A stretch of 64,000 bases of DNA from an uncultured Candidatus Saccharibacteria bacterium (lineage in GTDB: Bacteria; Patescibacteriota; Minisyncoccia; Phycocordibacterales; CSBR16-119), in contig CAZLAD010000003.1 in NCBI GenBank assembly GCA_964557535.1, forward strand, positions 89,671-153,670, given 5' to 3'. The notes beneath the pieces are model-generated. The model had not been told where the DNA came from, did no database searches, and was given only the letters and a program-made list of their open reading frames with translations. Shown one piece after another: positions 1 through 64,000 of the stretch; positions within the stretch are counted from its first letter, which is position 1; every line of letters begins with the position of its first letter. Both the position numbers and the translations under genes were made by a program.

Positions 1-40
1 CAAATTTCTATGGCGTATTATATATTTTCAAAGTATAATA

Positions 41-2290
41 ATGTTGCAAATGTTTCTTTTTGTTAAAAAATGTAAATATATTTTCTTTTTCATAGTTGGT
101 ATTTTTGTATTTTCTAATCTAGTCTTTGCAAGTTCGATAGAAATTGTCAGTGTCTCATCTAACGAAGAATTGGGAAATGACACAAGCCAGCTCTCAGCCG
201 ATTTTAGAAGACCGATTTCTGCCGATGGTAGGTACGTAGCATTTCAGTCTAAGTCTAGTAATTTAGTTCCGTCTGATACTAACAACACCCGAGATATTTT
301 CGTTCGCGATCGGGAACTTAGGACAACGGAACGCGTGAGTGTAGATAGTCTGGGTGTTGAAGGGAATGGTTTCTCCTCGAATCCATCACTTTCTTCAAAT
401 GGCCGATATGTTGTTTTTGAATCGCTTGCTGACAATTTAGTTCCAAATGATACAAATTCCGCGCAAGATATCTTTATCCACGACCGAGAAACAGGTGTCA
501 CAGAGCGAGTGAGTGTAAATAGTGCCGAAGTAGAATCAAATGACAACTCTCTACTCGCATCTGTGTCTGCCGGTGGTCGCTACGTGGCTTTTCAGTCGAG
601 CGCTACAAATTTGGTTTCAGGCGATACCAATAATTCACACGATGTTTTTGTTCGTGACCGGGAACTTGGGACGACAGAACGAATAAGTATAAGTAATCTA
701 GGGATAGAGGGGAATCGTGATTCCATTTACCCAATGATTTCAGACGACGGTCGTTTCGTGGCCTTTCAATCATTTTCTTCAAATTTGATCGCAGGTACGA
801 TTTCGAGTAATATCTTTGTTTACGATAGGGATTTAAATAGTCTCGAGGTCGTTAGTGTTAGTAGCCTTGGTCAGACAGGGAACGACGTCTCCGAGTTCCC
901 GTTTATTTCTGGTAGTGGTCGTTATGTAGCATTTCAATCTTATGCTACAAATTTGGTTTCAGGCGATAACAATAACGATATAGATTTATTTTTTCACGAT
1001 AGACAGACTGGTGTGACAAAAAAAGTAAGCGTGAACCTTGCGGGCGGAAATTCCGAAGGTGTCTCTGGAAATATTAGTATTTCTTCGAATGGTAAATATA
1101 CAACATTTTGGTCTACTGCGGATAGTTTGATTTTAGAAGACAATAACGACGAGTCTGGCCATTTGGGTGTCATGGCGGTTAATTTTTTCTTGCATAATAC
1201 CGAAACAGGTGAGACACAGATAATTTCTAGAGATGCTCGTCATGGCCTACTTTCTTCTGATGGTAATGCGGTTATTTTTGAAGTAGCTGATTTGCAAATT
1301 GAAGGGGATAATAATGGTTTTTATGACATCGCTATTTTGGTGCTTGATCCAGTTTCGACAGATGATCAATCGGGTTCTGGCTCGATTGGTTTTAGTGTTG
1401 CTGGATGTACCAATCCGTTGGCGGTCAATTACAATCCAAATGCGATTGTCGAAAATGAATCATGTATTTTTGATAATAGTTCACCAGATTTTGAAAGTAA
1501 CATTTTTATACCAGGTAAATTTGAAATAGACGATGGGGGGATAGCAGGGGAGGTTAAGGGATTTGTAAACGAGGTTCGTTCAGACGTTTCGGATGTAGTA
1601 GAAAAATTACCAAAGGGATTTATTAGGAACACTTCGTTTCTAGGGCTCGTTTTTCCGGCCTTGGCGTCTTTTGTTTTACCATCACAGAAAATACTTGGAA
1701 CGGTGTTTCATTTTTTAAACCTGCTTTTAATGATGGTGGGATTTCAGAAGAAGAAAAAGTCCTGGGGAGTGGTTTATGATTCAGCAACAAAAAAGCCAAT
1801 CATTTCTGCCAGTGTTTCTCTCCAAAATAACGAAGGTCAAGAGATTTACACCACAAAAACAGATTTCAAGGGACAATTTAATTTTTCTCCAGAACCAGGA
1901 CAGTACCATCTAGTTGTTAGAAAAGACGGTTATCAGTTTCCGTCAAACAAATTAACCGGCGAATATGATGATGGCAAATACGATAACTTATATTTTAGTG
2001 GAGAATTTAATGTTACAAGTAAAGATGAAATGATTTATAAAAATATCCCGCTAGACGCTATTTCATTTGATTGGTCTCAATACATAAAATCAGAAATTCA
2101 AAAAACGACCAGTTTTCAATTTGCAAAAAATGGATTTTGGCAGGATTTTTCGACCGCTATATTTTTTGTTGGAGGTGTTGCGTCCGTCGTCGCATGTATA
2201 GTTTCTCCGTCAGCGCTCAATCTAACAATTACGGGACTTTATCTGACTTTACTTGTTCTTGGGATGGGCATGAAGACCAAGACGCAGTAA
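41..2290 (+). CDS. Large secreted/membrane-anchored protein: N-terminal signal/TM, ~8 tandem ~47-aa beta-propeller blade-like repeats (S.DGRYVAFQS..NLV..DTN...DIFVRDRE.G.TERVSV), one Cys-bracketed GCTNPLAVNYNPNAIVENESC repeat, C-terminal TM-KKKK-CarbopepD_reg-like domain-2xTM anchor
   Basis: Repeat motif read from the translation; C-terminal module is homologous to the C-terminus of ORF 4486..8310. Confidence 0.6.
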   Translation: MLQMFLFVKKCKYIFFFIVGIFVFSNLVFASSIEIVSVSSNEELGNDTSQLSADFRRPISADGRYVAFQSKSSNLVPSDTNNTRDIFVRDRELRTTERVSVDSLGVEGNGFSSNPSLSSNGRYVVFESLADNLVPNDTNSAQDIFIHDRETGVTERVSVNSAEVESNDNSLLASVSAGGRYVAFQSSATNLVSGDTNNSHDVFVRDRELGTTERISISNLGIEGNRDSIYPMISDDGRFVAFQSFSSNLIAGTISSNIFVYDRDLNSLEVVSVSSLGQTGNDVSEFPFISGSGRYVAFQSYATNLVSGDNNNDIDLFFHDRQTGVTKKVSVNLAGGNSEGVSGNISISSNGKYTTFWSTADSLILEDNNDESGHLGVMAVNFFLHNTETGETQIISRDARHGLLSSDGNAVIFEVADLQIEGDNNGFYDIAILVLDPVSTDDQSGSGSIGFSVAGCTNPLAVNYNPNAIVENESCIFDNSSPDFESNIFIPGKFEIDDGGIAGEVKGFVNEVRSDVSDVVEKLPKGFIRNTSFLGLVFPALASFVLPSQKILGTVFHFLNLLLMMVGFQKKKKSWGVVYDSATKKPIISASVSLQNNEGQEIYTTKTDFKGQFNFSPEPGQYHLVVRKDGYQFPSNKLTGEYDDGKYDNLYFSGEFNVTSKDEMIYKNIPLDAISFDWSQYIKSEIQKTTSFQFAKNGFWQDFSTAIFFVGGVASVVACIVSPSALNLTITGLYLTLLVLGMGMKTKTQ

Positions 2291-2299
2291 AGTGAAATC

Positions 2300-2330
2300 A
2301 AAAGGCGCAACCAGAGGTTGCGCCTTTTGA
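2300..2330. terminator. Bidirectional rho-independent terminator between convergent genes (aaaaggcgcaacc aga ggttgcgcctttt)
   Basis: Perfect GC-rich hairpin flanked by A-run and T-run. Confidence 0.6.
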
Positions 2331-2334
2331 TTTT

Positions 2335-4395
2335 TTATCTTTTCGATTCTATTTCAGTACTCGCTACACTTTCTTCTGTTGAATCAGATGTCTTTGGTAT
2401 TTTAGGGAGCGAATCCAAAACTGTTGCAGTTTGTGAGGACTTGGCCTTTTCTACCATTTCTGGCGACTTGGTAATTTCGGAAGTTTTCATTTTTTCCGAT
2501 TCGAGTCGGATTGGTCTCTTGTTCGTATTAACGAGAGCGATCGGCTTTCTTGGTTTTACTACGACATTTGGATTGATCCAGTTTGTAGTAACAGAATTTG
2601 ATAGAGCAGGAGCAGATTCTCCGGCGGAATTTACTGCCACAACAGAAAATGTATAGGTCGTGTTGTTAGAAAGTCCTGCAACGGTGATAGGGCTTGTTGT
2701 TCCGTTAAATACGATATTTCCTGGAATCGAAGTCACTATGTAATTTGTAGCAACAGGGCCACCATTTGGGATGGTAAATGATACGACGGCTGTTCCGCTT
2801 ACACTACCGAGTGTTGCCGTGACAGACGTTGGGGCAGATGGTACAGACAGAGCTTGAACAATTTGTTCATCGAAAGTAAGCGCCCAGTTATGGAGATAGT
2901 TGCCCATGTATGCTGGTACGTTGGAGTCTTGGTAGGTGGCTTCTGTCATATCGCTGTCGCGAAGGTTTCCACGAGCAGAGCCTGGCCACTGAGATCCTGA
3001 CATAGATGCTGGTTCTCCTGTGTAAGCGTATCGAAGTCTTTGGTTGTTTCCCGTTGGCGTTGTATTCAGTGTGATTTTTACCGTATCTCCTGAAATTATT
3101 TCTACGTCAGTAATGGTTGCGGAGTTTGTATCGTCGGCATATTCAAAACCATAGTTTGCCTTTGCCAAGACAGCTGTTGTGTCAAATGCAAGTGGTGGAA
3201 CGGGTACATGGAACCGCGCCAGGATTTCATTCCCAGAAATTGTTATTTCTTCCGGCATGAGAGGCTTCCACTCTTCGCCATCAATGACTACTTTTTTATA
3301 TACTTTTGCATAGTATTCACCGAGTCTTCGAGTACTGTAATTTCGAAGGTGGTAGCCGTCGAAATAGTCGAGCATATATTTTGGTGCAACCATAATTATG
3401 TTGTCTGGGTTATTTTTGGCTGCATTGTATTGTCCTATCGCAATTCTGGGTGTCGCAAAGTTAAAACGTGTCCAAGAACTCATTTGATCTGTAAACATTA
3501 GTACTGACTCACTTTGTCCAGTGATAGCTTGGATGTCGCTTTCGTAGTCTTGTTGCCATTCGACGAGGTATTCCTCATATTGTTCTGCGGTGGTATTCCA
3601 GAGCTCGTCTGTCTCTCCATGGATAACCGTAAACGCTGGCACGACAAGTGTTTTATTGTTTGAAAACAAAGAAATTGATTTTGATGAAGCAATGGTATTG
3701 AGAGCGTTTTCATATGCTGGTGTCCCTTGCTTGATTTCTAAATAGGATGCCGCGTTTTGCGCGTGCATACTAAAAATTGTTGAATAATTAGGACTAAAAT
3801 AAGACGAAATACTGTTGGCCATGGAACTCGACATTGTCTCTGTTCCCGGCATTCCACCGTAAATCGTTTCTTGGAGAGGTGAAAAAGAAGATCCTCCAAC
3901 GGAGAGCATTTTATTGTAATATGGCTGGGTCGTTGTGAGGGCAGGGAAAGAATTGTAACCAGTCGCCAAACTTTGGCCGGTTGAGATGATGTGATTGTTC
4001 GAAGAATTATAGATCCATTCGTGAGAAGGTTCTACCGTGATGATATTTGATGGCGTGCTTGTTTCGCTTCCAGAGATAGTCGAAACCCTAAAATCATACG
4101 ATGTTCCATTGGTGAGATTTGGAATAGTTATTCCAGAAGTGGTTGATTGTTCGTGTGGAAAAATACTCCAAACACTGCCTTGTGTTGGTTTGTATTCAAT
4201 CAGGTAGTTCGTTGCCTGGGGAACATCTATCCATTGCAAAAATACGGCACTGTTTTTTGAATCTCCAACCAAAAGAGACGGTGGTAAAGTGTCCGCTAAA
4301 ACGGGGCTTGTAACAGCAAAAGAAAGGATAATTGCCAGAGTTAAGAATATTTTTTTCATTGCTTTCATCATAACAGATTGAGGACTATTTGTCAA
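2335..4395 (-). CDS. Secreted protein with N- and C-terminal fibronectin-III-like domains flanking an uncharacterised ~400-aa central domain. The true start is probably the internal MKAMKK Met near 4368, which gives a signal peptide
   Basis: Signal peptide MKKIFLTLAIILSFAVTSPVLA; FN3-like segments (..TNGTSYDFRVSTISGSETS.. and ..NNTTYTFSVVAVNSAGES..). Confidence 0.55.
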   Translation of the reverse strand: MTNSPQSVMMKAMKKIFLTLAIILSFAVTSPVLADTLPPSLLVGDSKNSAVFLQWIDVPQATNYLIEYKPTQGSVWSIFPHEQSTTSGITIPNLTNGTSYDFRVSTISGSETSTPSNIITVEPSHEWIYNSSNNHIISTGQSLATGYNSFPALTTTQPYYNKMLSVGGSSFSPLQETIYGGMPGTETMSSSMANSISSYFSPNYSTIFSMHAQNAASYLEIKQGTPAYENALNTIASSKSISLFSNNKTLVVPAFTVIHGETDELWNTTAEQYEEYLVEWQQDYESDIQAITGQSESVLMFTDQMSSWTRFNFATPRIAIGQYNAAKNNPDNIIMVAPKYMLDYFDGYHLRNYSTRRLGEYYAKVYKKVVIDGEEWKPLMPEEITISGNEILARFHVPVPPLAFDTTAVLAKANYGFEYADDTNSATITDVEIISGDTVKITLNTTPTGNNQRLRYAYTGEPASMSGSQWPGSARGNLRDSDMTEATYQDSNVPAYMGNYLHNWALTFDEQIVQALSVPSAPTSVTATLGSVSGTAVVSFTIPNGGPVATNYIVTSIPGNIVFNGTTSPITVAGLSNNTTYTFSVVAVNSAGESAPALSNSVTTNWINPNVVVKPRKPIALVNTNKRPIRLESEKMKTSEITKSPEMVEKAKSSQTATVLDSLPKIPKTSDSTEESVASTEIESKR

Positions 4396-4485
4396 TAGAT
4401 AATAATCCCATTACTACTCTTAATTCTAACACATTTTCTTCGGTATATTCTCTAGTTTCTGTTAAAATATAGAAGATAACTCCGT

Positions 4486-7400
4486 ATGCTTAATTTATCC
4501 CTAAAAAGGACCATATTCGTGAGGCTTTTTGTAATGGCCTTTTTAGTACTATTTGTTTTCTCTCATCACAAAGACGCAATACTCCTGTTGGCAGCATCAC
4601 CAACGGTAACAACTAGTGCAGCTTCCTCTGTTGCTAAAACAACCGCAACATTAAACGGAAGTATTTCCGATAACGGGGGAGAAAATGTCACAGAAGTTGG
4701 GTTTGAGTACGGACTCTCGGCAAGTTATGGTTCATCCACAACGACAACCAGTTCTTATACGTACAATTCTCACTTTGGTTCATCTGGTTCAGGGGACGGA
4801 CAGTTTAGTAGTCCCAATGATATCGAAATCGATTCTTTTGGGAATATTTTTGTAGTTGATAATGTAAACAATCGTATCCAAAAGTTTAATTCATCCGGAG
4901 TGTACGTCTCCCAGTTTGGTTCATCTGGTTCCGGCGACGGACAATTTAATCTAATAGGAGGCTTGGTAATTGATTCTTCTGACAATGTTTATGTTACAGA
5001 TTTTAATAATCACCGCGTTCAAAAGTTTAATTCATCCGGAGTGTACGTATCCCAGTTTGGTTCATCTGGTTCCGGCAACGGACAATTTAATCAACCTTTC
5101 GGGATAGAAATTGATTCTCTTGGAGACATATATGTTGCTGATTTTAATAATGACCGCATCCAAAAGTTTAATTCATCTGGAGTGTACGTCTCCCAGTTTG
5201 GTTCATCTGGTTCCGGCGACGGACAATTTAATTCTCCGACAGATCTTGTTTTTGATTCGTCTGGAAATATCTATGTTACCGACACGGGGAACAATCGCGT
5301 TCAAAAGTTTAATTCATCCGGAGTGTACGTCTCCCAGTTTGGTTCATCTGGTTCCGGCGACGGACAATTTAATTCTCCGACAGATCTTGTTTTTGATTCG
5401 TCTGGAAATATCTATGTTACCGACACGGGGAACAATCGCGTTCAAAAGTTTAATTCATCCGGAGTGTACGTCTCCCAGTTTGGTTCATCTGGTTTAGGTA
5501 ACGGGCAATTTAGTCAACCAACAGGTATAAAACTTGATTCGTCTGGAAATATTTACGTTTCTGAATTAACTGGCGGAAAACGTGTTCAAAAATTTAATTT
5601 ACGAATCGACCCAACTCAAATCACTGGTCTTACGTGTGGGACGACGTATCATTTCCGTGCCTATGCCGAAAATGCAGATGGAACGTCGTACGGAGATGAC
5701 ACAACCTTTACGACATTGACCTGTGAACCACCAGAAGTTGACACGGTCAGTGCGACAAGCGTCTCCCAAACAACAGCCACATTAAATGGCCTCTATGTCG
5801 ACATGCCGGTTGTGCCTGGACTTACTAGGGGTTTTCAGTACGGTCCTACAACTAGTTATGGTCAATCTGTTTCTGAAAATGGCAACGAATATGTCTCCCA
5901 GTTTGGTTCATCTGGTTCCGGTAATGGCCAATTTAATGCGCCCCAAAGTCTAGTTATTGGATCTTCGGGGGCTATATATGTTGCTGACACAGGGAATAAC
6001 CGCGTTCAAAAATTTGATTCGAGTGGAAATTGGATTCTCAATATTACAGGTAACAGTGGGGCATTTAGCTCTCCTTCGAGCGTCTATGTTGATGCTAGTG
6101 AAAATGTCTATGTCTCTGACACGGGGAACAACCGCGTTCAAAAATTTGATTCGAGTGGGAATTTTCTATTAGAAATCGGTACCGGACTTTTTGGAGCAAC
6201 TTTTACTGTGGCGGTAGATGCAAGTGGAAATATCTACGTTGCCGATGTTGATGCCAACAGAATTGCCAAGTTTGATTCTTCCGGAAATTATCCATCTGAT
6301 TTTGCTTCCGGAGAAGTGTCGGTGCCGTATTCGATAGATTTTGATTCTAGTGGTAACGTCTATGTTGCTGACGCTGGTTTTACTTCTATTCGAGTTTTTA
6401 ATTCTGCGGGGACACTTATGACTGATTTGGCTACCGGGCAGTTTGGTTCGATTTTTTATGCGGATGTTGATAGTCATGATCATCTATATGTTGTTGATCA
6501 AGATAACGTCAGGATTTTGAAATACAATACTTCTGGTACACTTCTGTACGAACTTGGAGGAGTAAGCGGTACGGGTAACGGAGAGCTTTCTTTGCCTTAT
6601 GGTGTTACTGCAGATTCCAGTGATAACATCTATGTGGCCGATTCTGGCAATCATCGTATTCAAAAATTTAGTTTAGATTTTTCCCTCCCGATTTCTTCTT
6701 TAGGATGCAGTGACACGTATCACTACCGTGCATTTGCGACCAATGCCGATGGTACTGGATACGGGGAGGATATGATTTTCACCGCAGGTAATTGTCCTCC
6801 AACGGGTGGCGGAGGTGACAACGATGGTTGTACAGATCCAACAGCTGATAATTATGACCCCGATGCTGAGAATGATGATGGTTCGTGTGAATTTTGGGGA
6901 TGTATGGATCGCGATGCAACAAACTTTGATCCAACCGCGAATGTCCCCGTCAATGATTACTGTATCTATACCCCCGGCGCATTTCCCGGTTGTACTGACA
7001 TTCTTGCGACGAATCATGATCCAAACGCAACAGTTGATGATGGATCTTGTCTGTATGGAGTTTTTGGTTGCATGGACACAACGGCAACAAATTATAATTC
7101 AAGCGCAGTGTACAGTGATGGGTCTTGTGAATATGACGGTGGTCCAATTACGACACTCGGTTGTATGGATTCCGGTGCGCTAAACTTTAATCCTTCTGCA
7201 AATGTTGACGATGGGTCTTGTGATTTTCCAGACCCACTCGTATATGGCTGTACAGATGTAAGTGCATCCAATTTCAATCCATCTGCAAATGAAGACAATG
7301 GCTCATGTTCGTATATCAATCCTGATAATCCAGGAATTGGTCAAACTATCTCGCACATTTCTCAATTTATCGGAAATTTACCAGAAGTCGTAACTATTCC

Positions 7401-8310
7401 AATTGTTGCTGTTGGGGTGGTGGCTCCAAGTCTTTTGCTTAATTTCTTGCAACCGGGTCTCATCGCTGGAGCACTCATCCGTCTTTGGAATCTTATCCCA
7501 ATCCTCATGGGTTACAGGCGAAAGAAGCGTCCATGGGGCACCGTGTATGATTCTGTAACCAAGCAACCACTAGACCCTGTTTATGTAAAACTTCTTGATC
7601 AAAACGGACAAGAAAGAGGAACATCTATTACCGATCTTGACGGTCGATACGGATTTCTTGCAGAGGCTGGCACGTATACACTTTCTGCTAACAAAGACAA
7701 TTATATTTTCCCTTCGACAAAACTTTCTGGCAAAAGTGAAGACGAACTGTATCACAATCTGTATTTTGGCGGACCGGTAGAGCTTGCCGAAAAAGAGGGA
7801 GTAATTTACAAAAACATTCCGATGGATGCTATCAATTTCAACTGGAATGAATTTGCAAAAGCAGAAAATAAAAAATTGATGAAGTTTTATTCTAAGCGTG
7901 ATTTGTTTTTTGCCCGTATCGCGAATACTTTATTCATTGCTGGATTTGTTTCTTCGGTAATTCTTTTCCTTACCAATATGTCGACACTCAACAGTATTAT
8001 TTTGGGACTCTATGTTTTGATCCTTGTCTTGAGATTTTTTGGTATCAAGCCAAAACAAAGTGGCTACGCTTTTGATGTTGATGGCACACCACTATCGTTT
8101 GGAATACTCCGACTCTTTTCTGTCGAGCTTGGTAGGGAAGTCGCTCATACTGTAGTCGGTAAAACTGGCCGATACTATATGCTTACTCCAAACGGAGAAT
8201 ACTATCTAAAGGTTAGCAAGAAAACGGGAGAAGACTCATATGAGGAAGTTCTAACTACAGGGGCGTTTCGGGTGAAAGGAGGGTATGTTAATGAAAAAAT
8301 TAGTCTATAA
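4486..8310 (+). CDS. Giant surface protein: signal peptide, >12 NHL-type beta-propeller repeats (NNRVQKFNSSGVYVSQFGSSGSGDGQFNSP), FN3-like domains, seven Cys-bracketed 22-aa repeats (GC[TM]D..A.N[YFH][DN]P.A..DDGSC.[YF]), C-terminal TM-RRKKR-CarbopepD_reg-like-2xTM anchor plus a second CarbopepD-like domain
   Basis: Repeat motifs read directly from the translation; homologous C-terminal module to ORF 41..2290. Confidence 0.65.
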   Translation: MLNLSLKRTIFVRLFVMAFLVLFVFSHHKDAILLLAASPTVTTSAASSVAKTTATLNGSISDNGGENVTEVGFEYGLSASYGSSTTTTSSYTYNSHFGSSGSGDGQFSSPNDIEIDSFGNIFVVDNVNNRIQKFNSSGVYVSQFGSSGSGDGQFNLIGGLVIDSSDNVYVTDFNNHRVQKFNSSGVYVSQFGSSGSGNGQFNQPFGIEIDSLGDIYVADFNNDRIQKFNSSGVYVSQFGSSGSGDGQFNSPTDLVFDSSGNIYVTDTGNNRVQKFNSSGVYVSQFGSSGSGDGQFNSPTDLVFDSSGNIYVTDTGNNRVQKFNSSGVYVSQFGSSGLGNGQFSQPTGIKLDSSGNIYVSELTGGKRVQKFNLRIDPTQITGLTCGTTYHFRAYAENADGTSYGDDTTFTTLTCEPPEVDTVSATSVSQTTATLNGLYVDMPVVPGLTRGFQYGPTTSYGQSVSENGNEYVSQFGSSGSGNGQFNAPQSLVIGSSGAIYVADTGNNRVQKFDSSGNWILNITGNSGAFSSPSSVYVDASENVYVSDTGNNRVQKFDSSGNFLLEIGTGLFGATFTVAVDASGNIYVADVDANRIAKFDSSGNYPSDFASGEVSVPYSIDFDSSGNVYVADAGFTSIRVFNSAGTLMTDLATGQFGSIFYADVDSHDHLYVVDQDNVRILKYNTSGTLLYELGGVSGTGNGELSLPYGVTADSSDNIYVADSGNHRIQKFSLDFSLPISSLGCSDTYHYRAFATNADGTGYGEDMIFTAGNCPPTGGGGDNDGCTDPTADNYDPDAENDDGSCEFWGCMDRDATNFDPTANVPVNDYCIYTPGAFPGCTDILATNHDPNATVDDGSCLYGVFGCMDTTATNYNSSAVYSDGSCEYDGGPITTLGCMDSGALNFNPSANVDDGSCDFPDPLVYGCTDVSASNFNPSANEDNGSCSYINPDNPGIGQTISHISQFIGNLPEVVTIPIVAVGVVAPSLLLNFLQPGLIAGALIRLWNLIPILMGYRRKKRPWGTVYDSVTKQPLDPVYVKLLDQNGQERGTSITDLDGRYGFLAEAGTYTLSANKDNYIFPSTKLSGKSEDELYHNLYFGGPVELAEKEGVIYKNIPMDAINFNWNEFAKAENKKLMKFYSKRDLFFARIANTLFIAGFVSSVILFLTNMSTLNSIILGLYVLILVLRFFGIKPKQSGYAFDVDGTPLSFGILRLFSVELGREVAHTVVGKTGRYYMLTPNGEYYLKVSKKTGEDSYEEVLTTGAFRVKGGYVNEKISL
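4780..5500 (+). repeat. Tandem 141-nt (47-aa NHL unit) nucleotide-level repeats inside the CDS. Two adjacent units (5220-5352 and 5361-5493) are identical
   Basis: Direct comparison of the sequence lines: identical runs with period 141. Confidence 0.75.
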
Positions 8311-8422
8311 GTAGCCCTAGAAATATCTGGGGAAAACCTTGACTTTTGCGTACAGAAATGGTATAAACTAGACCAACGTTCATTGAAACGTTCACAATCA
8401 CAAAAACCCAAAACCCACCATC

Positions 8423-10192
8423 ATGAAGAGTCTTCTTTTCGCCGTTGTTGCGGCATTGTCCACTAGCTGGGCAATGGCTCAGCAGTTCCACTTGGATCCG
8501 GCGATCGGAAGCCATCTATTGGTGGTGAGATCGACGGAAGAAATATCCGGCGGTCATATCATTGTCGTCGGAACCGCAAGTAATCGCGCGGTAATAGCGC
8601 GGACTACTCCTTTGGGAGCGCTCGTCTGGACGAAGAACTGTGATCTGTCTTCCGAGTTCTGGTCGTGTGCCAAAACCACGGACGGCAACATCGTTGCCGT
8701 TGGCGTTCAATACCAAACAGGTGTGATCGCCAAATTCGATACGGACGGAAACGTTGTTTGGACGAAGACGGTTTCAACGCCCGACTCAACCATCACACTG
8801 CGTTCTGTTGTTGTCGTTAATGGCAATATCTACGTTGTTGGTGACAAATGGAAGTCATCACAACGAAGAGAGGTTCTGATCGGCCTCGATCAATCGGGCA
8901 ATATATTTTTGGCGAAGGAGTTGCAAAGCTCTGTAAACCAGATTGGTGCACGAAAAATCTTCCACCACAACAACCACTTGTTTGTGTTGGGGGATGGTCG
9001 GAATGGTTCGATCAAGGCCATGGCCATTGCGAAGTACACCCTTACCGGTGCGCTCGTTGCATACACGACCTTCGGCGGTTTTGGCCCAGATGATTACTTC
9101 CTTGACGCAGCGATGTATCAGGGCGGGACCGTTATGGCCTATCGAAACCTAAACGACATGGACAAGGTTCTGCTTGTAAGAGTAGACGAAAACCTTGGAC
9201 TTGTTGGATCGCCGATGGCTGTAAGCTCAAACTTCGCTGGAGATAACTGGGCCATGACTTCGGCCAGGCTCGGTACTTCTTCTGCTGGAGAACTTTACCT
9301 CTCTGGAGGGATGACCGGAAACAGTTACAACTGTGTTGGCTTGATGAAGATCTCATCAGCCTTCGCTCCGGTCTGGGGACAGAAGAATCTGTTTGGTAAG
9401 TTGCCAGCAGAAACGTCTGTTCTCGAGCTCTCCTCTGGAGATCTGTTGTGGAGCAAAACCCACAACGGAACCATGTTTGGGTCTGTGGCGGGTGCCAGGA
9501 TCTCGACAGTGTCCGCCCTGTCTGGAAGTCAAACAACCAGCTCTTACTGCGAGTCCATGACTCCGTTTGGGTTTGTGCTGTCGCCGGACATGGGTCCGTT
9601 TCCAGTAACTCCTCAAACGAGGATGGCGAACAACCTCAATTTGATTGAGGGGGTGCTCGGGTTTTCAAGCGCTACGCTTGGAGCGAATTCGTGCGGAGGA
9701 CTTCTGCCGGTTGAAATGCTTTCTTTTACAGGACAGCAAATTGACCAGACGGTTGGACTTCGCTGGGCTACAGGAAGCGAGCGTAACAATAGTCACTTCG
9801 ACGTGATGCGTTCGCGTGATGGTCTGGAGTGGAAAGAGATTGGACGAGTTGTCGGCAACGGCAACACCGTGACTCTAAGCGAGTATCAGTTTGTGGACGA
9901 GCATCCTTTCGAGGGTGTGAGTTATTACAAACTTGTCCAAGTGGATTACGACGGACAAACTGACTCGTCAGAGATGGTCGCGGTGGAGTTTACCTCCAAG
10001 CTCGTGGTTTATCCAAACCCACTTAATCGCGGAGAAATTTTGCGAGGCGTGGGGATGGAACCTTTCCAGATTTTCGATGGCGCCGGACGAGTAGTCTGGG
10101 AGGCTGTCGGAGAGACGGAAATAGATTTGCCTTCGGGTGCTTACACCCTGAGGACGAATTCGGGTCTCGCGACCCGAGTCATTGTGAACTAA
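8423..10192 (+). CDS. Secreted protein with a Bacteroidetes-type T9SS (Por) C-terminal sorting domain; lies in a GC-rich island
   Basis: Signal peptide MKSLLFAVVAALSTSWAMAQ; C-terminus VVYPNPLNRGEILRGV..IFDGAGRVVW..IDLPSGAYTLRT..TRVIV matches the Por_Secre_tail pattern (YPNP / DxxGRxV / LxxGxY); G+C visibly higher than flanks. Confidence 0.6.
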   Translation: MKSLLFAVVAALSTSWAMAQQFHLDPAIGSHLLVVRSTEEISGGHIIVVGTASNRAVIARTTPLGALVWTKNCDLSSEFWSCAKTTDGNIVAVGVQYQTGVIAKFDTDGNVVWTKTVSTPDSTITLRSVVVVNGNIYVVGDKWKSSQRREVLIGLDQSGNIFLAKELQSSVNQIGARKIFHHNNHLFVLGDGRNGSIKAMAIAKYTLTGALVAYTTFGGFGPDDYFLDAAMYQGGTVMAYRNLNDMDKVLLVRVDENLGLVGSPMAVSSNFAGDNWAMTSARLGTSSAGELYLSGGMTGNSYNCVGLMKISSAFAPVWGQKNLFGKLPAETSVLELSSGDLLWSKTHNGTMFGSVAGARISTVSALSGSQTTSSYCESMTPFGFVLSPDMGPFPVTPQTRMANNLNLIEGVLGFSSATLGANSCGGLLPVEMLSFTGQQIDQTVGLRWATGSERNNSHFDVMRSRDGLEWKEIGRVVGNGNTVTLSEYQFVDEHPFEGVSYYKLVQVDYDGQTDSSEMVAVEFTSKLVVYPNPLNRGEILRGVGMEPFQIFDGAGRVVWEAVGETEIDLPSGAYTLRTNSGLATRVIVN

Positions 10193-10204
10193 GGTCCCTC
10201 GGGA

Positions 10205-10240
10205 CCGAAATGGGGGCCCGCTTCGGCGGGCCTTTTCATT
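10205..10240 (+). terminator. Two GC-rich hairpins after the T9SS-CTD gene, the second with a UUCG loop (gggcccgc ttcg gcgggcc)
   Basis: Perfect stems. Confidence 0.5.
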
Positions 10241-19407: not shown

Positions 19408-19534
19408 TTCTCGTTCCTTGTCCGACTACCGGTTTGAGTAAAATCAAATAGGTGGGAAGGCTTGCTTTTCTTTGGCCTTTTCTTTACTCTTTGACTAGAA
19501 ACGAGAACCACAACAACGAAAACCCAACCTCAAC

Positions 19535-20395
19535 ATGGAAACCTTGACTCGTATTGAAATGCCAGCATTGTCTGGTGAGAAAATGTGGACCATCCTTCAG
19601 GACAAACAATCAAACGTGTTTCGTTGGAAGGATTACGCGGAATGTAATCCAAGGCTATCCAAGCAAAGCAACGCCGAACATGTCCCCTCTGTCGGCAGAC
19701 TCTTTCATGATGTCGTGCCGGCATTGAAGTACCACAACCCGGGCTTGAACGTCGAATTGCTATTGGGAGCTATTCACTACCACGAGGATGGCGAAGCCTT
19801 GATTGGTAGCGATGAGCTGTGGCACAACAAAGGCCAGGAACGGGACTTGCTCGAATACAAGGCCTTTCTCGAATCTATCGCCGACAACGATGTGACGATA
19901 CGGGGGAGGTCAGAGGAGATGTTTCTTCTTCAATTCATCACTGGCCCAACTGACCTACTCGAAGCCTATAACATGGGCACAGCGAATTGGCTCAGACATT
20001 TGCGGAAGAACTTCTCTCTGGAGGGGAAGGTCTTCAATGCCCTTGAGAAGGCCGACTACTACATGTATGCCAAGAAGCGTGGCTACGACGAGTGCGGAGA
20101 CGTGGTCATCTTGGTGCATGTTTTACGAAACCACACAGGTCCTTTGGATGAATACGCCAAGACCATTCCTGGCTTCCGGGAGCATGTGTGGACACAAGCT
20201 CATTCTGAATCGGCCAAGGAGTTCATGGAGCGTTATGCCGGAATTCCGGGGCCCAAGGACCCAGGCGGAATTCCGGCCGCCTATGAGTGGGCTTACGCGA
20301 ACGGTTACATGGAGCGTCCGATCGAAATCGGTGTGGTGGTCGACAAGAGCCCAGCCTTTGGAATCTTTGGAGACGATCCCAGGGGTGGCGCTTGA
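19535..20395 (+). CDS. Hypothetical protein in a GC-rich island; no recognised domain
   Basis: Long ORF; A/C-rich leader aaacccaacctcaacATGG; followed by the hairpin aggacccc gaga ggggtcct. Confidence 0.5.
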   Translation: METLTRIEMPALSGEKMWTILQDKQSNVFRWKDYAECNPRLSKQSNAEHVPSVGRLFHDVVPALKYHNPGLNVELLLGAIHYHEDGEALIGSDELWHNKGQERDLLEYKAFLESIADNDVTIRGRSEEMFLLQFITGPTDLLEAYNMGTANWLRHLRKNFSLEGKVFNALEKADYYMYAKKRGYDECGDVVILVHVLRNHTGPLDEYAKTIPGFREHVWTQAHSESAKEFMERYAGIPGPKDPGGIPAAYEWAYANGYMERPIEIGVVVDKSPAFGIFGDDPRGGA

Positions 20396-20439
20396 AAGGC
20401 ACAAGTAAAATGAGAGGACCCCGAGAGGGGTCCTTTTCA

Positions 20440-20934
20440 TTAATCTTTCTTTCTATATTCCACAAACCAATATTTTATTCCATCACTCGTTTCAAATGGT
20501 CCTTCACGTCTTATTTCTTCGAAAGTATTTTTAAATTCTGGAAAATACGTATCAGCCTCTTTTTGTCCTTCAATTTCTGTCAGATACAGCGTGTCGGCAT
20601 GGGGAAGAGCTTCGGCGAAAACTCGAGCACCGCCAATGACAGCAATTTCTGAATCAATCTTTTTCGCTTCAGAAATTGCCTCATCCAAGTTGTTGCATGT
20701 GAGGACTAGAGGTCCGACCTCTAGTCCGGTTGAAGTAACGACGATATTAGTTCGGCCTGGAAGTGGGCGGAATTTCTCCGGTAGGGATTCCCAGGTTCGT
20801 CGGCCCATGATGACCGGATGGCCCATGGTAAGGTCTTTGAAGCGTTTTAGATCGGCTGGGATTTTAAAAAGTAGGTCGTTTTCAAACCCGAGACCCAAAT
20901 CGTCTTTTTGAATAGATGAAATGATGAAAATCAT
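20440..20934 (-). CDS. folA: Dihydrofolate reductase
   Basis: IAVIGGARVF and GRRTWESLP motifs. Confidence 0.85.
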   Translation of the reverse strand: MIFIISSIQKDDLGLGFENDLLFKIPADLKRFKDLTMGHPVIMGRRTWESLPEKFRPLPGRTNIVVTSTGLEVGPLVLTCNNLDEAISEAKKIDSEIAVIGGARVFAEALPHADTLYLTEIEGQKEADTYFPEFKNTFEEIRREGPFETSDGIKYWFVEYRKKD

Positions 20935-20996
20935 ATAAATACCATCATAATGTCAATTGCGGTTTTTGCCAAAGGGTAGAGTATAATTGGCCTACT

Positions 20997-21674
20997 ATGG
21001 CCGTATCAAAAGAGATTGAAATCAAAAGCCTTTTAGGTGACGAAAATAACGCAAATATTTTTAGAGAAAAGTTATTGGTCAAATATCCAGATGCCAAAGT
21101 TTTGCCAAAAACTTCTCAACTAAATCATTATTTCATTGAAGGTGATTTTGAAGCCCTGAGAAATAAAATTTCTTCTAAATTAAACACCGATCAGATAAAC
21201 GAACTCGCCGAGATTATTGAAAAGGGGAAGACATTTTCTGTCAGAACTCGCGAAACAGATGGCAAGGTCATGCTTGTTTTGAAGGCGTCTTTGGGTGAAG
21301 ACACTTCGCACAACGGAGTTTCTCGTATGGAATTCGAAGAAGTCGTTCCGATGACTTTGAATGAACTCGACGAGCTTTTGCTTTCTTGTGGTTTCAAATA
21401 TCAGGCCAAGTGGTCTCGCGAGCGTGTTGAATACGTTTTACCAAATATGAATGTAACGCTTGATAAAAATGCCGGTTACGGATACTTAACAGAATTTGAA
21501 TCTGTAATTTCTGAAGACGAAGACATTGAACTCACCAAAAAGAAACTTTTAGAAGAAATGAATTCTTTTGGTTTGACAGAACTTCCACAAGCGCGAATCG
21601 AGAGAATGTTTGCTTATTACAACGAGCATTGGCCGGACTATTATGGTACGGACAAGGTTTTTAATATAGAATAA
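20997..21674 (+). CDS. CYTH-domain protein (CyaB / triphosphatase family)
   Basis: N-terminal EIEIK signature (KEIEIKSLL). Confidence 0.55.
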   Translation: MAVSKEIEIKSLLGDENNANIFREKLLVKYPDAKVLPKTSQLNHYFIEGDFEALRNKISSKLNTDQINELAEIIEKGKTFSVRTRETDGKVMLVLKASLGEDTSHNGVSRMEFEEVVPMTLNELDELLLSCGFKYQAKWSRERVEYVLPNMNVTLDKNAGYGYLTEFESVISEDEDIELTKKKLLEEMNSFGLTELPQARIERMFAYYNEHWPDYYGTDKVFNIE

Positions 21675-21679
21675 TTTTT

Positions 21680-22261
21680 ATGTTTTTATCTGACGTTGAT
21701 ATCAAAAAGAAGTTGAAGACTGGTGAAATCGTCATCAAGCCTTTTTCTGAAAAAAAATTACAATTGGCTAGTTATGATGTGACCCTCGACAATGAATTCA
21801 AGGTTGTCGACAGGCATAGCACGATAGTCGTCGATCCGGCCAAGAAAATTTTCCCAAAGACGAAGACGACGATTATCAAAGACGGCGAGGCCTTCGTCCT
21901 GCACCCAGGCGAAACAGTTCTCGGCAAACAGCGAGAATTTATTGGCGTTGATCACAAACATCTAATTCTTTTGTCTGGCAAAAGTTCTTTGGCACGCGTG
22001 GGTATTGCAGTTCACACAACCGCCATGCTTTTCAATCCGGGACATCATTTTTACCCGACTTTCGAGCTCCTAAATACTAGCAATGTTCCCGTAATCTTGC
22101 GTCCTGGAATGGAAATTGCACAGATAATCTTTGCCGAACTCGCAAGCGAATCAGGCAAGACTTACGAGGGAGTTCTCGGCGTCGGTCGTTTTGATAGTCA
22201 AAATTCCGACCATTTCCGAACCAAGAAAAAAGTCGCAAAAAAATCTAAAAATAAAAAATAA
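21680..22261 (+). CDS. dcd: dCTP deaminase
   Basis: dUTPase-fold dCTP deaminase similarity. Confidence 0.75.
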   Translation: MFLSDVDIKKKLKTGEIVIKPFSEKKLQLASYDVTLDNEFKVVDRHSTIVVDPAKKIFPKTKTTIIKDGEAFVLHPGETVLGKQREFIGVDHKHLILLSGKSSLARVGIAVHTTAMLFNPGHHFYPTFELLNTSNVPVILRPGMEIAQIIFAELASESGKTYEGVLGVGRFDSQNSDHFRTKKKVAKKSKNKK

Positions 22262-22262
22262 T

Positions 22263-23252
22263 ATGGAAAAAAGACATCCGGAGTACCAATATCTAGACTT
22301 GCTCAAAGAAATCATGGCCGATGGTTTTGAAAAGCAGGTATTTGGTCACGAAAAATCAGTCAAATCAGTTTTTGGCCGGATGATGAGATATGATTTGTCA
22401 AAAGAGTTTCCGCTCCTGACGACCAAGAAAGTTTTTTGGAAAGGAATCGTCCATGAGCTTCTGTGGTTTCTTCGCGGAGATACGAACATAAAAGATTTGG
22501 CCGATAAGGGTGTCCATATCTGGGATGATTGGCCTTACAAAGATTACAAGGTTGCAATAGATAAGGGCGAAGTACCAAATCTAACACAAGACGAATTTAT
22601 AGAAAAAATCAAAAACGAACCAGCCGATAGTGAATTTGTTAAAAAGTGGGGTGAACTCGGTCCTGTTTATGGGCGTCAGTGGCGTAAATGGCCGGCTGCA
22701 GACGGGAGAATAATTGATCAACTTTATTGGGCAATCGAAAAGACCAAGAAATATCCAGACAGAAAACACGTCGTTGTCTCTGCTTGGAATCCCGAGTATG
22801 TCTATGAAATGGCGCTACCAGGCACCTCGATGGCTATTCCTCCATGTCACACACTTTTTAATATAAATGTTACGAATGGCAGACTTTCTCTCGCGCTTTA
22901 TCAGCGTTCGGCGGACATGTTTTTGGGCGTGCCGTTTAACATTGCTTCTTATTCGCTTTTGACTTTGATTTTGGCCCAAGTCTGCGGATACGAGCCAGGC
23001 GAGTTTGTGCATTTTCTGGGAGACACTCACATATACAGCGATCATTATGATGCCGTGCGCGAGCAATTGGAGCGCGAACCAAAACCTTTTCCAAAAGTTA
23101 AAATAAATCCCGACAAGAAAAACATCGACGATTTTGTTTTTGAAGATTTCGAACTAGTTGACTACGATTCTCATGGAACGATAAAGGCAGATATCACGGC
23201 GGTGGGTGGGTTCGACGAAAAGGATAGAGATAAATTTACAAAGAAGTCTTAA
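22263..23252 (+). CDS. thyA: Thymidylate synthase (ThyA type); start placed at MEKRHPEYQYL
   Basis: YQYLDLL.., LPPCHTLFNINV.., RSADMFLGVPFNIASY. Confidence 0.9.
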   Translation: MEKRHPEYQYLDLLKEIMADGFEKQVFGHEKSVKSVFGRMMRYDLSKEFPLLTTKKVFWKGIVHELLWFLRGDTNIKDLADKGVHIWDDWPYKDYKVAIDKGEVPNLTQDEFIEKIKNEPADSEFVKKWGELGPVYGRQWRKWPAADGRIIDQLYWAIEKTKKYPDRKHVVVSAWNPEYVYEMALPGTSMAIPPCHTLFNINVTNGRLSLALYQRSADMFLGVPFNIASYSLLTLILAQVCGYEPGEFVHFLGDTHIYSDHYDAVREQLEREPKPFPKVKINPDKKNIDDFVFEDFELVDYDSHGTIKADITAVGGFDEKDRDKFTKKS

Positions 23253-23265
23253 TTGACAATTTGTT

Positions 23266-23595
23266 GTGTGCGGGTGTAAGCTCATGAAAACTCCAACCAC
23301 CATGGACACACTGGAAGTAGTTCGTTTGAGAAAACCGGTTGGGGTGCCGATTCAAAAATCTACAGGCAAACCACCCTTTCCACCATTAGACGATGATGAA
23401 CCAGACGACGACGATGATGACAAAGGACGTATCTGGGACGGTCTCAGTGTCATTGTCGTGTTGATTGTTCTTGTTTCGTCTCTCTTGTGGCTGACTCGTC
23501 GTTGGTTGATTTCTGATCACCTCTGGCGCCACAAGGCACAAGAAGTAGCCTCGGCTCGCTTTGGTTATCATCAGCCACTTGGCTCAATGCTCTAG
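23266..23595 (+). CDS. Small membrane protein with an acidic DDDEPDDDDDDK tract and one TM helix; moderately GC-rich
   Basis: ORF followed by a gccccg ttcg cggggc hairpin. Confidence 0.35.
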   Translation: MCGCKLMKTPTTMDTLEVVRLRKPVGVPIQKSTGKPPFPPLDDDEPDDDDDDKGRIWDGLSVIVVLIVLVSSLLWLTRRWLISDHLWRHKAQEVASARFGYHQPLGSML

Positions 23596-23649
23596 GTGAG
23601 ATGCCCCGTTCGCGGGGCTTTCACGTTTATGCTAGAATTGCGCCAGCTC

Positions 23650-23728
23650 TCCCGCGAGTGTAGCGGTCGCTTCCGGGATAATTGCTTATGTCTTTTATTA
23701 TTAAAGACCGCGACATATCACTAACGGG
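23650..23728 (+). promoter_or_regulatory. Partial E-family leader (E5): 3' half only (tagcggt..agaccgcgac..atatcactaacggg), ending at the glyA ATG
   Basis: Matches the 3' halves of E1 and E4; no matching 5' arm found. Confidence 0.35.
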
Positions 23729-25063
23729 ATGAAAAAATCCTACATAGAAAATCAGGACAAAGAAATCTACCGAGCTATCAAAGGCGAAGAGAAGCGCGAG
23801 GCCGAGGGACTCGAGCTTATTCCATCTGAAAATTATGTCTCACAAGCCGTGCTTGAGGCAAACGGTTCGGTGTTTACCAACAAATATTCCGAGGGCTATC
23901 CAAGCAAGCGTTATTATGGCGGTCAAGATTTTACTGATGTTGTCGAAAATTTAGCTATCAAACGGGCGTGTAAACTTTTCAAATGCAAATTTGCCAATGT
24001 CCAACCGCTTTCTGGTGCGCCAGCAAACATGGCCGTGTACGCGGCACTTCTTGAACCAGGCGACACGGTGCTTGGGATGGATCTTTCTCATGGCGGACAT
24101 TTGACCCATGGACATCCGGTAACTTTCCCAGCCAAAGTTTTCAAATTTGTTCGCTATAAAATGAAAAACATCGAGACGGGCGAAATTGATTATGCTGAAC
24201 TGCGCAAAGTTGCTCTTACCGAAAAACCAAAAATAATTCTCGCTGGATTTTCGGCATATCCGCGAAATCTAGACTACAAGAAATTCGTTTCGATTGCGCG
24301 CGAAGTTGGCGCTATCACTGTTGCGGACATGGCGCACATTGCTGGGCTTATTGCAGGAGGCGCCCTCGCGAACCCTTTTGACGCTGGATTTGACGTCATC
24401 ACTACCACGACTCACAAGACTCTACGCGGTCCGCGCGGTGGCATGATTCTCGTTCGTGATAGCGAGGAAATAATTGCGAAAATTAACAAAGCTGTTTTTC
24501 CAGGACTTCAGGGAGGGCCTCATATGAACGTCATCTCGGCCAAAGCCGTGGCATTTGGTGAAGCGCTGAAGCCGTCGTTTAAAAAATATGCCAAGCAAGT
24601 TTTGAAAAATGCCAAGGCGATGGAAAAAGTTTTCAAACGCGAAAAGATCCGCATGATTGGCGGGGGGACTGACAATCATTTGATTCTTGCTGACGTTTTT
24701 GGCTCCCTCGGCGTCACAGGTAAAGAAGCCCAGACCGTGCTCGATGAAGTTGGTATAACTTTGAATATGAATGCAATTGCCGATGATACGCGAAAGCCAC
24801 TCGACCCTTCGGGTATCAGATTCGGAACCCCAGCTATTACAACTCGTGGATTCAAGGAAAAAGATTGTGCACGTGTTGCCGAAATTATGATTGAAGTTTT
24901 ACGCGATTTTGCTTATAAAAAGATAAACCCCCACACCAAGTTTTCACATGCGCAAAAAAAATCTTTGAAGGGTAATCAAAAACTTGGTGTAGGGGTAAAA
25001 GAAAAAGCTAAAAAAGAAATCCAAAAAATGGCCAAAAAATTCCCAATTCCAAAAAAGTTCTAA
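23729..25063 (+). CDS. glyA: Serine hydroxymethyltransferase
   Basis: Conserved SHMT sequence incl. TTTTHKTLRGPRGG. Confidence 0.92.
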   Translation: MKKSYIENQDKEIYRAIKGEEKREAEGLELIPSENYVSQAVLEANGSVFTNKYSEGYPSKRYYGGQDFTDVVENLAIKRACKLFKCKFANVQPLSGAPANMAVYAALLEPGDTVLGMDLSHGGHLTHGHPVTFPAKVFKFVRYKMKNIETGEIDYAELRKVALTEKPKIILAGFSAYPRNLDYKKFVSIAREVGAITVADMAHIAGLIAGGALANPFDAGFDVITTTTHKTLRGPRGGMILVRDSEEIIAKINKAVFPGLQGGPHMNVISAKAVAFGEALKPSFKKYAKQVLKNAKAMEKVFKREKIRMIGGGTDNHLILADVFGSLGVTGKEAQTVLDEVGITLNMNAIADDTRKPLDPSGIRFGTPAITTRGFKEKDCARVAEIMIEVLRDFAYKKINPHTKFSHAQKKSLKGNQKLGVGVKEKAKKEIQKMAKKFPIPKKF

Positions 25064-25139
25064 ACTTTTGACAAAAGTCTAGATAAGAGTAAACTCGTCT
25101 TTGTAACAGTTCACAAAAACCCCTCAAAACTCAACAACC

Positions 25140-26087
25140 ATGGAGCATCTTCCTGAAATCGATCCTTTGTTCGAGGAGCACATCCTCTGTGTTCTTGAAG
25201 CCGAAAGTTGGCTGAGAAAGAACATCTCTCCTGTTCCGGAAGTGGCCGTCATTCTAGGCTCTGCTGGTCCGAAAGCTCTGAAGAATTATTTCTACACAGG
25301 TGACCAGTTCGATCCACGTAGTTGGATTGATCATCCTTTTCCAAGGGGCGTACCGAAGCCAAAAGCAAAAGGACACGAAGCCAAAATGCGGGTCGGCGAG
25401 ATCAATGGTACTCGCGTGCTGTTGGTGATGGGTCGGGTTCATTTCTACGAGTGGCCCACAAATCCATATCGGTACACTACGCTGGTTCGTGCGCTTGGTC
25501 GTTTCGGCATCAAAAACCTCGTTTTGGTTAATGCTGCCGGTGCACTCAATTCTTCCTACGCGCCCGGAGATGTGTGTATCGTATCCGACGTTGATCCGAG
25601 CTACATGGGACACACCCCACTTGGCGGTGACAAGGACCAGATGGAGGAGTATTTCGGAGCACAATTCACTCCGCTCAATCCTGGTCTTGACCGCAAGTTC
25701 CAAGAGCTCGCGGCCGGCATAACTTACTCTGGTGGGGCGCTACATACCAACGCTACATACGCGGCGACCGCTGGCGGGTATTACGAGTCTGCGTTGCAGG
25801 CTCGGAATTTGCCGGAATCCATTGGTTTGGCTGGAATGTCTTCTATTGGGGAGTTCATGGTCGCACACCAGCTTGACATGAGAGTGGCGATGCTTTCTGT
25901 GGTGACCAATATGGTCGAGAAGCAAATCATCGATCCAAACAAAGCGGTTGATCATGAGAGCGTGGTCAGTGAGGCGGAAAAGGTCGACAACGTTTTTGCG
26001 GAATACCTTGCAGAACTTGTCGCGCTCATTGGCAAGGAGGTGCAAAAAGAAGCGCGGTTACTCGAAGAGGTTCGGGGGGTTGAATGA
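25140..26087 (+). CDS. Purine nucleoside / MTA phosphorylase family protein (PNP_UDP_1, PunA-like, divergent); GC-rich island
   Basis: VLLVMGRVHFYE, LVNAAGALN, GMSSIGEFMVAHQLDMRVAMLSVVTN. Confidence 0.6.
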   Translation: MEHLPEIDPLFEEHILCVLEAESWLRKNISPVPEVAVILGSAGPKALKNYFYTGDQFDPRSWIDHPFPRGVPKPKAKGHEAKMRVGEINGTRVLLVMGRVHFYEWPTNPYRYTTLVRALGRFGIKNLVLVNAAGALNSSYAPGDVCIVSDVDPSYMGHTPLGGDKDQMEEYFGAQFTPLNPGLDRKFQELAAGITYSGGALHTNATYAATAGGYYESALQARNLPESIGLAGMSSIGEFMVAHQLDMRVAMLSVVTNMVEKQIIDPNKAVDHESVVSEAEKVDNVFAEYLAELVALIGKEVQKEARLLEEVRGVE

Positions 26088-26117
26088 TGAAAGCGTTGCT
26101 TTCAGGCGACGCGAAAA

Positions 26118-26150
26118 GGGGGCTTCGGCCCCCTTTTCCTTTTTGTGTTA
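26118..26150 (+). terminator. Terminator (aaaagggggc ttcg gcccccttttcctttttg)
   Basis: Perfect stem with UUCG loop. Confidence 0.55.
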
Positions 26151-26182
26151 AAATAGTCTTATTAGAATTTAAAACAGATATT

Positions 26183-26551
26183 ATGGAAAATGTATATTTC
26201 TTGGGCAGGCTTATTTTGGGAGCATACTTTCTGTACAATGCTTACAATCATTTTGCCAACATTGAGGCTTTGACTGGTTATGCTGGCTCGAAAAAAGTTC
26301 CTCATCCAAAAATCGCTGTGGCGGTGACGGGAGCAATGCTTTTTGTCGGTGGTGTAGCAATTTTGACGGGCATGAGTATGGTACTCGGAGCTTGGATTTT
26401 GGTGGCATTTCTCGTTGTTACAAGTTTCATGATGCATGCTTATTGGAAACTTCCGGATACAATGGCTCTGAAAATGTCAGAAAAAATAAATTTTACTAAA
26501 AACATGGCTCTCGTTGGGGCATTGTTGATGATCATCGCGCTTGCGTCATAG
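26183..26551 (+). CDS. DoxX-family membrane protein
   Basis: MENVYFLGRLILGAYFLYNAYNHF.. four TM helices. Confidence 0.6.
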   Translation: MENVYFLGRLILGAYFLYNAYNHFANIEALTGYAGSKKVPHPKIAVAVTGAMLFVGGVAILTGMSMVLGAWILVAFLVVTSFMMHAYWKLPDTMALKMSEKINFTKNMALVGALLMIIALAS

Positions 26552-26574
26552 TAGCGCTTCGCAGAATACAATTC

Positions 26575-26660
26575 ACGTAGAAAATCCGCCTTTATTGGGC
26601 GGATTTTCTACTGCGGGACGTCCTTAGATTTTTAAATTGTATTCTGCTACGCTCGAAAAT
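26575..26660. terminator. Nested bidirectional terminator between convergent DoxX and YceI genes (14-bp hairpin gtagaaaatccgcc/ggcggattttctac inside the 13-bp inverted repeat gcagaatacaatt)
   Basis: Perfect inverted repeats. Confidence 0.55.
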
Positions 26661-26661
26661 T

Positions 26662-27348
26662 TTACTTCGTTACTACTTTGAAGGCTAGTGTAAATTCATC
26701 GTTTATGACATTGTCACCCAAGTCTTGGAAAAATTTAGTTGATCCAAATCTGACGTCATAAACAGTGCGATCGATTGTGGTGGTACCTTCGATTGTGACT
26801 TTGTCGCCCGTGGTTATGACTTCTACAGGAAATGTTATCGCCTGAGTTGTTTCTTTTATTGTGAGGTCGCCAGTTAGCATATATGTGTCTCCGGCCTCGT
26901 GTGATACTGAAGTTATGACGAATTTTGATTCCGGATATTTTGTCGCACCGAAGAAATCATCGGATTTTAGGTGATCACTTAGTCTGTCTTGTCCACCACC
27001 AGCGCCAGTAGAAGTTGCTTTGATTGTACTCATATCAAACACCACCATTCCTCCGACGAGTTTGCCGTTATCGAACAAAGCGTTTCCTGATTTTATTTTG
27101 ATGGTGCCTTTATCAATCCAAGTTTTGATAATTTTCTTTGAGCCAGTCCAATCAGCTTCACTTGCCTGTGTATCGAAATCTCTCGAGCCATCAATGCTTT
27201 TGTCTCGAGTACTTGCGTCGCTTAATTGTGTGTCATACGATTGGTCTTGTAATACTTCTGTTGTCGGAGCCATGGTTGGTTTTCGAAGAATTAAAAATCC
27301 GACTACAACGATTGCGACCAAGATGATAAAAATTGTAAATCCTTTCAT
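26662..27348 (-). CDS. YceI-like periplasmic protein with N-terminal TM anchor
   Basis: YceI-like beta-barrel sequence. Confidence 0.6.
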   Translation of the reverse strand: MKGFTIFIILVAIVVVGFLILRKPTMAPTTEVLQDQSYDTQLSDASTRDKSIDGSRDFDTQASEADWTGSKKIIKTWIDKGTIKIKSGNALFDNGKLVGGMVVFDMSTIKATSTGAGGGQDRLSDHLKSDDFFGATKYPESKFVITSVSHEAGDTYMLTGDLTIKETTQAITFPVEVITTGDKVTIEGTTTIDRTVYDVRFGSTKFFQDLGDNVINDEFTLAFKVVTK

Positions 27349-27476
27349 GAAATTTATTTATTTAAACTTGTAATGGGGTTATTTTAGCATATTCTAAAAT
27401 CATTGAAATTCCTTCATAAATTGAACTCCTACGGCCGTAATTTATAGGCAAATTCAATGTATGCTAAAATCGGGGT

Positions 27477-29162
27477 GTGGAAATAAAGGAAATTATCAGG
27501 GGCCTTATAAAAGAGGCACTAGAGAAATTAAATATAAGCGTTGACGGTGTTGGGATAGACCATCCGGCGGAGGTTTCGCACGGTGATTATTCGACAAATG
27601 TCGCTTTTGCTTTGGCAAAAGCGACGAAGTCCAATCCGGTTGCACTTGCTGAAAGTATTGCTGTGGAAATTCCAAAGCATGAAATGGTTGCCAGTGTTAC
27701 GGTTGCGGCTGGTTTTATAAACTTTCACTTAGCGCCAAAATTTTTCCAATTGGAAATTGGAAAAATTTTGGCGCAAACTTATGAGTTCGGTCGTTCCAGT
27801 GTCCACGCTGGCAAACACATTCTCGTCGAACATTCCTCACCAAATCTTTTCAAACCATTTCATGTTGGCCATGTCATGAACAATGCAATAGGCGAGTCTG
27901 TTGCACGACTCGCCGAAGCTTCCGGCGCCAAGGTCACCAAAATGTCATATCCATCTGATGTGTCTCTTGGTATTGGCAAATCCGTCTGGGCGTTACTCGA
28001 GCATGGGGTAGCAGAACTTGAGTCTCTGCCAACGCTCGGTGAAAAATTGAAATTCTTGGGAAATTGCTATGTAGAGGGAACAAAAGCCTATGAAGAAAAT
28101 CCTAGTCTCATGCGCCGAGTTAAAGAGATCACCGAAATGATTTATGAAAAGACTCCTGGTGTCGAATATGATGCTTATCTATTGGGTAAAGATATAAGTC
28201 TCGGATATTTCCTCGATATCACCAAAAGACTCGGATCAGAATTTGATGACTTCATTTACGAATCAGAGGCGGGAGAAATTGGTAAAAAACTGGTTTTGGA
28301 AAATATTGGGAAAATTTTTGAAGAATCAGAAAGTGCCGTCGTTTACAAAGGTGAGAAAGACGGTCTGCATACGCGCGTATTTATCAATGCCGAAGGGTAT
28401 CCGACATATGAAGCCAAAGATATCGGACTTTTGTGGATGAAGTTCGAACGCAACAATCCAGATGTTTCGATATTGGTTACTGATAATCATCAGGCGTCAA
28501 CATTCGAAGTTGTTTTGAAGGCCTCTGAGGGTATCAATCCTGTTTGGTCAGAAAAAACTATTCACAAAACCCACGGTCGCATGAGCTTCAAAGGCAAGAA
28601 AATGTCGAGTCGACTTGGTGGGGTGCCAACAGCCGTAGAAGTTTTGGATACCGTACTTGAAGAAGTGGCTGAGCGCGCCAAGGAAGGCGCAGACGATGCT
28701 GACGCAGTTGCAATCGGCGCACTCAAATTTACAATCCTCCGTACCATGGCGGGCAAGGACATCAACTTTGATCCAGAAACATCGCTATCATTTGAAGGAG
28801 ACTCCGGACCGTACCTGCAATACACAAATGCGCGCATCAATTCTGTTTTAGAGAAAGCTTCTGCCGTCGGTCTTGTGCCAAAGTCTGAAAAAGAAATGGA
28901 AGATTTGCCAAACGATGTCGAGAAATTGGTTGCGAGATTTCCCGAAGTTGTTGAACTCGCTATCAGCGAATGGGCACCGCATCACATTACGACTTATCTT
29001 TTACAACTCGCGCGCGCGTTTAACTCTTGGTACGGTAATACGAAACTTATAGACGAGGAAAATAAAAACACGCCGTATAACTTGGCACTCGCCAAATCTG
29101 TCGGCATCGTCATCCAAAACGGCTTGCAACTTCTGGGTATAAAATCTCCAGAGCGAATGTAA
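27477..29162 (+). CDS. argS: Arginyl-tRNA synthetase (GTG start per ORF track)
   Basis: HSSPNLFKPFHVGH; KMS-like GKKMSSRLG. Confidence 0.85.
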   Translation: MEIKEIIRGLIKEALEKLNISVDGVGIDHPAEVSHGDYSTNVAFALAKATKSNPVALAESIAVEIPKHEMVASVTVAAGFINFHLAPKFFQLEIGKILAQTYEFGRSSVHAGKHILVEHSSPNLFKPFHVGHVMNNAIGESVARLAEASGAKVTKMSYPSDVSLGIGKSVWALLEHGVAELESLPTLGEKLKFLGNCYVEGTKAYEENPSLMRRVKEITEMIYEKTPGVEYDAYLLGKDISLGYFLDITKRLGSEFDDFIYESEAGEIGKKLVLENIGKIFEESESAVVYKGEKDGLHTRVFINAEGYPTYEAKDIGLLWMKFERNNPDVSILVTDNHQASTFEVVLKASEGINPVWSEKTIHKTHGRMSFKGKKMSSRLGGVPTAVEVLDTVLEEVAERAKEGADDADAVAIGALKFTILRTMAGKDINFDPETSLSFEGDSGPYLQYTNARINSVLEKASAVGLVPKSEKEMEDLPNDVEKLVARFPEVVELAISEWAPHHITTYLLQLARAFNSWYGNTKLIDEENKNTPYNLALAKSVGIVIQNGLQLLGIKSPERM

Positions 29163-29163
29163 A

Positions 29164-29297
29164 CCCGCACACCAATATTTTTTATCGCTTTTTGTTGTGC
29201 TAAAAAGTTATCAAATCAAATCAGGCTTGGTAATAATTTACAATATTACTTGGTCTATTTTTGAAAAAGCACAATAATAAAAATATTGGTGTGTGGG
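29164..29297. repeat. Family B palindromic element, copy B2 (cccgcacaccaatattttttatcgctttttgttgtgc ... gcacaataataaaaatattggtgtgtggg)
   Basis: Starts directly after the argS stop; core tggtaataattt..cttggtctatttttgaaaaagc shared with B1. Confidence 0.6.
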
Positions 29298-29639
29298 TAA
29301 AAGCAGCGAAGACCGATCGTATGATCGGCCTTCATGCTCGTAGCATTTGACGTGCAACATGTCGCACGTCTTTCGTTGCTGGTCTTTTTCTGTACCTCTT
29401 CCAGAACATGTAGCAGAAGAGCAGCAGGTTCTTGCGAACATATCGCTTCTTTTGCCCAAGTCTCTTGAAGGTCATGCCGGTCAGGTGCAGGTCGATGATT
29501 TGTCGTATCTTACGACGAACCATCATCTTTTGGACGGTTCGTAGTAATTTCACGTCAGTTGCGTTTGCTCACTTTATAACCCAAAATTTACAATTTTACA
29601 AACTTTTTCAAAGACCTTTTTTATGCTAAATTCAAGGGT

Positions 29640-32600
29640 ATGGAAAAAGATGTAGAAGCTCCGAAAAAGTCTGACGCCGCTTTGAAAGAAGAGGCGGTTC
29701 TTAAATTCTGGACGGAAAATAAAATTTTTGAGAAAACTTTGGAAAAGGAGGCTCCCATGGGCGAATTCGTTTTCTTCGAAGGTCCGCCGACAGCGAACGC
29801 GAAGCCCGCACTTCACCACCTCGAAGCTCGTGCATTCAAAGACGTTATTCCTCGTTACAAAACGATGCAGGGATATCGTGTACCGCGTCGCGGAGGATGG
29901 GATACGCACGGGCTACCAGTAGAACTTCAAATCGAGAAAAAGCTCGGACTTAACTCCAAAAAAGCTATCGAAGAATACGGCATCGAGAAATTTAACGCCG
30001 AGTGTAAGCAAAGTGTTTTTGAATATATCAAAGATTGGGAAGATTTTACTGACCGAATTGGTTATTGGGTAGACAAGAAAAATGCCTACTTCACTTTCAA
30101 CAATTCCTATATCGAATCGCTTTGGAATGTTCTCGCCGAAGTTGAGAAAAAAGATTTGCTCTACAAAGATTATCGAATCGTGCCATGGTGTTCACGTTGC
30201 GGAACACCACTCGCGTCGCACGAACTTGCGCAAGGTTATGAAGACGTAAAAGATCTTTCGATTTTTGTGAAGTTCCCGATCAAAGGATTCGACAAGGCTT
30301 ATTTTGTGGCTTGGACGACAACGCCGTGGACATTGCCAGGCAATGTCGCGCTCGCTGTTGGCAAAGACATCATTTATGTCGAGGCAAAAGTTGGCGAAGA
30401 AATTCTCGTCGTTGCCAAAGAACGTCTTTCCGTCATCACTGCACCCTATGAAATAGTCGCTGAACACAAAGGATCGGAAATGGTCGGTATGGAATACGCA
30501 CCTTTGTATGATTTCATCAAACCAAACGACAAATCTCACAAAGTTTATGCGGCGGATTTTGTCACAACCGAAGACGGAACGGGAATCGTTCACATCGCGC
30601 CGATGTATGGCCAAGATGACTTTGAGCTTGGTACGAAGGCCGGACTTCCAAAAGAGCATGTCGTCGGACTCGACGGTAAATTTTTGCTAGACACAGGATT
30701 TTTCTCTGGCCGATTTGCGATGGAAAAAGACGAAACAGGCAAACCAACGCTTGCCATCGACGTAATTCGCGATCTGCAGGAACGTGGACTTTTCTTCGAT
30801 AAGAAAAATTACGAACACACATATCCGCACTGCTGGCGCTGTAAAACTCCGCTCATCTACTACGCGCGCGATTCTTGGTACATCAAGATGGAATCTTTGC
30901 GCGATGAGTTGGTACGAGAAAACGAGAAAATAAATTGGGAGCCGGATCACATCAAAGAGGGCCGATTTGGCGAATGGCTAAAAAATATTCGCGATTGGGC
31001 GATCTCGCGCGAGCGATATTGGGGCACGCCACTTCCGATTTGGATGGCGGAGGATGGCGAGAGAATCGTGGTTGATTCGATTGAAACACTCAAAAAATAT
31101 ACGAAAAAATCCGGAAATAAATATTTTGTGATAAGACACGGTCAAGGAGAGCAAAATGTCATTGATGTCAGGTCTTCAAATCCAGACGCACCATATCATC
31201 TAACGGAGAAAGGGAGAGAAGAAGTTCATGCTTCAGCTCTTGAATTAAAAGGAAAAGGAATTACGAAAATTATTTGTTCACCATTTATTCGCACTAAGGA
31301 AACTGCAGAAATTATTGCAGAAGTTTTGGGATTTGCTAAAGAAAATATTGTTATTGAATCTCGAATTCGCGAATATGAACACGGGATTTTTGACGGAAAG
31401 ACCAGTAAAGAGTTTAACGATTGGCGCAACAGTGTAAATGCCAGTTTTGATACGGAAGTTCCTGGCGGAGAAAGTTTGAAGGAAGCAAAGATTCGCTTTG
31501 CTGGTTTCTTCTATGATTTGGAAAAGAACTACGCGAACGAAAATATTCTTATTGTTTCTCATGGGGTTTGTCACGAAGTAATGTCGTCGATTGTTGAAGG
31601 TTGGAGTGATAAAGAAACTTGGGACAATTGGAAGGAAAAAATTGTTTGGACGGGTGGCTGGAAACAATACGATTTTATCCCTCTTCCACACAATCAAAAT
31701 TTCGAACTCGATTTGCACCGCCCATTTATCGATGACGTTGTTTTGGAGCGTGATGGCAAAACTTTCCGACGTGTCAAAGAAGTCATGGACGTATGGTTTG
31801 ATTCTGGCGCCATGCCATTTGCCCAGGTTCACTATCCATTCGAAGGACAGAAGGGAGGCTTGTTTAAGAAAGATAAATTGCCATTCCCGGCTGACTTTAT
31901 CTCCGAAGCTGTCGATCAAACTCGCGGATGGTTCTATACGCTTCATGCCGTGGGTGTCCTCATGGGTCGCGGGCGGGCGTACAAAAACTGCATCTGTCTT
32001 GGGCACATTCTCGATGCACAGGGTAAGAAAATGTCTAAGTCTATCGGCAATATCGTGAATCCTTGGGAAATGATGGACAAATATGGCGTCGATACTTTGC
32101 GTCTCTGGATGTATTCGGTGAATCAGCCGGGTGATTCTAAAAACTTTGATGAGAAAACTGTCGCCGAACTTCGAAACAAAGTTTTTAATTTGTTCTACAA
32201 CGTTCTCGCATTTTACGAACTTTATCGCGATGAAAGTTTAGAAACCCACTTGGGGGTCCAACCCCCAAGTGGTAACGTTCTCGATATTTGGATCTTGGCG
32301 CGATTTAACGAACTTGCAAATTCTATGACTGAAAGTTTGGATAATTACAAACTCTTGGAGCCAGTTCGCGCACTCCGAGATTTTATCGATGACCTCTCGA
32401 CTTGGTATTTGCGACGCTCACGCGATCGACTCAAGGACGGTGATGCGGAGGCAAAGCAGACTTTGTATTACGTTCTCAAAAATACGGCCAAGCTCATGGC
32501 CCCGTTCGCGCCATTCGCGGCCGAAGACATTTGGCAGAAATTGAAAACGGCGGACGACGTCGAAAGTATTCACTTGGCAGATTGGCCGAAAGCAGGGAAA

Positions 32601-33029
32601 GTTGATGAAAAGGTTTTGAATGAAATGGAAACGGTACGTAATCTTTGTACGAGCGGAAATATGATTCGCAAGGAAATTGCAATTCCGATCAAACAACCGC
32701 TTGCGACATTTTTCGTGCCAAATGTTTTGGATAGCTATGTCGACATCATCAAAGAAGAATTGAACGTCAAAGAAGTAAAACAGGGAAGTGAAATAGCTTT
32801 CGACAAAACTATTACTCCAGAACTAAAACGCGAAGGAGATTTCCGAGAATTCTTGCGAAGCGTTCAGGGCTTGCGTAAAGACTCTAATCTTTTGCCGAAC
32901 GAACTCGTGACACTCGTCGTACCAGCATCAAACAAAGAATTGATTGTCGGATTCGAAGAAGAACTTAAAAAGACGGCCGGATTGAAAGAAATTAAATTTG
33001 AAGGAGAAGAAATTAAAATAGAAAAATAA
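29640..33029 (+). CDS. ileS: Isoleucyl-tRNA synthetase with an in-frame ~190-aa histidine-phosphatase (PGAM-like) domain inserted (~31105-31690) between the WAISRERYWGTPLPIW segment and the DVWFDSG/KMSKS region
   Basis: IleRS motifs PPTANAKPALHH (degenerate HIGH), WAISRERYWGTPLPIW, GKKMSKSIGN; insert contains RHGQGEQN, CSPFIRTKETA and IVSHGV. Confidence 0.8.
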   Translation: MEKDVEAPKKSDAALKEEAVLKFWTENKIFEKTLEKEAPMGEFVFFEGPPTANAKPALHHLEARAFKDVIPRYKTMQGYRVPRRGGWDTHGLPVELQIEKKLGLNSKKAIEEYGIEKFNAECKQSVFEYIKDWEDFTDRIGYWVDKKNAYFTFNNSYIESLWNVLAEVEKKDLLYKDYRIVPWCSRCGTPLASHELAQGYEDVKDLSIFVKFPIKGFDKAYFVAWTTTPWTLPGNVALAVGKDIIYVEAKVGEEILVVAKERLSVITAPYEIVAEHKGSEMVGMEYAPLYDFIKPNDKSHKVYAADFVTTEDGTGIVHIAPMYGQDDFELGTKAGLPKEHVVGLDGKFLLDTGFFSGRFAMEKDETGKPTLAIDVIRDLQERGLFFDKKNYEHTYPHCWRCKTPLIYYARDSWYIKMESLRDELVRENEKINWEPDHIKEGRFGEWLKNIRDWAISRERYWGTPLPIWMAEDGERIVVDSIETLKKYTKKSGNKYFVIRHGQGEQNVIDVRSSNPDAPYHLTEKGREEVHASALELKGKGITKIICSPFIRTKETAEIIAEVLGFAKENIVIESRIREYEHGIFDGKTSKEFNDWRNSVNASFDTEVPGGESLKEAKIRFAGFFYDLEKNYANENILIVSHGVCHEVMSSIVEGWSDKETWDNWKEKIVWTGGWKQYDFIPLPHNQNFELDLHRPFIDDVVLERDGKTFRRVKEVMDVWFDSGAMPFAQVHYPFEGQKGGLFKKDKLPFPADFISEAVDQTRGWFYTLHAVGVLMGRGRAYKNCICLGHILDAQGKKMSKSIGNIVNPWEMMDKYGVDTLRLWMYSVNQPGDSKNFDEKTVAELRNKVFNLFYNVLAFYELYRDESLETHLGVQPPSGNVLDIWILARFNELANSMTESLDNYKLLEPVRALRDFIDDLSTWYLRRSRDRLKDGDAEAKQTLYYVLKNTAKLMAPFAPFAAEDIWQKLKTADDVESIHLADWPKAGKVDEKVLNEMETVRNLCTSGNMIRKEIAIPIKQPLATFFVPNVLDSYVDIIKEELNVKEVKQGSEIAFDKTITPELKREGDFREFLRSVQGLRKDSNLLPNELVTLVVPASNKELIVGFEEELKKTAGLKEIKFEGEEIKIEK

Positions 33030-33034
33030 AACAC

Positions 33035-33065
33035 CAAAGGGGCCGTGAGGCCCCCTTTGCGATGC
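33035..33065. terminator. Bidirectional terminator (aaaggggcc gtga ggccccctttg)
   Basis: Perfect hairpin between convergent genes. Confidence 0.6.
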
Positions 33066-33077
33066 ATGATGTGCGAG

Positions 33078-33503
33078 CTACTCCTTGCTAGCGATGAGCC
33101 AGATGGCCACACAGGCCATTAAGTAGCCAAGACCCATCCTCCAACTTATTTGCTCGTGGAAGAAAAGTCTAGAGAGTATTCCGTTTAGGCAAATTGTCAG
33201 TATTGAAACGAGAGGTATCGACACGGACAATCCCTGGGCGGTTTCAATGGCGTAAAGTTTACCAAAGAAGAGAGTCCCTATTCCGGCGGTAATTCCGGCC
33301 AAGACCAGAAACAGGAGCTCTTTGCCCGCAGGCACTGGACCGTACGGGCTCTTCGCTTGGAACGTCAAGACGATGATGATGGTTGAAACAGTCGTTACAG
33401 CCCTCATCCAATTGGTAGAAGCGCCGCTGTGTCGGCCAAACACCGGGTAAAGTGCGAAGCAGGTGGCGGTCACCAGTAGTACTAGGAAGGTGGCGAATCT
33501 CAT
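33078..33503 (-). CDS. EamA/SMR-like 4-TM small membrane transporter; moderately GC-rich
   Basis: Four hydrophobic helices. Confidence 0.45.
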   Translation of the reverse strand: MRFATFLVLLVTATCFALYPVFGRHSGASTNWMRAVTTVSTIIIVLTFQAKSPYGPVPAGKELLFLVLAGITAGIGTLFFGKLYAIETAQGLSVSIPLVSILTICLNGILSRLFFHEQISWRMGLGYLMACVAIWLIASKE

Positions 33504-33588
33504 GGGGGTCGTTTGTTCGAAACTCTATATGAATGAGAGATTCGTGTCAATTCATTACGAAAGCCGAAAATAAAGTATAATTAGGGAC

Positions 33589-34173
33589 ATGTCCCACACC
33601 ATCTACAACACCGAAGCGTTTGTAGTCTCGAGCCGAAATTCGGGGGAGGCGGATCGGACGTTCAAATTGTTTACCAAAGACTTTGGCGTTATTTCAGCCA
33701 AAGCCACCGGCATCAGAAAAGTTTCTTCGCGTTTGCGATTCTTCGTCCAGGACTTCAAATACATCGACGCGAGTATTGTGAAAGGTAAAAATTATTGGCG
33801 ACTTGTTTCGGCTAGACCGATTCACGAACTCAATTCCAGGAAATCTCTAACAACTTCGTCACGCATCCGAAGTTTGCAGTTGGTAGGGAAGCTCGCACCT
33901 GAGGGCGAGCCACTCACGGAACTTTTCGACGAACTTGTGTCCGCGTACACGTTTACTTCGACCAATCATCCGAAAAAGGAAGACTTGGAAAGTATCGAAG
34001 CCTTGATTGCGCTTAAAATTTTGCACAGTCTCGGATATTGGGGCGACAGACAGAGAGAAAATGATTTGGTTAAAAGTCCGTTCAATGAAAACGTTGTTGC
34101 CCAAGTAAAACTTTCCAAAAAAACAATCATCAAGGAACTGAACAATTCGCTTCGCGCTACCCAGCTTCTCTAG
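33589..34173 (+). CDS. recO: DNA repair protein RecO
   Basis: N-terminal OB-fold pattern EAFVVSSRNSGEADRTFKLFTKDFGVISAKATG. Confidence 0.6.
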   Translation: MSHTIYNTEAFVVSSRNSGEADRTFKLFTKDFGVISAKATGIRKVSSRLRFFVQDFKYIDASIVKGKNYWRLVSARPIHELNSRKSLTTSSRIRSLQLVGKLAPEGEPLTELFDELVSAYTFTSTNHPKKEDLESIEALIALKILHSLGYWGDRQRENDLVKSPFNENVVAQVKLSKKTIIKELNNSLRATQLL

Positions 34174-34227
34174 TCTTTTCTCGATTTACGACTTACAACT
34201 TACGACTTCCTGCGTTATAATTAGACC

Positions 34228-36132
34228 ATGCCTCCAAAGAAGAAAAGCCACATCGAGCGACTGAAAGATAAGCTCTACAGTCCAAAAACCAAAGACATAA
34301 ATTTAAAACCTCGTGGAATTATTTACGAAACCACGCACGAGGTTGCAGAAACTTGGACCAAGGATCCCGAACCCGCGCCCCCAAAGAAAAGAAGAAGTCT
34401 CTTGGAAAATACAATGTTTCGCAAATTCTTTTTTATTGCGATTGCTTTTTTCGTTTTGTCACTTGGGTTCGGAGCGTTCATGTTTTTTGGTGGAGGCAAC
34501 ACCGTGTCGGCGGACAATATCGAGATCAATGTTTTGGGTAACGCTTTCGTGTCTGGCGGAGAAGAATTGCCTTTAAAAATTCAGTTTTTCAACAGAAATA
34601 ACGTTGCGCTCGAATACAGTGATCTTTTGATCGAATACCAAAAAGGTTCTGGTGGAGGCGAATCGATCCAAAGTGATCGTTATGCCGTGGGCATAATCCC
34701 GGCTGGTGGAATGGTCGAGAAATTAGTTAGCCTGACTTTGTTTGGGCAACAGGGTACGACACGAGATGTAAATATTACTCTCGAATATCGAGTTAGGGGC
34801 TCTAGTGCGATTTTCGTTAAACAAAAGCCCTACGTTGTAAATATTTCTTCGAATCCGATTACTTTGGTCGTTGATGGTCCAACCGTAACAAATTCAAATC
34901 AAAATCTAAGCTTTGATATAACCGCGAGTTTAAATACCGAAAAACCGGTCCAAGATTTGATGGTCACAGTTAACTATCCTCCAGGATTTGATTTTAAAGA
35001 CGCAACTCCTGAACCAACTTTTTCTGACCATATTTGGTCTCTTGGGGATTTGGCCAAAGGCGCAACAAAAAAGATTACGATTAACGGAGTTTTGGTTGCT
35101 GATGCTGGCGAGCAGAGAGCTTTCAATATTTTTACGGGCACAAAAGACGAGAAAAACGAACAACGCATTGGTACTCAATTTAATTCCCAAAACTATCTTT
35201 TGTCGATTGCCAAACCTTTTCTTGATTTGGATCTTTTGGTTAATGGTAATCCTGCCGCAGAAGTTCCGGGATTGTCCGGTCAATTCGCAACAGCTGAGAT
35301 TAGTTTTAGAAATAGTTTAGATTCACGCATAACAGATAGTGAAATTACTGCCAAGTTTTCTGGCAACGCTTTTGATCCAAACGGTGTCGAAGTTTTGAGT
35401 GGGGGATTTTATGACGCGGTTACGCAATCCATCGTCTGGAACAGTCAGATTGTTGATGGACTAAAAATTGTCGATCCTGGACAAAGTGGTCGTCTGCGTT
35501 TCAAGTTCAAACCACTTTCAACGACAAGCGCAAATCTAAAAAATCCCGAAATAAATATCAGCATCGGTGTTCGTGGCCGACAGACATCTTTGGGAAATTC
35601 TTTCCAAACAATAAATGATTACGTCAAGAAAAAAGTAAAATACTCTAGTTCTGTTGGAATCACTGGGCACGCTTTGTACACTCTTGGGGCGTTTGTTAAT
35701 TCCGGACCATTGCCACCTATTCCCGGAACTCCGACGACTTACACGATAGTTTGGAATATTGCCAACACCGCCAATCGTGTCACCGATGCCAAGGTTCGGG
35801 GTACGTTACCTTTTTATGTTGATTGGGTGGATAAATGGAATCCCGAGAATCAAAACGTTACTTATGATTCGGCTAGTAGACAAGTCGTCTGGAATATTGG
35901 CTCTATTGAACCTGGATCGGGCACGGATTCTTTCCCGACGAGTCTTTCGTTCCAAGTGAGGTTAAACCCAGCAAGTTCGCAGTCTGGATCGGTTGTGAAT
36001 TTGGTGACGAATATTTTCTTGACGGCCAAAGATTCGTTTACGGGGGTTGATATTACAAAAAACATGCAACCCATAAACACTAGACTCAATTTGGATAGTA
36101 ACTATAATATAGAGAATGACAAGGTCCAATAA
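34228..36132 (+). CDS. Single-TM anchored large extracytoplasmic protein of unknown function
   Basis: Basic cytoplasmic N-terminus, one TM, then a beta-rich ectodomain. Confidence 0.45.
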   Translation: MPPKKKSHIERLKDKLYSPKTKDINLKPRGIIYETTHEVAETWTKDPEPAPPKKRRSLLENTMFRKFFFIAIAFFVLSLGFGAFMFFGGGNTVSADNIEINVLGNAFVSGGEELPLKIQFFNRNNVALEYSDLLIEYQKGSGGGESIQSDRYAVGIIPAGGMVEKLVSLTLFGQQGTTRDVNITLEYRVRGSSAIFVKQKPYVVNISSNPITLVVDGPTVTNSNQNLSFDITASLNTEKPVQDLMVTVNYPPGFDFKDATPEPTFSDHIWSLGDLAKGATKKITINGVLVADAGEQRAFNIFTGTKDEKNEQRIGTQFNSQNYLLSIAKPFLDLDLLVNGNPAAEVPGLSGQFATAEISFRNSLDSRITDSEITAKFSGNAFDPNGVEVLSGGFYDAVTQSIVWNSQIVDGLKIVDPGQSGRLRFKFKPLSTTSANLKNPEINISIGVRGRQTSLGNSFQTINDYVKKKVKYSSSVGITGHALYTLGAFVNSGPLPPIPGTPTTYTIVWNIANTANRVTDAKVRGTLPFYVDWVDKWNPENQNVTYDSASRQVVWNIGSIEPGSGTDSFPTSLSFQVRLNPASSQSGSVVNLVTNIFLTAKDSFTGVDITKNMQPINTRLNLDSNYNIENDKVQ

Positions 36133-36145
36133 GGAAGATAGTCTA

Positions 36146-37441
36146 ATGCAGAAAATCACGTCTCTTTGCAAGAGGCGCGGTTTTGTCTATCCGGGTTCCG
36201 AGATCTATGGGGGGCTCGCAGGAACATACGATTACGGTCCCTTGGGAGCGCTTCTGCGCGACAATGTCGTCGAGTCTTGGAAGAAAAAATTTGTGCACAG
36301 TCGTCGCGACATGCATATGGTCAATGCGGCGATTCTCATGAATCAAAAAGTTTGGCAAGCGACGGGACACGTCGATCATTTCTCTGATCCGTTGGTTGAA
36401 TGTAAAAAGTGTAATAAGCGTTTTCGAGCGGATCAACTGGAAACCGAAAACTGTCCTGCTTGTGGTGGGGAATTTGGTGAAGTACGTCAATTCAATATGA
36501 TGCTCTCTACTCAAGTCGGTGCAGCTGAGGATTCCTCGGCTACCTCATATCTACGTCCAGAAACGGCACAGGGAATTTTTGTGAACTTCAAGAACGTAAT
36601 GGACTCAATGCAACCAAAACTTCCTTTCGGTATTGCTCAAGTCGGAAAAGCTTTTCGAAATGAGATTACGCCACGTGATTTTATCTTTCGCTTGCGCGAA
36701 ATGGAACAAATGGAAATCGAATATTTTGTCCGACCAGAGGAATGGTCAAAACATTTTGAATACTGGCGCGATGAAATGCTCGAATGGATGGAATCAGTTG
36801 GCTTGGATATGAACAAGGTTCACGATATCGAAATTCCTGATGGCGATCGTGCTCACTACTCGTCACGAACTATCGATTTTGAATTTGAATATCCTTTTGG
36901 TCAAAAAGAGCTCTACGGTCTCGCATACCGCGGAGATTATGATTTGTCTCGACACACAGAGAGTTCTGGTGAAAAACTAGAATATCGTTTCCAAGGGGAA
37001 GAGGGTGTCGAAGTTTTGACTCCGCATGTTATCGAACCATCTTTTGGGCTTGATCGTACTGTCCTGGCGCTTCTGGTCTCGGCTTATAGGGAAGTTGGTG
37101 ACGGTGAAGATGTACGAACTTACCTGGCCCTTAATCCAAAAATTGCACCTTATAAAGTCTGCGTCTCGCCCCTTCTAAAAAATAAACCAGAACTAGTGAC
37201 TAAAGCAGAAAGCGTTTTTGTTGATCTCAAAGAAGCTTTTGGAAACGTCGTTTGGGATGACAATGGAAATATCGGCAAACGTTATAAAAAACAAGATGAA
37301 ATCGGTACACCTTTTTGTGTCGTTGTCGATTTTGAATCTCTCGAAGACGAGTCGGTAACAGTCCGTTTTCGGGACACGGCTAAACAAGAAAGGGTAAAAA
37401 TATCCGAGCTCGAGAACTATTTCAACGATAAACTCAAATAG
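36146..37441 (+). CDS. glyQS: Glycyl-tRNA synthetase (dimeric eukaryote/archaea-type GlyQS); start placed at MQKITS
   Basis: GFVYPGSEIYGGLAGTYDYGPLG. Confidence 0.85.
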   Translation: MQKITSLCKRRGFVYPGSEIYGGLAGTYDYGPLGALLRDNVVESWKKKFVHSRRDMHMVNAAILMNQKVWQATGHVDHFSDPLVECKKCNKRFRADQLETENCPACGGEFGEVRQFNMMLSTQVGAAEDSSATSYLRPETAQGIFVNFKNVMDSMQPKLPFGIAQVGKAFRNEITPRDFIFRLREMEQMEIEYFVRPEEWSKHFEYWRDEMLEWMESVGLDMNKVHDIEIPDGDRAHYSSRTIDFEFEYPFGQKELYGLAYRGDYDLSRHTESSGEKLEYRFQGEEGVEVLTPHVIEPSFGLDRTVLALLVSAYREVGDGEDVRTYLALNPKIAPYKVCVSPLLKNKPELVTKAESVFVDLKEAFGNVVWDDNGNIGKRYKKQDEIGTPFCVVVDFESLEDESVTVRFRDTAKQERVKISELENYFNDKLK

Positions 37442-37474
37442 CAAAAGATTCCAAAAGTTGCTATAGTAAATCTA

Positions 37475-38530
37475 ATGTTAAATAAGGGCGAAAAAGTTTA
37501 TAATGTAAATATTAACTCCAAGACCATTAGAAATGTCGCGATTATTGGCTTGGTGGTTTGGCTTTTGTTTACACTTCAAAACCTAGTTTTTGTTGTTTTG
37601 ACTTCGGTTGTTTTGGCTTCATTTATCCGTACTGCTGCCGCAAGCCTAAAACGCAGACTTGGGATAACTAGGACTCTGTCAATCGCGGTGATGTATCTTG
37701 TAACGTTTTTGATTATATCTGGGATTTTATATTTCTTCTTGCCGGTACTGATAAAAGAAATTTTGAATTTAGTGCCAGTAGTTTCAAAATATTTGCCGAA
37801 CGCATCTTCTGTGGGAAGTCTTGGTCTAAATGCCAATCAGTTCTCGAACAGCCTGACACATGGACCAGAATTGTCTGGTTTCGTCGATCAATTTTCCAAT
37901 TTGCTTCAAGTCGCCGCCACAGGTTTCGGAAGTACTTTGTCGGCTTTGTTTGGAAGTCTTTTAAACGTTGTTTTGGTTGTCGTTATATCTTTTTACTTAT
38001 CGGTTTCGCACGATGGTATCGAATCTTTCTTGCGCATTCTTTCTCCGATCGAAAAAGAAGAATATATTATTGGACTTTGGCATAGGTCACAATTAAAAAT
38101 CGCACGTTGGATGCAGGGTCAGCTTTTCCTGGGGCTTGTAATTGGAATACTCACATTTATTGGCCTCACGCTTTTGGGAGTTGAACACGCTATTTTGCTT
38201 GCGGTTATTGCTGGGTTGTTCGAGCTAATTCCTTTTGGAATTTTCTTGGCGGCTATTCCAGCTGTTTCTTTTGGGTTTGCGACCGGCGGTCTGACACTCG
38301 CCGTAATGGTTGTGGCGCTTTATATAGTGATACAGCAAATCGAAGGATATTTTATCGCTCCTCTTGTTATGAATAAAATGACGGGCATTTCTCCGCTCGT
38401 TGTTATTATTTCTGTTCTTATTGGTGTTCAGCTTGCTGGATTTTGGGGACTAATACTTGCGGTGCCGGTGGCGGTGACGATTCTCGAGTACATCAAAGAT
38501 TTCGAGAAGAAAAAAGTCATGAACGCCTAA
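37475..38530 (+). CDS. AI-2E (PerM) family transporter
   Basis: Eight TM helices with the family pattern. Confidence 0.55.
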   Translation: MLNKGEKVYNVNINSKTIRNVAIIGLVVWLLFTLQNLVFVVLTSVVLASFIRTAAASLKRRLGITRTLSIAVMYLVTFLIISGILYFFLPVLIKEILNLVPVVSKYLPNASSVGSLGLNANQFSNSLTHGPELSGFVDQFSNLLQVAATGFGSTLSALFGSLLNVVLVVVISFYLSVSHDGIESFLRILSPIEKEEYIIGLWHRSQLKIARWMQGQLFLGLVIGILTFIGLTLLGVEHAILLAVIAGLFELIPFGIFLAAIPAVSFGFATGGLTLAVMVVALYIVIQQIEGYFIAPLVMNKMTGISPLVVIISVLIGVQLAGFWGLILAVPVAVTILEYIKDFEKKKVMNA

Positions 38531-38537
38531 TTTCTGT

Positions 38538-40025
38538 ATGAAAAAACCTGTTTACATCACGACAACTTTGCCTTACGTTAATTCTGATCCACATGTTGGA
38601 TTTGCTATGGAAATTATTCGAGCCGATGCATTGGCTCGCTACTACAAACTTTCCGGACACGAAGTATTTTTTAACACTGGTACCGACGAACATGGTCAAA
38701 AACTTTTGACTGATGCCACCAGGGCTGGAAAAGATGTAAAAGAATACGTTGATCATTATGCTGAGAAATTCCGTGGTCTTAAAGATTTGCTTGGCATATC
38801 AGATGACGTGCATTTTATTCGTACAACTGACGAACATCACGTGTTGGCCGCCCAAGAAATGTGGCGCCGGGTCAAAGAAAACGGTTTTATTTACAAAAAA
38901 AATTACCAGACCAAATATTGTGTGGGGTGCGAGCTAGAAAAAACAGATTCAGAACTCGTGGATGGTAAATGTCCGATTCATCCGAATAAAGAAATTGAAC
39001 TTCGCGACGAAGAGAATTATTTCTTCGCACTTTCAAAGCTTGAGAAAGAGCTTAAAGATTTGTACGACAATAAACCTGAGCTTGTCATCCCAGATTTTCG
39101 ATTTAACGAAATGAAAGCATTTCTAGAACGCGGTCTTCAGGATTTCTCGATCTCGCGTCCAGCAGCCAAAATGTCTTGGGGCGTGCCTGTGCCAGATGAT
39201 GCCGAACACGTCATGTATGTGTGGTTTGACGCGCTTACAAACTATATTTCCACGCTCGGTTGGCCAGAAGATGCGACGGGGGATTACCAGAAGTTCTGGG
39301 AAGAGGGCCTCAAAATTCAATACTGTGGCAAGGACAACGTTCGCCAGCAATCCATGATGTGGCAGGCGATACTTCTCGCGGCAAAACTTCCAAATACGGA
39401 CAACATTGTTATCAACGGCTTTATCAACTCCGGCGGACAGAAAATGTCTAAATCTTTGGGTAATGTTATCAGTCCGTATGACCTCATCAAAGACTACGAA
39501 GCCGTGGCGGGGGATTTGTCATCGGATGTCTTGCGATATTACTTGCTCCGACACGTAAATCCGTTTGAGGATTCGGATATGACACTCGAGACGATCAGGG
39601 AGGCTTATCAAGCAAATTTGGCCAATGGTATCGGAAATCTTGTCTCAAGAATCATGAAGATGGCTACCACTTACGGAGTTGAGAAGCCATATACATGGAC
39701 AGAGACCAATGAACACTATTTTACTTTAAGTGGGGAAATTGAGAGTCATCTCCACGAATACGATATGAGTAGAATCATGGATAAAATTATGTTGTATGCC
39801 ACGTCTATAGATTTCTCCATAGCTGAAACAAAACCGTTCAGTTTGATTAAGACCGATCCAGAAAAAGCTAAAGAGTTGGTTGCGATTCTTTTGGCAAATT
39901 TAAATCAAATGGCAATATGGCTAGAACCTTTCTTGCCAAAAACTTCAATATCTATACAAAAACTAATAAAAGAAAATAAAATGCCAGAAAAACCACTCTT
40001 TAATCGTCTAGAAGCTAAAAGCTAA
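38538..40025 (+). CDS. metG: Methionyl-tRNA synthetase (short form)
   Basis: PYVNSDPHVGFA; GGQKMSKSLGN. Confidence 0.88.
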   Translation: MKKPVYITTTLPYVNSDPHVGFAMEIIRADALARYYKLSGHEVFFNTGTDEHGQKLLTDATRAGKDVKEYVDHYAEKFRGLKDLLGISDDVHFIRTTDEHHVLAAQEMWRRVKENGFIYKKNYQTKYCVGCELEKTDSELVDGKCPIHPNKEIELRDEENYFFALSKLEKELKDLYDNKPELVIPDFRFNEMKAFLERGLQDFSISRPAAKMSWGVPVPDDAEHVMYVWFDALTNYISTLGWPEDATGDYQKFWEEGLKIQYCGKDNVRQQSMMWQAILLAAKLPNTDNIVINGFINSGGQKMSKSLGNVISPYDLIKDYEAVAGDLSSDVLRYYLLRHVNPFEDSDMTLETIREAYQANLANGIGNLVSRIMKMATTYGVEKPYTWTETNEHYFTLSGEIESHLHEYDMSRIMDKIMLYATSIDFSIAETKPFSLIKTDPEKAKELVAILLANLNQMAIWLEPFLPKTSISIQKLIKENKMPEKPLFNRLEAKS

Positions 40026-40037
40026 CAGCTATAAGCT

Positions 40038-40823
40038 ATGCGCTACTTTGACATCCATTCTCATCTAAACCTTTCACCTCTATCAGAAAGGAAAGACGAA
40101 ATAATTAAAACTCTTGAGGAAAAAGAAACCGGTACTATAACTGTCGGGACTGATTTTGAAACATCGGCGCAGGCCGTGGCTATTGCTATTGAGAGCAATA
40201 ATCTTTTTGCGTCTGTTGGGCTTCATCCGACCGAAGTCATGGAAAAACATTTTGATTTGGATGAATTTAGAAATCTTGCAGGTAAAAATAAAGTCGTTGC
40301 TATTGGTGAGTGTGGACTCGACTATTTCCGAATTGACGCGAGCGATGAATCAACCAAAAATTTACAAAAAGAAATTTTTAATAAGCAGATTGATTTGGCG
40401 GTAGAGAAAAATATACCGCTTATTCTTCATGTTCGTCCACAGAAAGGAACAATGGATGCGTATGAAGACGTTTTAGAGATTCTTGAATCTCGAGCGAGTG
40501 AGAACATTCGTGGCGACGTACATTTTTTTGTTGGCTCACCTGAGATCGCTCATAGATTTATCAAGCTCGGATTTTATTTGTCATTTACTGGAGTTGTAAC
40601 TTTTGCCCGTGACTACGATGAAGTTATTCGCCAAACTCTGATTGATCGAATTCTTACTGAAACAGATGCGCCTTTTGTCGCCCCAATCCCACATCGTGGG
40701 GAAGTCTGCGAACCTTGGATGGTACAAGAAGTCATTAAGAAAATTGCTGAAATCAAAGGTCTAGATCTAGAAGAAACCCGTCTCCAAATCCTCCAAAACG
40801 CCAAAACTCTTTTCGATATCTAA
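40038..40823 (+). CDS. tatD: TatD-family metal-dependent hydrolase
   Basis: FDIHSHLN; conserved His/Glu/Asp ligands. Confidence 0.75.
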   Translation: MRYFDIHSHLNLSPLSERKDEIIKTLEEKETGTITVGTDFETSAQAVAIAIESNNLFASVGLHPTEVMEKHFDLDEFRNLAGKNKVVAIGECGLDYFRIDASDESTKNLQKEIFNKQIDLAVEKNIPLILHVRPQKGTMDAYEDVLEILESRASENIRGDVHFFVGSPEIAHRFIKLGFYLSFTGVVTFARDYDEVIRQTLIDRILTETDAPFVAPIPHRGEVCEPWMVQEVIKKIAEIKGLDLEETRLQILQNAKTLFDI

Positions 40824-41254
40824 AACCTCTTAAAAATAAAGGCGATTTTGGAATCCGTAAATTCTAGGCCAAAATCGCTTGACAAAATTCTATAATATGC
40901 TATCTTGTAAAAGTCGGTACCTCGCATAGGTACCCAAGTTCGCCCCACGCAGTGGGCTTTACAACAACAAAGGAGGCTTAAAAATCAACATTCATCCGTT
41001 GACCTACCTTCGGGTCGTGGTCTAGGGTGATCGGCCTCCAAACCGGCTAGAAGATCGAGAAGGAAAAGCTAATAATCGGCAAACTCGATCATTGTTCTAA
41101 AGCACGGCATTGCAGATTTGGACAAGCCAAGCCGGCGGATTAAGGTCCCGGTGGGGTGCGTTGGAAAGCGGGAGCTTTCTACGCCCTCATCGCGGGCCAA
41201 GTTCTTTTTTTGAGTCATTTCCCCACATCCAATTCATGTGTGAGAGTCGTTCGC

Positions 41255-41285
41255 GAGCCCCGGTTGTTAGCCGGGGCTCGAATTA
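41255..41285 (+). terminator. Strong hairpin cgagccccgg ttgttag ccggggctcg at the end of a 400-nt ORF-free region
   Basis: 10-bp perfect stem followed by a T-rich tract. Confidence 0.45.
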
Positions 41286-41465
41286 TTTTAGGGTTTACAT
41301 TTTTATATTAATCTGGTAATATCTCCAAAGCGTTTCGTTCGACTCCTTTGAAACATAAGGCGTCGCAAGGTCCGATACGATGCGTTTTTTTATTACCAGT
41401 TTTTAGCCATTAGCTATTAGTTTTTAGCTAACGGCCAAAGGCTAACAGCTAATAGCTAACTAAAC

Positions 41466-41957
41466 ATGGAAGATACATCAAACAAGAAAGTCTACGAGCT
41501 CGGATATCACATCCTTCCAACTTTGTCAGAAGATGAAGTTGCGAAGGTGGTAACTGCACTCAAAGGAGAATTGTCAAAGATGGACGCCGAGGTTATTGCC
41601 GAAGCTCATCCAACTATGACGACTCTCGCTTATGAACTTGGAAAGGATATTGAAAACAAGAATCGTAAATTTGGCACAGCTTACTTTGGCTGGGTTAAAT
41701 TTGAAGTCGAAACATCTTTGATCGAAGGATTCAAAGAATTAATGGAGAAAAACCTAAATGTTCTTCGATTCATCATTGTCAAAACTGTCCGTGAAAGTAC
41801 TTTGGCTACACCAAAACTCGCTCACAAGGGCATGACTCGCCGCACTCCATCTGATGTCGTCGAAGGCGCACCGATGGATACTGCTGAAGTCGACAAGAAA
41901 ATCGACGAAATGATCGAAACCGACATAGAAGGAGAGACATTGCCAGAAGTTAAATAG
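41466..41957 (+). CDS. rpsF: 30S ribosomal protein S6 with an acidic C-terminal extension
   Basis: YELGYHILP.. Confidence 0.8.
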   Translation: MEDTSNKKVYELGYHILPTLSEDEVAKVVTALKGELSKMDAEVIAEAHPTMTTLAYELGKDIENKNRKFGTAYFGWVKFEVETSLIEGFKELMEKNLNVLRFIIVKTVRESTLATPKLAHKGMTRRTPSDVVEGAPMDTAEVDKKIDEMIETDIEGETLPEVK

Positions 41958-41998
41958 TTTCTTACAATGGAACTAGTATTACAAACTAACTTCTCAAT

Positions 41999-42454
41999 AT
42001 GTATCTAAACAAAGCCATGGTTATCGGGAATCTAACCCGTGACCCAGAAATGAAAGCTCTACCGTCTGGTATCAAGGTCTGCAACTTCAGTGTCGCCACA
42101 AACAGAACTTGGAAAGACAAAAACGGCGCCAAACAAGAGTCGACTGACTATCACAACGTTGTGGTTTTTGGTCGCCAAGCAGAAATCGTGTCTCAATACA
42201 TGAAGAAAGGCTCTTCGATTCTCGTCGAAGGTCGCATGCAGACCAGGAGTTGGGACGCTGACGGTGGCAAAAAATACCGTACCGAAATAATTGCCGACAC
42301 AATTCAGTTTGGTCCACGATCATCCGGTGGTGGAAACTACGGAGGCGGGCAATCTGCAAACGATAATTCTACAGCGCCCGAGATGAAAGCTCCGGAACTT
42401 GAAACTATCGAGTATCCAGACGACGATATCAACCCAGACGACATCCCGTTCTAA
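41999..42454 (+). CDS. ssb: Single-stranded DNA-binding protein
   Basis: OB-fold; C-terminal DDIPF tail. Confidence 0.85.
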   Translation: MYLNKAMVIGNLTRDPEMKALPSGIKVCNFSVATNRTWKDKNGAKQESTDYHNVVVFGRQAEIVSQYMKKGSSILVEGRMQTRSWDADGGKKYRTEIIADTIQFGPRSSGGGNYGGGQSANDNSTAPEMKAPELETIEYPDDDINPDDIPF

Positions 42455-42492
42455 GCTATAAACTAAAACCTATTACCCATAACCTAACAAAC

Positions 42493-42690
42493 ATGCAAGA
42501 TTATTTTTCTTCAAACAATATCAAATACATCGACTACAAGGACGTGGCGATCTTGAAGCAATTTCTCGATCCAAACGCTCGCATGATGCCGAAAAAGAAA
42601 ACCAAGCTTTCGGCCAAGAACCAAAAACATTTGGCGGCTGCCGTCAAACGCGCTCGAATCATGGGATTACTTCCTTTTGTGGCGGAATAA
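42493..42690 (+). CDS. rpsR: 30S ribosomal protein S18
   Basis: Conserved S18 sequence. Confidence 0.85.
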   Translation: MQDYFSSNNIKYIDYKDVAILKQFLDPNARMMPKKKTKLSAKNQKHLAAAVKRARIMGLLPFVAE

Positions 42691-42700
42691 AGGGTGTTTC

Positions 42701-42815
42701 GCAAAACATAACAAAAAAGACACGCGTTCCGGCTGTAAACGCCGGCCGCTAAGACTCGGAAGCCGGCCTTGATGGGCCGGCTTCCTCCGTATTGTCTTTT
42801 TTTGTTATGTTTTGC
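42701..42815. repeat. Family A palindromic structured element, copy A2: outer stem gcaaaacataacaaaaaagaca/tgtcttttttgttatgttttgc; hairpins ccggc-tgtaaac-gccgg and ggaagccggcc-ttgatg-ggccggcttcc
   Basis: Conserved linkers identical to A1, with every stem differing by compensatory changes. Confidence 0.7.
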
Positions 42816-42879
42816 TCCACCTAGATGGATAGAAAACCGAGACTGTATACTAAATACCAAATACTGTATACTTAGCAAC

Positions 42880-43473
42880 ATGCAACAAACATTCATATTC
42901 ATTGGTCGTTCCGGCTGTGGCAAGGGGACCCAGGCCGCGCTTCTCATGGAGAAATTAAAAGCCGAGGATTCAGGAGATGTTTTTTATCTTGAAACAGGTC
43001 AGAGATTCCGAGAATTCGTCAAACAGCCAAATTACACAAGCGGTCTGTCGTACGAAGTCATGAAAAGTGGTGCGCGCCAGCCAGATTTCTTGGCGGCTCA
43101 CATCTGGTCGCATGTACTTATTGATACGTTTAACGGTCGCCAACATTTGGTTATTGATGGTACTCCACGTTCAAAAAACGAGGCGGTTATTCTCGATACG
43201 GCCATGAAATTCTACCAACTCGAGAAGCCTTTCATTGTTTATATGAATGTCTCAAATGATTGGGCTCGTTCTAGATTGCTCGAACGCGGTCGCTCCGACG
43301 ATAAGGGCGCTGATGGCATAGAGAAGCGTTTAGCTTGGTTTGAACGAGATGTTATGCCGGCCGTAGAATATTACCGCAATAATCCTGATTACAACTTTCT
43401 CGAAATAAATGGTGAACAAACTATTGAAGAAGTATATACCGAACTAATTTCGAAAATAGCCTCGATTTCTTAA
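42880..43473 (+). CDS. adk: Adenylate kinase-family nucleoside monophosphate kinase
   Basis: P-loop GRSGCGKGTQA. Confidence 0.7.
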   Translation: MQQTFIFIGRSGCGKGTQAALLMEKLKAEDSGDVFYLETGQRFREFVKQPNYTSGLSYEVMKSGARQPDFLAAHIWSHVLIDTFNGRQHLVIDGTPRSKNEAVILDTAMKFYQLEKPFIVYMNVSNDWARSRLLERGRSDDKGADGIEKRLAWFERDVMPAVEYYRNNPDYNFLEINGEQTIEEVYTELISKIASIS

Positions 43474-44238
43474 ATGATAAAACTCAAATCAAAAGAAGAA
43501 ATAAAAATCATGAAAGAAGGCGGGCGACGCCACGCGGAAATTTTGTGCGAGGTGGCAAAGGCTGTGCGACCAGGAATTTCGACCAAAGAACTTGATGATT
43601 TAGCTTATAAATTAATTCTCGAAGGTGGCGACAAATCCGCGTTCAAAGGCTATACACCCGAAGGCGTCTCGTATCCATATCCGGCGTGTCTGTGCGTGTC
43701 GATAAACGACGAAATTGTTCACGGTATTCCAAATAAAAAAGTTTTCTTACAAGACGGCGATATCGTATCGCTTGACCTCGGACTTGTGCACAAGGGTCTC
43801 ATAACCGATGGCGCAATCACGGTGCCGGTTGGGAAAATTTCAAAAGAGGCGAAAGAGTTAATTAAGGTGACAAAAAAAGCTCTGGAGCTTGCTGTTGCAG
43901 CGGCAAAGCCGGGCGGACGCGTGGGCGACATTGGTCATGCGGTGGAAAGTTTTGTGAAGCCTCTTGGTTATGGAATTGTGAAAATTCTTTCTGGCCATGG
44001 TGTCGGTTATAGCGTCCACGAAGATCCATATGTGCCAAACTTTGGCCGAGCGGGAACAGGAGAGAAACTTGTGCCGGGGATGGTCATCGCTATAGAACCC
44101 ATGATCAATCTCGGGACAGGAGAAGTCTACGTGACCGAAGACGAATATACTTACATCACCGCCGACGGCAAACTTTCGGCGCATTTTGAACACACGGTTG
44201 CAATCACAGAAAAAGGTCCAGTAATTTTGACGAAATAA
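43474..44238 (+). CDS. map: Methionine aminopeptidase type I
   Basis: Conserved MetAP metal ligands and sequence. Confidence 0.88.
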   Translation: MIKLKSKEEIKIMKEGGRRHAEILCEVAKAVRPGISTKELDDLAYKLILEGGDKSAFKGYTPEGVSYPYPACLCVSINDEIVHGIPNKKVFLQDGDIVSLDLGLVHKGLITDGAITVPVGKISKEAKELIKVTKKALELAVAAAKPGGRVGDIGHAVESFVKPLGYGIVKILSGHGVGYSVHEDPYVPNFGRAGTGEKLVPGMVIAIEPMINLGTGEVYVTEDEYTYITADGKLSAHFEHTVAITEKGPVILTK

Positions 44239-44242
44239 ATTT

Positions 44243-44662
44243 ATGAAAAATAAAGAATTTTCATCACTTCCGCGGGCTTTAATAATAATTTTATTTTTTG
44301 CCATTTGGATTTTTATAGAATCTATCCCAAGAATTATTGTAGAAAATACAGGCAAAGAATACGTTTCTTTTATGGGAGTAGTTTATTATCGTCTTTGGAA
44401 TGTTAATTCTCCGACGAATCATTATCGTGTGGTTCCTGTTCGTGGAGCTAAAACAAACTTCACCCTTATCGGTCGTGATTGTATAAAGGACGCTTATCAT
44501 GTTTTCTGTAATGGAAGAATTCTCCCAGGAGCCGACCCAAACACTTTTGTGGCATACAACAACATGTACACTCGCGACAAAAACAAGTTTTTTAGATGGG
44601 ACATCGAGATTAGTGAAGTCGAATTCAATGAAGGTGTTAAGCTTTTGCAAAAAGACAACTAA
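44243..44662 (+). CDS. TM-anchored DKNYY-family repeat protein
   Basis: DAYHVFCNGRILPGADPNTF.. and DKNKFFRWDIEI match the DKNYY motif. Confidence 0.45.
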   Translation: MKNKEFSSLPRALIIILFFAIWIFIESIPRIIVENTGKEYVSFMGVVYYRLWNVNSPTNHYRVVPVRGAKTNFTLIGRDCIKDAYHVFCNGRILPGADPNTFVAYNNMYTRDKNKFFRWDIEISEVEFNEGVKLLQKDN

Positions 44663-44728
44663 ATCTGTATACTCGATCCCAACAACGTCCTTTACATTCT
44701 GTGGAGGGCCAATCCAAACAACAGGAAA

Positions 44729-45151
44729 ATGCAACAACTAGAACCTTTTGGAAAAGGCCTTAACTTGGTCGTGAAGGAATTGGGATTACCCAACATTCTT
44801 CGTGAACTGATGCAAAGGCCTGAAACGGTTACGACCTGGGCGATTGATCAACTGAAGGGCGTCACGTGTCCCAAATGCCGAGAGATTGGCACCATTCTTC
44901 GGATTCGATTGGGCGATGTCAGGAACATAAGTCTTCCGACTGTCCCAGGCCAATCGGAACTGGATAAAGTCGCTTGGTTTGAGAAACAGTTGGAACTCGA
45001 TTTTGGCGATTCCATTGGAAATACCGCCGAAGAAATCAGGCTGGGTGTCCTCAAGGAACAAGGAATTGCCGAGCAAAGGACTAGGTGGACGTGCTTCTCT
45101 TGCAGGCAAGAAATTCCCGCAGTGGAGTTTGTTGACCAGTTCGAGAAGTAG
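44729..45151 (+). CDS. Small zinc-ribbon protein (CPKC ... CFSC); GC-rich island
   Basis: Two CxxC pairs; A/C-rich leader; GC-stem hairpin downstream. Confidence 0.4.
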   Translation: MQQLEPFGKGLNLVVKELGLPNILRELMQRPETVTTWAIDQLKGVTCPKCREIGTILRIRLGDVRNISLPTVPGQSELDKVAWFEKQLELDFGDSIGNTAEEIRLGVLKEQGIAEQRTRWTCFSCRQEIPAVEFVDQFEK

Positions 45152-45320
45152 ACGATCCGTGTTTGGAGCGAAAAGAGTCGGAGAAATCCGGCTCTTTGCT
45201 TTTTAGGGTAAAAATACATACCTTGCTCGGCAAAGTTCTTTAAGATTGAGCCTCCGAACTACTTCTTGCCTTTTTTCAAATAATATTGCAATATCCACTT
45301 GAACATCAAACCACAATCTC

Positions 45321-45974
45321 ATGGATGTAAAGGAAAGCAAGAGCTACCTCCAACTAGATGGCGGTCGCAAATGTGATCCTTCGATGTCTACGAGGGATTA
45401 CATAGAAATGTGGTGGAAAGGTTTGGAAAACCCATCCATCTACGAGAGGAATTTCTATCGTTTGTTCAATGAACATGGCAAAGACTTGGGACATTTATCG
45501 ATGCAGTTCTTTCCACCTGATCATAATGTAGCCAAAGAAGCAAAAACAAAGAAGGTTTTTGGTCACTGTCATGCCGTGGGCCATTCTCGGCTTGATTGGG
45601 GTGAGGAAATAATAAAGAAATCGACCCTTTGGCTTGGTTACATTGATGTGCAGGAAAATGGGTCCTATCTAAAGACCATAAAGCACACCTTTGTTACCTG
45701 GAATTTACCCAACGGAGACAGGATCATCTTCGATCAAGTCCTTATTAAAGCCGTGGTTGAAGGGTTGAACTTTGCTTTTTCCAATTACTATGCAATTCCA
45801 ATTCCTGCAGAGTTTCCTCGGTATGTTGAGGATTTTCTTGAGGGGTGTGGAAAGGCAAGGACCGCTTTGAACTACTCGGTCTATATGGACCACATAACTT
45901 TCGCATCCAATGAATCCACAGACAAATTATTGGCTGAGATGAATCTATTGCGAAAGAAGGACTGCCCGGGCTGA
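45321..45974 (+). CDS. Hypothetical protein (moderately GC-rich)
   Basis: ORF with leader aaaccacaatctcATGG; no recognised domain. Confidence 0.4.
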   Translation: MDVKESKSYLQLDGGRKCDPSMSTRDYIEMWWKGLENPSIYERNFYRLFNEHGKDLGHLSMQFFPPDHNVAKEAKTKKVFGHCHAVGHSRLDWGEEIIKKSTLWLGYIDVQENGSYLKTIKHTFVTWNLPNGDRIIFDQVLIKAVVEGLNFAFSNYYAIPIPAEFPRYVEDFLEGCGKARTALNYSVYMDHITFASNESTDKLLAEMNLLRKKDCPG

Positions 45975-46028
45975 AGGCCTGGGCAGAACTGTTTCTATCT
46001 CTTGATTTCTGCCTGCATGCTACAATAT

Positions 46029-46154
46029 TCCTATGGAATCCCGTTAGAGATGTTTCGTTTGGGATTTTTAATAAACATTGCAAAATCATGGTCGTGAATT
46101 ACTCACAAAACAATAATCAAGGTACGCAAACTAAAGTTTGCTATCTCTAACGGG
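46029..46154 (+). promoter_or_regulatory. E-family structured 5' leader, copy E2 (arm tcccgttagagat ... atctctaacggga; core atggtcgtgaattactcac..cgcaaact-aaa-gtttgc)
   Basis: Perfect 13-bp long-range stem ending at the ATG at 46155; hairpin covaries with E3. Confidence 0.6.
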
Positions 46155-48893
46155 ATGGAATTTGGTGGAGGAATGGAGGGGCCGAAGTTTAAAACTCCTG
46201 AAGAGGAGCTCGCCTTTTTGCGTGAGAAAGTTGCAACGCACGAGAAAGAATTAGCTAGTCAAAATATTGAAAAATCCCGCGAGGCCATCACACACGAAGC
46301 TTTGTCGGCTTACAAGAAAGCCGACACCGAAGAAGTTCTACACCCAGATTTTCAAACGCCGGAGCATGAGTCCGAAGCCGTCGCGCTTGCCCTAAAGCCC
46401 GAAGAACACGACGAGCAGATTTCCGAACTCTATGGACTACTTCTCGAAAAGGGAATCAAAAACACTTTGGATATTGTCGCCCGTATGAACAATCCCCACC
46501 TCGAAGATGACTTTCATCGTTTCCTCGTCCAGTTTTTGCACACCTCCGGTAGTATTCCAGGCCTCAAAGAAACCGCGCCAGAGTGGAAGTCTTTGAACTT
46601 GTCTTTGTTTGAGGTTACGCTTCCGCCACTTGAGGGCGAGAACAAAAGCTTCAAAGATTTCTTGACCGCCATGGAGCAATTTTTCGCCGGCATGCAGACG
46701 ATTGCGTCCGGTGAACAAAATAGTTACAAACAGTATTTCACGATCGAGATTGCTGTTTCGCATGATTCTCCAGAAATTGTCTTGTATGTTTCGATTCCCA
46801 AAGAACGTAAAACGTTGCTCGAAAAACAAATTCTTTCTTTTTACAAAAATGCCCGCGTGACGGAAGTGACGAACGATTACAATGTTTTTGTCGATCAGGG
46901 TGCGACGGCCGGAGCATATGCGACACTTTCTGATCACGACGTTTTTCCGCTCAAAACTCATGACGAGTTTGATCATGATCCGATGGCGGCCATCCTAAAC
47001 GCTTTTTCCAAACTCGACAAGACGACAGAAGGCGCGGCTTTGCAGTTCGTCATCATGCCGGCCGGTGATGCCTATATCAAAAAATTTGCAAAAATTCTCG
47101 ACAAGGTAAAGCATGGCGAGAAGTTGAAGCACGCAATGGATGAATTCCACGACATCAAGCAAGAATTCAAAAATTTCGGTACCTCGCTTTTTAGAAGTAC
47201 AAAAACCCTGGAAAAACAAAAAGCCGAAGAAACCAAAGACATTGATGATACTGCTGTCGAAAATATTTCAGAGAAAATCAAATCAACCATCGTTTTGACA
47301 AATGTTCGCGTCGTCGCATCGTCGCCGTCAGCTGGTCGCACTTCCGAAATTATTTCAAATATCGAATCATCTTTTTCGCAGTTTACTCGAGCCAATTCAA
47401 ATAGCGTTCGATTTCACAAAGTAGGGGACAAGGATCGGGAAAAATTCTTCCACGCATTTTCTTTTCGTATGCCTGATGGACACGATGTCATGCCACTTAA
47501 CTTCAAAGAGCTTGCGACCTTGGTGCACTTCCCGGTTGGCACCACTGGTTCGCCCGAGCTTCGCGAATCCAAAGCGGGCGTCGCGGCTGCGCCGATCAAT
47601 ATGGGCACAAGCGGTATCAAAATCGGTATCAACTCATTTCGTGGTGTCGACACCGATGCTTATCTAAAAGAGGTTGATCGCATGCGACATTTCTATGTCA
47701 TCGGCCAGACGGGAACTGGTAAGACTGGAATTCTCATGAACATGATTCGCCAAGACATTGAAAATGGCGATGGCGTTTGTTATATCGATCCGCACGGCAC
47801 CGACATCCAGAAAATTCTTTCTTTTATTCCGAAAAACAGAATTGATGACGTTATCTATTTCGATCCGGCTTCGACGGCCAGACCAATGGCGCTCAACATG
47901 CTCGAGTTTGATCCAGAGCGTCCAGAGCAGAAAACTCTCGTCATTAACGAGCTTCTGGGGATTTTTAGTCAGCTTTTTGACATGAAGACGGCCGGCGGAC
48001 CTTTGTTCGAACAGTATTTCAAAAATTCGGCCGGACTTGTCATGGGTGATCCAGATTCGGGTAACACAATCCTCGAAATCGGTCGTGTGCTTTCGGACAA
48101 AAAATTCCGCGACATGAAGCTTGCGCGTTGTACAAATCCAATCATTACGCAGTTTTGGAAAAATGCCGAAGCTACGACAGGCGAACAAGGACTAGAGAAC
48201 TTTGTGCCGTACATCACTTCCAAATTCGACACGTTTATCTCAAACGAAATCATGCGACCAATCATCGCCCAAGAAAAATCGAGTTTTAATTTCCGCGACA
48301 TTCTTGATAACAAGAAAATTTTCTTGGCCAATCTTTCAAAGGGTCGTTTGGGTGACATCAATGCGAACCTTCTCGGCCTTATTCTCGTCGGCAAGATTCA
48401 GATGGCAGCGCTTTCTCGAGCAGATTCTGCCAGTATGAATTTCCCGCCGTTTTATCTCTACATCGACGAGTTCCAAAATTTCACCACACCATCGATTTCT
48501 TCAATTCTCTCCGAGGCGCGAAAATACAAACTTTCGCTAAATGTCGCACACCAATATCTCTCACAACTTTCGGACGATATCAAAAACGCCGTTTTGGGAA
48601 ACGTCGGCTCGATGGGGATTTTCCGTATCAGTTCTGAAGATGCCGAAGTTTTGGTCAAACGTCTGGAGCCAACATTTACTGTCCAAGACATCTTAAAACT
48701 CGATAATCGAAATGCGTATATCTCGATGCTTGTTGATGGTGTGCCGGTCAAGCCATTTAATATTCGTACGCAGGATTTACCGGCGGGTAATCCGGAAATT
48801 GTCGAATCACTCAAGGAACTTTCATTCCTCAAATTCGGTCGCCCGCGTGATGAAGTGGAGAAAGAGGTGATGGACAAGTTTATGAAGATTTAA
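46155..48893 (+). CDS. Soluble P-loop ATPase of the TraD/TrwB/VirD4 (type IV coupling protein)-like / FtsK-HerA superfamily, with a ~480-aa N-terminal domain of unknown function
   Basis: HFYVIGQTGTGKTG..YIDPHG (Walker A plus the DP-G box), FYLYIDEFQNF (Walker B), LNVAHQYLSQL. Confidence 0.55.
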   Translation: MEFGGGMEGPKFKTPEEELAFLREKVATHEKELASQNIEKSREAITHEALSAYKKADTEEVLHPDFQTPEHESEAVALALKPEEHDEQISELYGLLLEKGIKNTLDIVARMNNPHLEDDFHRFLVQFLHTSGSIPGLKETAPEWKSLNLSLFEVTLPPLEGENKSFKDFLTAMEQFFAGMQTIASGEQNSYKQYFTIEIAVSHDSPEIVLYVSIPKERKTLLEKQILSFYKNARVTEVTNDYNVFVDQGATAGAYATLSDHDVFPLKTHDEFDHDPMAAILNAFSKLDKTTEGAALQFVIMPAGDAYIKKFAKILDKVKHGEKLKHAMDEFHDIKQEFKNFGTSLFRSTKTLEKQKAEETKDIDDTAVENISEKIKSTIVLTNVRVVASSPSAGRTSEIISNIESSFSQFTRANSNSVRFHKVGDKDREKFFHAFSFRMPDGHDVMPLNFKELATLVHFPVGTTGSPELRESKAGVAAAPINMGTSGIKIGINSFRGVDTDAYLKEVDRMRHFYVIGQTGTGKTGILMNMIRQDIENGDGVCYIDPHGTDIQKILSFIPKNRIDDVIYFDPASTARPMALNMLEFDPERPEQKTLVINELLGIFSQLFDMKTAGGPLFEQYFKNSAGLVMGDPDSGNTILEIGRVLSDKKFRDMKLARCTNPIITQFWKNAEATTGEQGLENFVPYITSKFDTFISNEIMRPIIAQEKSSFNFRDILDNKKIFLANLSKGRLGDINANLLGLILVGKIQMAALSRADSASMNFPPFYLYIDEFQNFTTPSISSILSEARKYKLSLNVAHQYLSQLSDDIKNAVLGNVGSMGIFRISSEDAEVLVKRLEPTFTVQDILKLDNRNAYISMLVDGVPVKPFNIRTQDLPAGNPEIVESLKELSFLKFGRPRDEVEKEVMDKFMKI

Positions 48894-48931
48894 AACACTA
48901 CACTGTTGTGCAGTAAGGGCTAATTAATATT

Positions 48932-48966
48932 AATCTTGACAAAAAGCTTAATAAAGGTTAATCTAT
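48932..48966 (+). promoter_or_regulatory. Sigma70-like promoter (TTGACA, 17 nt, TAATCT) upstream of ORF 49002
   Basis: Read from the sequence. Confidence 0.35.
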
Positions 48967-49001
48967 TTTTGTAACGTTCGTCAAACTAAAAACTTAAACA
49001 A

Positions 49002-49316
49002 ATGGCAGACGAAGGATTTGCTCGAGTAAAAGACCTGTGGCAAAAATGCCACGATAATCACAAGATCTACTCGGTAGATCTACCCGCGGGCGTTGTGATA
49101 TGCGGTGGCGCTGATAAGGACGGGGAGAATAGGATTTTGTCTGTTTTTTGTTACTTATCAAAAGACATTCTGCACTATGAGGAGTGGTACGTGATTCGTC
49201 CTAATGGATCTGTTGATGCTCGGAGAATTTCTCCTCTTGGCAAGAACGAGATTTTGAAGAACGATCTTCATCACGATTGGTTCGGTCAAGAAGTACTCGA
49301 GGACGAAGACGATTGA
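49002..49316 (+). CDS. Hypothetical small protein (GC-rich)
   Basis: ORF plus downstream hairpin aatacccg..cgggtatt. Confidence 0.4.
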   Translation: MADEGFARVKDLWQKCHDNHKIYSVDLPAGVVICGGADKDGENRILSVFCYLSKDILHYEEWYVIRPNGSVDARRISPLGKNEILKNDLHHDWFGQEVLEDEDD

Positions 49317-49436
49317 CCATTTTGGTCTTGAATACCCGGTAATGAAGTGTAACGCTTTTATCGGGTATTGTTGTTTTTGTATTTGATTTTCTTACCCCAA
49401 ATGCTAAACTACGGTCATTAAAATTTGTAAATACAT

Positions 49437-49913
49437 ATGAACACTCATCCAAAAAATGAAAAAGTCCTTATTATCATGAAGCCTGACGCTATCCAGAGAA
49501 ATTTGGTCGGCGAGATCATCGGCCGATTTGAGAAAAAGGGTCTAAAGATCAATGGTCTGAAGATGTTGTCGCTCGAAGATGTCTTACTCGAAGATCATTA
49601 TGCTCACATCAAAGACAAGCCATTTTTTGCCGGCATAAAATCTTTTATGAAATCTTCTCCGGTTGTTGTCATGGCGCTTTCCGGTATTGGCGCGGTTGAT
49701 GCTGTGCGTATTATCGTCGGACCAACCAAAGCTTTCGAAGCCCCTGGTGGAACTATTCGTGGCGATTTGGCGATGTCTATCCAATCAAACGTCGTGCACG
49801 CTTCTGATTCAGTAGAAAATGGTATTGCCGAAGTCGCACGATTCTTCAAAGATGAAGAATTGTTCTCATACCAGAAAATCGATCAGGCTCTTGTGTACGC
49901 TGACAATTTCTAA
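49437..49913 (+). CDS. ndk: Nucleoside diphosphate kinase
   Basis: NVVHASDS active-site motif. Confidence 0.88.
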   Translation: MNTHPKNEKVLIIMKPDAIQRNLVGEIIGRFEKKGLKINGLKMLSLEDVLLEDHYAHIKDKPFFAGIKSFMKSSPVVVMALSGIGAVDAVRIIVGPTKAFEAPGGTIRGDLAMSIQSNVVHASDSVENGIAEVARFFKDEELFSYQKIDQALVYADNF

Positions 49914-49929
49914 GACAGATAAATCCTTT

Positions 49930-50340
49930 GGATTTATTTTGAGAACCTCTCGGTTCTCAACGCTACGCTGCTCTCCTCCACGGGGAAAACTACAGTTTTA
50001 CACGACCCCCTTTCGTAGCGTTGAATAATTCTGAGGCAACCCAGAATTATTCAACGCCCTTAAACATTTGTCTATATTGCAACCGAAATAACCGTGCCTT
50101 ATAATTAAGGCACGGTTATTTCAAAGTATTATCTAGAACATTAGTCCTAGGGGAGTGAGAAGTTGGCGCTGGCCGTGGCCTTCGCCACATCACACCCACG
50201 TATAATTTAGCTAGGATAATAACTTGGATAGCCGTAAAGAGAAACTTTATGCCTAAACCCTTCAGCGGGTTTTTCTTTTTATATTAAGTATTGTTTGGGC
50301 CGTAGGTACTGAGCTCGTCGAAGTATTTTTCTTTTTTTCT
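49930..50340. other. ORF-free region packed with perfect hairpins (gagaacc-tctc-ggttctc; caacgctacg...cgtagcgttg; ttgaataattctg-aggcaac-ccagaattattcaa; 17-bp gaaataaccgtgcctta-taat-taaggcacggttatttc; aaaccc-ttcagc-gggttt)
   Basis: Inverted repeats read directly; candidate structured ncRNA or terminator cluster. Confidence 0.4.
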
Positions 50341-50357
50341 GGTAGAATAGATATATG

Positions 50358-50476
50358 AATCCCGATAGTGATGCTCTGTGGAGATTGTTGGGATAATTCA
50401 TAAAGATATGGTCGTGAATTACTTACGTAACAATAAATTAGATACGCAAATCTAAAGATTTGCTATCACTATTGGG
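50358..50476 (+). promoter_or_regulatory. E-family structured 5' leader, copy E3 (arm cccgatagtgat ... atcactattggg; core atggtcgtgaattacttacgtaacaataaattagatacgcaaatc-taaa-gatttgc)
   Basis: Ends at the ATG at 50477. Confidence 0.6.
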
Positions 50477-50911
50477 ATGAATTTTAGGGCACGTATCTTC
50501 AGGCGTTTTGCATATCTGCTTTTTGGATTGTTTATCGTAAATAGTCTCGCAAATTATTTTTATTGGTATCAAAGTTTTCGTTATTTCGACAAGATTATGC
50601 ATTTCACCGGCGGTGTCGTTGGAACCCTTTTTCTCGTATGGTTTTTCCACGAAAAATATTTGAAATTTCTGAGAGAAAAAAAATTAAAAAAGCTTCTTAT
50701 TTTTAATACACTGGTTTTTTTAGGTGTGGCTGGTTTGTGGGAAGTTATGGAATTTTCAATTCAAGATATTTTTGACGCCGGACAGTTACTCGCCAGTCCC
50801 ATGGACTCTGTAGATGATTTGTTTTTTGGCACATTAGGAAGCTTGGTCGGTATTACATATTTTCTCAACAAAGTTAGAAATCTAAAAATCTTTAAACATG
50901 ATGGATTCTGA
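50477..50911 (+). CDS. Small 4-TM membrane protein of unknown function
   Basis: Hydrophobic helices; flanked by E3 and E4. Confidence 0.5.
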   Translation: MNFRARIFRRFAYLLFGLFIVNSLANYFYWYQSFRYFDKIMHFTGGVVGTLFLVWFFHEKYLKFLREKKLKKLLIFNTLVFLGVAGLWEVMEFSIQDIFDAGQLLASPMDSVDDLFFGTLGSLVGITYFLNKVRNLKIFKHDGF

Positions 50912-51025
50912 TAGTGATGTTTTAGTTAAAAATTTTTATTTTAGGTTACAATAAGATCGTCGTGAATTACTTACAGGATAATAAATTAGATACGCAAATC
51001 TTAAAGATTTGCTATCACTAACGGA
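50904..51025 (+). promoter_or_regulatory. E-family structured 5' leader, copy E4. Its 5' arm overlaps the stop codon of the upstream gene; ends at the ATG at 51026
   Basis: About 90 percent identical to the E3 core. Confidence 0.6.
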
Positions 51026-52405
51026 ATGGAAACCAAGAAATTAAAATTGACATTTGCAGGAGGGACGGGCTGGGTGACTGGCGCGAACTTTTTGCTCGAG
51101 AAACCCGAAGGATTTAAGTTACTTGTCGATTGTGGAATGATCCAGGGCGAGAAAATGGCCGAACACGACAATTGGAACCCTTTTCCTTATGATCCGGCAC
51201 AAGTCGACGTGCTTATCATAAGTCACGCGCACGAGGATCACATTGGTCGAATCCCGAAACTCGTCTACGAGGGATTTAAAGGCAAAATCATAGGCACGGC
51301 AGCGACGGCTGATTTGACGGCTATTATGCTTGAGGACACCGCACATATATTGGCCAATTCTCGAAGCGGAGCGGAATTTAATTTAAATAAAATATATTCA
51401 CCCGAAATACTGCATAGGATAAAGGGTATGTGGGAAACACACGAGTATCACGAGAAATTTACTTTGGGTGGCGACATGGAGGTTGTGTTTAAAGACGCGG
51501 GACACATCTTGGGCTCGTGCATGACGGAGATTACGTACAATGGCTCGAAAATTGTTTTTACCGGAGATTTGGGCAACTCGCCGTCGCCACTTTTAAATGA
51601 CACCGAAGACATCACGGGAGCGCGGTACCTTGTCATGGAATCAGTCTATGGTGACAGAAATCACGAACAGCGCGCGGAGCGAGAAGAAAATCTTAAAAAA
51701 ATCATCCTTGAAACTTACAAGAAAAAAGGAGTTTTGATGGTGCCGATTTTTTCTCTCGAACGCACGCAGGAATTTCTCTACGAACTCAATAATTTTGTCG
51801 AGTCGAAGCAGATTCCGGTAATGAAAATTTTCCTCGACTCGCCGCTCGCTATTCGAATTACGGATATTTTCAAGAAGCATTTAAATCTTCTCAAAGAAAC
51901 CGTGCGCATGCAGATCAGTCAGGGTGATAACATTTTCCAATTCCCAGGACTTCGCGAGACCGAAGTCACACAGGATTCGATAAATATTTTAAAAATTCCT
52001 GGTCCGAAAATTATCATGGCAGGATCCGGGATGTCGACCGGTGGTAGAATCCTCCATCACGAGAAAAATTATCTCTCTGATCCAAATGCCACACTGCTTC
52101 TCACTGGTTACCAGGTCCCGGGAACACTCGGACGAATTCTCCAAGAAGGACGAAATGAAGTTATGATTTTAAACGAGCGTGTAAAAGTAAAAGCCAAGAT
52201 TCAAATGATTCAGGGTTATTCGGGGCACAAGGATTCGTTTCACTTGGTGAAATTTGTCGGAACAGCCAAAGACACCCTCGAAAAAGTTTTCACTGTCATG
52301 GGCGAGACAAGTTCGGCGATGTTTCTAGCACAAAAGATTCGCGACAACCTCGGGGTTACGGCAATTGCGCCGGAGATGAATCAGAGTGTAGAATTGGAGT
52401 TTTAA
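51026..52405 (+). CDS. MBL-fold beta-CASP family RNA-metabolising hydrolase (RNase J / CPSF-like)
   Basis: HAHEDHIG motif and beta-CASP region. Confidence 0.7.
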   Translation: METKKLKLTFAGGTGWVTGANFLLEKPEGFKLLVDCGMIQGEKMAEHDNWNPFPYDPAQVDVLIISHAHEDHIGRIPKLVYEGFKGKIIGTAATADLTAIMLEDTAHILANSRSGAEFNLNKIYSPEILHRIKGMWETHEYHEKFTLGGDMEVVFKDAGHILGSCMTEITYNGSKIVFTGDLGNSPSPLLNDTEDITGARYLVMESVYGDRNHEQRAEREENLKKIILETYKKKGVLMVPIFSLERTQEFLYELNNFVESKQIPVMKIFLDSPLAIRITDIFKKHLNLLKETVRMQISQGDNIFQFPGLRETEVTQDSINILKIPGPKIIMAGSGMSTGGRILHHEKNYLSDPNATLLLTGYQVPGTLGRILQEGRNEVMILNERVKVKAKIQMIQGYSGHKDSFHLVKFVGTAKDTLEKVFTVMGETSSAMFLAQKIRDNLGVTAIAPEMNQSVELEF

Positions 52406-52504
52406 AATCGTGCCCCCTTACGGCCAAAGGCCTGAGGGTGCGTTCCAAAAATTTTTCTGAGATGTTTTGCTCCGCTTGTAGGAGGAATTTGGTATAATAA
52501 ACTT

Positions 52505-53038
52505 GTGAAAAAGAAACGTTTTAAAATTGCCGTGTCGGGCGCAACTGAAACAAGTGGCGCAAGTTTAGAGACTTTGGCTCAAGCAAAGAAGCTTGGTGAA
52601 GCTGTGGCGAAGCGGGGGCATTTTCTCGTAACGGGCGCTCATCACGGATTTCCGATGTTCTCGGCCATTGGCGCCAAAGAATCCGGTGGCGATGTTATAT
52701 ACTTTTCTCCCGCCGCAAATAGAGACGAGCACAGAGACGTTTATCGCCTAGACCATGACACGGCCGATTTAGTCGTTTATACGGGGTTTGGCCACGCTGG
52801 ATCAAATGTTTTACTCGCACGTTCGGCAGACGCAGTAATTATCGGCATGGGCAAATTAGACGCCTTGCATGAGTTTGACGTAGCGCTTCGGGCCGGGAAG
52901 CCGGTTGGTGTGCTCCAGGGTGATTGGGAAACCGACCATGCGCTCAAAAAGCTCTCAAGCGCGAGCCATCAGCCGGTTGTTTTTGAAAATGATCCGGACA
53001 AGCTTGTCGACAAATTACTTGAACTCATCGTCAAATAG
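52505..53038 (+). CDS. LOG/TIGR00725-like Rossmann-fold nucleotide-binding protein (GC-richer)
   Basis: Family-like GxG..Gxx..G pattern; weak assignment. Confidence 0.4.
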   Translation: MKKKRFKIAVSGATETSGASLETLAQAKKLGEAVAKRGHFLVTGAHHGFPMFSAIGAKESGGDVIYFSPAANRDEHRDVYRLDHDTADLVVYTGFGHAGSNVLLARSADAVIIGMGKLDALHEFDVALRAGKPVGVLQGDWETDHALKKLSSASHQPVVFENDPDKLVDKLLELIVK

Positions 53039-53074
53039 AAATTCTTATTTTCAAGCAATTGCATGGAAATAAGA

Positions 53075-53112
53075 ATAAGTCGTGTAATTCAAAATCAATA
53101 AAGCCCCACGTT
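53075..53112. terminator. Bidirectional terminator (aataaagccccacg tttta cgtggggctttatt)
   Basis: Perfect hairpin. Confidence 0.6.
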
Positions 53113-53131
53113 TTACGTGGGGCTTTATTGA

Positions 53132-54259
53132 TTAGATTGTCTTGAGTCCCGCCGTGACTTCTTTCAGAAGTTTGTTGCGAACATCTTTGTTTTCTTTTTC
53201 ACGAAGGAATTGGCGAGTGGCATCGTAACCACGACCCAGTTTTACTTCTTCTTTTTCATTGCCACCAGGGACATAACTGTACGACGCGCCGGATTTTTTG
53301 ATGATACCCATGCGTTCGCCGAGTGCCAAAAGCTCGCCCTCGATCGAGATACCCTCACCGTAGATAATATCGAATTCGGTTTGTTTGAAAGGAGCGGCGA
53401 CTTTGTTTTTCACGACTTTTACGCGTGTGCGAGAGCCGACGACTTCTTCACCCTTTTTGATCTGAGCAATACGACGAATGTCTAGCCGAACCGAGGCGTA
53501 GAATTTCAAAGCTTTTCCTCCTGTTGTTGTTTCTGGATTTCCAAACATCACGCCAATTTGCATGCGGATTTGGTTTATGAAAATAATGATTGTTTTGGTG
53601 CGAGAGACGAGAGCGGTGAGTTTGCGCATAGCCTGAGACATCAGACGTGCCTGCTTGCCGACTTGATGAGAACCCATGTCGCCTTCGATTTCATCTTTCG
53701 GGGTGAGTGCTGCCACGGAGTCAACGACAACAACATCTACTTTGCCACTTCGAACAAGCGATTCACAAATCTCGAGAGCCTGTTCACCGTTGTCTGGTTG
53801 GGAAATGAGAAGTTCGTCAATTTTGACGCCAAGTTTTTTTGCATACTCTGGATCCATGGCGTGTTCGGCGTCAATGAACGCACATATACCTCCGCGCTTC
53901 TGAGCTTCGGCTACAACATGGAGTGCCAGAGTTGTTTTACCAGAAGACTCTGGCCCAAAGATTTCGATAATGCGACCTTTTGGAAGTCCGCCAATTCCAA
54001 GCGCCGCGTCGAGCCCAAGCGAGCCGGTCGAAATTGCACCGATGCCGACTTTTGGCGTGTCTCCCATTTTCATGATGGCGCCTTCACCAAATTTTGTTTG
54101 GATGGCCTTTAGAGTGCTTTCGATACCTGACATCGTCATTTCTTTTTTGGTTTCGTTAGAAGCACCTTCGTCCAAGACGTCCTTGGCTCCCACTTCTTTG
54201 CTTACCGCGTTCTTTTTCTTTTTTAGTGCCATATTTTTATTGATTGTTTGTAATGTCAA
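53132..54259 (-). CDS. recA: Recombinase RecA (with basic N-terminal extension)
   Basis: [12 protein letters not shown] and conserved RecA core. Confidence 0.92.
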
Positions 54260-54699
54260 TTTTCATAATTTGAAACCGCGTTCGTTTGAATATTTAATGC
54301 TGTTGCCGTGTCTGTTTTCTCTTTATAAAAGACACGATATTCATAAAACGTTTTTTTGTTATATTTGTCCTTTGCTTCGAGAGTTACGATGTTTGTACCC
54401 GGCGAAAGCACCAGATTTTCTTTGAAGTTTTTGTTTTCATCCACCGAGACTTCGCGTCCGTTTAGTGTTATGAGGTTTGCGTGAATAGCTTCACCCGTCA
54501 ATTCGATAAAATCTTTTTCAAATATTTGACCGTCGACAATTCCGGCGATTTTAAGATCCACACCTCTAGATAAAGATTTCATTTGAAAAAATGTATAAAG
54601 GACAATAAAGACAAAAAGAAGTCCAAACAATCCCAAACCTACAAATTTTTTAATATTTATCGTTTTCGTCATATAAATCTTTACCCGCCTCTTCTTCAT
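54256..54699 (-). CDS. Small N-terminally TM-anchored protein between ftsK and recA
   Basis: One TM then a beta-rich domain; same strand, compact spacing. Confidence 0.45.
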
Positions 54700-57088
54700 C
54701 GAGAGATTCTGTTGGCTCTTCCTCGATTTCTTCTGTCTCTTCTAATTCTACCACCTCAACTTCGTCTTCGGTTGGGTTTTCACCAAAAACCTGTTCATAT
54801 TCTTCGTCTTCTGGTGTCTCTGGAACTTCTTCTTCCAGGTCTTTGCGAACCATGGTCACAGCGTGGAATGCTGGTCGGGAAGCCTCGGGAGCTTTGTAGG
54901 CGGATGGTTTCGGGGGTGTTGGTTCACTGCCATCTGCAAGTATTTCACGTGGTTTGGCCCCATTTCCTGGACCCACGATACCAGCTTCTTCTAGCTCATC
55001 GAGGATTCTAGCAGCCCTAGAATAGCCTATTTTCAAGCGGCGCTGGATGTAGGAGGTCGAAGCTTTCTTTTCTTCGATGACTAGTTTTTTGGCTTCTTCG
55101 AACATGTCGTCTCGTTCACTGTCGTCGTCGAGTGAACTGCTGAAAATACTCTTGTCAGAACTAATTGATCCGTCACCTAAGTTGAGTCCATCTGGCAGTT
55201 CGTCTTTGTAACGAGTTTTCAAATAATTGGCAATGCTTTTGACTTCGTTTTCAGAAATAAAAGCGCTCTGGACTCGTTGTGGCTGAGCCATTTCGCCAGA
55301 TGAGTAGAGCATGTCTCCAGCACCAAGCAATTTTTCAGCACCCGCAGCGTCGAGGATCGTGCGTGAGTCTATTTGTGAGGCTACTTGTAGAGCAATTCGC
55401 GTCGGTACGTTTGCCTTGATGAGACCAGTGATGACGTTGACGGAAGGTCTCTGAGTCGAAAGGGTGAGGTGAATACCAACGGCGCGTGACATTTGGGCGA
55501 GTCGAACGATGCCGGACTCTAGTTCGCGTGGGTAAGTCGTCATGATATCAGCGAGTTCGTCGATAAATATGAGAATGTACGGCATTTGTTCCATGTCGTT
55601 ATCGTCTTTTTTGGAATTATATTTGTTGTGATAGGAGTCAATATCACGGACCGCGTGACCTTCGAGAATGTCATAACGTCTCTCCATTTCTGATATTGCC
55701 CACTTTAGAGCAAGAATGGCTTTTTTAGGATTTGTGATGACCGGAGTGAGTAAATGAGGAATGCCGTTATAAAGTGTGAGCTCAACTCTCTTTGGGTCGA
55801 TCATGATGAAGCGTAAATCTTCTGGACCGTTTCGATATATAAGAGAAGTAATCAATGTATGAACAGTTACAGATTTACCAGATCCGGTCGCTCCCGCAAC
55901 GAGTAGGTGTGGCATTTTTGCCATGTTCGCATACTCGGCTTTTCCTGAAACACTTCGGCCAAGAGCTACTAGGAGAGGCTTGGCACTGTCTTTGAATTCT
56001 TTGGCGCCGATAAGGCTTCGCAAATCAACCAGAGCTTTGGTTTGATTTGGTACTTCAATACCAACAAGCGAAAGACCTGGAATCGGGGCCTGAATGCGGA
56101 TCGACGGCGCGGCAAGTGCGAGACGGAGTTCGTTTTGAAGAGCAGTAATGCGAGAAAGTCTGACGCCTTGGGCGGGCTTCAGGGCAAATCTGGTAACAGT
56201 CGGTCCGACAGTAACTTCATCCATTTCAACATCGATACCGAAATTTTGAAGCGTACGCTTGATGATGTTTGAGTTTGCCTTTATGTCGCCGGTGACAGCT
56301 TTTTGTTCATTTTTGGTCAGGAGTGAAAGTGGGGGAGGAACGTATTTACCCGACGATTTCCAGGCAGTTGATAAGGCAAAAGCACTTGCTTGTGAAGCGA
56401 GGTCCTTTGATGAATCTTTTGGTAGCTCTGGTTGAGGAGATTCTTCAGTTGGTTCTTCGGCAGGTTCGTCTTCTGGCACATCTTCGGTCACCTCTTCGTA
56501 GATCTCTTCTTCAGATTCTTCGCCTTTTCCAAACAAACGCTTTATTCGTTCCAAGAAGCCACTCAAACTTGGTTTTTTGTCGAACATTACAACCAGCGAA
56601 ATGACAAAAAGTGCCAAAAGCAATATGAAAGCTAGATAAACATCAAAGAATTTTACAAACGGCCAAGCTAGTCCGCGTCCGATTATGCCAGCGACGCCAT
56701 TTTTTATGATATGGATTAATCCAAGCCCAGACACCAAGAAAAGAATCGAGCTTACGGCGTTTGATGTTCCAAATGTTGGACGCTCTGAACGGTGAGATGA
56801 GATTCCCAAAAGTATAAAGACAATAGGCAGAAGAGCGTAACCAACACCAAGCAATTTATGTAAATTTTTGTAAATAAAATCTCCGGCAACGCCGCCAAGA
56901 TCAAATCCAGACAAAGCAAAAAGTATTGCCAGAACGAAAAAAGAAATTGCGACAATTCCATTTTTGGTCTCTCTCCTTATGTGCATTCCAAACACCGAAA
57001 CGTAATTATCGTCCGGCACAATTTCTTTAGCCTTTGGTTTTTTTGAAGCACCTTTTTTCGGCATATATGATGTCATTGTAGCACGCAC
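54650..57088 (-). CDS. ftsK: DNA translocase FtsK/SpoIIIE with N-terminal TMs, gamma domain and acidic C-terminal tail
   Basis: GATGSGKSV, FIDELAD, winged-helix gamma domain YIQRRLKIGYSRAARILDELE. Confidence 0.9.
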   Translation of the reverse strand: MRATMTSYMPKKGASKKPKAKEIVPDDNYVSVFGMHIRRETKNGIVAISFFVLAILFALSGFDLGGVAGDFIYKNLHKLLGVGYALLPIVFILLGISSHRSERPTFGTSNAVSSILFLVSGLGLIHIIKNGVAGIIGRGLAWPFVKFFDVYLAFILLLALFVISLVVMFDKKPSLSGFLERIKRLFGKGEESEEEIYEEVTEDVPEDEPAEEPTEESPQPELPKDSSKDLASQASAFALSTAWKSSGKYVPPPLSLLTKNEQKAVTGDIKANSNIIKRTLQNFGIDVEMDEVTVGPTVTRFALKPAQGVRLSRITALQNELRLALAAPSIRIQAPIPGLSLVGIEVPNQTKALVDLRSLIGAKEFKDSAKPLLVALGRSVSGKAEYANMAKMPHLLVAGATGSGKSVTVHTLITSLIYRNGPEDLRFIMIDPKRVELTLYNGIPHLLTPVITNPKKAILALKWAISEMERRYDILEGHAVRDIDSYHNKYNSKKDDNDMEQMPYILIFIDELADIMTTYPRELESGIVRLAQMSRAVGIHLTLSTQRPSVNVITGLIKANVPTRIALQVASQIDSRTILDAAGAEKLLGAGDMLYSSGEMAQPQRVQSAFISENEVKSIANYLKTRYKDELPDGLNLGDGSISSDKSIFSSSLDDDSERDDMFEEAKKLVIEEKKASTSYIQRRLKIGYSRAARILDELEEAGIVGPGNGAKPREILADGSEPTPPKPSAYKAPEASRPAFHAVTMVRKDLEEEVPETPEDEEYEQVFGENPTEDEVEVVELEETEEIEEEPTESLDEEEAGKDLYDENDKY

Positions 57089-57131
57089 ATTTCTATTTGA
57101 GCCTTATATTACTGTGCAAAAATGGTGTTCC

Positions 57132-57266
57132 GCAAAACTCTTTTTATTTTTTCTAGAAGATGCGCGCCAAAGTCTCCCTCCGAGCACTCGGGAGACCAGA
57201 GATTACCAGCTTTTACTGGCGCGCACCCTTCGGGTGATGTTCTATAAAAAATAAAAAGAGTTTTGC
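57132..57266. repeat. Family-A-like palindromic element C: 27-bp AT-rich outer inverted repeat (gcaaaactctttttattttttctagaa / ttctataaaaaataaaaagagttttgc) enclosing a gcgcgcc/ggcgcgc stem, an inner hairpin gtctccc..gggagac and a UUCG hairpin caccc-ttcg-ggtg
   Basis: Read from the sequence; lies between divergent genes. Confidence 0.55.
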
Positions 57267-57345
57267 TCCGCTTAGAGGTGAAAATCAAAAATTTGCTACA
57301 TAAAAAAGTCGGTGTATAATGGACACATCAAAGACCTAAAAAGAC

Positions 57346-58167
57346 ATGAAAGAAAACGACCTACAACCTAACAGACAAGTTAAAAAGGTTTCGACAGAGG
57401 GTATTTTTATGTCCGTTTCAAAAAAGGCCGAAAAAATTACTACGGCACTTTATATGCTTACAGATTTGGTTAGGGAGGACGATCCAATGAGACGTAAAAT
57501 TCGAGAAACGTCCATTATGGTTTTGTCCGATACACGAGGATTGTCCTATGCCATGACTGGTGACCTTTATTTTCATTTGGCTAGAGTTATTGCCAAGTCA
57601 TGGGAACTCGTGTCCCTTATAGAAGTGTGTGTTGTCGTGGGTTTTATTTCAGATATGAATCACGGCATTATCAAAAATGCTTTAATCGAATTTATTGGTG
57701 ATTTACGTAATCGTCAACGGATCGAAAGTTTCACTCATATCCAAGACTTGAAGATTGGGGTGGGTGAGGCAAATAATTTCAAACTAAAAAGCGACTTCTT
57801 TAAATTAGATGACAATGACATAAGGTCGGCCAAAGAAGAATTTACCTCGGATGTTCAAACGGCAGGACGAGTATTGTCTAAGGGACATTTTATAAAACCA
57901 ATGTCCGATAGGAATTTGTCCTTTAATACGGAGATAAAAACGATAAATAATTTGTCCAAAACAGAGTCGCCGAATCAAACCGAGCGTAGCGAACAGATAC
58001 TGAAACTAATAGATGAGAAAAGAGAGATTTCTATAAAAGACATCGTATCTTATTTCCAAGAATATAGTCAAAAAACCATCCAAAGGGACTTGGCGGCACT
58101 TGTCGAATCTGGAGCCATAAAAAGAAGCGGGGAGAAGAGATGGAGTAGGTATTCTAGCAAGTTGTAG
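57346..58167 (+). CDS. Putative transcriptional regulator with a C-terminal DeoR-like winged HTH
   Basis: C-terminal SIKDIVSYFQEYSQKTIQRDLAALVESGAIKR. Confidence 0.45.
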   Translation: MKENDLQPNRQVKKVSTEGIFMSVSKKAEKITTALYMLTDLVREDDPMRRKIRETSIMVLSDTRGLSYAMTGDLYFHLARVIAKSWELVSLIEVCVVVGFISDMNHGIIKNALIEFIGDLRNRQRIESFTHIQDLKIGVGEANNFKLKSDFFKLDDNDIRSAKEEFTSDVQTAGRVLSKGHFIKPMSDRNLSFNTEIKTINNLSKTESPNQTERSEQILKLIDEKREISIKDIVSYFQEYSQKTIQRDLAALVESGAIKRSGEKRWSRYSSKL

Positions 58168-58776
58168 GTCTCGCGAACAACATATAAAAACCCACTCTGT
58201 CAAGCAGAGATTCCGTAATAACACTTATTTTACATCGTCATAATTGGTGCATCGTCGAACTTTGTATTTTGGAGCTCGCTTGAGTTTTGAGGTCAGATAT
58301 GAGATGATGTGTGGGTTAATTTTATGGACGCAGGTCCGTGGGTTATCCACAAACTTTTTAGGGAATGGCTCTAAAAGGTTGTAAAATTATTTCACATAAA
58401 TTTTATAAATTTGTGTGAGGAGCTAAAACCTCCAAGGAAACGTGATCGTTGACAATTTCAAAATGTTTTCCAGCTTTTTAAAAAAGCTGGCAATTGTTTT
58501 ATTTGTCGTCGATCTTGGATCCGCCATGTCGACAAGGCAGATGCAAAAGATTTTGTTTTTTGTTTTCGTCCACAAGGCGCGGAATAAAAAACAAATTCAA
58601 AACTCTGTCTGTCTTGAAGAGTTTAAAATCTTCAAGACAAAACTTCGCGGATGAAAATTTGCGGAGATTATAAAAAGTCACAATCGTAGTTAGTCGAACT
58701 AAATACCGATTGCGCTCGGACGCATTCACCAATAAAAGATGAGTGCCGACGAAAATTAATAACGATAATTTTAATT

Positions 58777-60660
58777 ATGAGTACAAATTTTAAGAAAATC
58801 GTAGCTTCTTTGGTTCTCGGAGTTGTCGTCCTTGCTGGCGCAGCACCTGCTAAGGCTGCTACTATCGCTGAATTGCAGGCAATGATTGCTACTTTGACAG
58901 CGCAGCTTGCTGCTTTGTCAGGTGGATCAACATCATCTGCTTGCTATACACACACAGGAACATTGATGGTTGGCTCAAAAGGAGCTTCTGTTATGGCTAT
59001 GCAATCAATCGTCGGCGCTACAGCTGACGGAAACTTTGGTCCTATGACTAAAGCTAAAGTCATGGCTTTCCAAGCTTCAAAAGGCTTGATGGCTGACGGC
59101 GTTGTTGGAGCTATGACAGGTGCAGCTCTAGCTGCTACTTGTTCAACACCAACACCAGGAACAACAAATCCAGTTGGATCAACTGATCTAGATGGAACTG
59201 ATGGTGCAATCCAACTTGTTACTGAGCTTACACAGTACGCTTCAGAAGAGGTTGGTGAAGGACAGGACGATGTAGAAGTTCTTGGTTTTGACCTTGAAAC
59301 TACAAACGATGGAGACATCCTCGTCCGATCAGTAAAGGTAAGTTTCGACCCAGCTGGAAACACTGGATCTGACAACCTTGATGATTACCTTACAAAGGTA
59401 TCAGTTTGGATGGATGGTGAAGAAGTTGGATCAGCAGACGTTGAGGACTTTTCACAGGACTCTTCTGACATCTGGTCTAAGGTCATTAACCTTTCAGACG
59501 CTGTTGTTCAGTCAGACTCAACAGAAGAATTCGTAGTTGCTGTTGATAGTGCAAACACTATCGACTCAGGCGATATCTCTGGAGACTCTTGGACAGTTGA
59601 TATCGAAAACATCCGATACGAAGATGGATCTGGAGTTGTCACAACTGACACTGATGGAGAAATCAACGGCATGGATGTTCCAATATCATTCGTTACATTC
59701 TCTGCTGCTTCTGATACAGAGCTAAAACTCTCTACTCATGAAGACAACCCAGAGGCTGGAATCGTTGTTGCTTCAAACACTGGAACAACTGACGACGTCC
59801 TACTTCTAAAGGGAGAACTTGAACTAGACGGTGATTCAGATGTTACTATCGATGAACTTCCAGTAACATTTGCTCCAACTACTTCAAACTTCAACACAAT
59901 GGTAACTTCAATCAAGCTCGTTCTTGATGGTGAAGAATACAGTGAATCAGTACCATCTATCGCAGCTGGTGCAACTGCATCTATTACTTTCAACGACCTT
60001 GATTTCACAATCGATGCCGGTGATACAGTAGTATTGGAAGTTATTGCAGAAATCGCTGATACAGATGACTTTACAGCTGGTTCAACAATCACAGCTTCAG
60101 TTACTTCAACTAACCGAGGTGCTATGGATGTTGAAAACGAGCAGGGTGATAACCTTGCCGCTGGCGAGAAGTCTGGAACTATCGGTGGTGAAGCTCTAGA
60201 ATTCCGTGCAAATGGAATCGTAGTTGATCTTATCGGTACACCTACAGCTACAAAGAGCTCAAGTGACTCAGATAACGGAGACACTGCTACATTTGAAATC
60301 AAATTCAAAGTAACAGCTGTTGGAGATGATATGTACATTGCAACAACAGCTTCTACGGCTGGCGCAATGAACAATCTTTACTCTGTTGACTACTCTGGTA
60401 CAGCCACACTTACAGATGTGTCTGGTGTTCTTACAAACAACACTGATGCTACTGTAACTTCTGGCTTGTATATGATCGATGAAGGTGAGAGTGAGAACTT
60501 TACTCTTACTGTTCTACGAAGTCCATCAGCTACGGATGATCTATTCCGAGCAGCTCTCACTTCAATCAAGTGGGATGATGAGGCCGGAGACACAACTCCA
60601 GATAACAACTACACTACAAACCTTGACGAATTCAAGACTGGCTACGTCGCTCTTGACTAA
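58777..60660 (+). CDS. Secreted surface protein: signal peptide, coiled segment, peptidoglycan-binding (PG_binding_1-like) domain, long acidic T/D/E-rich beta region
   Basis: MAMQSIVGATADGNFGPMTKAKVMAFQASKGLMADGVVGAMT. Confidence 0.55.
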   Translation: MSTNFKKIVASLVLGVVVLAGAAPAKAATIAELQAMIATLTAQLAALSGGSTSSACYTHTGTLMVGSKGASVMAMQSIVGATADGNFGPMTKAKVMAFQASKGLMADGVVGAMTGAALAATCSTPTPGTTNPVGSTDLDGTDGAIQLVTELTQYASEEVGEGQDDVEVLGFDLETTNDGDILVRSVKVSFDPAGNTGSDNLDDYLTKVSVWMDGEEVGSADVEDFSQDSSDIWSKVINLSDAVVQSDSTEEFVVAVDSANTIDSGDISGDSWTVDIENIRYEDGSGVVTTDTDGEINGMDVPISFVTFSAASDTELKLSTHEDNPEAGIVVASNTGTTDDVLLLKGELELDGDSDVTIDELPVTFAPTTSNFNTMVTSIKLVLDGEEYSESVPSIAAGATASITFNDLDFTIDAGDTVVLEVIAEIADTDDFTAGSTITASVTSTNRGAMDVENEQGDNLAAGEKSGTIGGEALEFRANGIVVDLIGTPTATKSSSDSDNGDTATFEIKFKVTAVGDDMYIATTASTAGAMNNLYSVDYSGTATLTDVSGVLTNNTDATVTSGLYMIDEGESENFTLTVLRSPSATDDLFRAALTSIKWDDEAGDTTPDNNYTTNLDEFKTGYVALD

Positions 60661-60687
60661 CGTTACTGTTTGATAGCGTAAGCTGTT

Positions 60688-60768
60688 AAAAACAAAACCG
60701 CCCCGAAAGGGGCGGTTTTGTTTTGGGTAAAAAGAAATTTCGCCCCGCGTTTGACGCAGGGCGAAATT
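60688..60768. terminator. Two bidirectional terminator hairpins (aaaaccgcccc gaaa ggggcggtttt; aaatttcgccc..gggcgaaatt)
   Basis: Perfect stems between convergent genes. Confidence 0.6.
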
Positions 60769-60777
60769 AAATTTGTG

Positions 60778-61464
60778 CTATGGTGTGTAGCAACATCGAA
60801 AGCGGGCAGCTACCAGTGCTGGATCTATGTGGGTACGTTCATTACATGTATTGCTCCCCCAAACCTGAACAGCCTCGTTTCCTCCGATGTCATCAGTCCA
60901 TTCCCAATTTCCGACCATGTCTTGAAGAGGGGCTGACGCATTGATGTTGTCGACTGTTAAGGTTGAGTTCCTGCAGGCATGGTGCCACTCACCCCAAGTA
61001 CAGAGCCTGGCACCGATACTCATGCATGTGTCGTTAGCGTCATATCCATCTGAAATCGTCCTCTCATTCACCTCAATGCAGTAATTCCTCCCCGGCACCC
61101 TTACAAATCCAGGAGGACATGTTAGGGCAGGCGGAGGATCAGTTGTGGCGAGCAATCTCACCCACTGGACGCCATCCCAGTAGTAATATCCCGGTGTGAC
61201 GTTTGTCGGTACTGTCCCGGCCGTAGCGGTATTGTAGACCAGGAGAGATGTTGCGGGAGCAACCACCGGAGCCGGGACGTTTGTCGCGGTGAGGGCGAGA
61301 CGCGGGATCAAAAGCCCCTTTTTGTCATTTGCTGGTAGAGCGTTTGCGTCGACATCTAGGAGTGCACTAGGGTTTGGTGCGCCACCATCAGGATTGATTC
61401 CGATGTTCTGAGTGTAGGCTTTGGTGCTCAGCACGAACAGGAGAAAGGAGAGCAAGGTTTTCAT
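60778..61464 (-). CDS. Secreted protein with a Bacteroidetes-style signal peptide, a conserved N-terminal domain (GLLIPRLALTATN...LLVYNTATAG...GYYYWDGVQWV) and a C-terminal Cys-rich lectin-like domain; GC-rich island
   Basis: MKTLLSFLLFVLSTKAYTQ; A/C-rich leader accacaaaaaccagcaacATG. Confidence 0.5.
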   Translation of the reverse strand: MKTLLSFLLFVLSTKAYTQNIGINPDGGAPNPSALLDVDANALPANDKKGLLIPRLALTATNVPAPVVAPATSLLVYNTATAGTVPTNVTPGYYYWDGVQWVRLLATTDPPPALTCPPGFVRVPGRNYCIEVNERTISDGYDANDTCMSIGARLCTWGEWHHACRNSTLTVDNINASAPLQDMVGNWEWTDDIGGNEAVQVWGSNTCNERTHIDPALVAARFRCCYTP

Positions 61465-61560
61465 GTTGCTGGTTTTTGTGGTTCTTTTTCTCCTTCATTA
61501 TCTCAAATTATTGGTTTTTAACCAGCTTCCATTTTTCACAAAATTCGCTATACTTGACCT

Positions 61561-63579
61561 ATGTTTATAGAGGGAAAAAACAAGTTTGTAACGAAATTCA
61601 CCGAATGGGCACTGGTCATATTTATGGCTCTTTTCCCATTTGTTTTCTACATAAAATATCTTTATTACGGTACAGCATCACGATCTGTTAATTTGGTCAT
61701 TGTTGCTGAGATACTAGCCGTTGTTATAGGTCTCGTGCTTTTGTCTCGTGAGCGCAGGCTCAAGATTGCAAAATCTCCCATAACTATTGCATTATTTATT
61801 TTTCTAATAGCGCTCGTTATTTCGGCGTTTGCGGGAGTGGATTTCCATACTTCGTTTTGGTCTAGAGCAACGCGCATGACGGGAATATTTTATTTCTTGC
61901 ACATCGGTTTTTTCTATCTATGTCTTATGATGGTTTTACAGTCTGAAAAAGCCAAGAACGTACTTATAAAAACATTCTTGATATCTACCGCACTCTTTTC
62001 TGTGGGCGCTTTGTTGGGCAGAGATGGTCTCGGACTTATATTTTCTGAAAAGGCGTGGGAAGGATTTACGTTCGGTAACTCGAGTTTTGCTGCCATGTAT
62101 GTCTACGCTGCATTTATGCTTTCTTTTTATTATGTTTTTACTCTCGACGGTATAAAAAAGTGGTGGCACAAGCTTCTGCCTCTCGTCTATATCATTAATC
62201 CGTTTTTTATAAACAAGAATCTGTGGCTCGGCAAGATCAATGTTATCGATGATCCTCTTACAATTATCGGAGGTGCCCAAGCCTCAGCTGTAACTGCGAT
62301 TGTTTCTGTATGTGCGTTACTCGTCATTTATCTTATTTCAAAAATCAAATCTGTTAAGGCGCGGATGAGAACGTTTATCGTCGTGGCTGTGATTGGAGTA
62401 GCGGTGTTTGCCGGTGGCGTGTATTCATTTCTAACTCCTGGTCAATTCATTCACGAAGCATATTTAAACCAAGAAACCCCAGCGCGACCAATCGTCTGGG
62501 AATTATCAAAAAAATCCATATCAGAAAAGCCACTTCTCGGATGGGGGACCGATAACTTTGATCGAGCTTTTGAGGCAAATTATGACAATAGATTGTTGGA
62601 GCAGAAAAATGGTGCTGAGCCGTGGTTTGACCGCGCTCACAATATTTTTATAGATCAGACAGTAGAATCGGGTTATGTCGGTTTGGTCGCGTATCTCCTC
62701 GTGTATTTGGCTATTATCGTTTCAATGGGTTATGTCATGTGGAAGTCTTCGGATCGAAAAAACCAAGCTCTGGCCGCAGTGATAACGGTATATTTTGCCG
62801 GACACTTACTTGAACTTCAGACAGCCTTTGATACGAGTATTTCGTATGTTGCTGTGGTCTTTATGGCTGCCCTCGGAGCGTCGCTCTTTCATAAAGTCTA
62901 TGAAGAACACAAAAAAGAAAAGAGTGTAATTCTTGTGCCCGCTTTCGTAAGCCATGTCATTGGAGTAATCGTGATCACTGGTTTCGGATATTTGTTTGTC
63001 GTCGGTACAGTACCAATAGTAAGAGCAGAAAAAGCGAACGGCTATGTGCACGATATTGGTTCGAGTGAGAAACGTTTGGAAAGATATCCAGCACTATTTG
63101 GCTCGCCGGTTGATCCAGCCAGTTTCTTGTGGAGAACAGTATCAGATTTCCAACGAGGAATAGCTGAAAAGCCAGAAGTGTTAGAAGATCCGAAAAAGCG
63201 TGAGGCCTTTTTGAAAGAGGCAGAATTTTTCATAGCTCGATCTGAAGAATATCTTGCGCACAGGCCGGACGATTTCCGTATGCACTTAACGTTAGCCAAC
63301 ATGTATATCTATCAAAGGCTTTTAGGTGTCGATAATCTGGAAAAAGCGCACGAGGTATTAGATCGCGCTGAACAGTTGGTACCGAAATTCCCCCAAACAC
63401 ATTGGATGGATGCTGTGGCGTATTTATATCAAGCTAAATTCAAGCTCGCGCGCGATGCTGCTCGAAAGGCTTATGATTTAAATCCAGGTGTGGAGCAGAG
63501 CCGTAAAATTATCGATTACATTGAAACATCAACCAATACATTCCCTAACATAACCTTCTATAACTTCTGGCAGATTTAA
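61561..63579 (+). CDS. Polytopic membrane protein, O-antigen ligase (Wzy_C)-like N-terminal region with C-terminal TPR repeats
   Basis: About 11 TM helices, then TPR-like helical repeats. Confidence 0.5.
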   Translation: MFIEGKNKFVTKFTEWALVIFMALFPFVFYIKYLYYGTASRSVNLVIVAEILAVVIGLVLLSRERRLKIAKSPITIALFIFLIALVISAFAGVDFHTSFWSRATRMTGIFYFLHIGFFYLCLMMVLQSEKAKNVLIKTFLISTALFSVGALLGRDGLGLIFSEKAWEGFTFGNSSFAAMYVYAAFMLSFYYVFTLDGIKKWWHKLLPLVYIINPFFINKNLWLGKINVIDDPLTIIGGAQASAVTAIVSVCALLVIYLISKIKSVKARMRTFIVVAVIGVAVFAGGVYSFLTPGQFIHEAYLNQETPARPIVWELSKKSISEKPLLGWGTDNFDRAFEANYDNRLLEQKNGAEPWFDRAHNIFIDQTVESGYVGLVAYLLVYLAIIVSMGYVMWKSSDRKNQALAAVITVYFAGHLLELQTAFDTSISYVAVVFMAALGASLFHKVYEEHKKEKSVILVPAFVSHVIGVIVITGFGYLFVVGTVPIVRAEKANGYVHDIGSSEKRLERYPALFGSPVDPASFLWRTVSDFQRGIAEKPEVLEDPKKREAFLKEAEFFIARSEEYLAHRPDDFRMHLTLANMYIYQRLLGVDNLEKAHEVLDRAEQLVPKFPQTHWMDAVAYLYQAKFKLARDAARKAYDLNPGVEQSRKIIDYIETSTNTFPNITFYNFWQI

Positions 63580-63589
63580 AAATATCCTC

Positions 63590-64000
63590 ATGCACACTAA
63601 CAAACCGATTCTAGGATTAATCTTTACTAGAGGAATATCTCTCCAAATATGGGAAACCGTAGGGAACCTGTCCCGAGAGATAAAGCCGTACATTGAGCTT
63701 GCCAAAAGTTTTGAAAAAATTTATTTCTTCACGTATGGAAATAAAAAAGATCTTGCCTACAAGCATCTCTTGCCAGAGAATGTAAAAATAATTCCAAAAC
63801 CAGTCTTTATTCCTTCTGGGCTCTACGTGTTTTTGATGCCCATCGTGAAGCGTCAGTTGTTCAAAAAATTGCATATCATAAAAACGAACCAGATGGATGG
63901 TTCGTGGGCTGGAGTTATTGGAAAATTGTTGTTCAATAAAAAATTAGTTGTCAGGTGTGGGTATGAGTGGCTTGATTTCGTTATCCAGAGCAAACGTAGT
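63590..64000 (+). CDS. 5'-partial ORF running off the window end, possibly a glycosyltransferase
   Basis: Open frame from the ATG at 63590 with no stop before the window end. Confidence 0.3.
   Translation, partial: MHTNKPILGLIFTRGISLQIWETVGNLSREIKPYIELAKSFEKIYFFTYGNKKDLAYKHLLPENVKIIPKPVFIPSGLYVFLMPIVKRQLFKKLHIIKTNQMDGSWAGVIGKLLFNKKLVVRCGYEWLDFVIQSKRS

Follow-up and report, generated by a model that had tools for sequence, protein, structure and literature searches.

A C-terminal module of exported Patescibacteria proteins that probably serves as a lineage-specific membrane anchor

Two large proteins with homologous C-terminal regions

The DNA analyzed here (a single stretch of 64 kb, referred to as the window) encodes two proteins, ORF1 and ORF2, in which a repeat-containing N-terminal portion is followed by a C-terminal module of hydrophobic segments (H1 to H4), basic clusters, and one or two beta-sandwich domains (dom1 and dom2). 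Their features, in window coordinates, are as follows.

41..2290, plus strand: ORF1, 749 aa; PD40-like repeat ectodomain behind a signal peptide, then a single Cys motif and a C-terminal module without the second beta-sandwich
41..130, plus strand: ORF1 signal peptide (KKCK n-region, hydrophobic core, VFA), read from the sequence
1403..1471, plus strand: ORF1 single Cys motif, GCTNPLAVNYNPNAIVENESCIF; an optional stalk element
1631..1681, plus strand: ORF1 H1, marginally hydrophobic segment with many small residues; nonhelical in the AF2 model
1691..1744, plus strand: ORF1 H2, hydrophobic helix abutting the K cluster; likely membrane span, out to in
1745..1762, plus strand: ORF1 basic cluster, QKKKKS
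1763..2074, plus strand: ORF1 beta-sandwich 1 (dom1), CarboxypepD_reg/transthyretin-like; pLDDT >95
2075..2152, plus strand: ORF1 juxtamembrane helix; runs into H3 without a break in the model
2153..2272, plus strand: ORF1 H3-H4 transmembrane hairpin with loop PSA; tail KTKTQ at 2273 to 2287
4486..8310, plus strand: ORF2, 1,274 aa; signal peptide, NHL beta-propellers, six Cys motifs, and complete standard C-terminal module
6826..7314, plus strand: ORF2 tandem Cys motifs, first to last of six copies, GC[TM]D..A.N[YFH][DN]P.A...DGSC
7387..7449, plus strand: ORF2 H1, VVTIPIVAVGVVAPSLLLNFL; low-confidence coil in AF2
7459..7515, plus strand: ORF2 H2, LIAGALIRLWNLIPILMGY; holds the family-conserved P.R.W
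7516..7533, plus strand: ORF2 basic cluster, RRKKRP
7534..7845, plus strand: ORF2 beta-sandwich 1 (dom1), CarboxypepD_reg; pLDDT >90
7846..7926, plus strand: ORF2 basic juxtamembrane helix, NEFAKAENKKLMKFYSKRD...
7927..8046, plus strand: ORF2 H3-H4 transmembrane hairpin
8047..8307, plus strand: ORF2 second basic cluster, KPKQSG, then beta-sandwich 2 (dom2; 8065 to 8307, pLDDT >90) at the extreme C-terminus

A BLASTP comparison aligned ORF1 aa 504 to 749 (window 1550 to 2287) with ORF2 aa 889 to 1274 (window 7150 to 8307) at 90/240 identities (38%; E = 5e-54), and this 240-aa alignment takes in all four hydrophobic segments. It bears out the homology between the C-termini of ORF 41..2290 and ORF 4486..8310 that a preliminary description of this DNA had proposed, and the segments quoted there are all found in both proteins; those common to the two C-termini are KKKKSWGVVYDSATKKPI / RRKKRPWGTVYDSVTKQPL, NLYF.G, and (M/V)IYKNIP(L/M)DAI.F.W. 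According to a tblastn search, the window holds exactly two copies of the module, those of ORF1 and ORF2. Several particulars of the description have to be revised. The homology starts at about nucleotide 1565 (about 1400 if the Cys motif is counted), which places the proposed start at 1680 too far downstream; the K/R cluster comes after two hydrophobic segments in each protein, rather than after a single transmembrane (TM) segment; and polypeptides of 749 and 1,274 aa are large rather than giant. The second beta-sandwich after the ORF2 hairpin had been missed. ORF1 has no such domain: it ends 5 residues past H4, with only 44 bp between its stop codon and the next gene. Since dom2 is absent from ORF1, it would appear to be dispensable for anchoring.

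Domain fold of the module

The sole Pfam match inside the module is the generic CarboxypepD_reg domain (PF13620), recovered above its gathering cutoff of 32.3 bits in both proteins (ORF1, aa 576 to 632, 45.2 bits; ORF2, aa 1018 to 1073, 35.9 bits), and NCBIfam gave no match within the module of either. A weak NCBIfam match to NikL (E = 0.002) was set aside as far below cutoff. In the AF2 models (overall pTM, 0.70), both sandwiches have pLDDT >90, and H2, H3, and H4 are helical, whereas H1 is not. In both proteins, dom1 is modeled as a transthyretin-like beta-sandwich of seven strands, with Foldseek matches to 5aq0, 8bdw, SdrD B, and UafA. Searches of the PDB by sequence and by Foldseek returned only generic transthyretin-like/CnaB/SdrD-B matches and no solved structure resembling the whole module. 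By its Pfam score and its modeled fold, dom1 therefore sits with the PF13620/transthyretin-like domains (SdrD B, CnaB, carboxypeptidase D). The known CarboxypepD_reg-type domains of surface proteins, however, are mostly extracytoplasmic spacers or stalks of variable copy number and position, whereas dom1 is a single copy between membrane segments, flanked by K/R residues and predicted to be cytoplasmic. Two further features set it apart from PF13620, a conserved insertion (KTNYxFPSxKLxGKxxDELYxNLYFG) and an extension (NIPMDxxxFDWNEF).

Size, architecture, and phyletic range of the family

A two-sequence profile searched against representative protein clusters found 6,763 clusters at E ≤1e-3, 3,611 at E ≤1e-10, and 1,232 at E ≤1e-30. 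A search for homologous proteins with the ORF1 module gave no match, this copy having diverged beyond the reach of the word index; searches with the ORF2 module and with profiles succeeded. The family is large, undescribed, and modeled by neither Pfam nor NCBIfam. Our literature search found no description of the module, and a study of CPR protein families reports many membrane-localized hypothetical families enriched in Parcubacteria, none of which is identifiable as the module (PMC6744442).

The module spans about 250 to 330 aa at the C-terminus, in the standard order H1, H2 (both marginally hydrophobic), K/R cluster, dom1, basic helix, tight H3-H4 hairpin, K/R cluster, and dom2. The order from H1 to the second K/R cluster is present in ORF1, in ORF2, and in the family consensus; of the two window proteins, only ORF2 has dom2. 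The motif WGxVYD lies 250 to 270 aa from the C-terminus in 141 of the 148 top family members and at 258 aa in ORF2; its distance of 175 aa in ORF1 is accounted for by the missing dom2. Conservation extends beyond the Pfam domain to the hydrophobic segments and the stretch NIPMD..F(D/N)WNEF..LMKFYS, with near-invariant residues outside PF13620. The module also evolves more slowly than what it carries: between orthologs, module and ectodomain identities are 76 versus 49%, 58 versus 45%, 59 versus 43%, and 51 versus 37%. Cysteine makes up 0.26% of the module against 2.3% of the ectodomains, and the Cys motif, present in only 32 of 264 family members, was rejected as a part of the module.

The Pfam domains of the ectodomains are all of extracellular types (NHL, PD40, fn3, cadherin, PKD, cohesin, TIG, Big_5, and SprB), and an N-terminal hydrophobic stretch (signal peptide) is present in 116 of the 133 family proteins that start with M. 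We found 533 module loci in GTDB species representatives. Among the best 79 of these, every record that names a lineage is from Patescibacteria, bar one 1.6-kb contig labeled Gammaproteobacteria; a few are named only "bacterium." The many different adhesin-like ectodomains, together with Patescibacteria as the named sources, agree with the original view of a module of CPR surface proteins.

Comparison with C-terminal sorting signals and the M50 protease neighborhood

We compared the module with the known C-terminal sorting signals (LPXTG/sortase, PEP-CTERM/exosortase, PGF-CTERM/archaeosortase, GlyGly-CTERM/rhombosortase, and T9SS). Like these, it is a recognizable C-terminal element that recurs on many otherwise unrelated exported proteins within a single lineage, with several often encoded in the same genome, and in it a basic cluster comes after a hydrophobic segment; dom2, a beta-sandwich of ~80 aa at the extreme C-terminus, further recalls the T9SS C-terminal domain. 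Unlike them, it has neither their signature motifs nor NCBIfam/Pfam matches to them. Its length is roughly tenfold theirs, it contains three or four hydrophobic segments, its conservation exceeds that of its cargo, and for a processing enzyme there is only a candidate. Specifically, no LPXTG precedes H1 in ORF1, ORF2, or the consensus, and 180 to 260 residues follow the basic cluster; there is no C-terminal NCBIfam match to PEP-CTERM, PGF-CTERM, GlyGly-CTERM, or MYXO-CTERM in either protein, and none to the T9SS Por_Secre_tail (TIGR04183). The ScyF_NHL_VPEP match of ORF2 was rejected as a sorting domain, its best-scoring stretch (aa 157 to 287) lying in the NHL repeats. A weak Por_Secre_tail match in the window belongs to the neighboring ORF 8423..10192.

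The candidate enzyme comes from gene neighborhoods. A gene for a 207-aa Peptidase_M50 protein immediately precedes the module gene on the same strand in 30 of 72 related loci, mostly with gaps of 1 to 30 bp, and the modules of those loci are only 40 to 89% identical to one another. This gives some footing to a reading in which the module is a sorting or processing signal, modeled on the sortase, exosortase, and rhombosortase systems, that is cut by a membrane protease (for instance, this M50 site-2-protease [S2P]-like protein) with release or reattachment of the ectodomain; the richness of H1 in small and helix-breaking residues, often with a terminal NP, would also speak for it. We nevertheless regard this reading as doubtful. 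The order rpmB, M50, module gene, rpsL, rpsG, and fusA is conserved as a block, so that the adjacency of the M50 gene may simply be inherited with it, and there is no M50 homolog in the window. Enzymes of the S2P family are known to cut spans oriented N-in/C-out, whereas H1 or H2 would run from out to in. Moreover, the sorting signals described so far are short, with little conservation beyond their motif, whereas the module comprises 250 to 330 aa with two well-folded domains that outdo the cargo in conservation, and it carries no LPXTG, PEP-CTERM, or T9SS signal.

Fusion and linkage to histidine kinases

Three representatives (P0061, P0254, and P0255) consist of a signal peptide, an ectodomain, the module, a TM-free linker of ~60 aa, and HisKA plus HATPase_c domains. 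They are diverged homolog clusters, 72 to 75% identical among themselves, and as all come from one lineage, the fusions represent a single evolutionary event. P0255 was found on six contigs (JGI, ENA, and NCBI), and the gene after it encodes a response regulator. In an unfused arrangement in a related genome (locus L067), the module gene is separated by 48 bp from a gene for a 323-aa kinase, which is followed by a response regulator; the N-terminus of this kinase has two hydrophobic (TM-like) segments and no other domain.

These arrangements resemble the accessory sensor proteins of intramembrane-sensing histidine kinases and membrane sensor kinases in general: in the fused proteins, the module forms the whole extracellular and membrane part of the kinase, and the L067 module gene lies directly upstream of a kinase with only a TM-like N-terminus, with a response regulator after it. 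Unlike in typical sensor kinases, the link to a kinase is found in only ~4 of the several hundred module members inspected, and the fusions have a low-complexity linker without a HAMP, PAS, or coiled-coil connector. ORF1 and ORF2 also differ from sensor-kinase systems in having no kinase or regulator nearby: Pfam found neither HisKA nor HATPase_c in them, and the window contains no homolog of a kinase, a receiver protein, or an M50 protease, which leaves no ground for extending these links to ORF1 and ORF2.

Membrane topology

The mean K+R counts across the family are 4.1 after H2, 5.35 before H3, and 3.2 after H4, whereas the two loops are almost free of K and R (H1-H2, 0.03; H3-H4, 0.25). 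A cytoplasmic location of the beta-sandwiches, which the preliminary description had predicted for the first of them from the positive-inside rule, is supported by this charge pattern and, independently, by the homologs that run without a TM segment from the second sandwich into HisKA and HATPase_c. H1 and H2 are both marginal on the Hessa scale in a position-independent calculation, which for that reason does not decide between them; the stop-transfer span is most likely H2, directly ahead of the K/R cluster.

If H1 and H2 both span the membrane, the domains lie outside the cell. Such a four-span arrangement, with H1-H2 and H3-H4 hairpins and both beta-sandwiches serving outside as a stalk or cell wall-binding pedestal, draws on the presence of two hydrophobic segments ahead of the basic cluster, in both ORFs as in the family at large, on short members without a signal peptide (e.g., P0297) that could insert H1-H2 as a hairpin, and on the usually extracytoplasmic location of CarboxypepD_reg-type domains. 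It is improbable in our estimation: three K/R-rich flanks would lie outside and the charge-free loops inside, breaching the positive-inside rule three times; the histidine-kinase core of P0061, P0254, and P0255 would sit outside the cell; and H1 is nonhelical in the AF2 models of both proteins and, in the kinase lineage, is a T/A/G-rich stretch unlikely to span. A generic CarboxypepD_reg repeat, common among surface proteins, with chance hydrophobic stretches nearby can be dismissed as the explanation, even though that domain is the region's only Pfam match and multirepeat proteins occur among the matches (P0021, with 34 stretches, and P0082, with 22): both of these are without the WGxVYD motif, and the alignment across all four hydrophobic segments, the fixed C-terminal position, and the near-invariant residues outside PF13620 already rule it out, and with it a generic CarboxypepD repeat at random positions.

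Proposed role of the module

We consider it probable that the module is a lineage-specific C-terminal membrane anchor for surface proteins that Patescibacteria (Parcubacteria/Paceibacteria) export by the Sec route, with its beta-sandwiches in the cytoplasm. The signal peptide would export the variable ectodomain, and one marginal hydrophobic segment, most likely H2 with the K/R cluster after it, would act as the stop-transfer. The transthyretin-like dom1 and the basic helix would then remain in the cytoplasm, the tight H3-H4 hairpin would dip out and back, and in the standard form, as in ORF2, dom2 would close the protein on the cytoplasmic side. With this topology, the module would keep adhesin-like ectodomains, themselves interchangeable, at the cell surface.

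The conserved cytoplasmic face probably serves to dock a conserved partner, which in one subfamily would be a histidine kinase; for the bulk of the family, we identified no cytoplasmic partner. The kinase link and the upstream M50 gene offer leads as to what the cytoplasmic domains may bind. A more speculative extension, which we think unlikely, would make the module the shared chassis of Patescibacteria-specific outside-in receptors, in which contact with a host or ligand is relayed via an H2/H3/H4 bundle to the paired cytoplasmic beta-sandwiches, and these recruit signaling partners. The partner would be a histidine kinase, fused or encoded next door, in one lineage, and many others may use the cotranscribed M50 intramembrane protease for regulated proteolysis. 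Such receptors would amount to modular cell surface sensing in bacteria with very few conventional sensors, and either the kinase or the M50 link, if true, would be a new surface-sensing route for organisms whose regulatory machinery is minimal.

Patescibacteria account for much of bacterial diversity, and to our knowledge, every member in culture lives attached to other cells. A single conserved tail found in more than a thousand protein clusters allows the surface proteins and adhesins of any Parcubacterial genome to be listed by a simple sequence criterion, and its predicted cytoplasmic interface could be used as bait for intracellular partners of surface proteins. By analogy, a comparable plan, in which a variable adhesive ectodomain is joined through a membrane span to a conserved cytoplasmic part that would dock intracellular partners, may be seen in eukaryotic-style adhesion receptors (integrins and cadherins) and in the terminal-organelle adhesins of Mycoplasma, to which the module has no sequence or fold relationship.

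Two surface proteins with a shared C-terminal module

Two proteins of the window share a tail that has not been described before: a lineage-specific C-terminal module, probably an anchor of surface proteins. The pertinent features are as follows.

41..2290: ORF1, 749 aa, signal peptide followed by PD40-like repeats
4486..8310: ORF2, 1,274 aa, signal peptide followed by two NHL repeat blocks (265 bits)
1403-1471 (+): ORF1, single copy of a 23-aa, two-cysteine motif (Cys motif), GC[TM]D..A.N[YFH][DN]P.A...DGSC
6826-7314 (+): ORF2, tandem copies of the same motif

The homology of the two C termini noted in the preliminary description is borne out (38% identity across 240 aa, E = 5e-54), and tblastn recovered only these two module copies in the 64-kb window. 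The region delimited there is real, but the similarity starts further upstream, at about nt 1565, or at 1403-1471 if the Cys motif is counted. Pfam CarboxypepD_reg scores above cutoff in both proteins, which are present in public collections without names. Hydropathy places two hydrophobic segments (H1 and H2) ahead of a K/R cluster and two more (H3 and H4) after a beta-sandwich (dom1); the basic cluster and the later pair thus stand as first described, but two segments, not one, lie upstream of the cluster. Past H4, ORF2 has another basic patch and then another beta-sandwich (dom2); ORF1 ends five residues past H4, with 44 bp between its stop codon and the next gene. ORF2 is a standard family member and ORF1 a divergent one that has lost dom2.

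AF2 models of the two C termini agree (ORF2 aa 900 to 1274, mean pLDDT 80.7, pTM 0.70; ORF1 aa 452 to 749, mean pLDDT 77.3), with the beta-sandwiches at pLDDT >90; H2, H3, and H4 are helical in both, H3 running on from a basic juxtamembrane helix, and H1 is a low-confidence coil. The PDB matches recovered by Foldseek were all to generic domains (transthyretin-like, CnaB, and SdrD-B), and a PDB sequence search had the same outcome.

The Cys motif has no Pfam match and occurs in 32 of 264 module proteins, nearly always <200 aa from the module. It is an optional stalk element, and this distribution makes it look like a disulfide-stabilized repeat. In the closest relative genome (L001), a 508-aa protein (9543-11069, +) immediately following the ORF2 orthologue is 41% identical to the PD40-like ectodomain of ORF1 and is without the module; hence, this ectodomain type occurs both anchored and unanchored.

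Family extent and phyletic distribution

A profile built from two sequences and run against 1.84 billion representatives recovered 6,763 proteins at E ≤ 1e-3, 3,611 at ≤ 1e-10, and 1,232 at ≤ 1e-30. The family consensus reads, in three parts:

N part: ..P.G....K.IS.AG-[H1]-NP.SFSE-[IPLRLW....LG]-KKRNRPWGTVYDSVTKQPLDPAYV...ITDLDGRYGF...
Middle: NKTNY.FPS.KL.GK..DELY.NLYFG...NIPMDP..FDWNEF.K..K.LMKFYS
C part: -[H3]-P.PYN-[H4]-KPK-[dom2]

A WGxVYD motif is present in 148 of the 150 top matches. The module is not a generic CarboxypepD_reg repeat found at random positions: the motif lies 250 to 270 aa from the C terminus in 141 of these 148, in proteins of 328 to 3,040 aa. The two matches without it are generic multirepeat CarboxypepD_reg proteins, which clearly sets the module apart from the domain by itself. 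The N-terminal Pfam domains of the family (precomputed and computed) are all of extracellular types (NHL, PD40, fn3, cadherin, PKD, cohesin, TIG, Big_5, SprB, Glug, and CHB_HEX_C), and a hydrophobic stretch is present at the N terminus in 116 of the 133 members that begin with M.

In a scan that covered each GTDB species by one genome, 533 module loci were found, with at least two in several genomes. Among the best 79 of these, all records naming a lineage are Patescibacteria (Paceibacterota, Nomura-, Taylor-, and Wolfebacteria, Minisyncoccia, and the Parcubacteria group), bar one 1.6-kb contig binned as Gammaproteobacteria; a few are labeled just "bacterium." Source annotations read "hypothetical protein" or "carboxypeptidase-like regulatory domain-containing protein," no NCBIfam model covers the module, and a literature search found no description. 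Length, multiple membrane segments, and a conserved, predicted-cytoplasmic beta-sandwich pair set it apart from known C-terminal surface-protein anchors.

Predicted topology and function

Across 148 members, mean K+R counts are 0.03 in the H1-H2 loop, 4.1 in the 15 residues past H2, 5.35 ahead of H3, 0.25 in the H3-H4 loop (about 6 residues), and 3.2 past H4. By the positive-inside rule, the H3-H4 loop is predicted to lie outside and dom1 and dom2 in the cytoplasm. Support independent of charge counts comes from three protein clusters (P0061, P0254, and P0255; 72 to 75% identical among themselves and from different sources) in which the module is fused to a histidine kinase core. Their order is signal peptide, Cys-rich ectodomain, full module, a low-complexity linker of about 60 residues without a hydrophobic segment, HisKA, and HATPase_c. 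As the kinase core must be cytoplasmic, so must dom2 and, via the tight H3-H4 hairpin, dom1. The ninefold lower frequency of cysteine in the module, relative to the ectodomains, fits this topology. The earlier placement of the beta-sandwich in the cytoplasm and, with the above corrections, the anchor-module reading are therefore supported.

With the ectodomain on the outer side, either H1 or H2, but not both, would span the membrane. Both are marginal by the Hessa scale; we favor H2, since the basic cluster directly follows it, it is helical in both AF2 models, and H1 is a T/A/G-rich stretch in the kinase lineage.

The predicted topology implies that the ectodomain is retained at the membrane. 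Orthologues are more similar in the module than in the ectodomain (76 versus 49%, 58 versus 45%, 59 versus 43%, and 51 versus 37% identity; fusA of the closest genome, as a yardstick, 96%), and the strong conservation of the predicted cytoplasmic part suggests that it takes part in a conserved interaction, either by self-association or with a partner.

Gene neighborhoods

Related loci offer two leads to a partner, a histidine kinase and an M50 protease, neither of which was found in the 64-kb window. The P0255 fusion occurs on six contigs (JGI, ENA, and NCBI), with a response regulator gene downstream at each P0255 locus; loci L080 to L082 belong to this fusion group. The same parts adjoin as separate genes in L067 (265-4530): a module gene with a GWINF-repeat ectodomain as in P0061, 48 bp, a 323-aa kinase (39% identity to the kinase part of the fusions), and a response regulator. 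The N terminus of this kinase contains nothing but two hydrophobic (TM-like) segments. In L045, L047, and L069, a kinase of 205 to 232 aa, in which no hydrophobic segment was seen, and a regulator adjoin the module gene in convergent orientation.

Of 72 module genes, 30 have a co-oriented 207-aa Peptidase_M50 (small, site-2-protease-like) gene as their immediate upstream neighbor, the gap being 1 to 30 bp in most cases (loci including L011, L013, L018 to L020, L023 to L025, and L027). This adjacency may reflect inherited gene order, since the pair sits inside a conserved block (RNase H-like, ComEC, MBL-fold, rpmB, M50, module gene, rpsL, rpsG, and fusA). In the window, ORF2 is found at the syntenic position, as the second gene ahead of rpsL.

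The intervening 589-aa ORF (8423-10192, +) encodes a BamB/PQQ-like beta-propeller and is GC-richer (0.49 in the 8- to 10-kb bin versus about 0.39 to 0.43 in adjoining bins). Homologues at the same position in L001, L013, L019, and L020 (26 to 31% identity) rule out an assembly chimera. Its C terminus weakly matches the T9SS Por_Secre_tail (E = 4.9e-4, 20 bits, below the cutoff of 23), which is odd, as an outer membrane is not expected in this bacterium. Elsewhere, a class I aminoacyl-tRNA synthetase (29640-33029, +; 1,129 aa), IleRS-like by domains, has an apparent His_Phos_1 (histidine phosphatase) insert (aa 496 to 662) between its catalytic-domain halves. Three further envelope-related proteins are without the module:

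14307-17411 (+): SdrD_B plus DUF11 protein, 1,034 aa
34228-36132 (+): DUF11 protein, 634 aa
46155-48893 (+): TraG/VirD4-like coupling-protein homologue, 912 aa

Follow-up and report, generated by a model that had tools for sequence, protein, structure and literature searches.

Why does an isoleucyl-tRNA synthetase (IleRS) carry the signatures of a second, unrelated enzyme in the middle of its chain? In the 64-kb stretch of DNA from an ultra-small bacterium analysed here (the window), ileS is an uninterrupted open reading frame of 1129 codons with an ATG start, and the features discussed below are collected in Table 1. Bacterial aminoacyl-tRNA synthetases (aaRS) are textbook examples of conserved modular enzymes, and to our knowledge unrelated catalytic domains nested within them are very rare. 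We propose, with a confidence of roughly 60%, that the protein is a working, editing-competent type-2 IleRS (IleRS2) with a complete branch-1 histidine phosphatase nested in it, and that the pair constitutes a two-enzyme module conserved in the Paceibacteria. An earlier note on this DNA had remarked that this is not a textbook IleRS architecture, and our literature search indeed turned up no paper on the nested form or on the free-standing, ileS-overlapping form described below.

Table 1. Positions in the window of ileS, its domains and motifs, and the upstream gene
Feature	Position	Strand	Basis
argS, conserved upstream neighbour	27477..29162	+	Pfam; synteny in L002, L083-L088, L093
ileS, type-2 IleRS (IleRS2) with nested histidine phosphatase	29640..33029	+	ORF, TIGR00392, Pfam, AF2, Foldseek
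ALHH, residues 57-60, non-canonical G/AXHH form of class I HIGH	29808..29819	+	motif position, alignment
CP1 editing domain, residues about 199-397, WTTTPWTLPGN and GTGIVHIAP	30234..30830	+	translation, PDB matches 1wk8/1wny/1udz
WAISRERYWGTPLPIW motif, residues 453-468 (30996-31043), and first half of former zinc knuckle MAEDGERIVVDSIETLKKYT	30996..31103	+	motif search, alignment
Nested branch-1 histidine phosphatase, residues 489-685	31104..31694	+	Pfam PF00300; boundaries against 8c8w and Minisyncoccales IleRS
R499-H500-G501 (RHG motif), H500 predicted phospho-accepting nucleophile	31134..31142	+	invariant 121/121
R551 (SPxxR motif), phosphate pocket (predicted)	31290..31292	+	invariant 121/121
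E578, predicted general acid/base	31371..31373	+	invariant 121/121
H641 (IVSHG motif), second catalytic histidine (predicted)	31560..31562	+	invariant 121/121
Return to IleRS: LDLHRPFIDD, second half of former zinc knuckle, DVWFDSG (717-723)	31695..31808	+	motif search, alignment
KMSKS loop, residues 797-801	32028..32042	+	invariant 121/121
Anticodon-binding helical domain, Anticodon_1, residues 882-1022	32283..32705	+	Pfam
IleRS2-type C-terminal domain, DUF5915, residues 1051-1111	32790..32972	+	Pfam

The synthetase and the site of insertion

The insert notwithstanding, the whole protein scores 885.2 bits against the NCBIfam ileS equivalog TIGR00392 (cutoff 621.4), and Pfam finds in it tRNA-synt_1, split around His_Phos_1, together with Anticodon_1 and DUF5915. 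The AF2 model of the full-length chain (pLDDT 90.2, pTM 0.83) superposes on PmIleRS2 of Priestia megaterium and on TtIleRS, with PmIleRS2 (8c9d/8c8v) as the top Foldseek match at a target TM of 0.80. PmIleRS2 and TtIleRS are also the best PDB matches by sequence (E about 1e-231 to 1e-235, IleRS1 reaching 1e-100 or weaker), so that both rankings place IleRS2 structures ahead of IleRS1; along with a DUF5915 C-terminus in place of the IleRS1 zinc-binding domain, these nearest structures assign the protein to IleRS2. The NCBIfam exception models for MupA and MupB give 781 and 759 bits (cutoff 1900), as expected of a related IleRS2 that is not such an allele. Both class I signatures are present, with ALHH at the HIGH-type position and KMSKS. 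The former had been taken for a degenerate HIGH motif, a reading that has to be dropped: G/AXHH is a published non-canonical, functional signature of IleRS2, and the enzyme of Deinococcus radiodurans is naturally ALHH, fully active and hyper-resistant to mupirocin (PMC10485003). Among our 121 aligned family members the position is A/G-L/I-H-H throughout, and in annotation ALHH should be regarded as no sign of lost function. The CP1 post-transfer editing domain is recognized by the Thr-rich WTTTPWTLPGN and by GTGIVHIAPMYGQDD, and its residues match structures of isolated IleRS editing domains. At the level of conserved motifs, the synthetic and editing sites are shown to be intact.

Where does the phosphatase interrupt this enzyme? 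In the alignment with PmIleRS2 (PDB 8c8w/8c8u), query residues 13-488 pair with chain residues 10-478 and query residues 686-1048 with 482-849, so that a segment of ~197 aa (residues 489-685, nt 31104-31694) stands where a normal IleRS2 has ~3 residues. The spacing between WG.P.P.W and D.WF.SG is correspondingly 248 aa versus ~55 aa in insert-less IleRS2, and the original estimate of a ~190-aa in-frame insert in a normally short region was close. The insertion point (PmIleRS2 chain 479-481) lies in the connective-peptide region that is called CP2 in the PmIleRS2 paper and CP3 in yeast nomenclature, where it is flanked by the two CxxC halves of a zinc knuckle. As the HUP core of PmIleRS2 comprises residues 40-168 and 513-632, the domain is outside it, in a surface loop about 110 core residues ahead of KMSKS, rather than built into the catalytic core as first described. 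The knuckle cysteines are gone from the window IleRS and are kept in more distant insert-bearing relatives, one of which (P0012) reads WECSGCEE...FKCEKCG on either side of the insert. Beyond the insert, D691, H693, P695 and D698 are invariant or nearly so among relatives.

Fold, distribution and age of the phosphatase domain

Pfam His_Phos_1 (PF00300) matches residues 496-662 with E=4.5e-29 and 102 bits against a gathering cutoff of 21.7, and the motifs from which a histidine phosphatase had initially been recognized are all present: RHGQGEQN at 499-506, CSPFIRTKETA at 546-556 and IVSHGV at 638-643. The insert is thus a His_Phos_1 fold and not a normal IleRS subdomain. Modelled by itself (pLDDT 92.1), it adopts the alpha/beta fold of the superfamily, and Foldseek pairs it at probability 1.0 with many PF00300 structures, among them PspA (4ij5/4ij6), Rv2419c and CobC, at TM 0.65-0.78. 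The catalytic set is complete, with the RHG nucleophile, the second Arg, the Glu acid/base and the second His; R499, H500, G501, S547, R551, E578 and H641 are invariant in 121 sequences.

The substrates of histidine phosphatases are phosphomonoesters, which are processed via a phospho-His intermediate. By analogy with this mechanism the nested domain would hydrolyse a phosphomonoester through phospho-His500, which we take from knowledge of the superfamily to be the nucleophile, while R499, R551 and H641 would hold the phosphate and E578 would serve as acid/base. As the chain runs into strand 1 from the IleRS body and the RHG motif sits at the C-terminus of that strand, the active site probably faces away from the attachment point. 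An acyl-adenylate is not a phosphomonoester, and the suggestion that the domain acts on (mis)aminoacyl-adenylates therefore finds no support. The label 'PGAM-like' holds for the superfamily and fails for the mutases, as all NCBIfam models of mutases and of specific phosphatases stay far below their cutoffs. The scores are 70 bits versus 225 for dPGM_arch, 68 versus 261 for GpmB and 40 versus 316 for PRK01295, which discards a phosphoglycerate mutase (dPGM/GpmA/GpmB), and 53 versus 350 for PspA, 62.6 versus 162.9 for CobC and 32 versus 74.5 for SixA. The insert belongs to neither the PspA nor the CobC family on these values, and a SixA identity is likewise rejected.

How widespread is this architecture? 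It is found in all of the 120 best database relatives, each of them full-length, and at least 80 GTDB species representatives of the Paceibacteria, within the Candidate Phyla Radiation (CPR), align to the insert over its full length and in the same position, with 38-54% identity. The insert is lineage-specific, being confined within the CPR to the Paceibacteria/Minisyncoccia. Among the nearest 144 representatives of 50%-identity clusters, 88 have IleRS flanks, no other large architecture appears, and the only host of the domain above 400 aa is IleRS. Open reading frames of at least 1050 aa run uninterrupted through 71 of 80 species-representative loci, 8 others being cut by contig ends. A chimeric assembly or a frameshift, which had been flagged as a danger, is refuted by these independent genomes, by the intact frame in the window and by the shared architecture of the best relatives; we regard it as hardly credible. 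Some short database 'proteins' that contain the domain are pieces of an ileS broken by frameshifts, from error-prone long-read contigs, and several public records of these proteins bear no fuller name than 'class I tRNA ligase family protein' or 'histidine phosphatase family protein'.

Is the domain still an enzyme? Across the 121 sequences, identity is 40% in the insert versus 70% in the IleRS core, and dN relative to locus L093 is 0.48 versus 0.086, so that the insert changes ~5 times faster at the protein level. Such a rate, as well as an AT-rich composition, might be expected of an inactive structural or regulatory pseudo-enzyme, or of a neutral or selfish insertion of recent date. The AT-richness noticed at the outset is real: GC is 0.377 (GC3 0.294) in the insert versus 0.450 (GC3 0.469) in the rest of ileS, of which it is the lowest-GC section, and only 7% of segments of the same size in the 64 kb are as low. 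It does not mark a separate or recent event, however, since the same bias recurs in 61 of 74 related loci. An insertion common to so many species representatives at such identities is ancient, and because it is older than the divergence of hundreds of species, we interpret the bias as a trait of a faster-evolving domain and not as the footprint of recent acquisition. While the remainder of the insert drifts, the catalytic residues do not vary; judged from this alignment, the domain is under catalytic constraint, and for the same reason the insert is probably an active phosphatase. The conservation pattern largely refutes a pseudo-enzyme or a recent insertion, and this age and the family-wide GC bias count against it too, leaving it very improbable.

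Free-standing relatives and candidate substrates

The closest non-embedded homologue, 36% identical over 185 aa, belongs to the Minisyncoccales, for example Candidatus Microsyncoccus archaeolyticus. There, a phosphatase gene (~198 aa) lies between argS and an insert-less ileS, directly upstream of the latter and with a 4-8 nt stop/start overlap. ATGA or an 8-nt overlap occurs in four of the six lineages examined, with synteny as in the window, and these four are only about 62-71% identical to P0285, the stand-alone protein used as reference. In two of the six (L090 and L091) the gene keeps its syntenic place with no adjacent ileS, so that tight linkage is not required for the phosphatase to be retained. 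Less commonly, IleRS variants have the domain at other loops, in tandem or in 2-4 copies per protein: P0362 has it only at site B, the start of the anticodon-binding domain, and P0266, in a cluster of 6 members on independent contigs of up to 1 Mb, at sites A and B. The loops at which the domain occurs (sites A, B and C) differ in geometry, which argues against one fixed spatial relation to the aminoacylation site. A further relative, P0220, ends in an extra HDIG phosphohydrolase domain.

We interpret these arrangements as forms of one module, which would exist as a separate ~198-aa gene whose stop overlaps the ileS start (Minisyncoccales), as a domain nested at the zinc-knuckle loop (the window's clade and most others) and, more rarely, as one placed in other loops or multiplied to 2-4 copies. 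Gene order and domain architecture show a gene-neighbour/fusion ('Rosetta stone') relationship between phosphatase and IleRS, and the coupled neighbour gene in sister lineages, with repeated insertion and amplification in one host, suggests that the two enzymes work together. A nested catalytic domain in an aaRS has become fixed across a large part of the CPR, and the lineages offer a natural case study of a partner enzyme passing from operon neighbour to nested domain. If cooperation were confirmed, it would point to a step in, or a threat to, isoleucine charging that depends on phosphorylation and has gone unrecognized in these host-dependent organisms with minimal genomes.

What might the substrate be? 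Perhaps the removal of its phosphate is of consequence for isoleucine charging. A small molecule or nucleotide that bears a phosphate is a plausible candidate, at somewhat less than even odds; a blocked (2'/3'-phosphorylated or pyrophosphorylated) acceptor end of tRNAIle is unlikely, and equally so a phosphoprotein (IleRS itself, for example, or a translation factor). That there is no mechanistic link beyond co-expression is doubtful, and a non-catalytic role is very unlikely.

Moonlighting had been raised in the earlier note. A metabolic phosphatase of an ordinary kind (phosphoserine, phosphosugar or alpha-ribazole type) might simply ride on an essential, steadily expressed gene of a streamlined genome, unconnected with tRNAIle charging. 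In its favour, the solved structures nearest to the domain are those of small-molecule phosphatases (PspA, glucosyl-3-phosphoglycerate phosphatase, CobC and a riboflavin-pathway HFP), insertion of the domain is tolerated at several sites, and the free-standing gene survives apart from ileS in two lineages. The acidity of the nested and the free-standing phosphatases alike (mean pI about 5.7, net charge about -6) fits such a role and lends no support to direct RNA binding. A mere passenger does not readily explain, however, why IleRS is the only large host, why the same protein was invaded repeatedly, in several loops and with up to 4 copies, or why four lineages that have diverged this far have all kept the overlap with ileS; and every specific-enzyme model falls far short of its cutoff. 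We consider this explanation rather unlikely.

Could the tethered phosphatase instead strip a 2'/3'-phosphate or 3'-pyrophosphate from A76 of tRNAIle, countering damage or toxSAS-type toxins? A precedent exists in toxin and defence systems, where tRNA-specific pyrophosphorylation of the 3'-CCA is an established means of preventing aminoacylation (bioRxiv 10.1101/2021.04.30.441581; PMC11559606). The exclusive association with one synthetase and the HDIG domain of P0220 point the same way. Against it stand the acidic domain, the sequence position of site B, remote from the acceptor end, and PADLOC, which returned no matches; moreover, we know of no histidine phosphatase that acts on RNA 3' ends. 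Unblocking of the tRNA end is improbable on balance. Slightly more improbable still is that the domain dephosphorylates IleRS, for instance at serines of the KMSKS loop, or a translation factor, and so reverses a regulatory or HipA/HipT-like toxin-kinase phosphorylation. Small branch-1 protein phosphatases do exist (SixA, PGAM5, Sts and TFIIIC tau55), phosphorylation of aaRS near KMSKS by toxin kinases has precedents, and if the host protein carried the substrate, it would be clear why covalent attachment works at various loops. The SixA model, however, stays below its cutoff, and neither the window nor the loci examined gave evidence of a kinase partner. A dedicated unblocking or anti-toxin step before charging, whether removal of the acceptor-end 2'/3'-phosphate or 3'-pyrophosphate from tRNAIle or dephosphorylation of IleRS, is improbable as a role for the IleRS-linked phosphatase. 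If it were true, a whole bacterial class would have hard-wired repair or counter-defence into one aaRS, with the coupled gene first and the nested domain later.

Comparison with known systems

The synthetase belongs to the same family and fold as the G/AXHH-type IleRS2 of D. radiodurans (ALHH), Streptomyces griseus and P. megaterium (8c8u/8c8v/8c8w; E about 1e-233, TM 0.80), with which it shares the ALHH motif, KMSKS, the CP1 editing domain and a C-terminus without the IleRS1 zinc-binding domain. In none of these, however, does the CP2/CP3 zinc-knuckle loop hold a domain. An IleRS with an unrelated catalytic domain has a curated precedent in NF040702 (ileS_w_GNAT, 'isoleucine--tRNA ligase, N-acetyltransferase domain-containing'), in which the accessory domain is a GNAT and not a histidine phosphatase; the window protein is no member, with 326 bits versus a cutoff of 1999 and no GNAT found by Pfam.

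For the insert, the closest solved relatives are PspA, Rv2419c GpgP and CobC, all of them free-standing enzymes. PspA of Hydrogenobacter thermophilus, a metal-independent phosphoserine phosphatase, agrees with the insert in fold and in catalytic residues (phmmer E=1.3e-12, about 29% identity), but the equivalent of its substrate-binding His85, H581 in the window, is not conserved in the insert family. The best-scoring NCBIfam phosphatase model is NF005567 (72 bits, far below the cutoff of 326), the Mycobacterium tuberculosis Rv2228c-type RNase H/acid phosphatase. Here, too, a nucleic-acid enzyme is joined to a CobC-like histidine phosphatase, although the fusion is terminal, not nested, and the partner is another enzyme. 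Nearest of all stands the free-standing phosphatase of the Minisyncoccales, which shares a similar YF..RHG N-terminus and the same genomic neighbourhood. Its C-terminal G-E-x-R-x-h matches the family motif NAE(V/I)RE(L/I), where the window protein has GGWKQYDF; it is a separate polypeptide, and its partner IleRS combines a canonical HYGH with an intact zinc knuckle and a KLSKK loop.

A histidine phosphatase nested in a type-2 IleRS

The domain embedded in the window isoleucyl-tRNA synthetase (IleRS) is a real histidine phosphatase and, from its sequence, is probably active. Pfam His_Phos_1 matches residues 496-662 (E=4.5e-29), and a model of the insert by itself (pLDDT 92.1) matches PspA (4ij5/4ij6), Rv2419c, CobC and dPGMs at probability 1.0. 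Both the profile and the predicted structure bear out the fold proposed in the earlier note, whose quoted motifs are all found where it placed them. Its label 'PGAM-like' holds for the fold but not for the family, as under curated NCBIfam cutoffs the insert is not a phosphoglycerate mutase, nor is it PspA, CobC or SixA. PspA is the best solved relative by sequence (E=1.3e-12); a PspA-like specificity is ruled out because the equivalent of His85 varies within the family. In an alignment of the window protein with its 120 best database relatives, R499, H500, G501, S547, R551, E578 and H641 are unchanged in 121/121 sequences. Elsewhere the insert has 40% identity to the window sequence, and the IleRS core 70%. 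Fixed residues within a drifting remainder are to be expected of an enzyme whose active site is conserved and whose surface is free to vary.

What is the state of the host enzyme? The protein passes the NCBIfam ileS equivalog (885 bits, cutoff 621), KMSKS shows no variation across the family and the window IleRS has both editing motifs, WTTTPWT and GTGIVHIAP. The HIGH motif had been described as degenerate (ALHH), a reading that has to be abandoned: the position is A/G-L/I-H-H in all 121 aligned family members, G/AXHH is a non-canonical signature known for IleRS2, and ALHH is native to the IleRS2 of D. radiodurans, which displays a normal kcat/KM and a mupirocin Ki of 6.6 mM (PMC10485003). Hyper-resistance to mupirocin is predicted for the ALHH enzyme of the window. 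The AlphaFold2 model of the whole protein (pLDDT 90.2, pTM 0.83; insert blocks 92-98) matches IleRS2 structures, with TM scores of 0.80 to Priestia megaterium IleRS2 (PmIleRS2) and 0.91 to TtIleRS. The host IleRS looks fully functional in sequence and model. No database record was found for the exact window protein.

Residues 13-488 and 686-1048 align to chain residues 10-478 and 482-849 of PmIleRS2. Residues 489-685 therefore constitute a clean insertion replacing approximately three residues, and an alignment of Minisyncoccales IleRS gives identical boundaries. The phosphatase had been thought to be built into the catalytic core. Since the HUP catalytic core of PmIleRS2 comprises residues 40-168 and 513-632, the insertion point at chain 479-481 lies instead in the connective-peptide region, CP2 in PmIleRS2 naming and CP3 in yeast IleRS nomenclature. 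A CxxC...CxxC pattern around this point (site A) is kept in more distant insert-bearing relatives and in insert-less Minisyncoccales enzymes, so that a zinc knuckle flanks the domain, one half on either side. These cysteines have since disappeared from the window's clade.

Distribution, age and additional copies

Each of the 120 best relatives in the database, 1091-1306 aa long and at 58-98% identity, carries IleRS domains together with PF00300. The comparison with CPR genomes advised in the earlier note extends this picture: in a scan of GTDB species representatives with 377 candidates in total, at least 80 loci span the full insert at 38-54% identity, under record names that include Nomurabacteria, Zambryskibacteria, Kaiserbacteria, Lloydbacteria, Vogelbacteria, Paceibacterota and Minisyncoccia. 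Of the 80 loci listed from these candidates, 71 encode at least 1050 aa in one unbroken ORF, and eight more end at contig edges. Formal read mapping aside, these 71 independent intact ORFs already close the question of a chimaeric assembly. The insert is neither an artefact nor recent. Many of the genomes behind these loci are titled 'uncultured Candidatus Saccharibacteria bacterium' (TPA assemblies) despite a Paceibacteria-type IleRS, and one is titled 'Bacillota bacterium'; such titles look generic or wrong.

The earlier observation that the insert is AT-rich stands, with a GC content of 0.377 vs 0.450 and a GC3 of 0.29 vs 0.47. The separate insertion event drawn from it does not, as the same low GC is seen in 61 of 74 related loci. 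Low GC is characteristic of the domain and does not point to its having been acquired recently.

Site A accounts for about nine in ten mapped occurrences of the domain, 46 unambiguous and some 40 at the 488/686 boundary. Other IleRS proteins carry it elsewhere or more than once. P0362 has it only at site B, where the anticodon-binding domain begins (approximately window residues 862-879), and its zinc knuckle at site A is normal. P0266 and P0357 each have domains at both sites, and P0266 is confirmed by a six-member cluster on independent contigs of up to 1 Mb. A second copy in P0292 lies at site C, between HYPFE and PADFI (approximately window residues 738-751), P0318 has a tandem pair at site A and P0242 has four copies. 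Copies across IleRS share only 30-37% identity with one another, and RH[G/A/T] is found in nearly all. Two proteins bear further domains. P0220 has a complete IleRS-phosphatase followed by a C-terminal HDIG phosphohydrolase domain, and P0356 combines IleRS and phosphatase with a GNAT domain at the C-terminus and, within the CP1 region, an IS200-like Y1 transposase domain; known from one 11-kb contig, P0356 may be an artefact or a pseudogene.

At the strain level, L092, the locus of a relative at 98% identity, matches the window DNA without a single difference (100%) from 29660 to ~31650 and diverges by 3-15% per 150 nt from there to the gene end (33029). L092 is for this reason read as a mosaic, a pattern suggestive of inter-strain recombination whose breakpoint would lie close to the insert's 3' edge; that it falls there is possibly a coincidence. 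In a dN/dS comparison of insert and core, synonymous sites are saturated in L093, whose ileS is 81% identical, and L092 is the mosaic. L093 also carries a cyclodipeptide synthase (CDPS) gene (Pfam CDPS) 2 nt past the ileS stop, followed by a methyltransferase gene (L093:6395-7658). The substrates of CDPSs are aminoacyl-tRNAs. In the window this position is occupied by the EamA-family gene.

Free-standing relatives and the ileS neighbourhood

Among 1.84 billion cluster representatives searched with just the insert, 33 match at E<=1e-30 and 842 match at E<=1e-10. Of the nearest 144 new representatives, 88 are flanked by IleRS sequence, the remaining 56 reach 387 aa at most, and no other large architecture hosting the domain was found. 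The closest relatives of the domain are, by this search, those inside IleRS. Four short hits that resembled free-standing donors, P0039 and P0101 (on long contigs), P0250 and P0289, are pieces of ileS left by frameshifts or contig edges. The closest family that genuinely stands alone is that of P0285, the only route to a real free-standing family. P0285 and more than 270 relatives make up this family of ~198-aa proteins, which have 36% identity to the insert and occur in Paceibacterota, Minisyncoccales and Ca. Microsyncoccus archaeolyticus. Nested and free-standing domains alike span ~190 aa, at 30-37% identity.

In four of the six lineages examined, the stand-alone gene directly precedes an ileS that lacks the insert (934-963 aa), with a stop/start overlap of ATGA or 8 nt. 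These four show window-like synteny, in that a CLIPPER-like protein and a class II aaRS follow downstream, and three have argS upstream within the flank. In the other two lineages the phosphatase keeps the syntenic position and ileS is not adjacent; L090 and L091 (5001-5597 in each) have it upstream of the CLIPPER-like gene. On some Minisyncoccales contigs defence-like genes lie directly upstream, in L089, which has the phosphatase-ileS pair (1254-4546: PycTM, AGS_C with Peptidase_S24), and in L091 (86-4354: NERD, MazG-like, SLFN-like helicase, DUF3800), and probably represent a variable island beside a conserved block.

The argS-ileS spacer of the window coincides with the position of the stand-alone gene in three of the four ileS-adjacent Minisyncoccales lineages. 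No remnant of such a gene was found in the spacer or elsewhere within the window. Scans for tRNAs and Rfam families in the window and spacer gave nothing meaningful, and the spacer holds weak promoter- and terminator-like matches only.

Features of the ileS region in the window
Feature	Coordinates	Strand	Remarks
argS			upstream of ileS
argS-ileS spacer	29163-29639		477 nt
Basic ORF, 73 aa	29332-29553	-	no NCBIfam match
ileS, 1129 aa	29640-33029	+	tRNA-synt_1 in two parts, His_Phos_1, Anticodon_1, DUF5915 (Pfam)
Insert	31104-31694		residues 489-685
EamA-family gene		-	downstream of ileS
recO, DUF11/CLIPPER-like protein			downstream of ileS

Candidate function and precedents

What might a phosphatase do within a tRNA synthetase? 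Given the mechanism of the superfamily, the domain would act as a phosphomonoesterase through phospho-His500. In the models the chain from the IleRS body enters strand 1 (E494-499) and RHG lies at the C-terminal end of that strand; going by fold topology, the pocket should therefore face away from the attachment point. Structural neighbours of the insert are small-molecule phosphatases. Two more exotic roles, neither of them supported, seem unlikely: reversal of protein phosphorylation, and removal of a phosphate or pyrophosphate block from tRNA ends, for which a precedent exists in tRNA-specific toxSAS toxins. Charge analysis found no RNA-binding signature and, because the domains are acidic, lends RNA binding no support; PADLOC matched none of the three sequences scanned, namely insert, stand-alone protein and whole protein. 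Strict association with a single synthetase, translational coupling and repeated nesting lead us to favour a functional partnership between IleRS and phosphatase. A moonlighting domain, linked to ileS by co-expression only, seems to us less likely but is a serious rival.

We regard the architecture and the linkage, as read from the sequences, as solid, and together they should come as a moderate surprise to a specialist in aaRSs. We found no description in the literature of an IleRS or other aaRS with a histidine phosphatase or phosphatase domain in CPR, Patescibacteria or Parcubacteria, and no mention of a phosphatase-bearing IleRS in the IleRS and aaRS texts consulted, among them AARS Online and PMC10485003. 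The sequences of such proteins are public, several under generic names. The nearest curated precedent to a phosphatase-bearing IleRS is the NCBI model for IleRS with a GNAT domain.

Follow-up and report, generated by a model that had tools for sequence, protein, structure and literature searches.

Five leader elements at start codons in a Saccharibacteria contig are probable copies of a palindromic mobile element widespread in Paceibacteria

The window, a 64,000-nucleotide stretch of a contig from an uncultured Candidatus Saccharibacteria bacterium, contains five structured elements (E1 to E5), all on the plus strand and each flush against the ATG of a real gene as judged by Pfam. Counted from CCCG to CGGG, they are 78-119 nt long, and the genes behind them are secE (SecE; E1), glyA (SHMT; E5), a DUF8128 ATPase gene (E2), a DUF2238 membrane protein gene (E3) and a beta-CASP RNase gene (E4). 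The original prediction, made from the letters alone, had described a family of conserved leaders that end at start codons; the family is real, its five members lie where they were placed, and a covariance model finds exactly these five copies in the window. What the prediction did not record is a second copy of the start codon directly 5' of the element, in the form ATGGAAT, ATGAAT, GTGAAT or ATGGAT.

E1 (17497..17603, 107 nt) is of subtype B and adjoins the secE ATG at 17604. The original start codon and three further nucleotides are retained on its left as GTGAAT (17491..17496), with an SD-like GGGAGG 7 nt 5' of the GTG, and an upstream open reading frame (uORF) of 20 codons (17491-17553) begins at this GTG. 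The fold consists of a 12-bp terminal stem, an ACCT bulge and a 7-bp inner stem (CGCGGTC/GACCGCG), with a minimum free energy (MFE) of -44.6 kcal/mol (z = -6.9). E5 (23651..23728, 78 nt; 34 bits with the covariance model) adjoins the glyA ATG at 23729 and had been taken for a partial copy; it is instead a full member of a short size class (77-82 nt) of subtype B, but its own 5' arm is decayed and it no longer has an upstream ATG (AGCTCT). A consensus match to an extended -10 box (TGcTAGAAT, box at 23633..23638) precedes it, and transcription would start approximately 6 nt 3' of this box, just 5' of the element.

E2, E3 and E4 are of subtype A. E2 (46040..46154, 115 nt) adjoins the ATPase ATG at 46155, and its retained start, ATGGAAT (46033..46039), duplicates the gene's own ATGGAAT at 46155-46161; a putative extended -10 box (TACAAT with TGc, 46021..46026) lies 6 nt before the retained start codon, and the uORF reads MESR*. 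Its terminal stem is cccgttagagat/atctctaacggg, and its internal hairpin occupies 46126-46141. E3 (50361..50476, 116 nt) adjoins the DUF2238 ATG at 50477 and is laid out similarly, with a putative extended -10 box (TAGAAT with TGg, 50343..50348) 6 nt ahead of the retained ATGAAT (50355..50360; duplicated at 50477-50482), a uORF of 13 codons from the retained ATG (50355-50396), a terminal stem containing one G.U pair, and an internal hairpin at 50446-50463. The transcription unit upstream of E3 has a terminator-like hairpin at 50255-50272. E4 (50907..51025, 119 nt) lies within an operon and adjoins the RNase ATG at 51026; its retained ATGGAT copy (50901..50906) falls within the 3' end of the upstream gene, whose stop codon (TGA, 50909-50911) is contained in the 5' arm, and its internal hairpin is at 50994-51012.

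The long terminal stems fold as had been proposed, with MFEs of -25 to -45 kcal/mol (z from -2.1 to -6.9) for E1-E5, and compensatory change preserves this long-range stem as well as the internal hairpin. The common core of E2-E4 is also borne out, GTCGTGAATTACTYAC having three exact matches in these elements and none elsewhere in the window; the three share a hairpin near the 3' arm as well. RNAalifold applied to six subtype A copies gives 25 pairs, 11 of which are changed on both sides. The covariation claimed for the internal hairpin holds in part: copies from other genomes carry true compensatory substitutions, whereas E2 differs from E3 and E4 by loss of one whole base pair, with no substitution.

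Outside the window, more than 140 further copies occur in genomes and metagenomes of Paceibacteria, the candidate phyla radiation bacteria in which the element is abundant. A metagenome scan with a 23-nt pattern that excludes the ATG gave at least 124 matches at a minimum of 120 loci. Among the unique elements collected (at least 147), 138 (94%) are followed directly by ATG or GTG, a start-codon specificity that may partly be survivorship, since the sample was picked for an intact 3' end and decayed copies away from start codons would escape it. Among the matches listed, 123 of 147 elements lead into an open reading frame that either has 60 codons or more or is cut off by the contig end. The genes behind the copies are diverse, unrelated housekeeping genes (128 Pfam families among 120 downstream proteins), which excludes a metabolite riboswitch, as the prediction had argued. 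No Rfam match for the element and no published description of it were found.

The element is approximately 115 nt long, and there are also short (∼80 nt) and long (∼190 nt) classes. The termini are T...A, and the conserved ends, 5'-(T)CCCG[T/A]TAG... and ...CTA[A/T]CGGG(A)-3', pair with each other over 12-15 bp; subtype B adds the bulge and a 7-bp inner stem, and subtype A a local hairpin. Conservation is confined to the ∼21-nt ends, and the interior is variable across the family. Related copies stand at unrelated genes, with interior identities of up to 0.8-0.9 (background, 0.60 +/- 0.05). Of 113 copies, 97 are identical in the 5' inner stem, on which the search placed no constraint. Arm positions 8-10 show many variants that are still complementary in 409 of 414 cells. 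Such variants could also be explained by subfamily descent or hairpin-templated repair. Transitions in the 5' arm yield U.G (10) and A.C (11) equally often, so they provide no signature that separates pairing in RNA from pairing in DNA. In pairs of copies at the same gene, whose third codon positions are only 54-70% identical, the 21-nt 5' end is 100% identical; such pairs may have arisen by separate insertions at one gene and need not be orthologous. E4 and its orthologue in relative L003 differ by a C-G to U-A swap. Orientation is nearly uniform, the side with the ACCT bulge facing the gene in ∼121 of 123 copies.

Occupied sites have empty counterparts in close relatives. At the DUF8128 gene, the window reads TACAAT-N6-ATGGAAT-element-ATGGAATTTGG, versus TACAAT-N6-ATGGAATTTGG in relatives L003 and L002, where the same promoter stands directly 5' of ATGGAATTT. 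This gene reads as leaderless, with the site unoccupied, in ∼28 of 32 relatives examined, and the site is occupied by different subtypes in L004, L014 and L045. The DUF2238 site is empty in L002, L004 and L005, with the same filled/empty pattern at an SSB site, and E4 has an orthologous copy in L003 (6358-6474) and none in L002. These empty sites contradict a fixed, orthologous presence of the copies in all genomes. On the left flank, 83 copies have a start codon and an N4N5 dinucleotide identical to that of the gene (AA, GA, AG, TA or GG), followed by T/CCCG (the slash marks the boundary as counted here). The target duplication is approximately 4 bp (TGNR); it ranges from 3 to 5 bp, with 13 copies one base longer or shorter, and is missing from ∼20% of copies. 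With A as the last base of the element, ATG followed by the gene's N4N5 is re-created at the right junction, and the original start codon remains at the left junction with its native promoter or leader. The new start codon takes its first base from the element, as is seen where a left GTG accompanies a right ATG (E1 and L179) and where C...G termini accompany a right GTG. The purine and adenines previously read as conserved after the ATG reflect this duplication (ATG-N-R) and no conserved coding signal. Further traces of mobility are a nested insertion in L079, with T...A termini and CGCG on either side, and tandem copies in L144 and L183. Copies with a TAA-T/CCCG left junction do not fit a simple staggered cut, and neither a transposase nor an autonomous partner with these ends was found in ∼1.8 Mb of related DNA.

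The element inserts exactly at start codons and leaves a start codon on both its sides. We regard the five leaders as very probably copies of a non-autonomous, palindromic, MITE-like mobile element that is widespread in Paceibacteria. The suggestion of a mobile promoter/start-codon cassette was essentially right as to the start codon; as to the promoter, the 3' arm has no -10-like box at a spacing that would serve the downstream ATG, and a mobile promoter is thus not supported.

The reading frames of the element carry a second signature. In the frame ending at the TAA of cTAAcgggATG, the interior is stop-free in 33 of 76 copies, as against 16 of 152 for the other two frames (shuffles, 9.3 +/- 2.9; maximum, 19). 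In 23 of 89 copies, the frame set by the upstream start codon stays open across the element; 21 of these frames end at that TAA, 4 nt 5' of the gene's ATG, as uORFs of 26-41 codons. Element lengths with a remainder of 1 on division by three are enriched (41:27:21). Since the open uORF is kept in only about a quarter to 40% of copies, and in none of the five in the window, reinitiation cannot be the sole route to the gene. A TAnnnT motif lies 5-9 nt before the retained start codon in 47% of copies (18% in a shifted control), so that approximately half of the copies would form the 5' end of a leaderless-type mRNA; for E2, E3 and E5 the extended -10 box 6 nt upstream likewise implies that the element forms the 5' end of the mRNA and so is part of it, as had been assumed. 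Of the 27 copies that lack a retained start, 12 have the stop codon of the preceding gene at -4 (TAA-T/CCCG) or inside the 5' arm, and E4 belongs to this class with a stop at or in that arm.

Several known systems share some of these features. The Correia/NEMIS elements of Neisseria are bacterial MITEs of 100-150 bp, and resemble the present family in their inverted-repeat ends, which form a long hairpin when transcribed, their short target duplication and their many gene-adjacent copies, which are co-transcribed and able to alter expression. Correia elements duplicate TA, are found at various places between genes in either orientation and resemble one another from end to end; in contrast, members of the present family are placed precisely at start codons, where their terminal A restores the ATG, and they share one orientation and only their ends are conserved. 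REPINs/REP sequences, which are moved by RAYT transposases and are extragenic, often 3' of genes, have a variable spacer flanked by a pair of conserved inverted ends, each of ∼20 nt, form hairpins of ∼100 nt and preserve their pairing by compensatory change. Structure-based recognition of this kind would explain the covariation of the arms and the strand-specific orientation here, but REPINs lack a target duplication and carry a GTAG-type motif, and no RAYT gene was seen. Transposons of the IS1380 family and piggyBac-like transposons have ends beginning CCC...GGG and a 4-5-bp target duplication, a tentative resemblance, and no transposase was found for the present family. Rickettsia palindromic elements are palindromic mobile elements of a reduced genome that insert in genes without destroying them, as is the case here. 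They are translated in frame within the host protein, however, while the present element lies between two start codon copies, outside the protein, contains stop codons and has a length that is no multiple of three. The Rickettsia elements are mentioned in PMC2635572. Integron attC sites are likewise palindromic recombination sites whose ends are conserved (GTTAG/CTAAC-like motif) and whose centre varies, and they lie immediately 5' of the following ORF; attC hairpins in mRNA block ribosomes, and short ORFs across them relieve the block by termination-reinitiation and restore downstream translation (PMC8876359). The present element differs in reading 5'-GTTAG...CTAAC-3' on both strands, the reverse of the attC order (5'-..CTAAC...GTTAG..-3'), and in inserting alone, with no gene cassette, into core genes whose synteny is conserved.

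That the element is a purely selfish MITE, without any function as RNA, is an unlikely but not negligible account. A TGNR-preferring transposase would scatter copies, of which only those rebuilding a start survive; the conserved ends would be its binding repeats, and the downstream ATG alone would be used. The inverted-repeat ends, target duplication, polymorphic sites, and nested and tandem copies are all as expected, as are ends conserved in sequence beyond pairing alone, the absence of a G.U bias in the arms and a sample biased to intact copies. The ∼121:2 orientation bias is unexpected for symmetric inverted repeats, however, and stops are depleted in one frame, that set by the TAA beside the ATG. 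Several times independently, the stop of an upstream gene also coincides exactly with the 5' foot, and an SD-less AUG flush with a 12-20-bp helix in essential genes needs some route of access.

The view first proposed, a cis-regulatory leader whose stem hides the initiation region until temperature or a bound protein opens it, as a global translational control element, is improbable. The start codon does pair at the helix foot through its A and U, compensatory change maintains the stems, promoter matches suggest that the element is the transcribed 5' end of leaderless units, and the sequence-conserved ends could bind a protein. But close relatives carry the same genes without it, the set of downstream genes is themeless and differs between genomes, the interior is unconserved, and no Rfam family matches. 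As a thermometer it would be far too stable, with MFEs of -25 to -57 kcal/mol and near-perfect helices of 12-15 or 12+7 bp, unlike ROSE or fourU.

A translational bypass, in which a ribosome with fMet-tRNA leaves the retained AUG and lands on the identical one across the hairpin foot, passing over the element, is very improbable and unneeded to account for the data. Mobile insertions hidden by bypassing are known in phage T4 gene 60 and the yeast mitochondrial byp elements, which are silenced at translation and have matching codons flanking a structured gap; here too, identical AUG-N-N sequences flank a compact hairpin, whose helix sets the two AUGs side by side. In ribosome shunting (CaMV), the ribosome reaches the end of a short ORF at a helix foot and continues on the far side of the helix. 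Those events occur during elongation or eukaryotic scanning, however, whereas the present one would occur at initiation. Moreover, the upstream AUG is gone from ∼20% of copies, which nevertheless precede essential genes, the target duplication already explains the N4N5 identity, neither a nascent-peptide signal nor a stop codon directly after the take-off site is present, and open uORFs favor ordinary translation through the element. Equally remote is an RNA-processing cassette, cut at the helix foot by RNase III or an RNase Z/J-like enzyme to leave a leaderless mRNA starting at the regenerated AUG: the organism clearly prefers leaderless starts, helices of 19-20 bp as in subtype B are within the substrate range of RNase III, and this enzyme cuts the Neisseria Correia elements, but it cuts within helices with a 2-nt stagger, not flush with the 3' foot, the AUG's A and U are themselves paired, no ribozyme or known processing motif was detected, and the open reading frame is left unexplained.

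We consider a mobile element combined with a translational relay, as one explanation, moderately probable; the relay across the hairpin, taken by itself, is a tentative proposal that falls a little short of evenly balanced. Ribosomes would be drawn by the gene's native signals to the original start codon, which stands where the hairpin begins on the 5' side and in about half of the copies is a leaderless 5'-terminal AUG; in intra-operon copies, ribosomes would reach the 5' foot by terminating translation of the upstream gene there. By one route, the short ORF would be translated through the element to the UAA 4 nt before the gene's AUG, followed by reinitiation; by another, ribosomes would unwind the 5' arm, or occupy the foot of the helix, and so free the juxtaposed AUG at the 3' foot. 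The hairpin would hold both start sites side by side, and selection at the level of the host may maintain the stem, the orientation and the open frame. The element thus appears to be built so that the gene behind it stays translatable, and a relay of translation across it would explain why insertion is tolerated even in essential genes.

The five elements of the window, measured from CCCG to CGGG and all on the + strand, lie at 17497-17603 (E1, before SecE, with NusG next), 23651-23728 (E5, before serine hydroxymethyltransferase), 46040-46154 (E2, before the DUF8128 ATPase), 50361-50476 (E3, before the DUF2238 membrane protein) and 50907-51025 (E4, before the beta-CASP/RMMBL nuclease), a density of 5 copies per ~52 genes. 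The original prediction had placed five elements here, each ending at an ATG; these positions are confirmed, and all five genes are real. It had also described a long terminal stem, and indeed all five sequences fold as a long terminal helix (MFE -25 to -45 kcal/mol; z-scores versus shuffles of -2.1 to -6.9). The core said to be common to E2-E4 and the hairpin near the 3' arm are both present. Folding with RNAalifold, which had been proposed as a check, kept 25 pairs among six copies of subtype A (the type of E2-E4, with a local internal hairpin), 11 of them with both sides changed, and a covariance model of the terminal stem, likewise proposed, finds exactly these five copies within the window and no others.

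What had been overlooked is that the start codon, together with the next two or three bases, occurs a second time directly 5' of E1-E4. With the junctions marked by slashes, these read ATGGAAT/ccc...ggg/ATGGAAT for E2, ATGAAT/.../ATGAAT for E3, GTGAAT/.../ATGAAA for E1 and ATGGAT/.../ATGGAA for E4. An extended -10 box (TGnTAnAAT) is located 6 nt before the upstream start copy in E2, E3 and E5, and the preceding units are closed by terminator-like hairpins before E2 and E3. The stretch at 17421-17470 (+), before the SD and GTG of the secE-nusG unit, contains a near-consensus promoter (TTGACA-17-TATATT, 11/12) and, no more than 7 nt after it, a terminator-like hairpin that carries a T run (17456-17470). 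This hairpin may serve as an attenuator, or may just terminate the gene before it.

The elements are mobile, MITE-like and palindromic. The source organism is a Paceibacteria (Patescibacteria) MAG, and a scan with the beta-CASP protein yielded 65 related loci (numbered with the prefix L). For the DUF8128 gene, the empty site reads TACAAT-aattac-ATGGAATTTGG in L003 (91% protein identity), with L002 alike, and the filled site in the window reads TACAAT-attcct-ATGGAAT[115 nt]ATGGAATTTGG. This start is leaderless and empty in ~28 of the 32 relatives examined, and is occupied by other subtypes in L004, L014 and L045. The DUF2238 site is empty in L002 (TAGAAT-N6-ATGAATTT) and occupied in the window only, while the window, L002 and L005 have an empty SSB site, and L004 and L006 an occupied one, with ATGTAT on both sides. 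E4 has an orthologous copy in L003 and is absent from L002. The family is thus present or absent at orthologous sites (DUF8128, DUF2238, SSB and beta-CASP), and occurs in many copies at unrelated ones. Because the empty sites reveal a real duplication, insertion of the IS200/IS605 type, which occurs without one, is ruled out. The empty E4 site in L002 (9985-10000) reads ...aaaaagcggg/ATGGAA before the beta-CASP ATG; this gcggg is similar to how the element ends (a/tcggg), and could be the scar of an imprecise loss or deletion.

The search for further copies outside the window, another check named earlier, found more than 140, before unrelated genes. A metagenome collection was scanned with 23 nt from the 3' end of subtype B (the type of E1 and E5, with an ACCT bulge and a 7-bp inner stem), leaving out the ATG, and gave at least 124 matches at no fewer than 120 loci, mostly in groundwater and lake samples; with copies detected by their arms alone, the total is at least 147 unique elements. 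An ATG (128) or GTG (10) lies directly 3' of 138 of the 147 collected elements (94%), and 123 of the 147 open an ORF that has at least 60 codons or runs off the contig. The downstream genes are ordinary housekeeping genes (SSB, NusB, MurG, aminoacyl-tRNA synthetases, ribosomal proteins, FtsW, FtsA, MreB, RecR, topoisomerase). Orientation is identical, with the ACCT-bulge side facing the gene, in ~121 of the 123 matches listed, L104 being the one clear reversed copy. Sizes range from 77 to 221 nt, with a mode of ~115 nt, and the sole reading frame is a short, variable uORF (a short ORF from the upstream start copy), so that no transposase gene is carried. Within subfamilies, interiors at unrelated genes are 80-91% identical, versus a background of 60 +/- 5%, which fits transposition. 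Tandem copies occur in L144 (36-271) and L183 (12625-12870), with one start-codon copy between the paired elements, and show that the same site is used repeatedly. Scans of viral contigs with two patterns gave 0 matches.

Two kinds of variant locus were also seen. A 66-nt relative at L129:13323-13460 and in L166 has CCCGTTAGAGA arms as in the element, with extra palindromic flanks (gggttgac ... gtcaaccc); some of these copies are away from start codons, and they are possibly another subfamily. L045:3884-4803 is a segmental duplication containing two near-identical element copies that share their flanks and the first 13 residues downstream (MTPEYGALGKQFR); the first of the two copies precedes an ORF of a mere 33 codons.

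Constraint acts on the ends of the element, on its orientation and on one of its reading frames. Among the 114 standard-length copies, conservation is confined to the ends (CCCGTTAGaagCCGCGGTCgC ... GACCGCGACCTGctTCTAACGGG; as a search motif, the end pair is TCCCGTTAG... with ...CTAACGGGA), and the interiors, which are rich in A, cannot be aligned. The search pattern fixed the 3' end, but the 5' inner stem is identical in 97 of 113 copies although it lies outside the pattern. The terminal inverted repeats have arms of 12-15 bp in which ~97% of cells are complementary (138 copies), and subtype B has a 7-bp inner repeat in addition. At arm positions 8-10, which were left free on both sides, there are many variants, and 409 of 414 cells are complementary. 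Pairing extends to the base before CCCG, which is matched to the A or G of the start codon (T-A in 127 copies, C-G in 9). The 21-nt 5' end is unchanged in same-gene pairs with just 54-70% identity at third codon positions, bearing in mind that copies at the same gene could each have been inserted independently. In the 5' arm, transitions yield U.G (10) and A.C (11) with equal frequency, so that pairing cannot be assigned to RNA over DNA.

The element inserts at start codons, duplicates TGNR and provides the A of the new ATG. In 83 copies, the left junction consists of a start codon plus N4N5 matching the N4N5 of the gene (AA, GA, AG, TA or GG), followed by T/CCCG; the duplication is one base longer in 5 copies and one shorter in 8, the left junction is mismatched in 8, and ~27 copies have no upstream start codon. 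With T...A termini for the element, this corresponds to a 4-bp duplication in 83 copies, 3 or 5 bp in 13 and none in ~27, and the length is thus variable. An element nested in the 5' inner stem of another (L079:430-621) also has T...A termini, and the CGCG on either side of it indicates a 4-bp duplication. In E1 and L179 the left start is GTG and the right one ATG, and the reverse (left ATG, right GTG) is seen in copies whose termini are C...G. Since the start codons differ between the two sides, the first base of the regenerated start (the gene's own, 3' of the element) must come from the element, and the target is A/TGNR, with the ATG rebuilt upon insertion. Of the 27 copies that lack an upstream start, 12 have the preceding gene's stop codon exactly at the foot, or base, of the terminal helix, as TAA-T/CCCG or as TAG within the arm. 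E4 belongs to this class (TGA, 50909-50911), which is at odds with a simple 4-bp staggered cut.

Read from the retained start, i.e., the original start codon left 5' of the element, the 5' arm encodes M-N/D-P-V-R-S-R-G-R..., and in 23 of 89 standard copies this frame is open through the element. Nearly all of these open frames (21/23) end at the TAA of cTAAcgggATG, 4 nt 5' of the gene's ATG; the full uORFs have 26-41 codons, and their middles are unrelated. Interiors are stop-free in 33 of 76 copies in the TAA-ending frame, compared with 16 of 152 in the other two frames, and shuffled interiors are stop-free in 9.3 +/- 2.9 cases (at most 19 over 2000 trials). Element lengths of 1 modulo 3, which place the old ATG in the TAA-ending frame, are enriched (41:27:21). 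The element is not an N-terminal protein extension, because it contains stop codons and its length is not a multiple of 3. A protein search with a uORF peptide turned up no candidate for a longer protein whose start lies in the repeat.

A -10-like hexamer is found at leaderless spacing before the retained ATG in 47% of copies, versus 18% in a shifted control. In these units the retained AUG, as the predicted 5' end of the mRNA, should be translated. For an internal outward promoter, sequence inspection revealed no TAnnnT hexamer at leaderless spacing in the 3' arm, and a sigma-70 scan of the + strand inside the elements gave nothing relevant.

Because the same TGnTAnAAT box lies 6-7 nt before the ATG of many other window genes, leaderless starts appear to be widely used. 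Examples of an ATG or GTG with this box and no SD are the starts at 21680, 27477, 29640, 33589, 34228, 36116, 37475, 52505 and 61561, and such genes probably have leaderless mRNAs. One of these (29640-33029, +) encodes a 1129-aa class I aminoacyl-tRNA synthetase of the Ile/Val/Leu type, with a histidine phosphatase domain (His_Phos_1, residues 496-662) between tRNA-synt_1 and the anticodon-binding Anticodon_1. Other leaders are A/C-rich and have no SD, such as caaaaacccaaaacccaccatcATG (8423, 19535, 25140, 45321 and, on the minus strand, 60778-61464). Tandem repeats of 7 or 14 nt (10887-10921, 34182-34208, 40008-40038 and 41425-41460, with units TAACCTA, CGACTTA, CTAAAAG and TAGCTAACAGCCAA) occupy intergenic leaders directly before the starts at 10926, 34228, 40038 and 41466. 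At 4867-5559 (+), a longer tandem repeat (141-nt period, 4.9 copies, 84% matches) codes for that portion of a 1274-aa surface-type protein which is an NHL-repeat beta-propeller.

Among known classes, the family has most features of a MITE (size, inverted repeats, many copies and polymorphic sites), and conforms less cleanly in two: a fixed-length target duplication and a parent element. Arms 0.3-4 kb apart or solo ends were sought in ~1.8 Mb (the window plus loci), and no transposase-encoding parent was found, the distant arm pairs being separate small copies, contig ends or variants. The family resembles Correia elements as transcribed hairpin MITEs, Rickettsia palindromic elements in being tolerated within genes, and REPINs in combining conserved ends and a variable spacer with maintained pairing. 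No description of a start-codon-specific, start-codon-rebuilding element was found in the literature searched, or in Rfam.

In bypassing of the T4 gene 60 type, the take-off codon matches the landing codon and is followed by a stop, the nascent peptide supplies a signal, and a single protein is proven by experiment to come from two ORF parts. The matched codons have a counterpart here in the matched AUG-N-N flanks of ~70% of copies, but the remaining features are absent or depend on experiment. A riboswitch or other ligand-binding leader is rejected: the interior is unconserved, the 120 proteins downstream of listed copies fall into 128 Pfam families, and Rfam gave no match at either curated (gathering) or permissive thresholds. 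With neither a conserved ligand-binding core nor a coherent gene set, the original argument against a metabolite riboswitch holds. The RNA thermometer, one of the readings that had been favored in its place, does not. In ROSE and fourU thermometers, the SD or AUG is covered by a weak, mismatched helix, which melts at physiological temperature, whereas the elements have near-perfect helices of 12-15 bp or 12+7 bp and, as a whole, MFEs of -25 to -57 kcal/mol, and the LasI thermometer model scored 13 bits against a threshold of 76. The tRNA/tmRNA scan found none, and hence no tRNA-like processing signal. An integron attC site, which ends a mobile gene cassette on its 3' side and combines a 5' inverse core RYYYAAC with a 3' core GTTRRRY (PMC8876359), is excluded because the order of the motifs is reversed here (5' GTTAG ... 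CTAAC 3'); in addition, the element enters syntenic core genes alone.

We infer that translation is relayed across the element. The gene's own signals would recruit ribosomes to the old start codon at the 5' foot of the helix or, inside operons, ribosomes would arrive there by terminating the upstream gene instead. By one route they would keep translating as far as the UAA, then reinitiate 4 nt downstream; by another, they would open the 5' arm and so free the AUG held alongside at the 3' foot. No window copy keeps a full uORF (E2 has MESR and a stop, E3 13 codons and E1 20), so that just the arm-opening or juxtaposition variant would apply to them. Bypass and shunt systems resemble the proposed relay in that insertions are masked at translation. 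A precedent is known from integron attC sites, in which short ORFs relieve blocks by palindromic hairpins through termination-reinitiation (PMC8876359). The complete account is a mobile family specialized for start codons, which splits a gene from its initiation signals, rebuilds the ATG with a terminal base, and is masked by a translational relay across the hairpin (uORF termination-reinitiation, or a prokaryotic shunt between juxtaposed AUGs). We propose it tentatively, and would put its chances at somewhat below even.

For annotation, the elements carry the risk that gene callers choose the wrong ATG or spurious ORFs of 26-41 codons, and they offer handy markers of insertion polymorphism at the strain level. 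A relay, if real, would have no close bacterial precedent as a mechanism, and the element would be a natural portable device coupling a downstream start codon to an upstream one via a hairpin. Candidate phyla radiation bacteria cannot be cultured alone and, to our knowledge, there is almost no experimental knowledge of their translation; the elements bear on both leaderless and SD-less initiation in this group. If the account is true, up to ~10% of genes would be affected in some of these genomes, including those with leaderless mRNAs, whose 5'-terminal AUG would be a ribosome entry site only. It would amount to an "intron-like" silence acting at initiation, and to a new mode for selfish DNA within essential genes of very small genomes, in which the element sits on the start codon and translation is handed across it, joining introns, inteins, in-frame palindromic elements and bypass elements.
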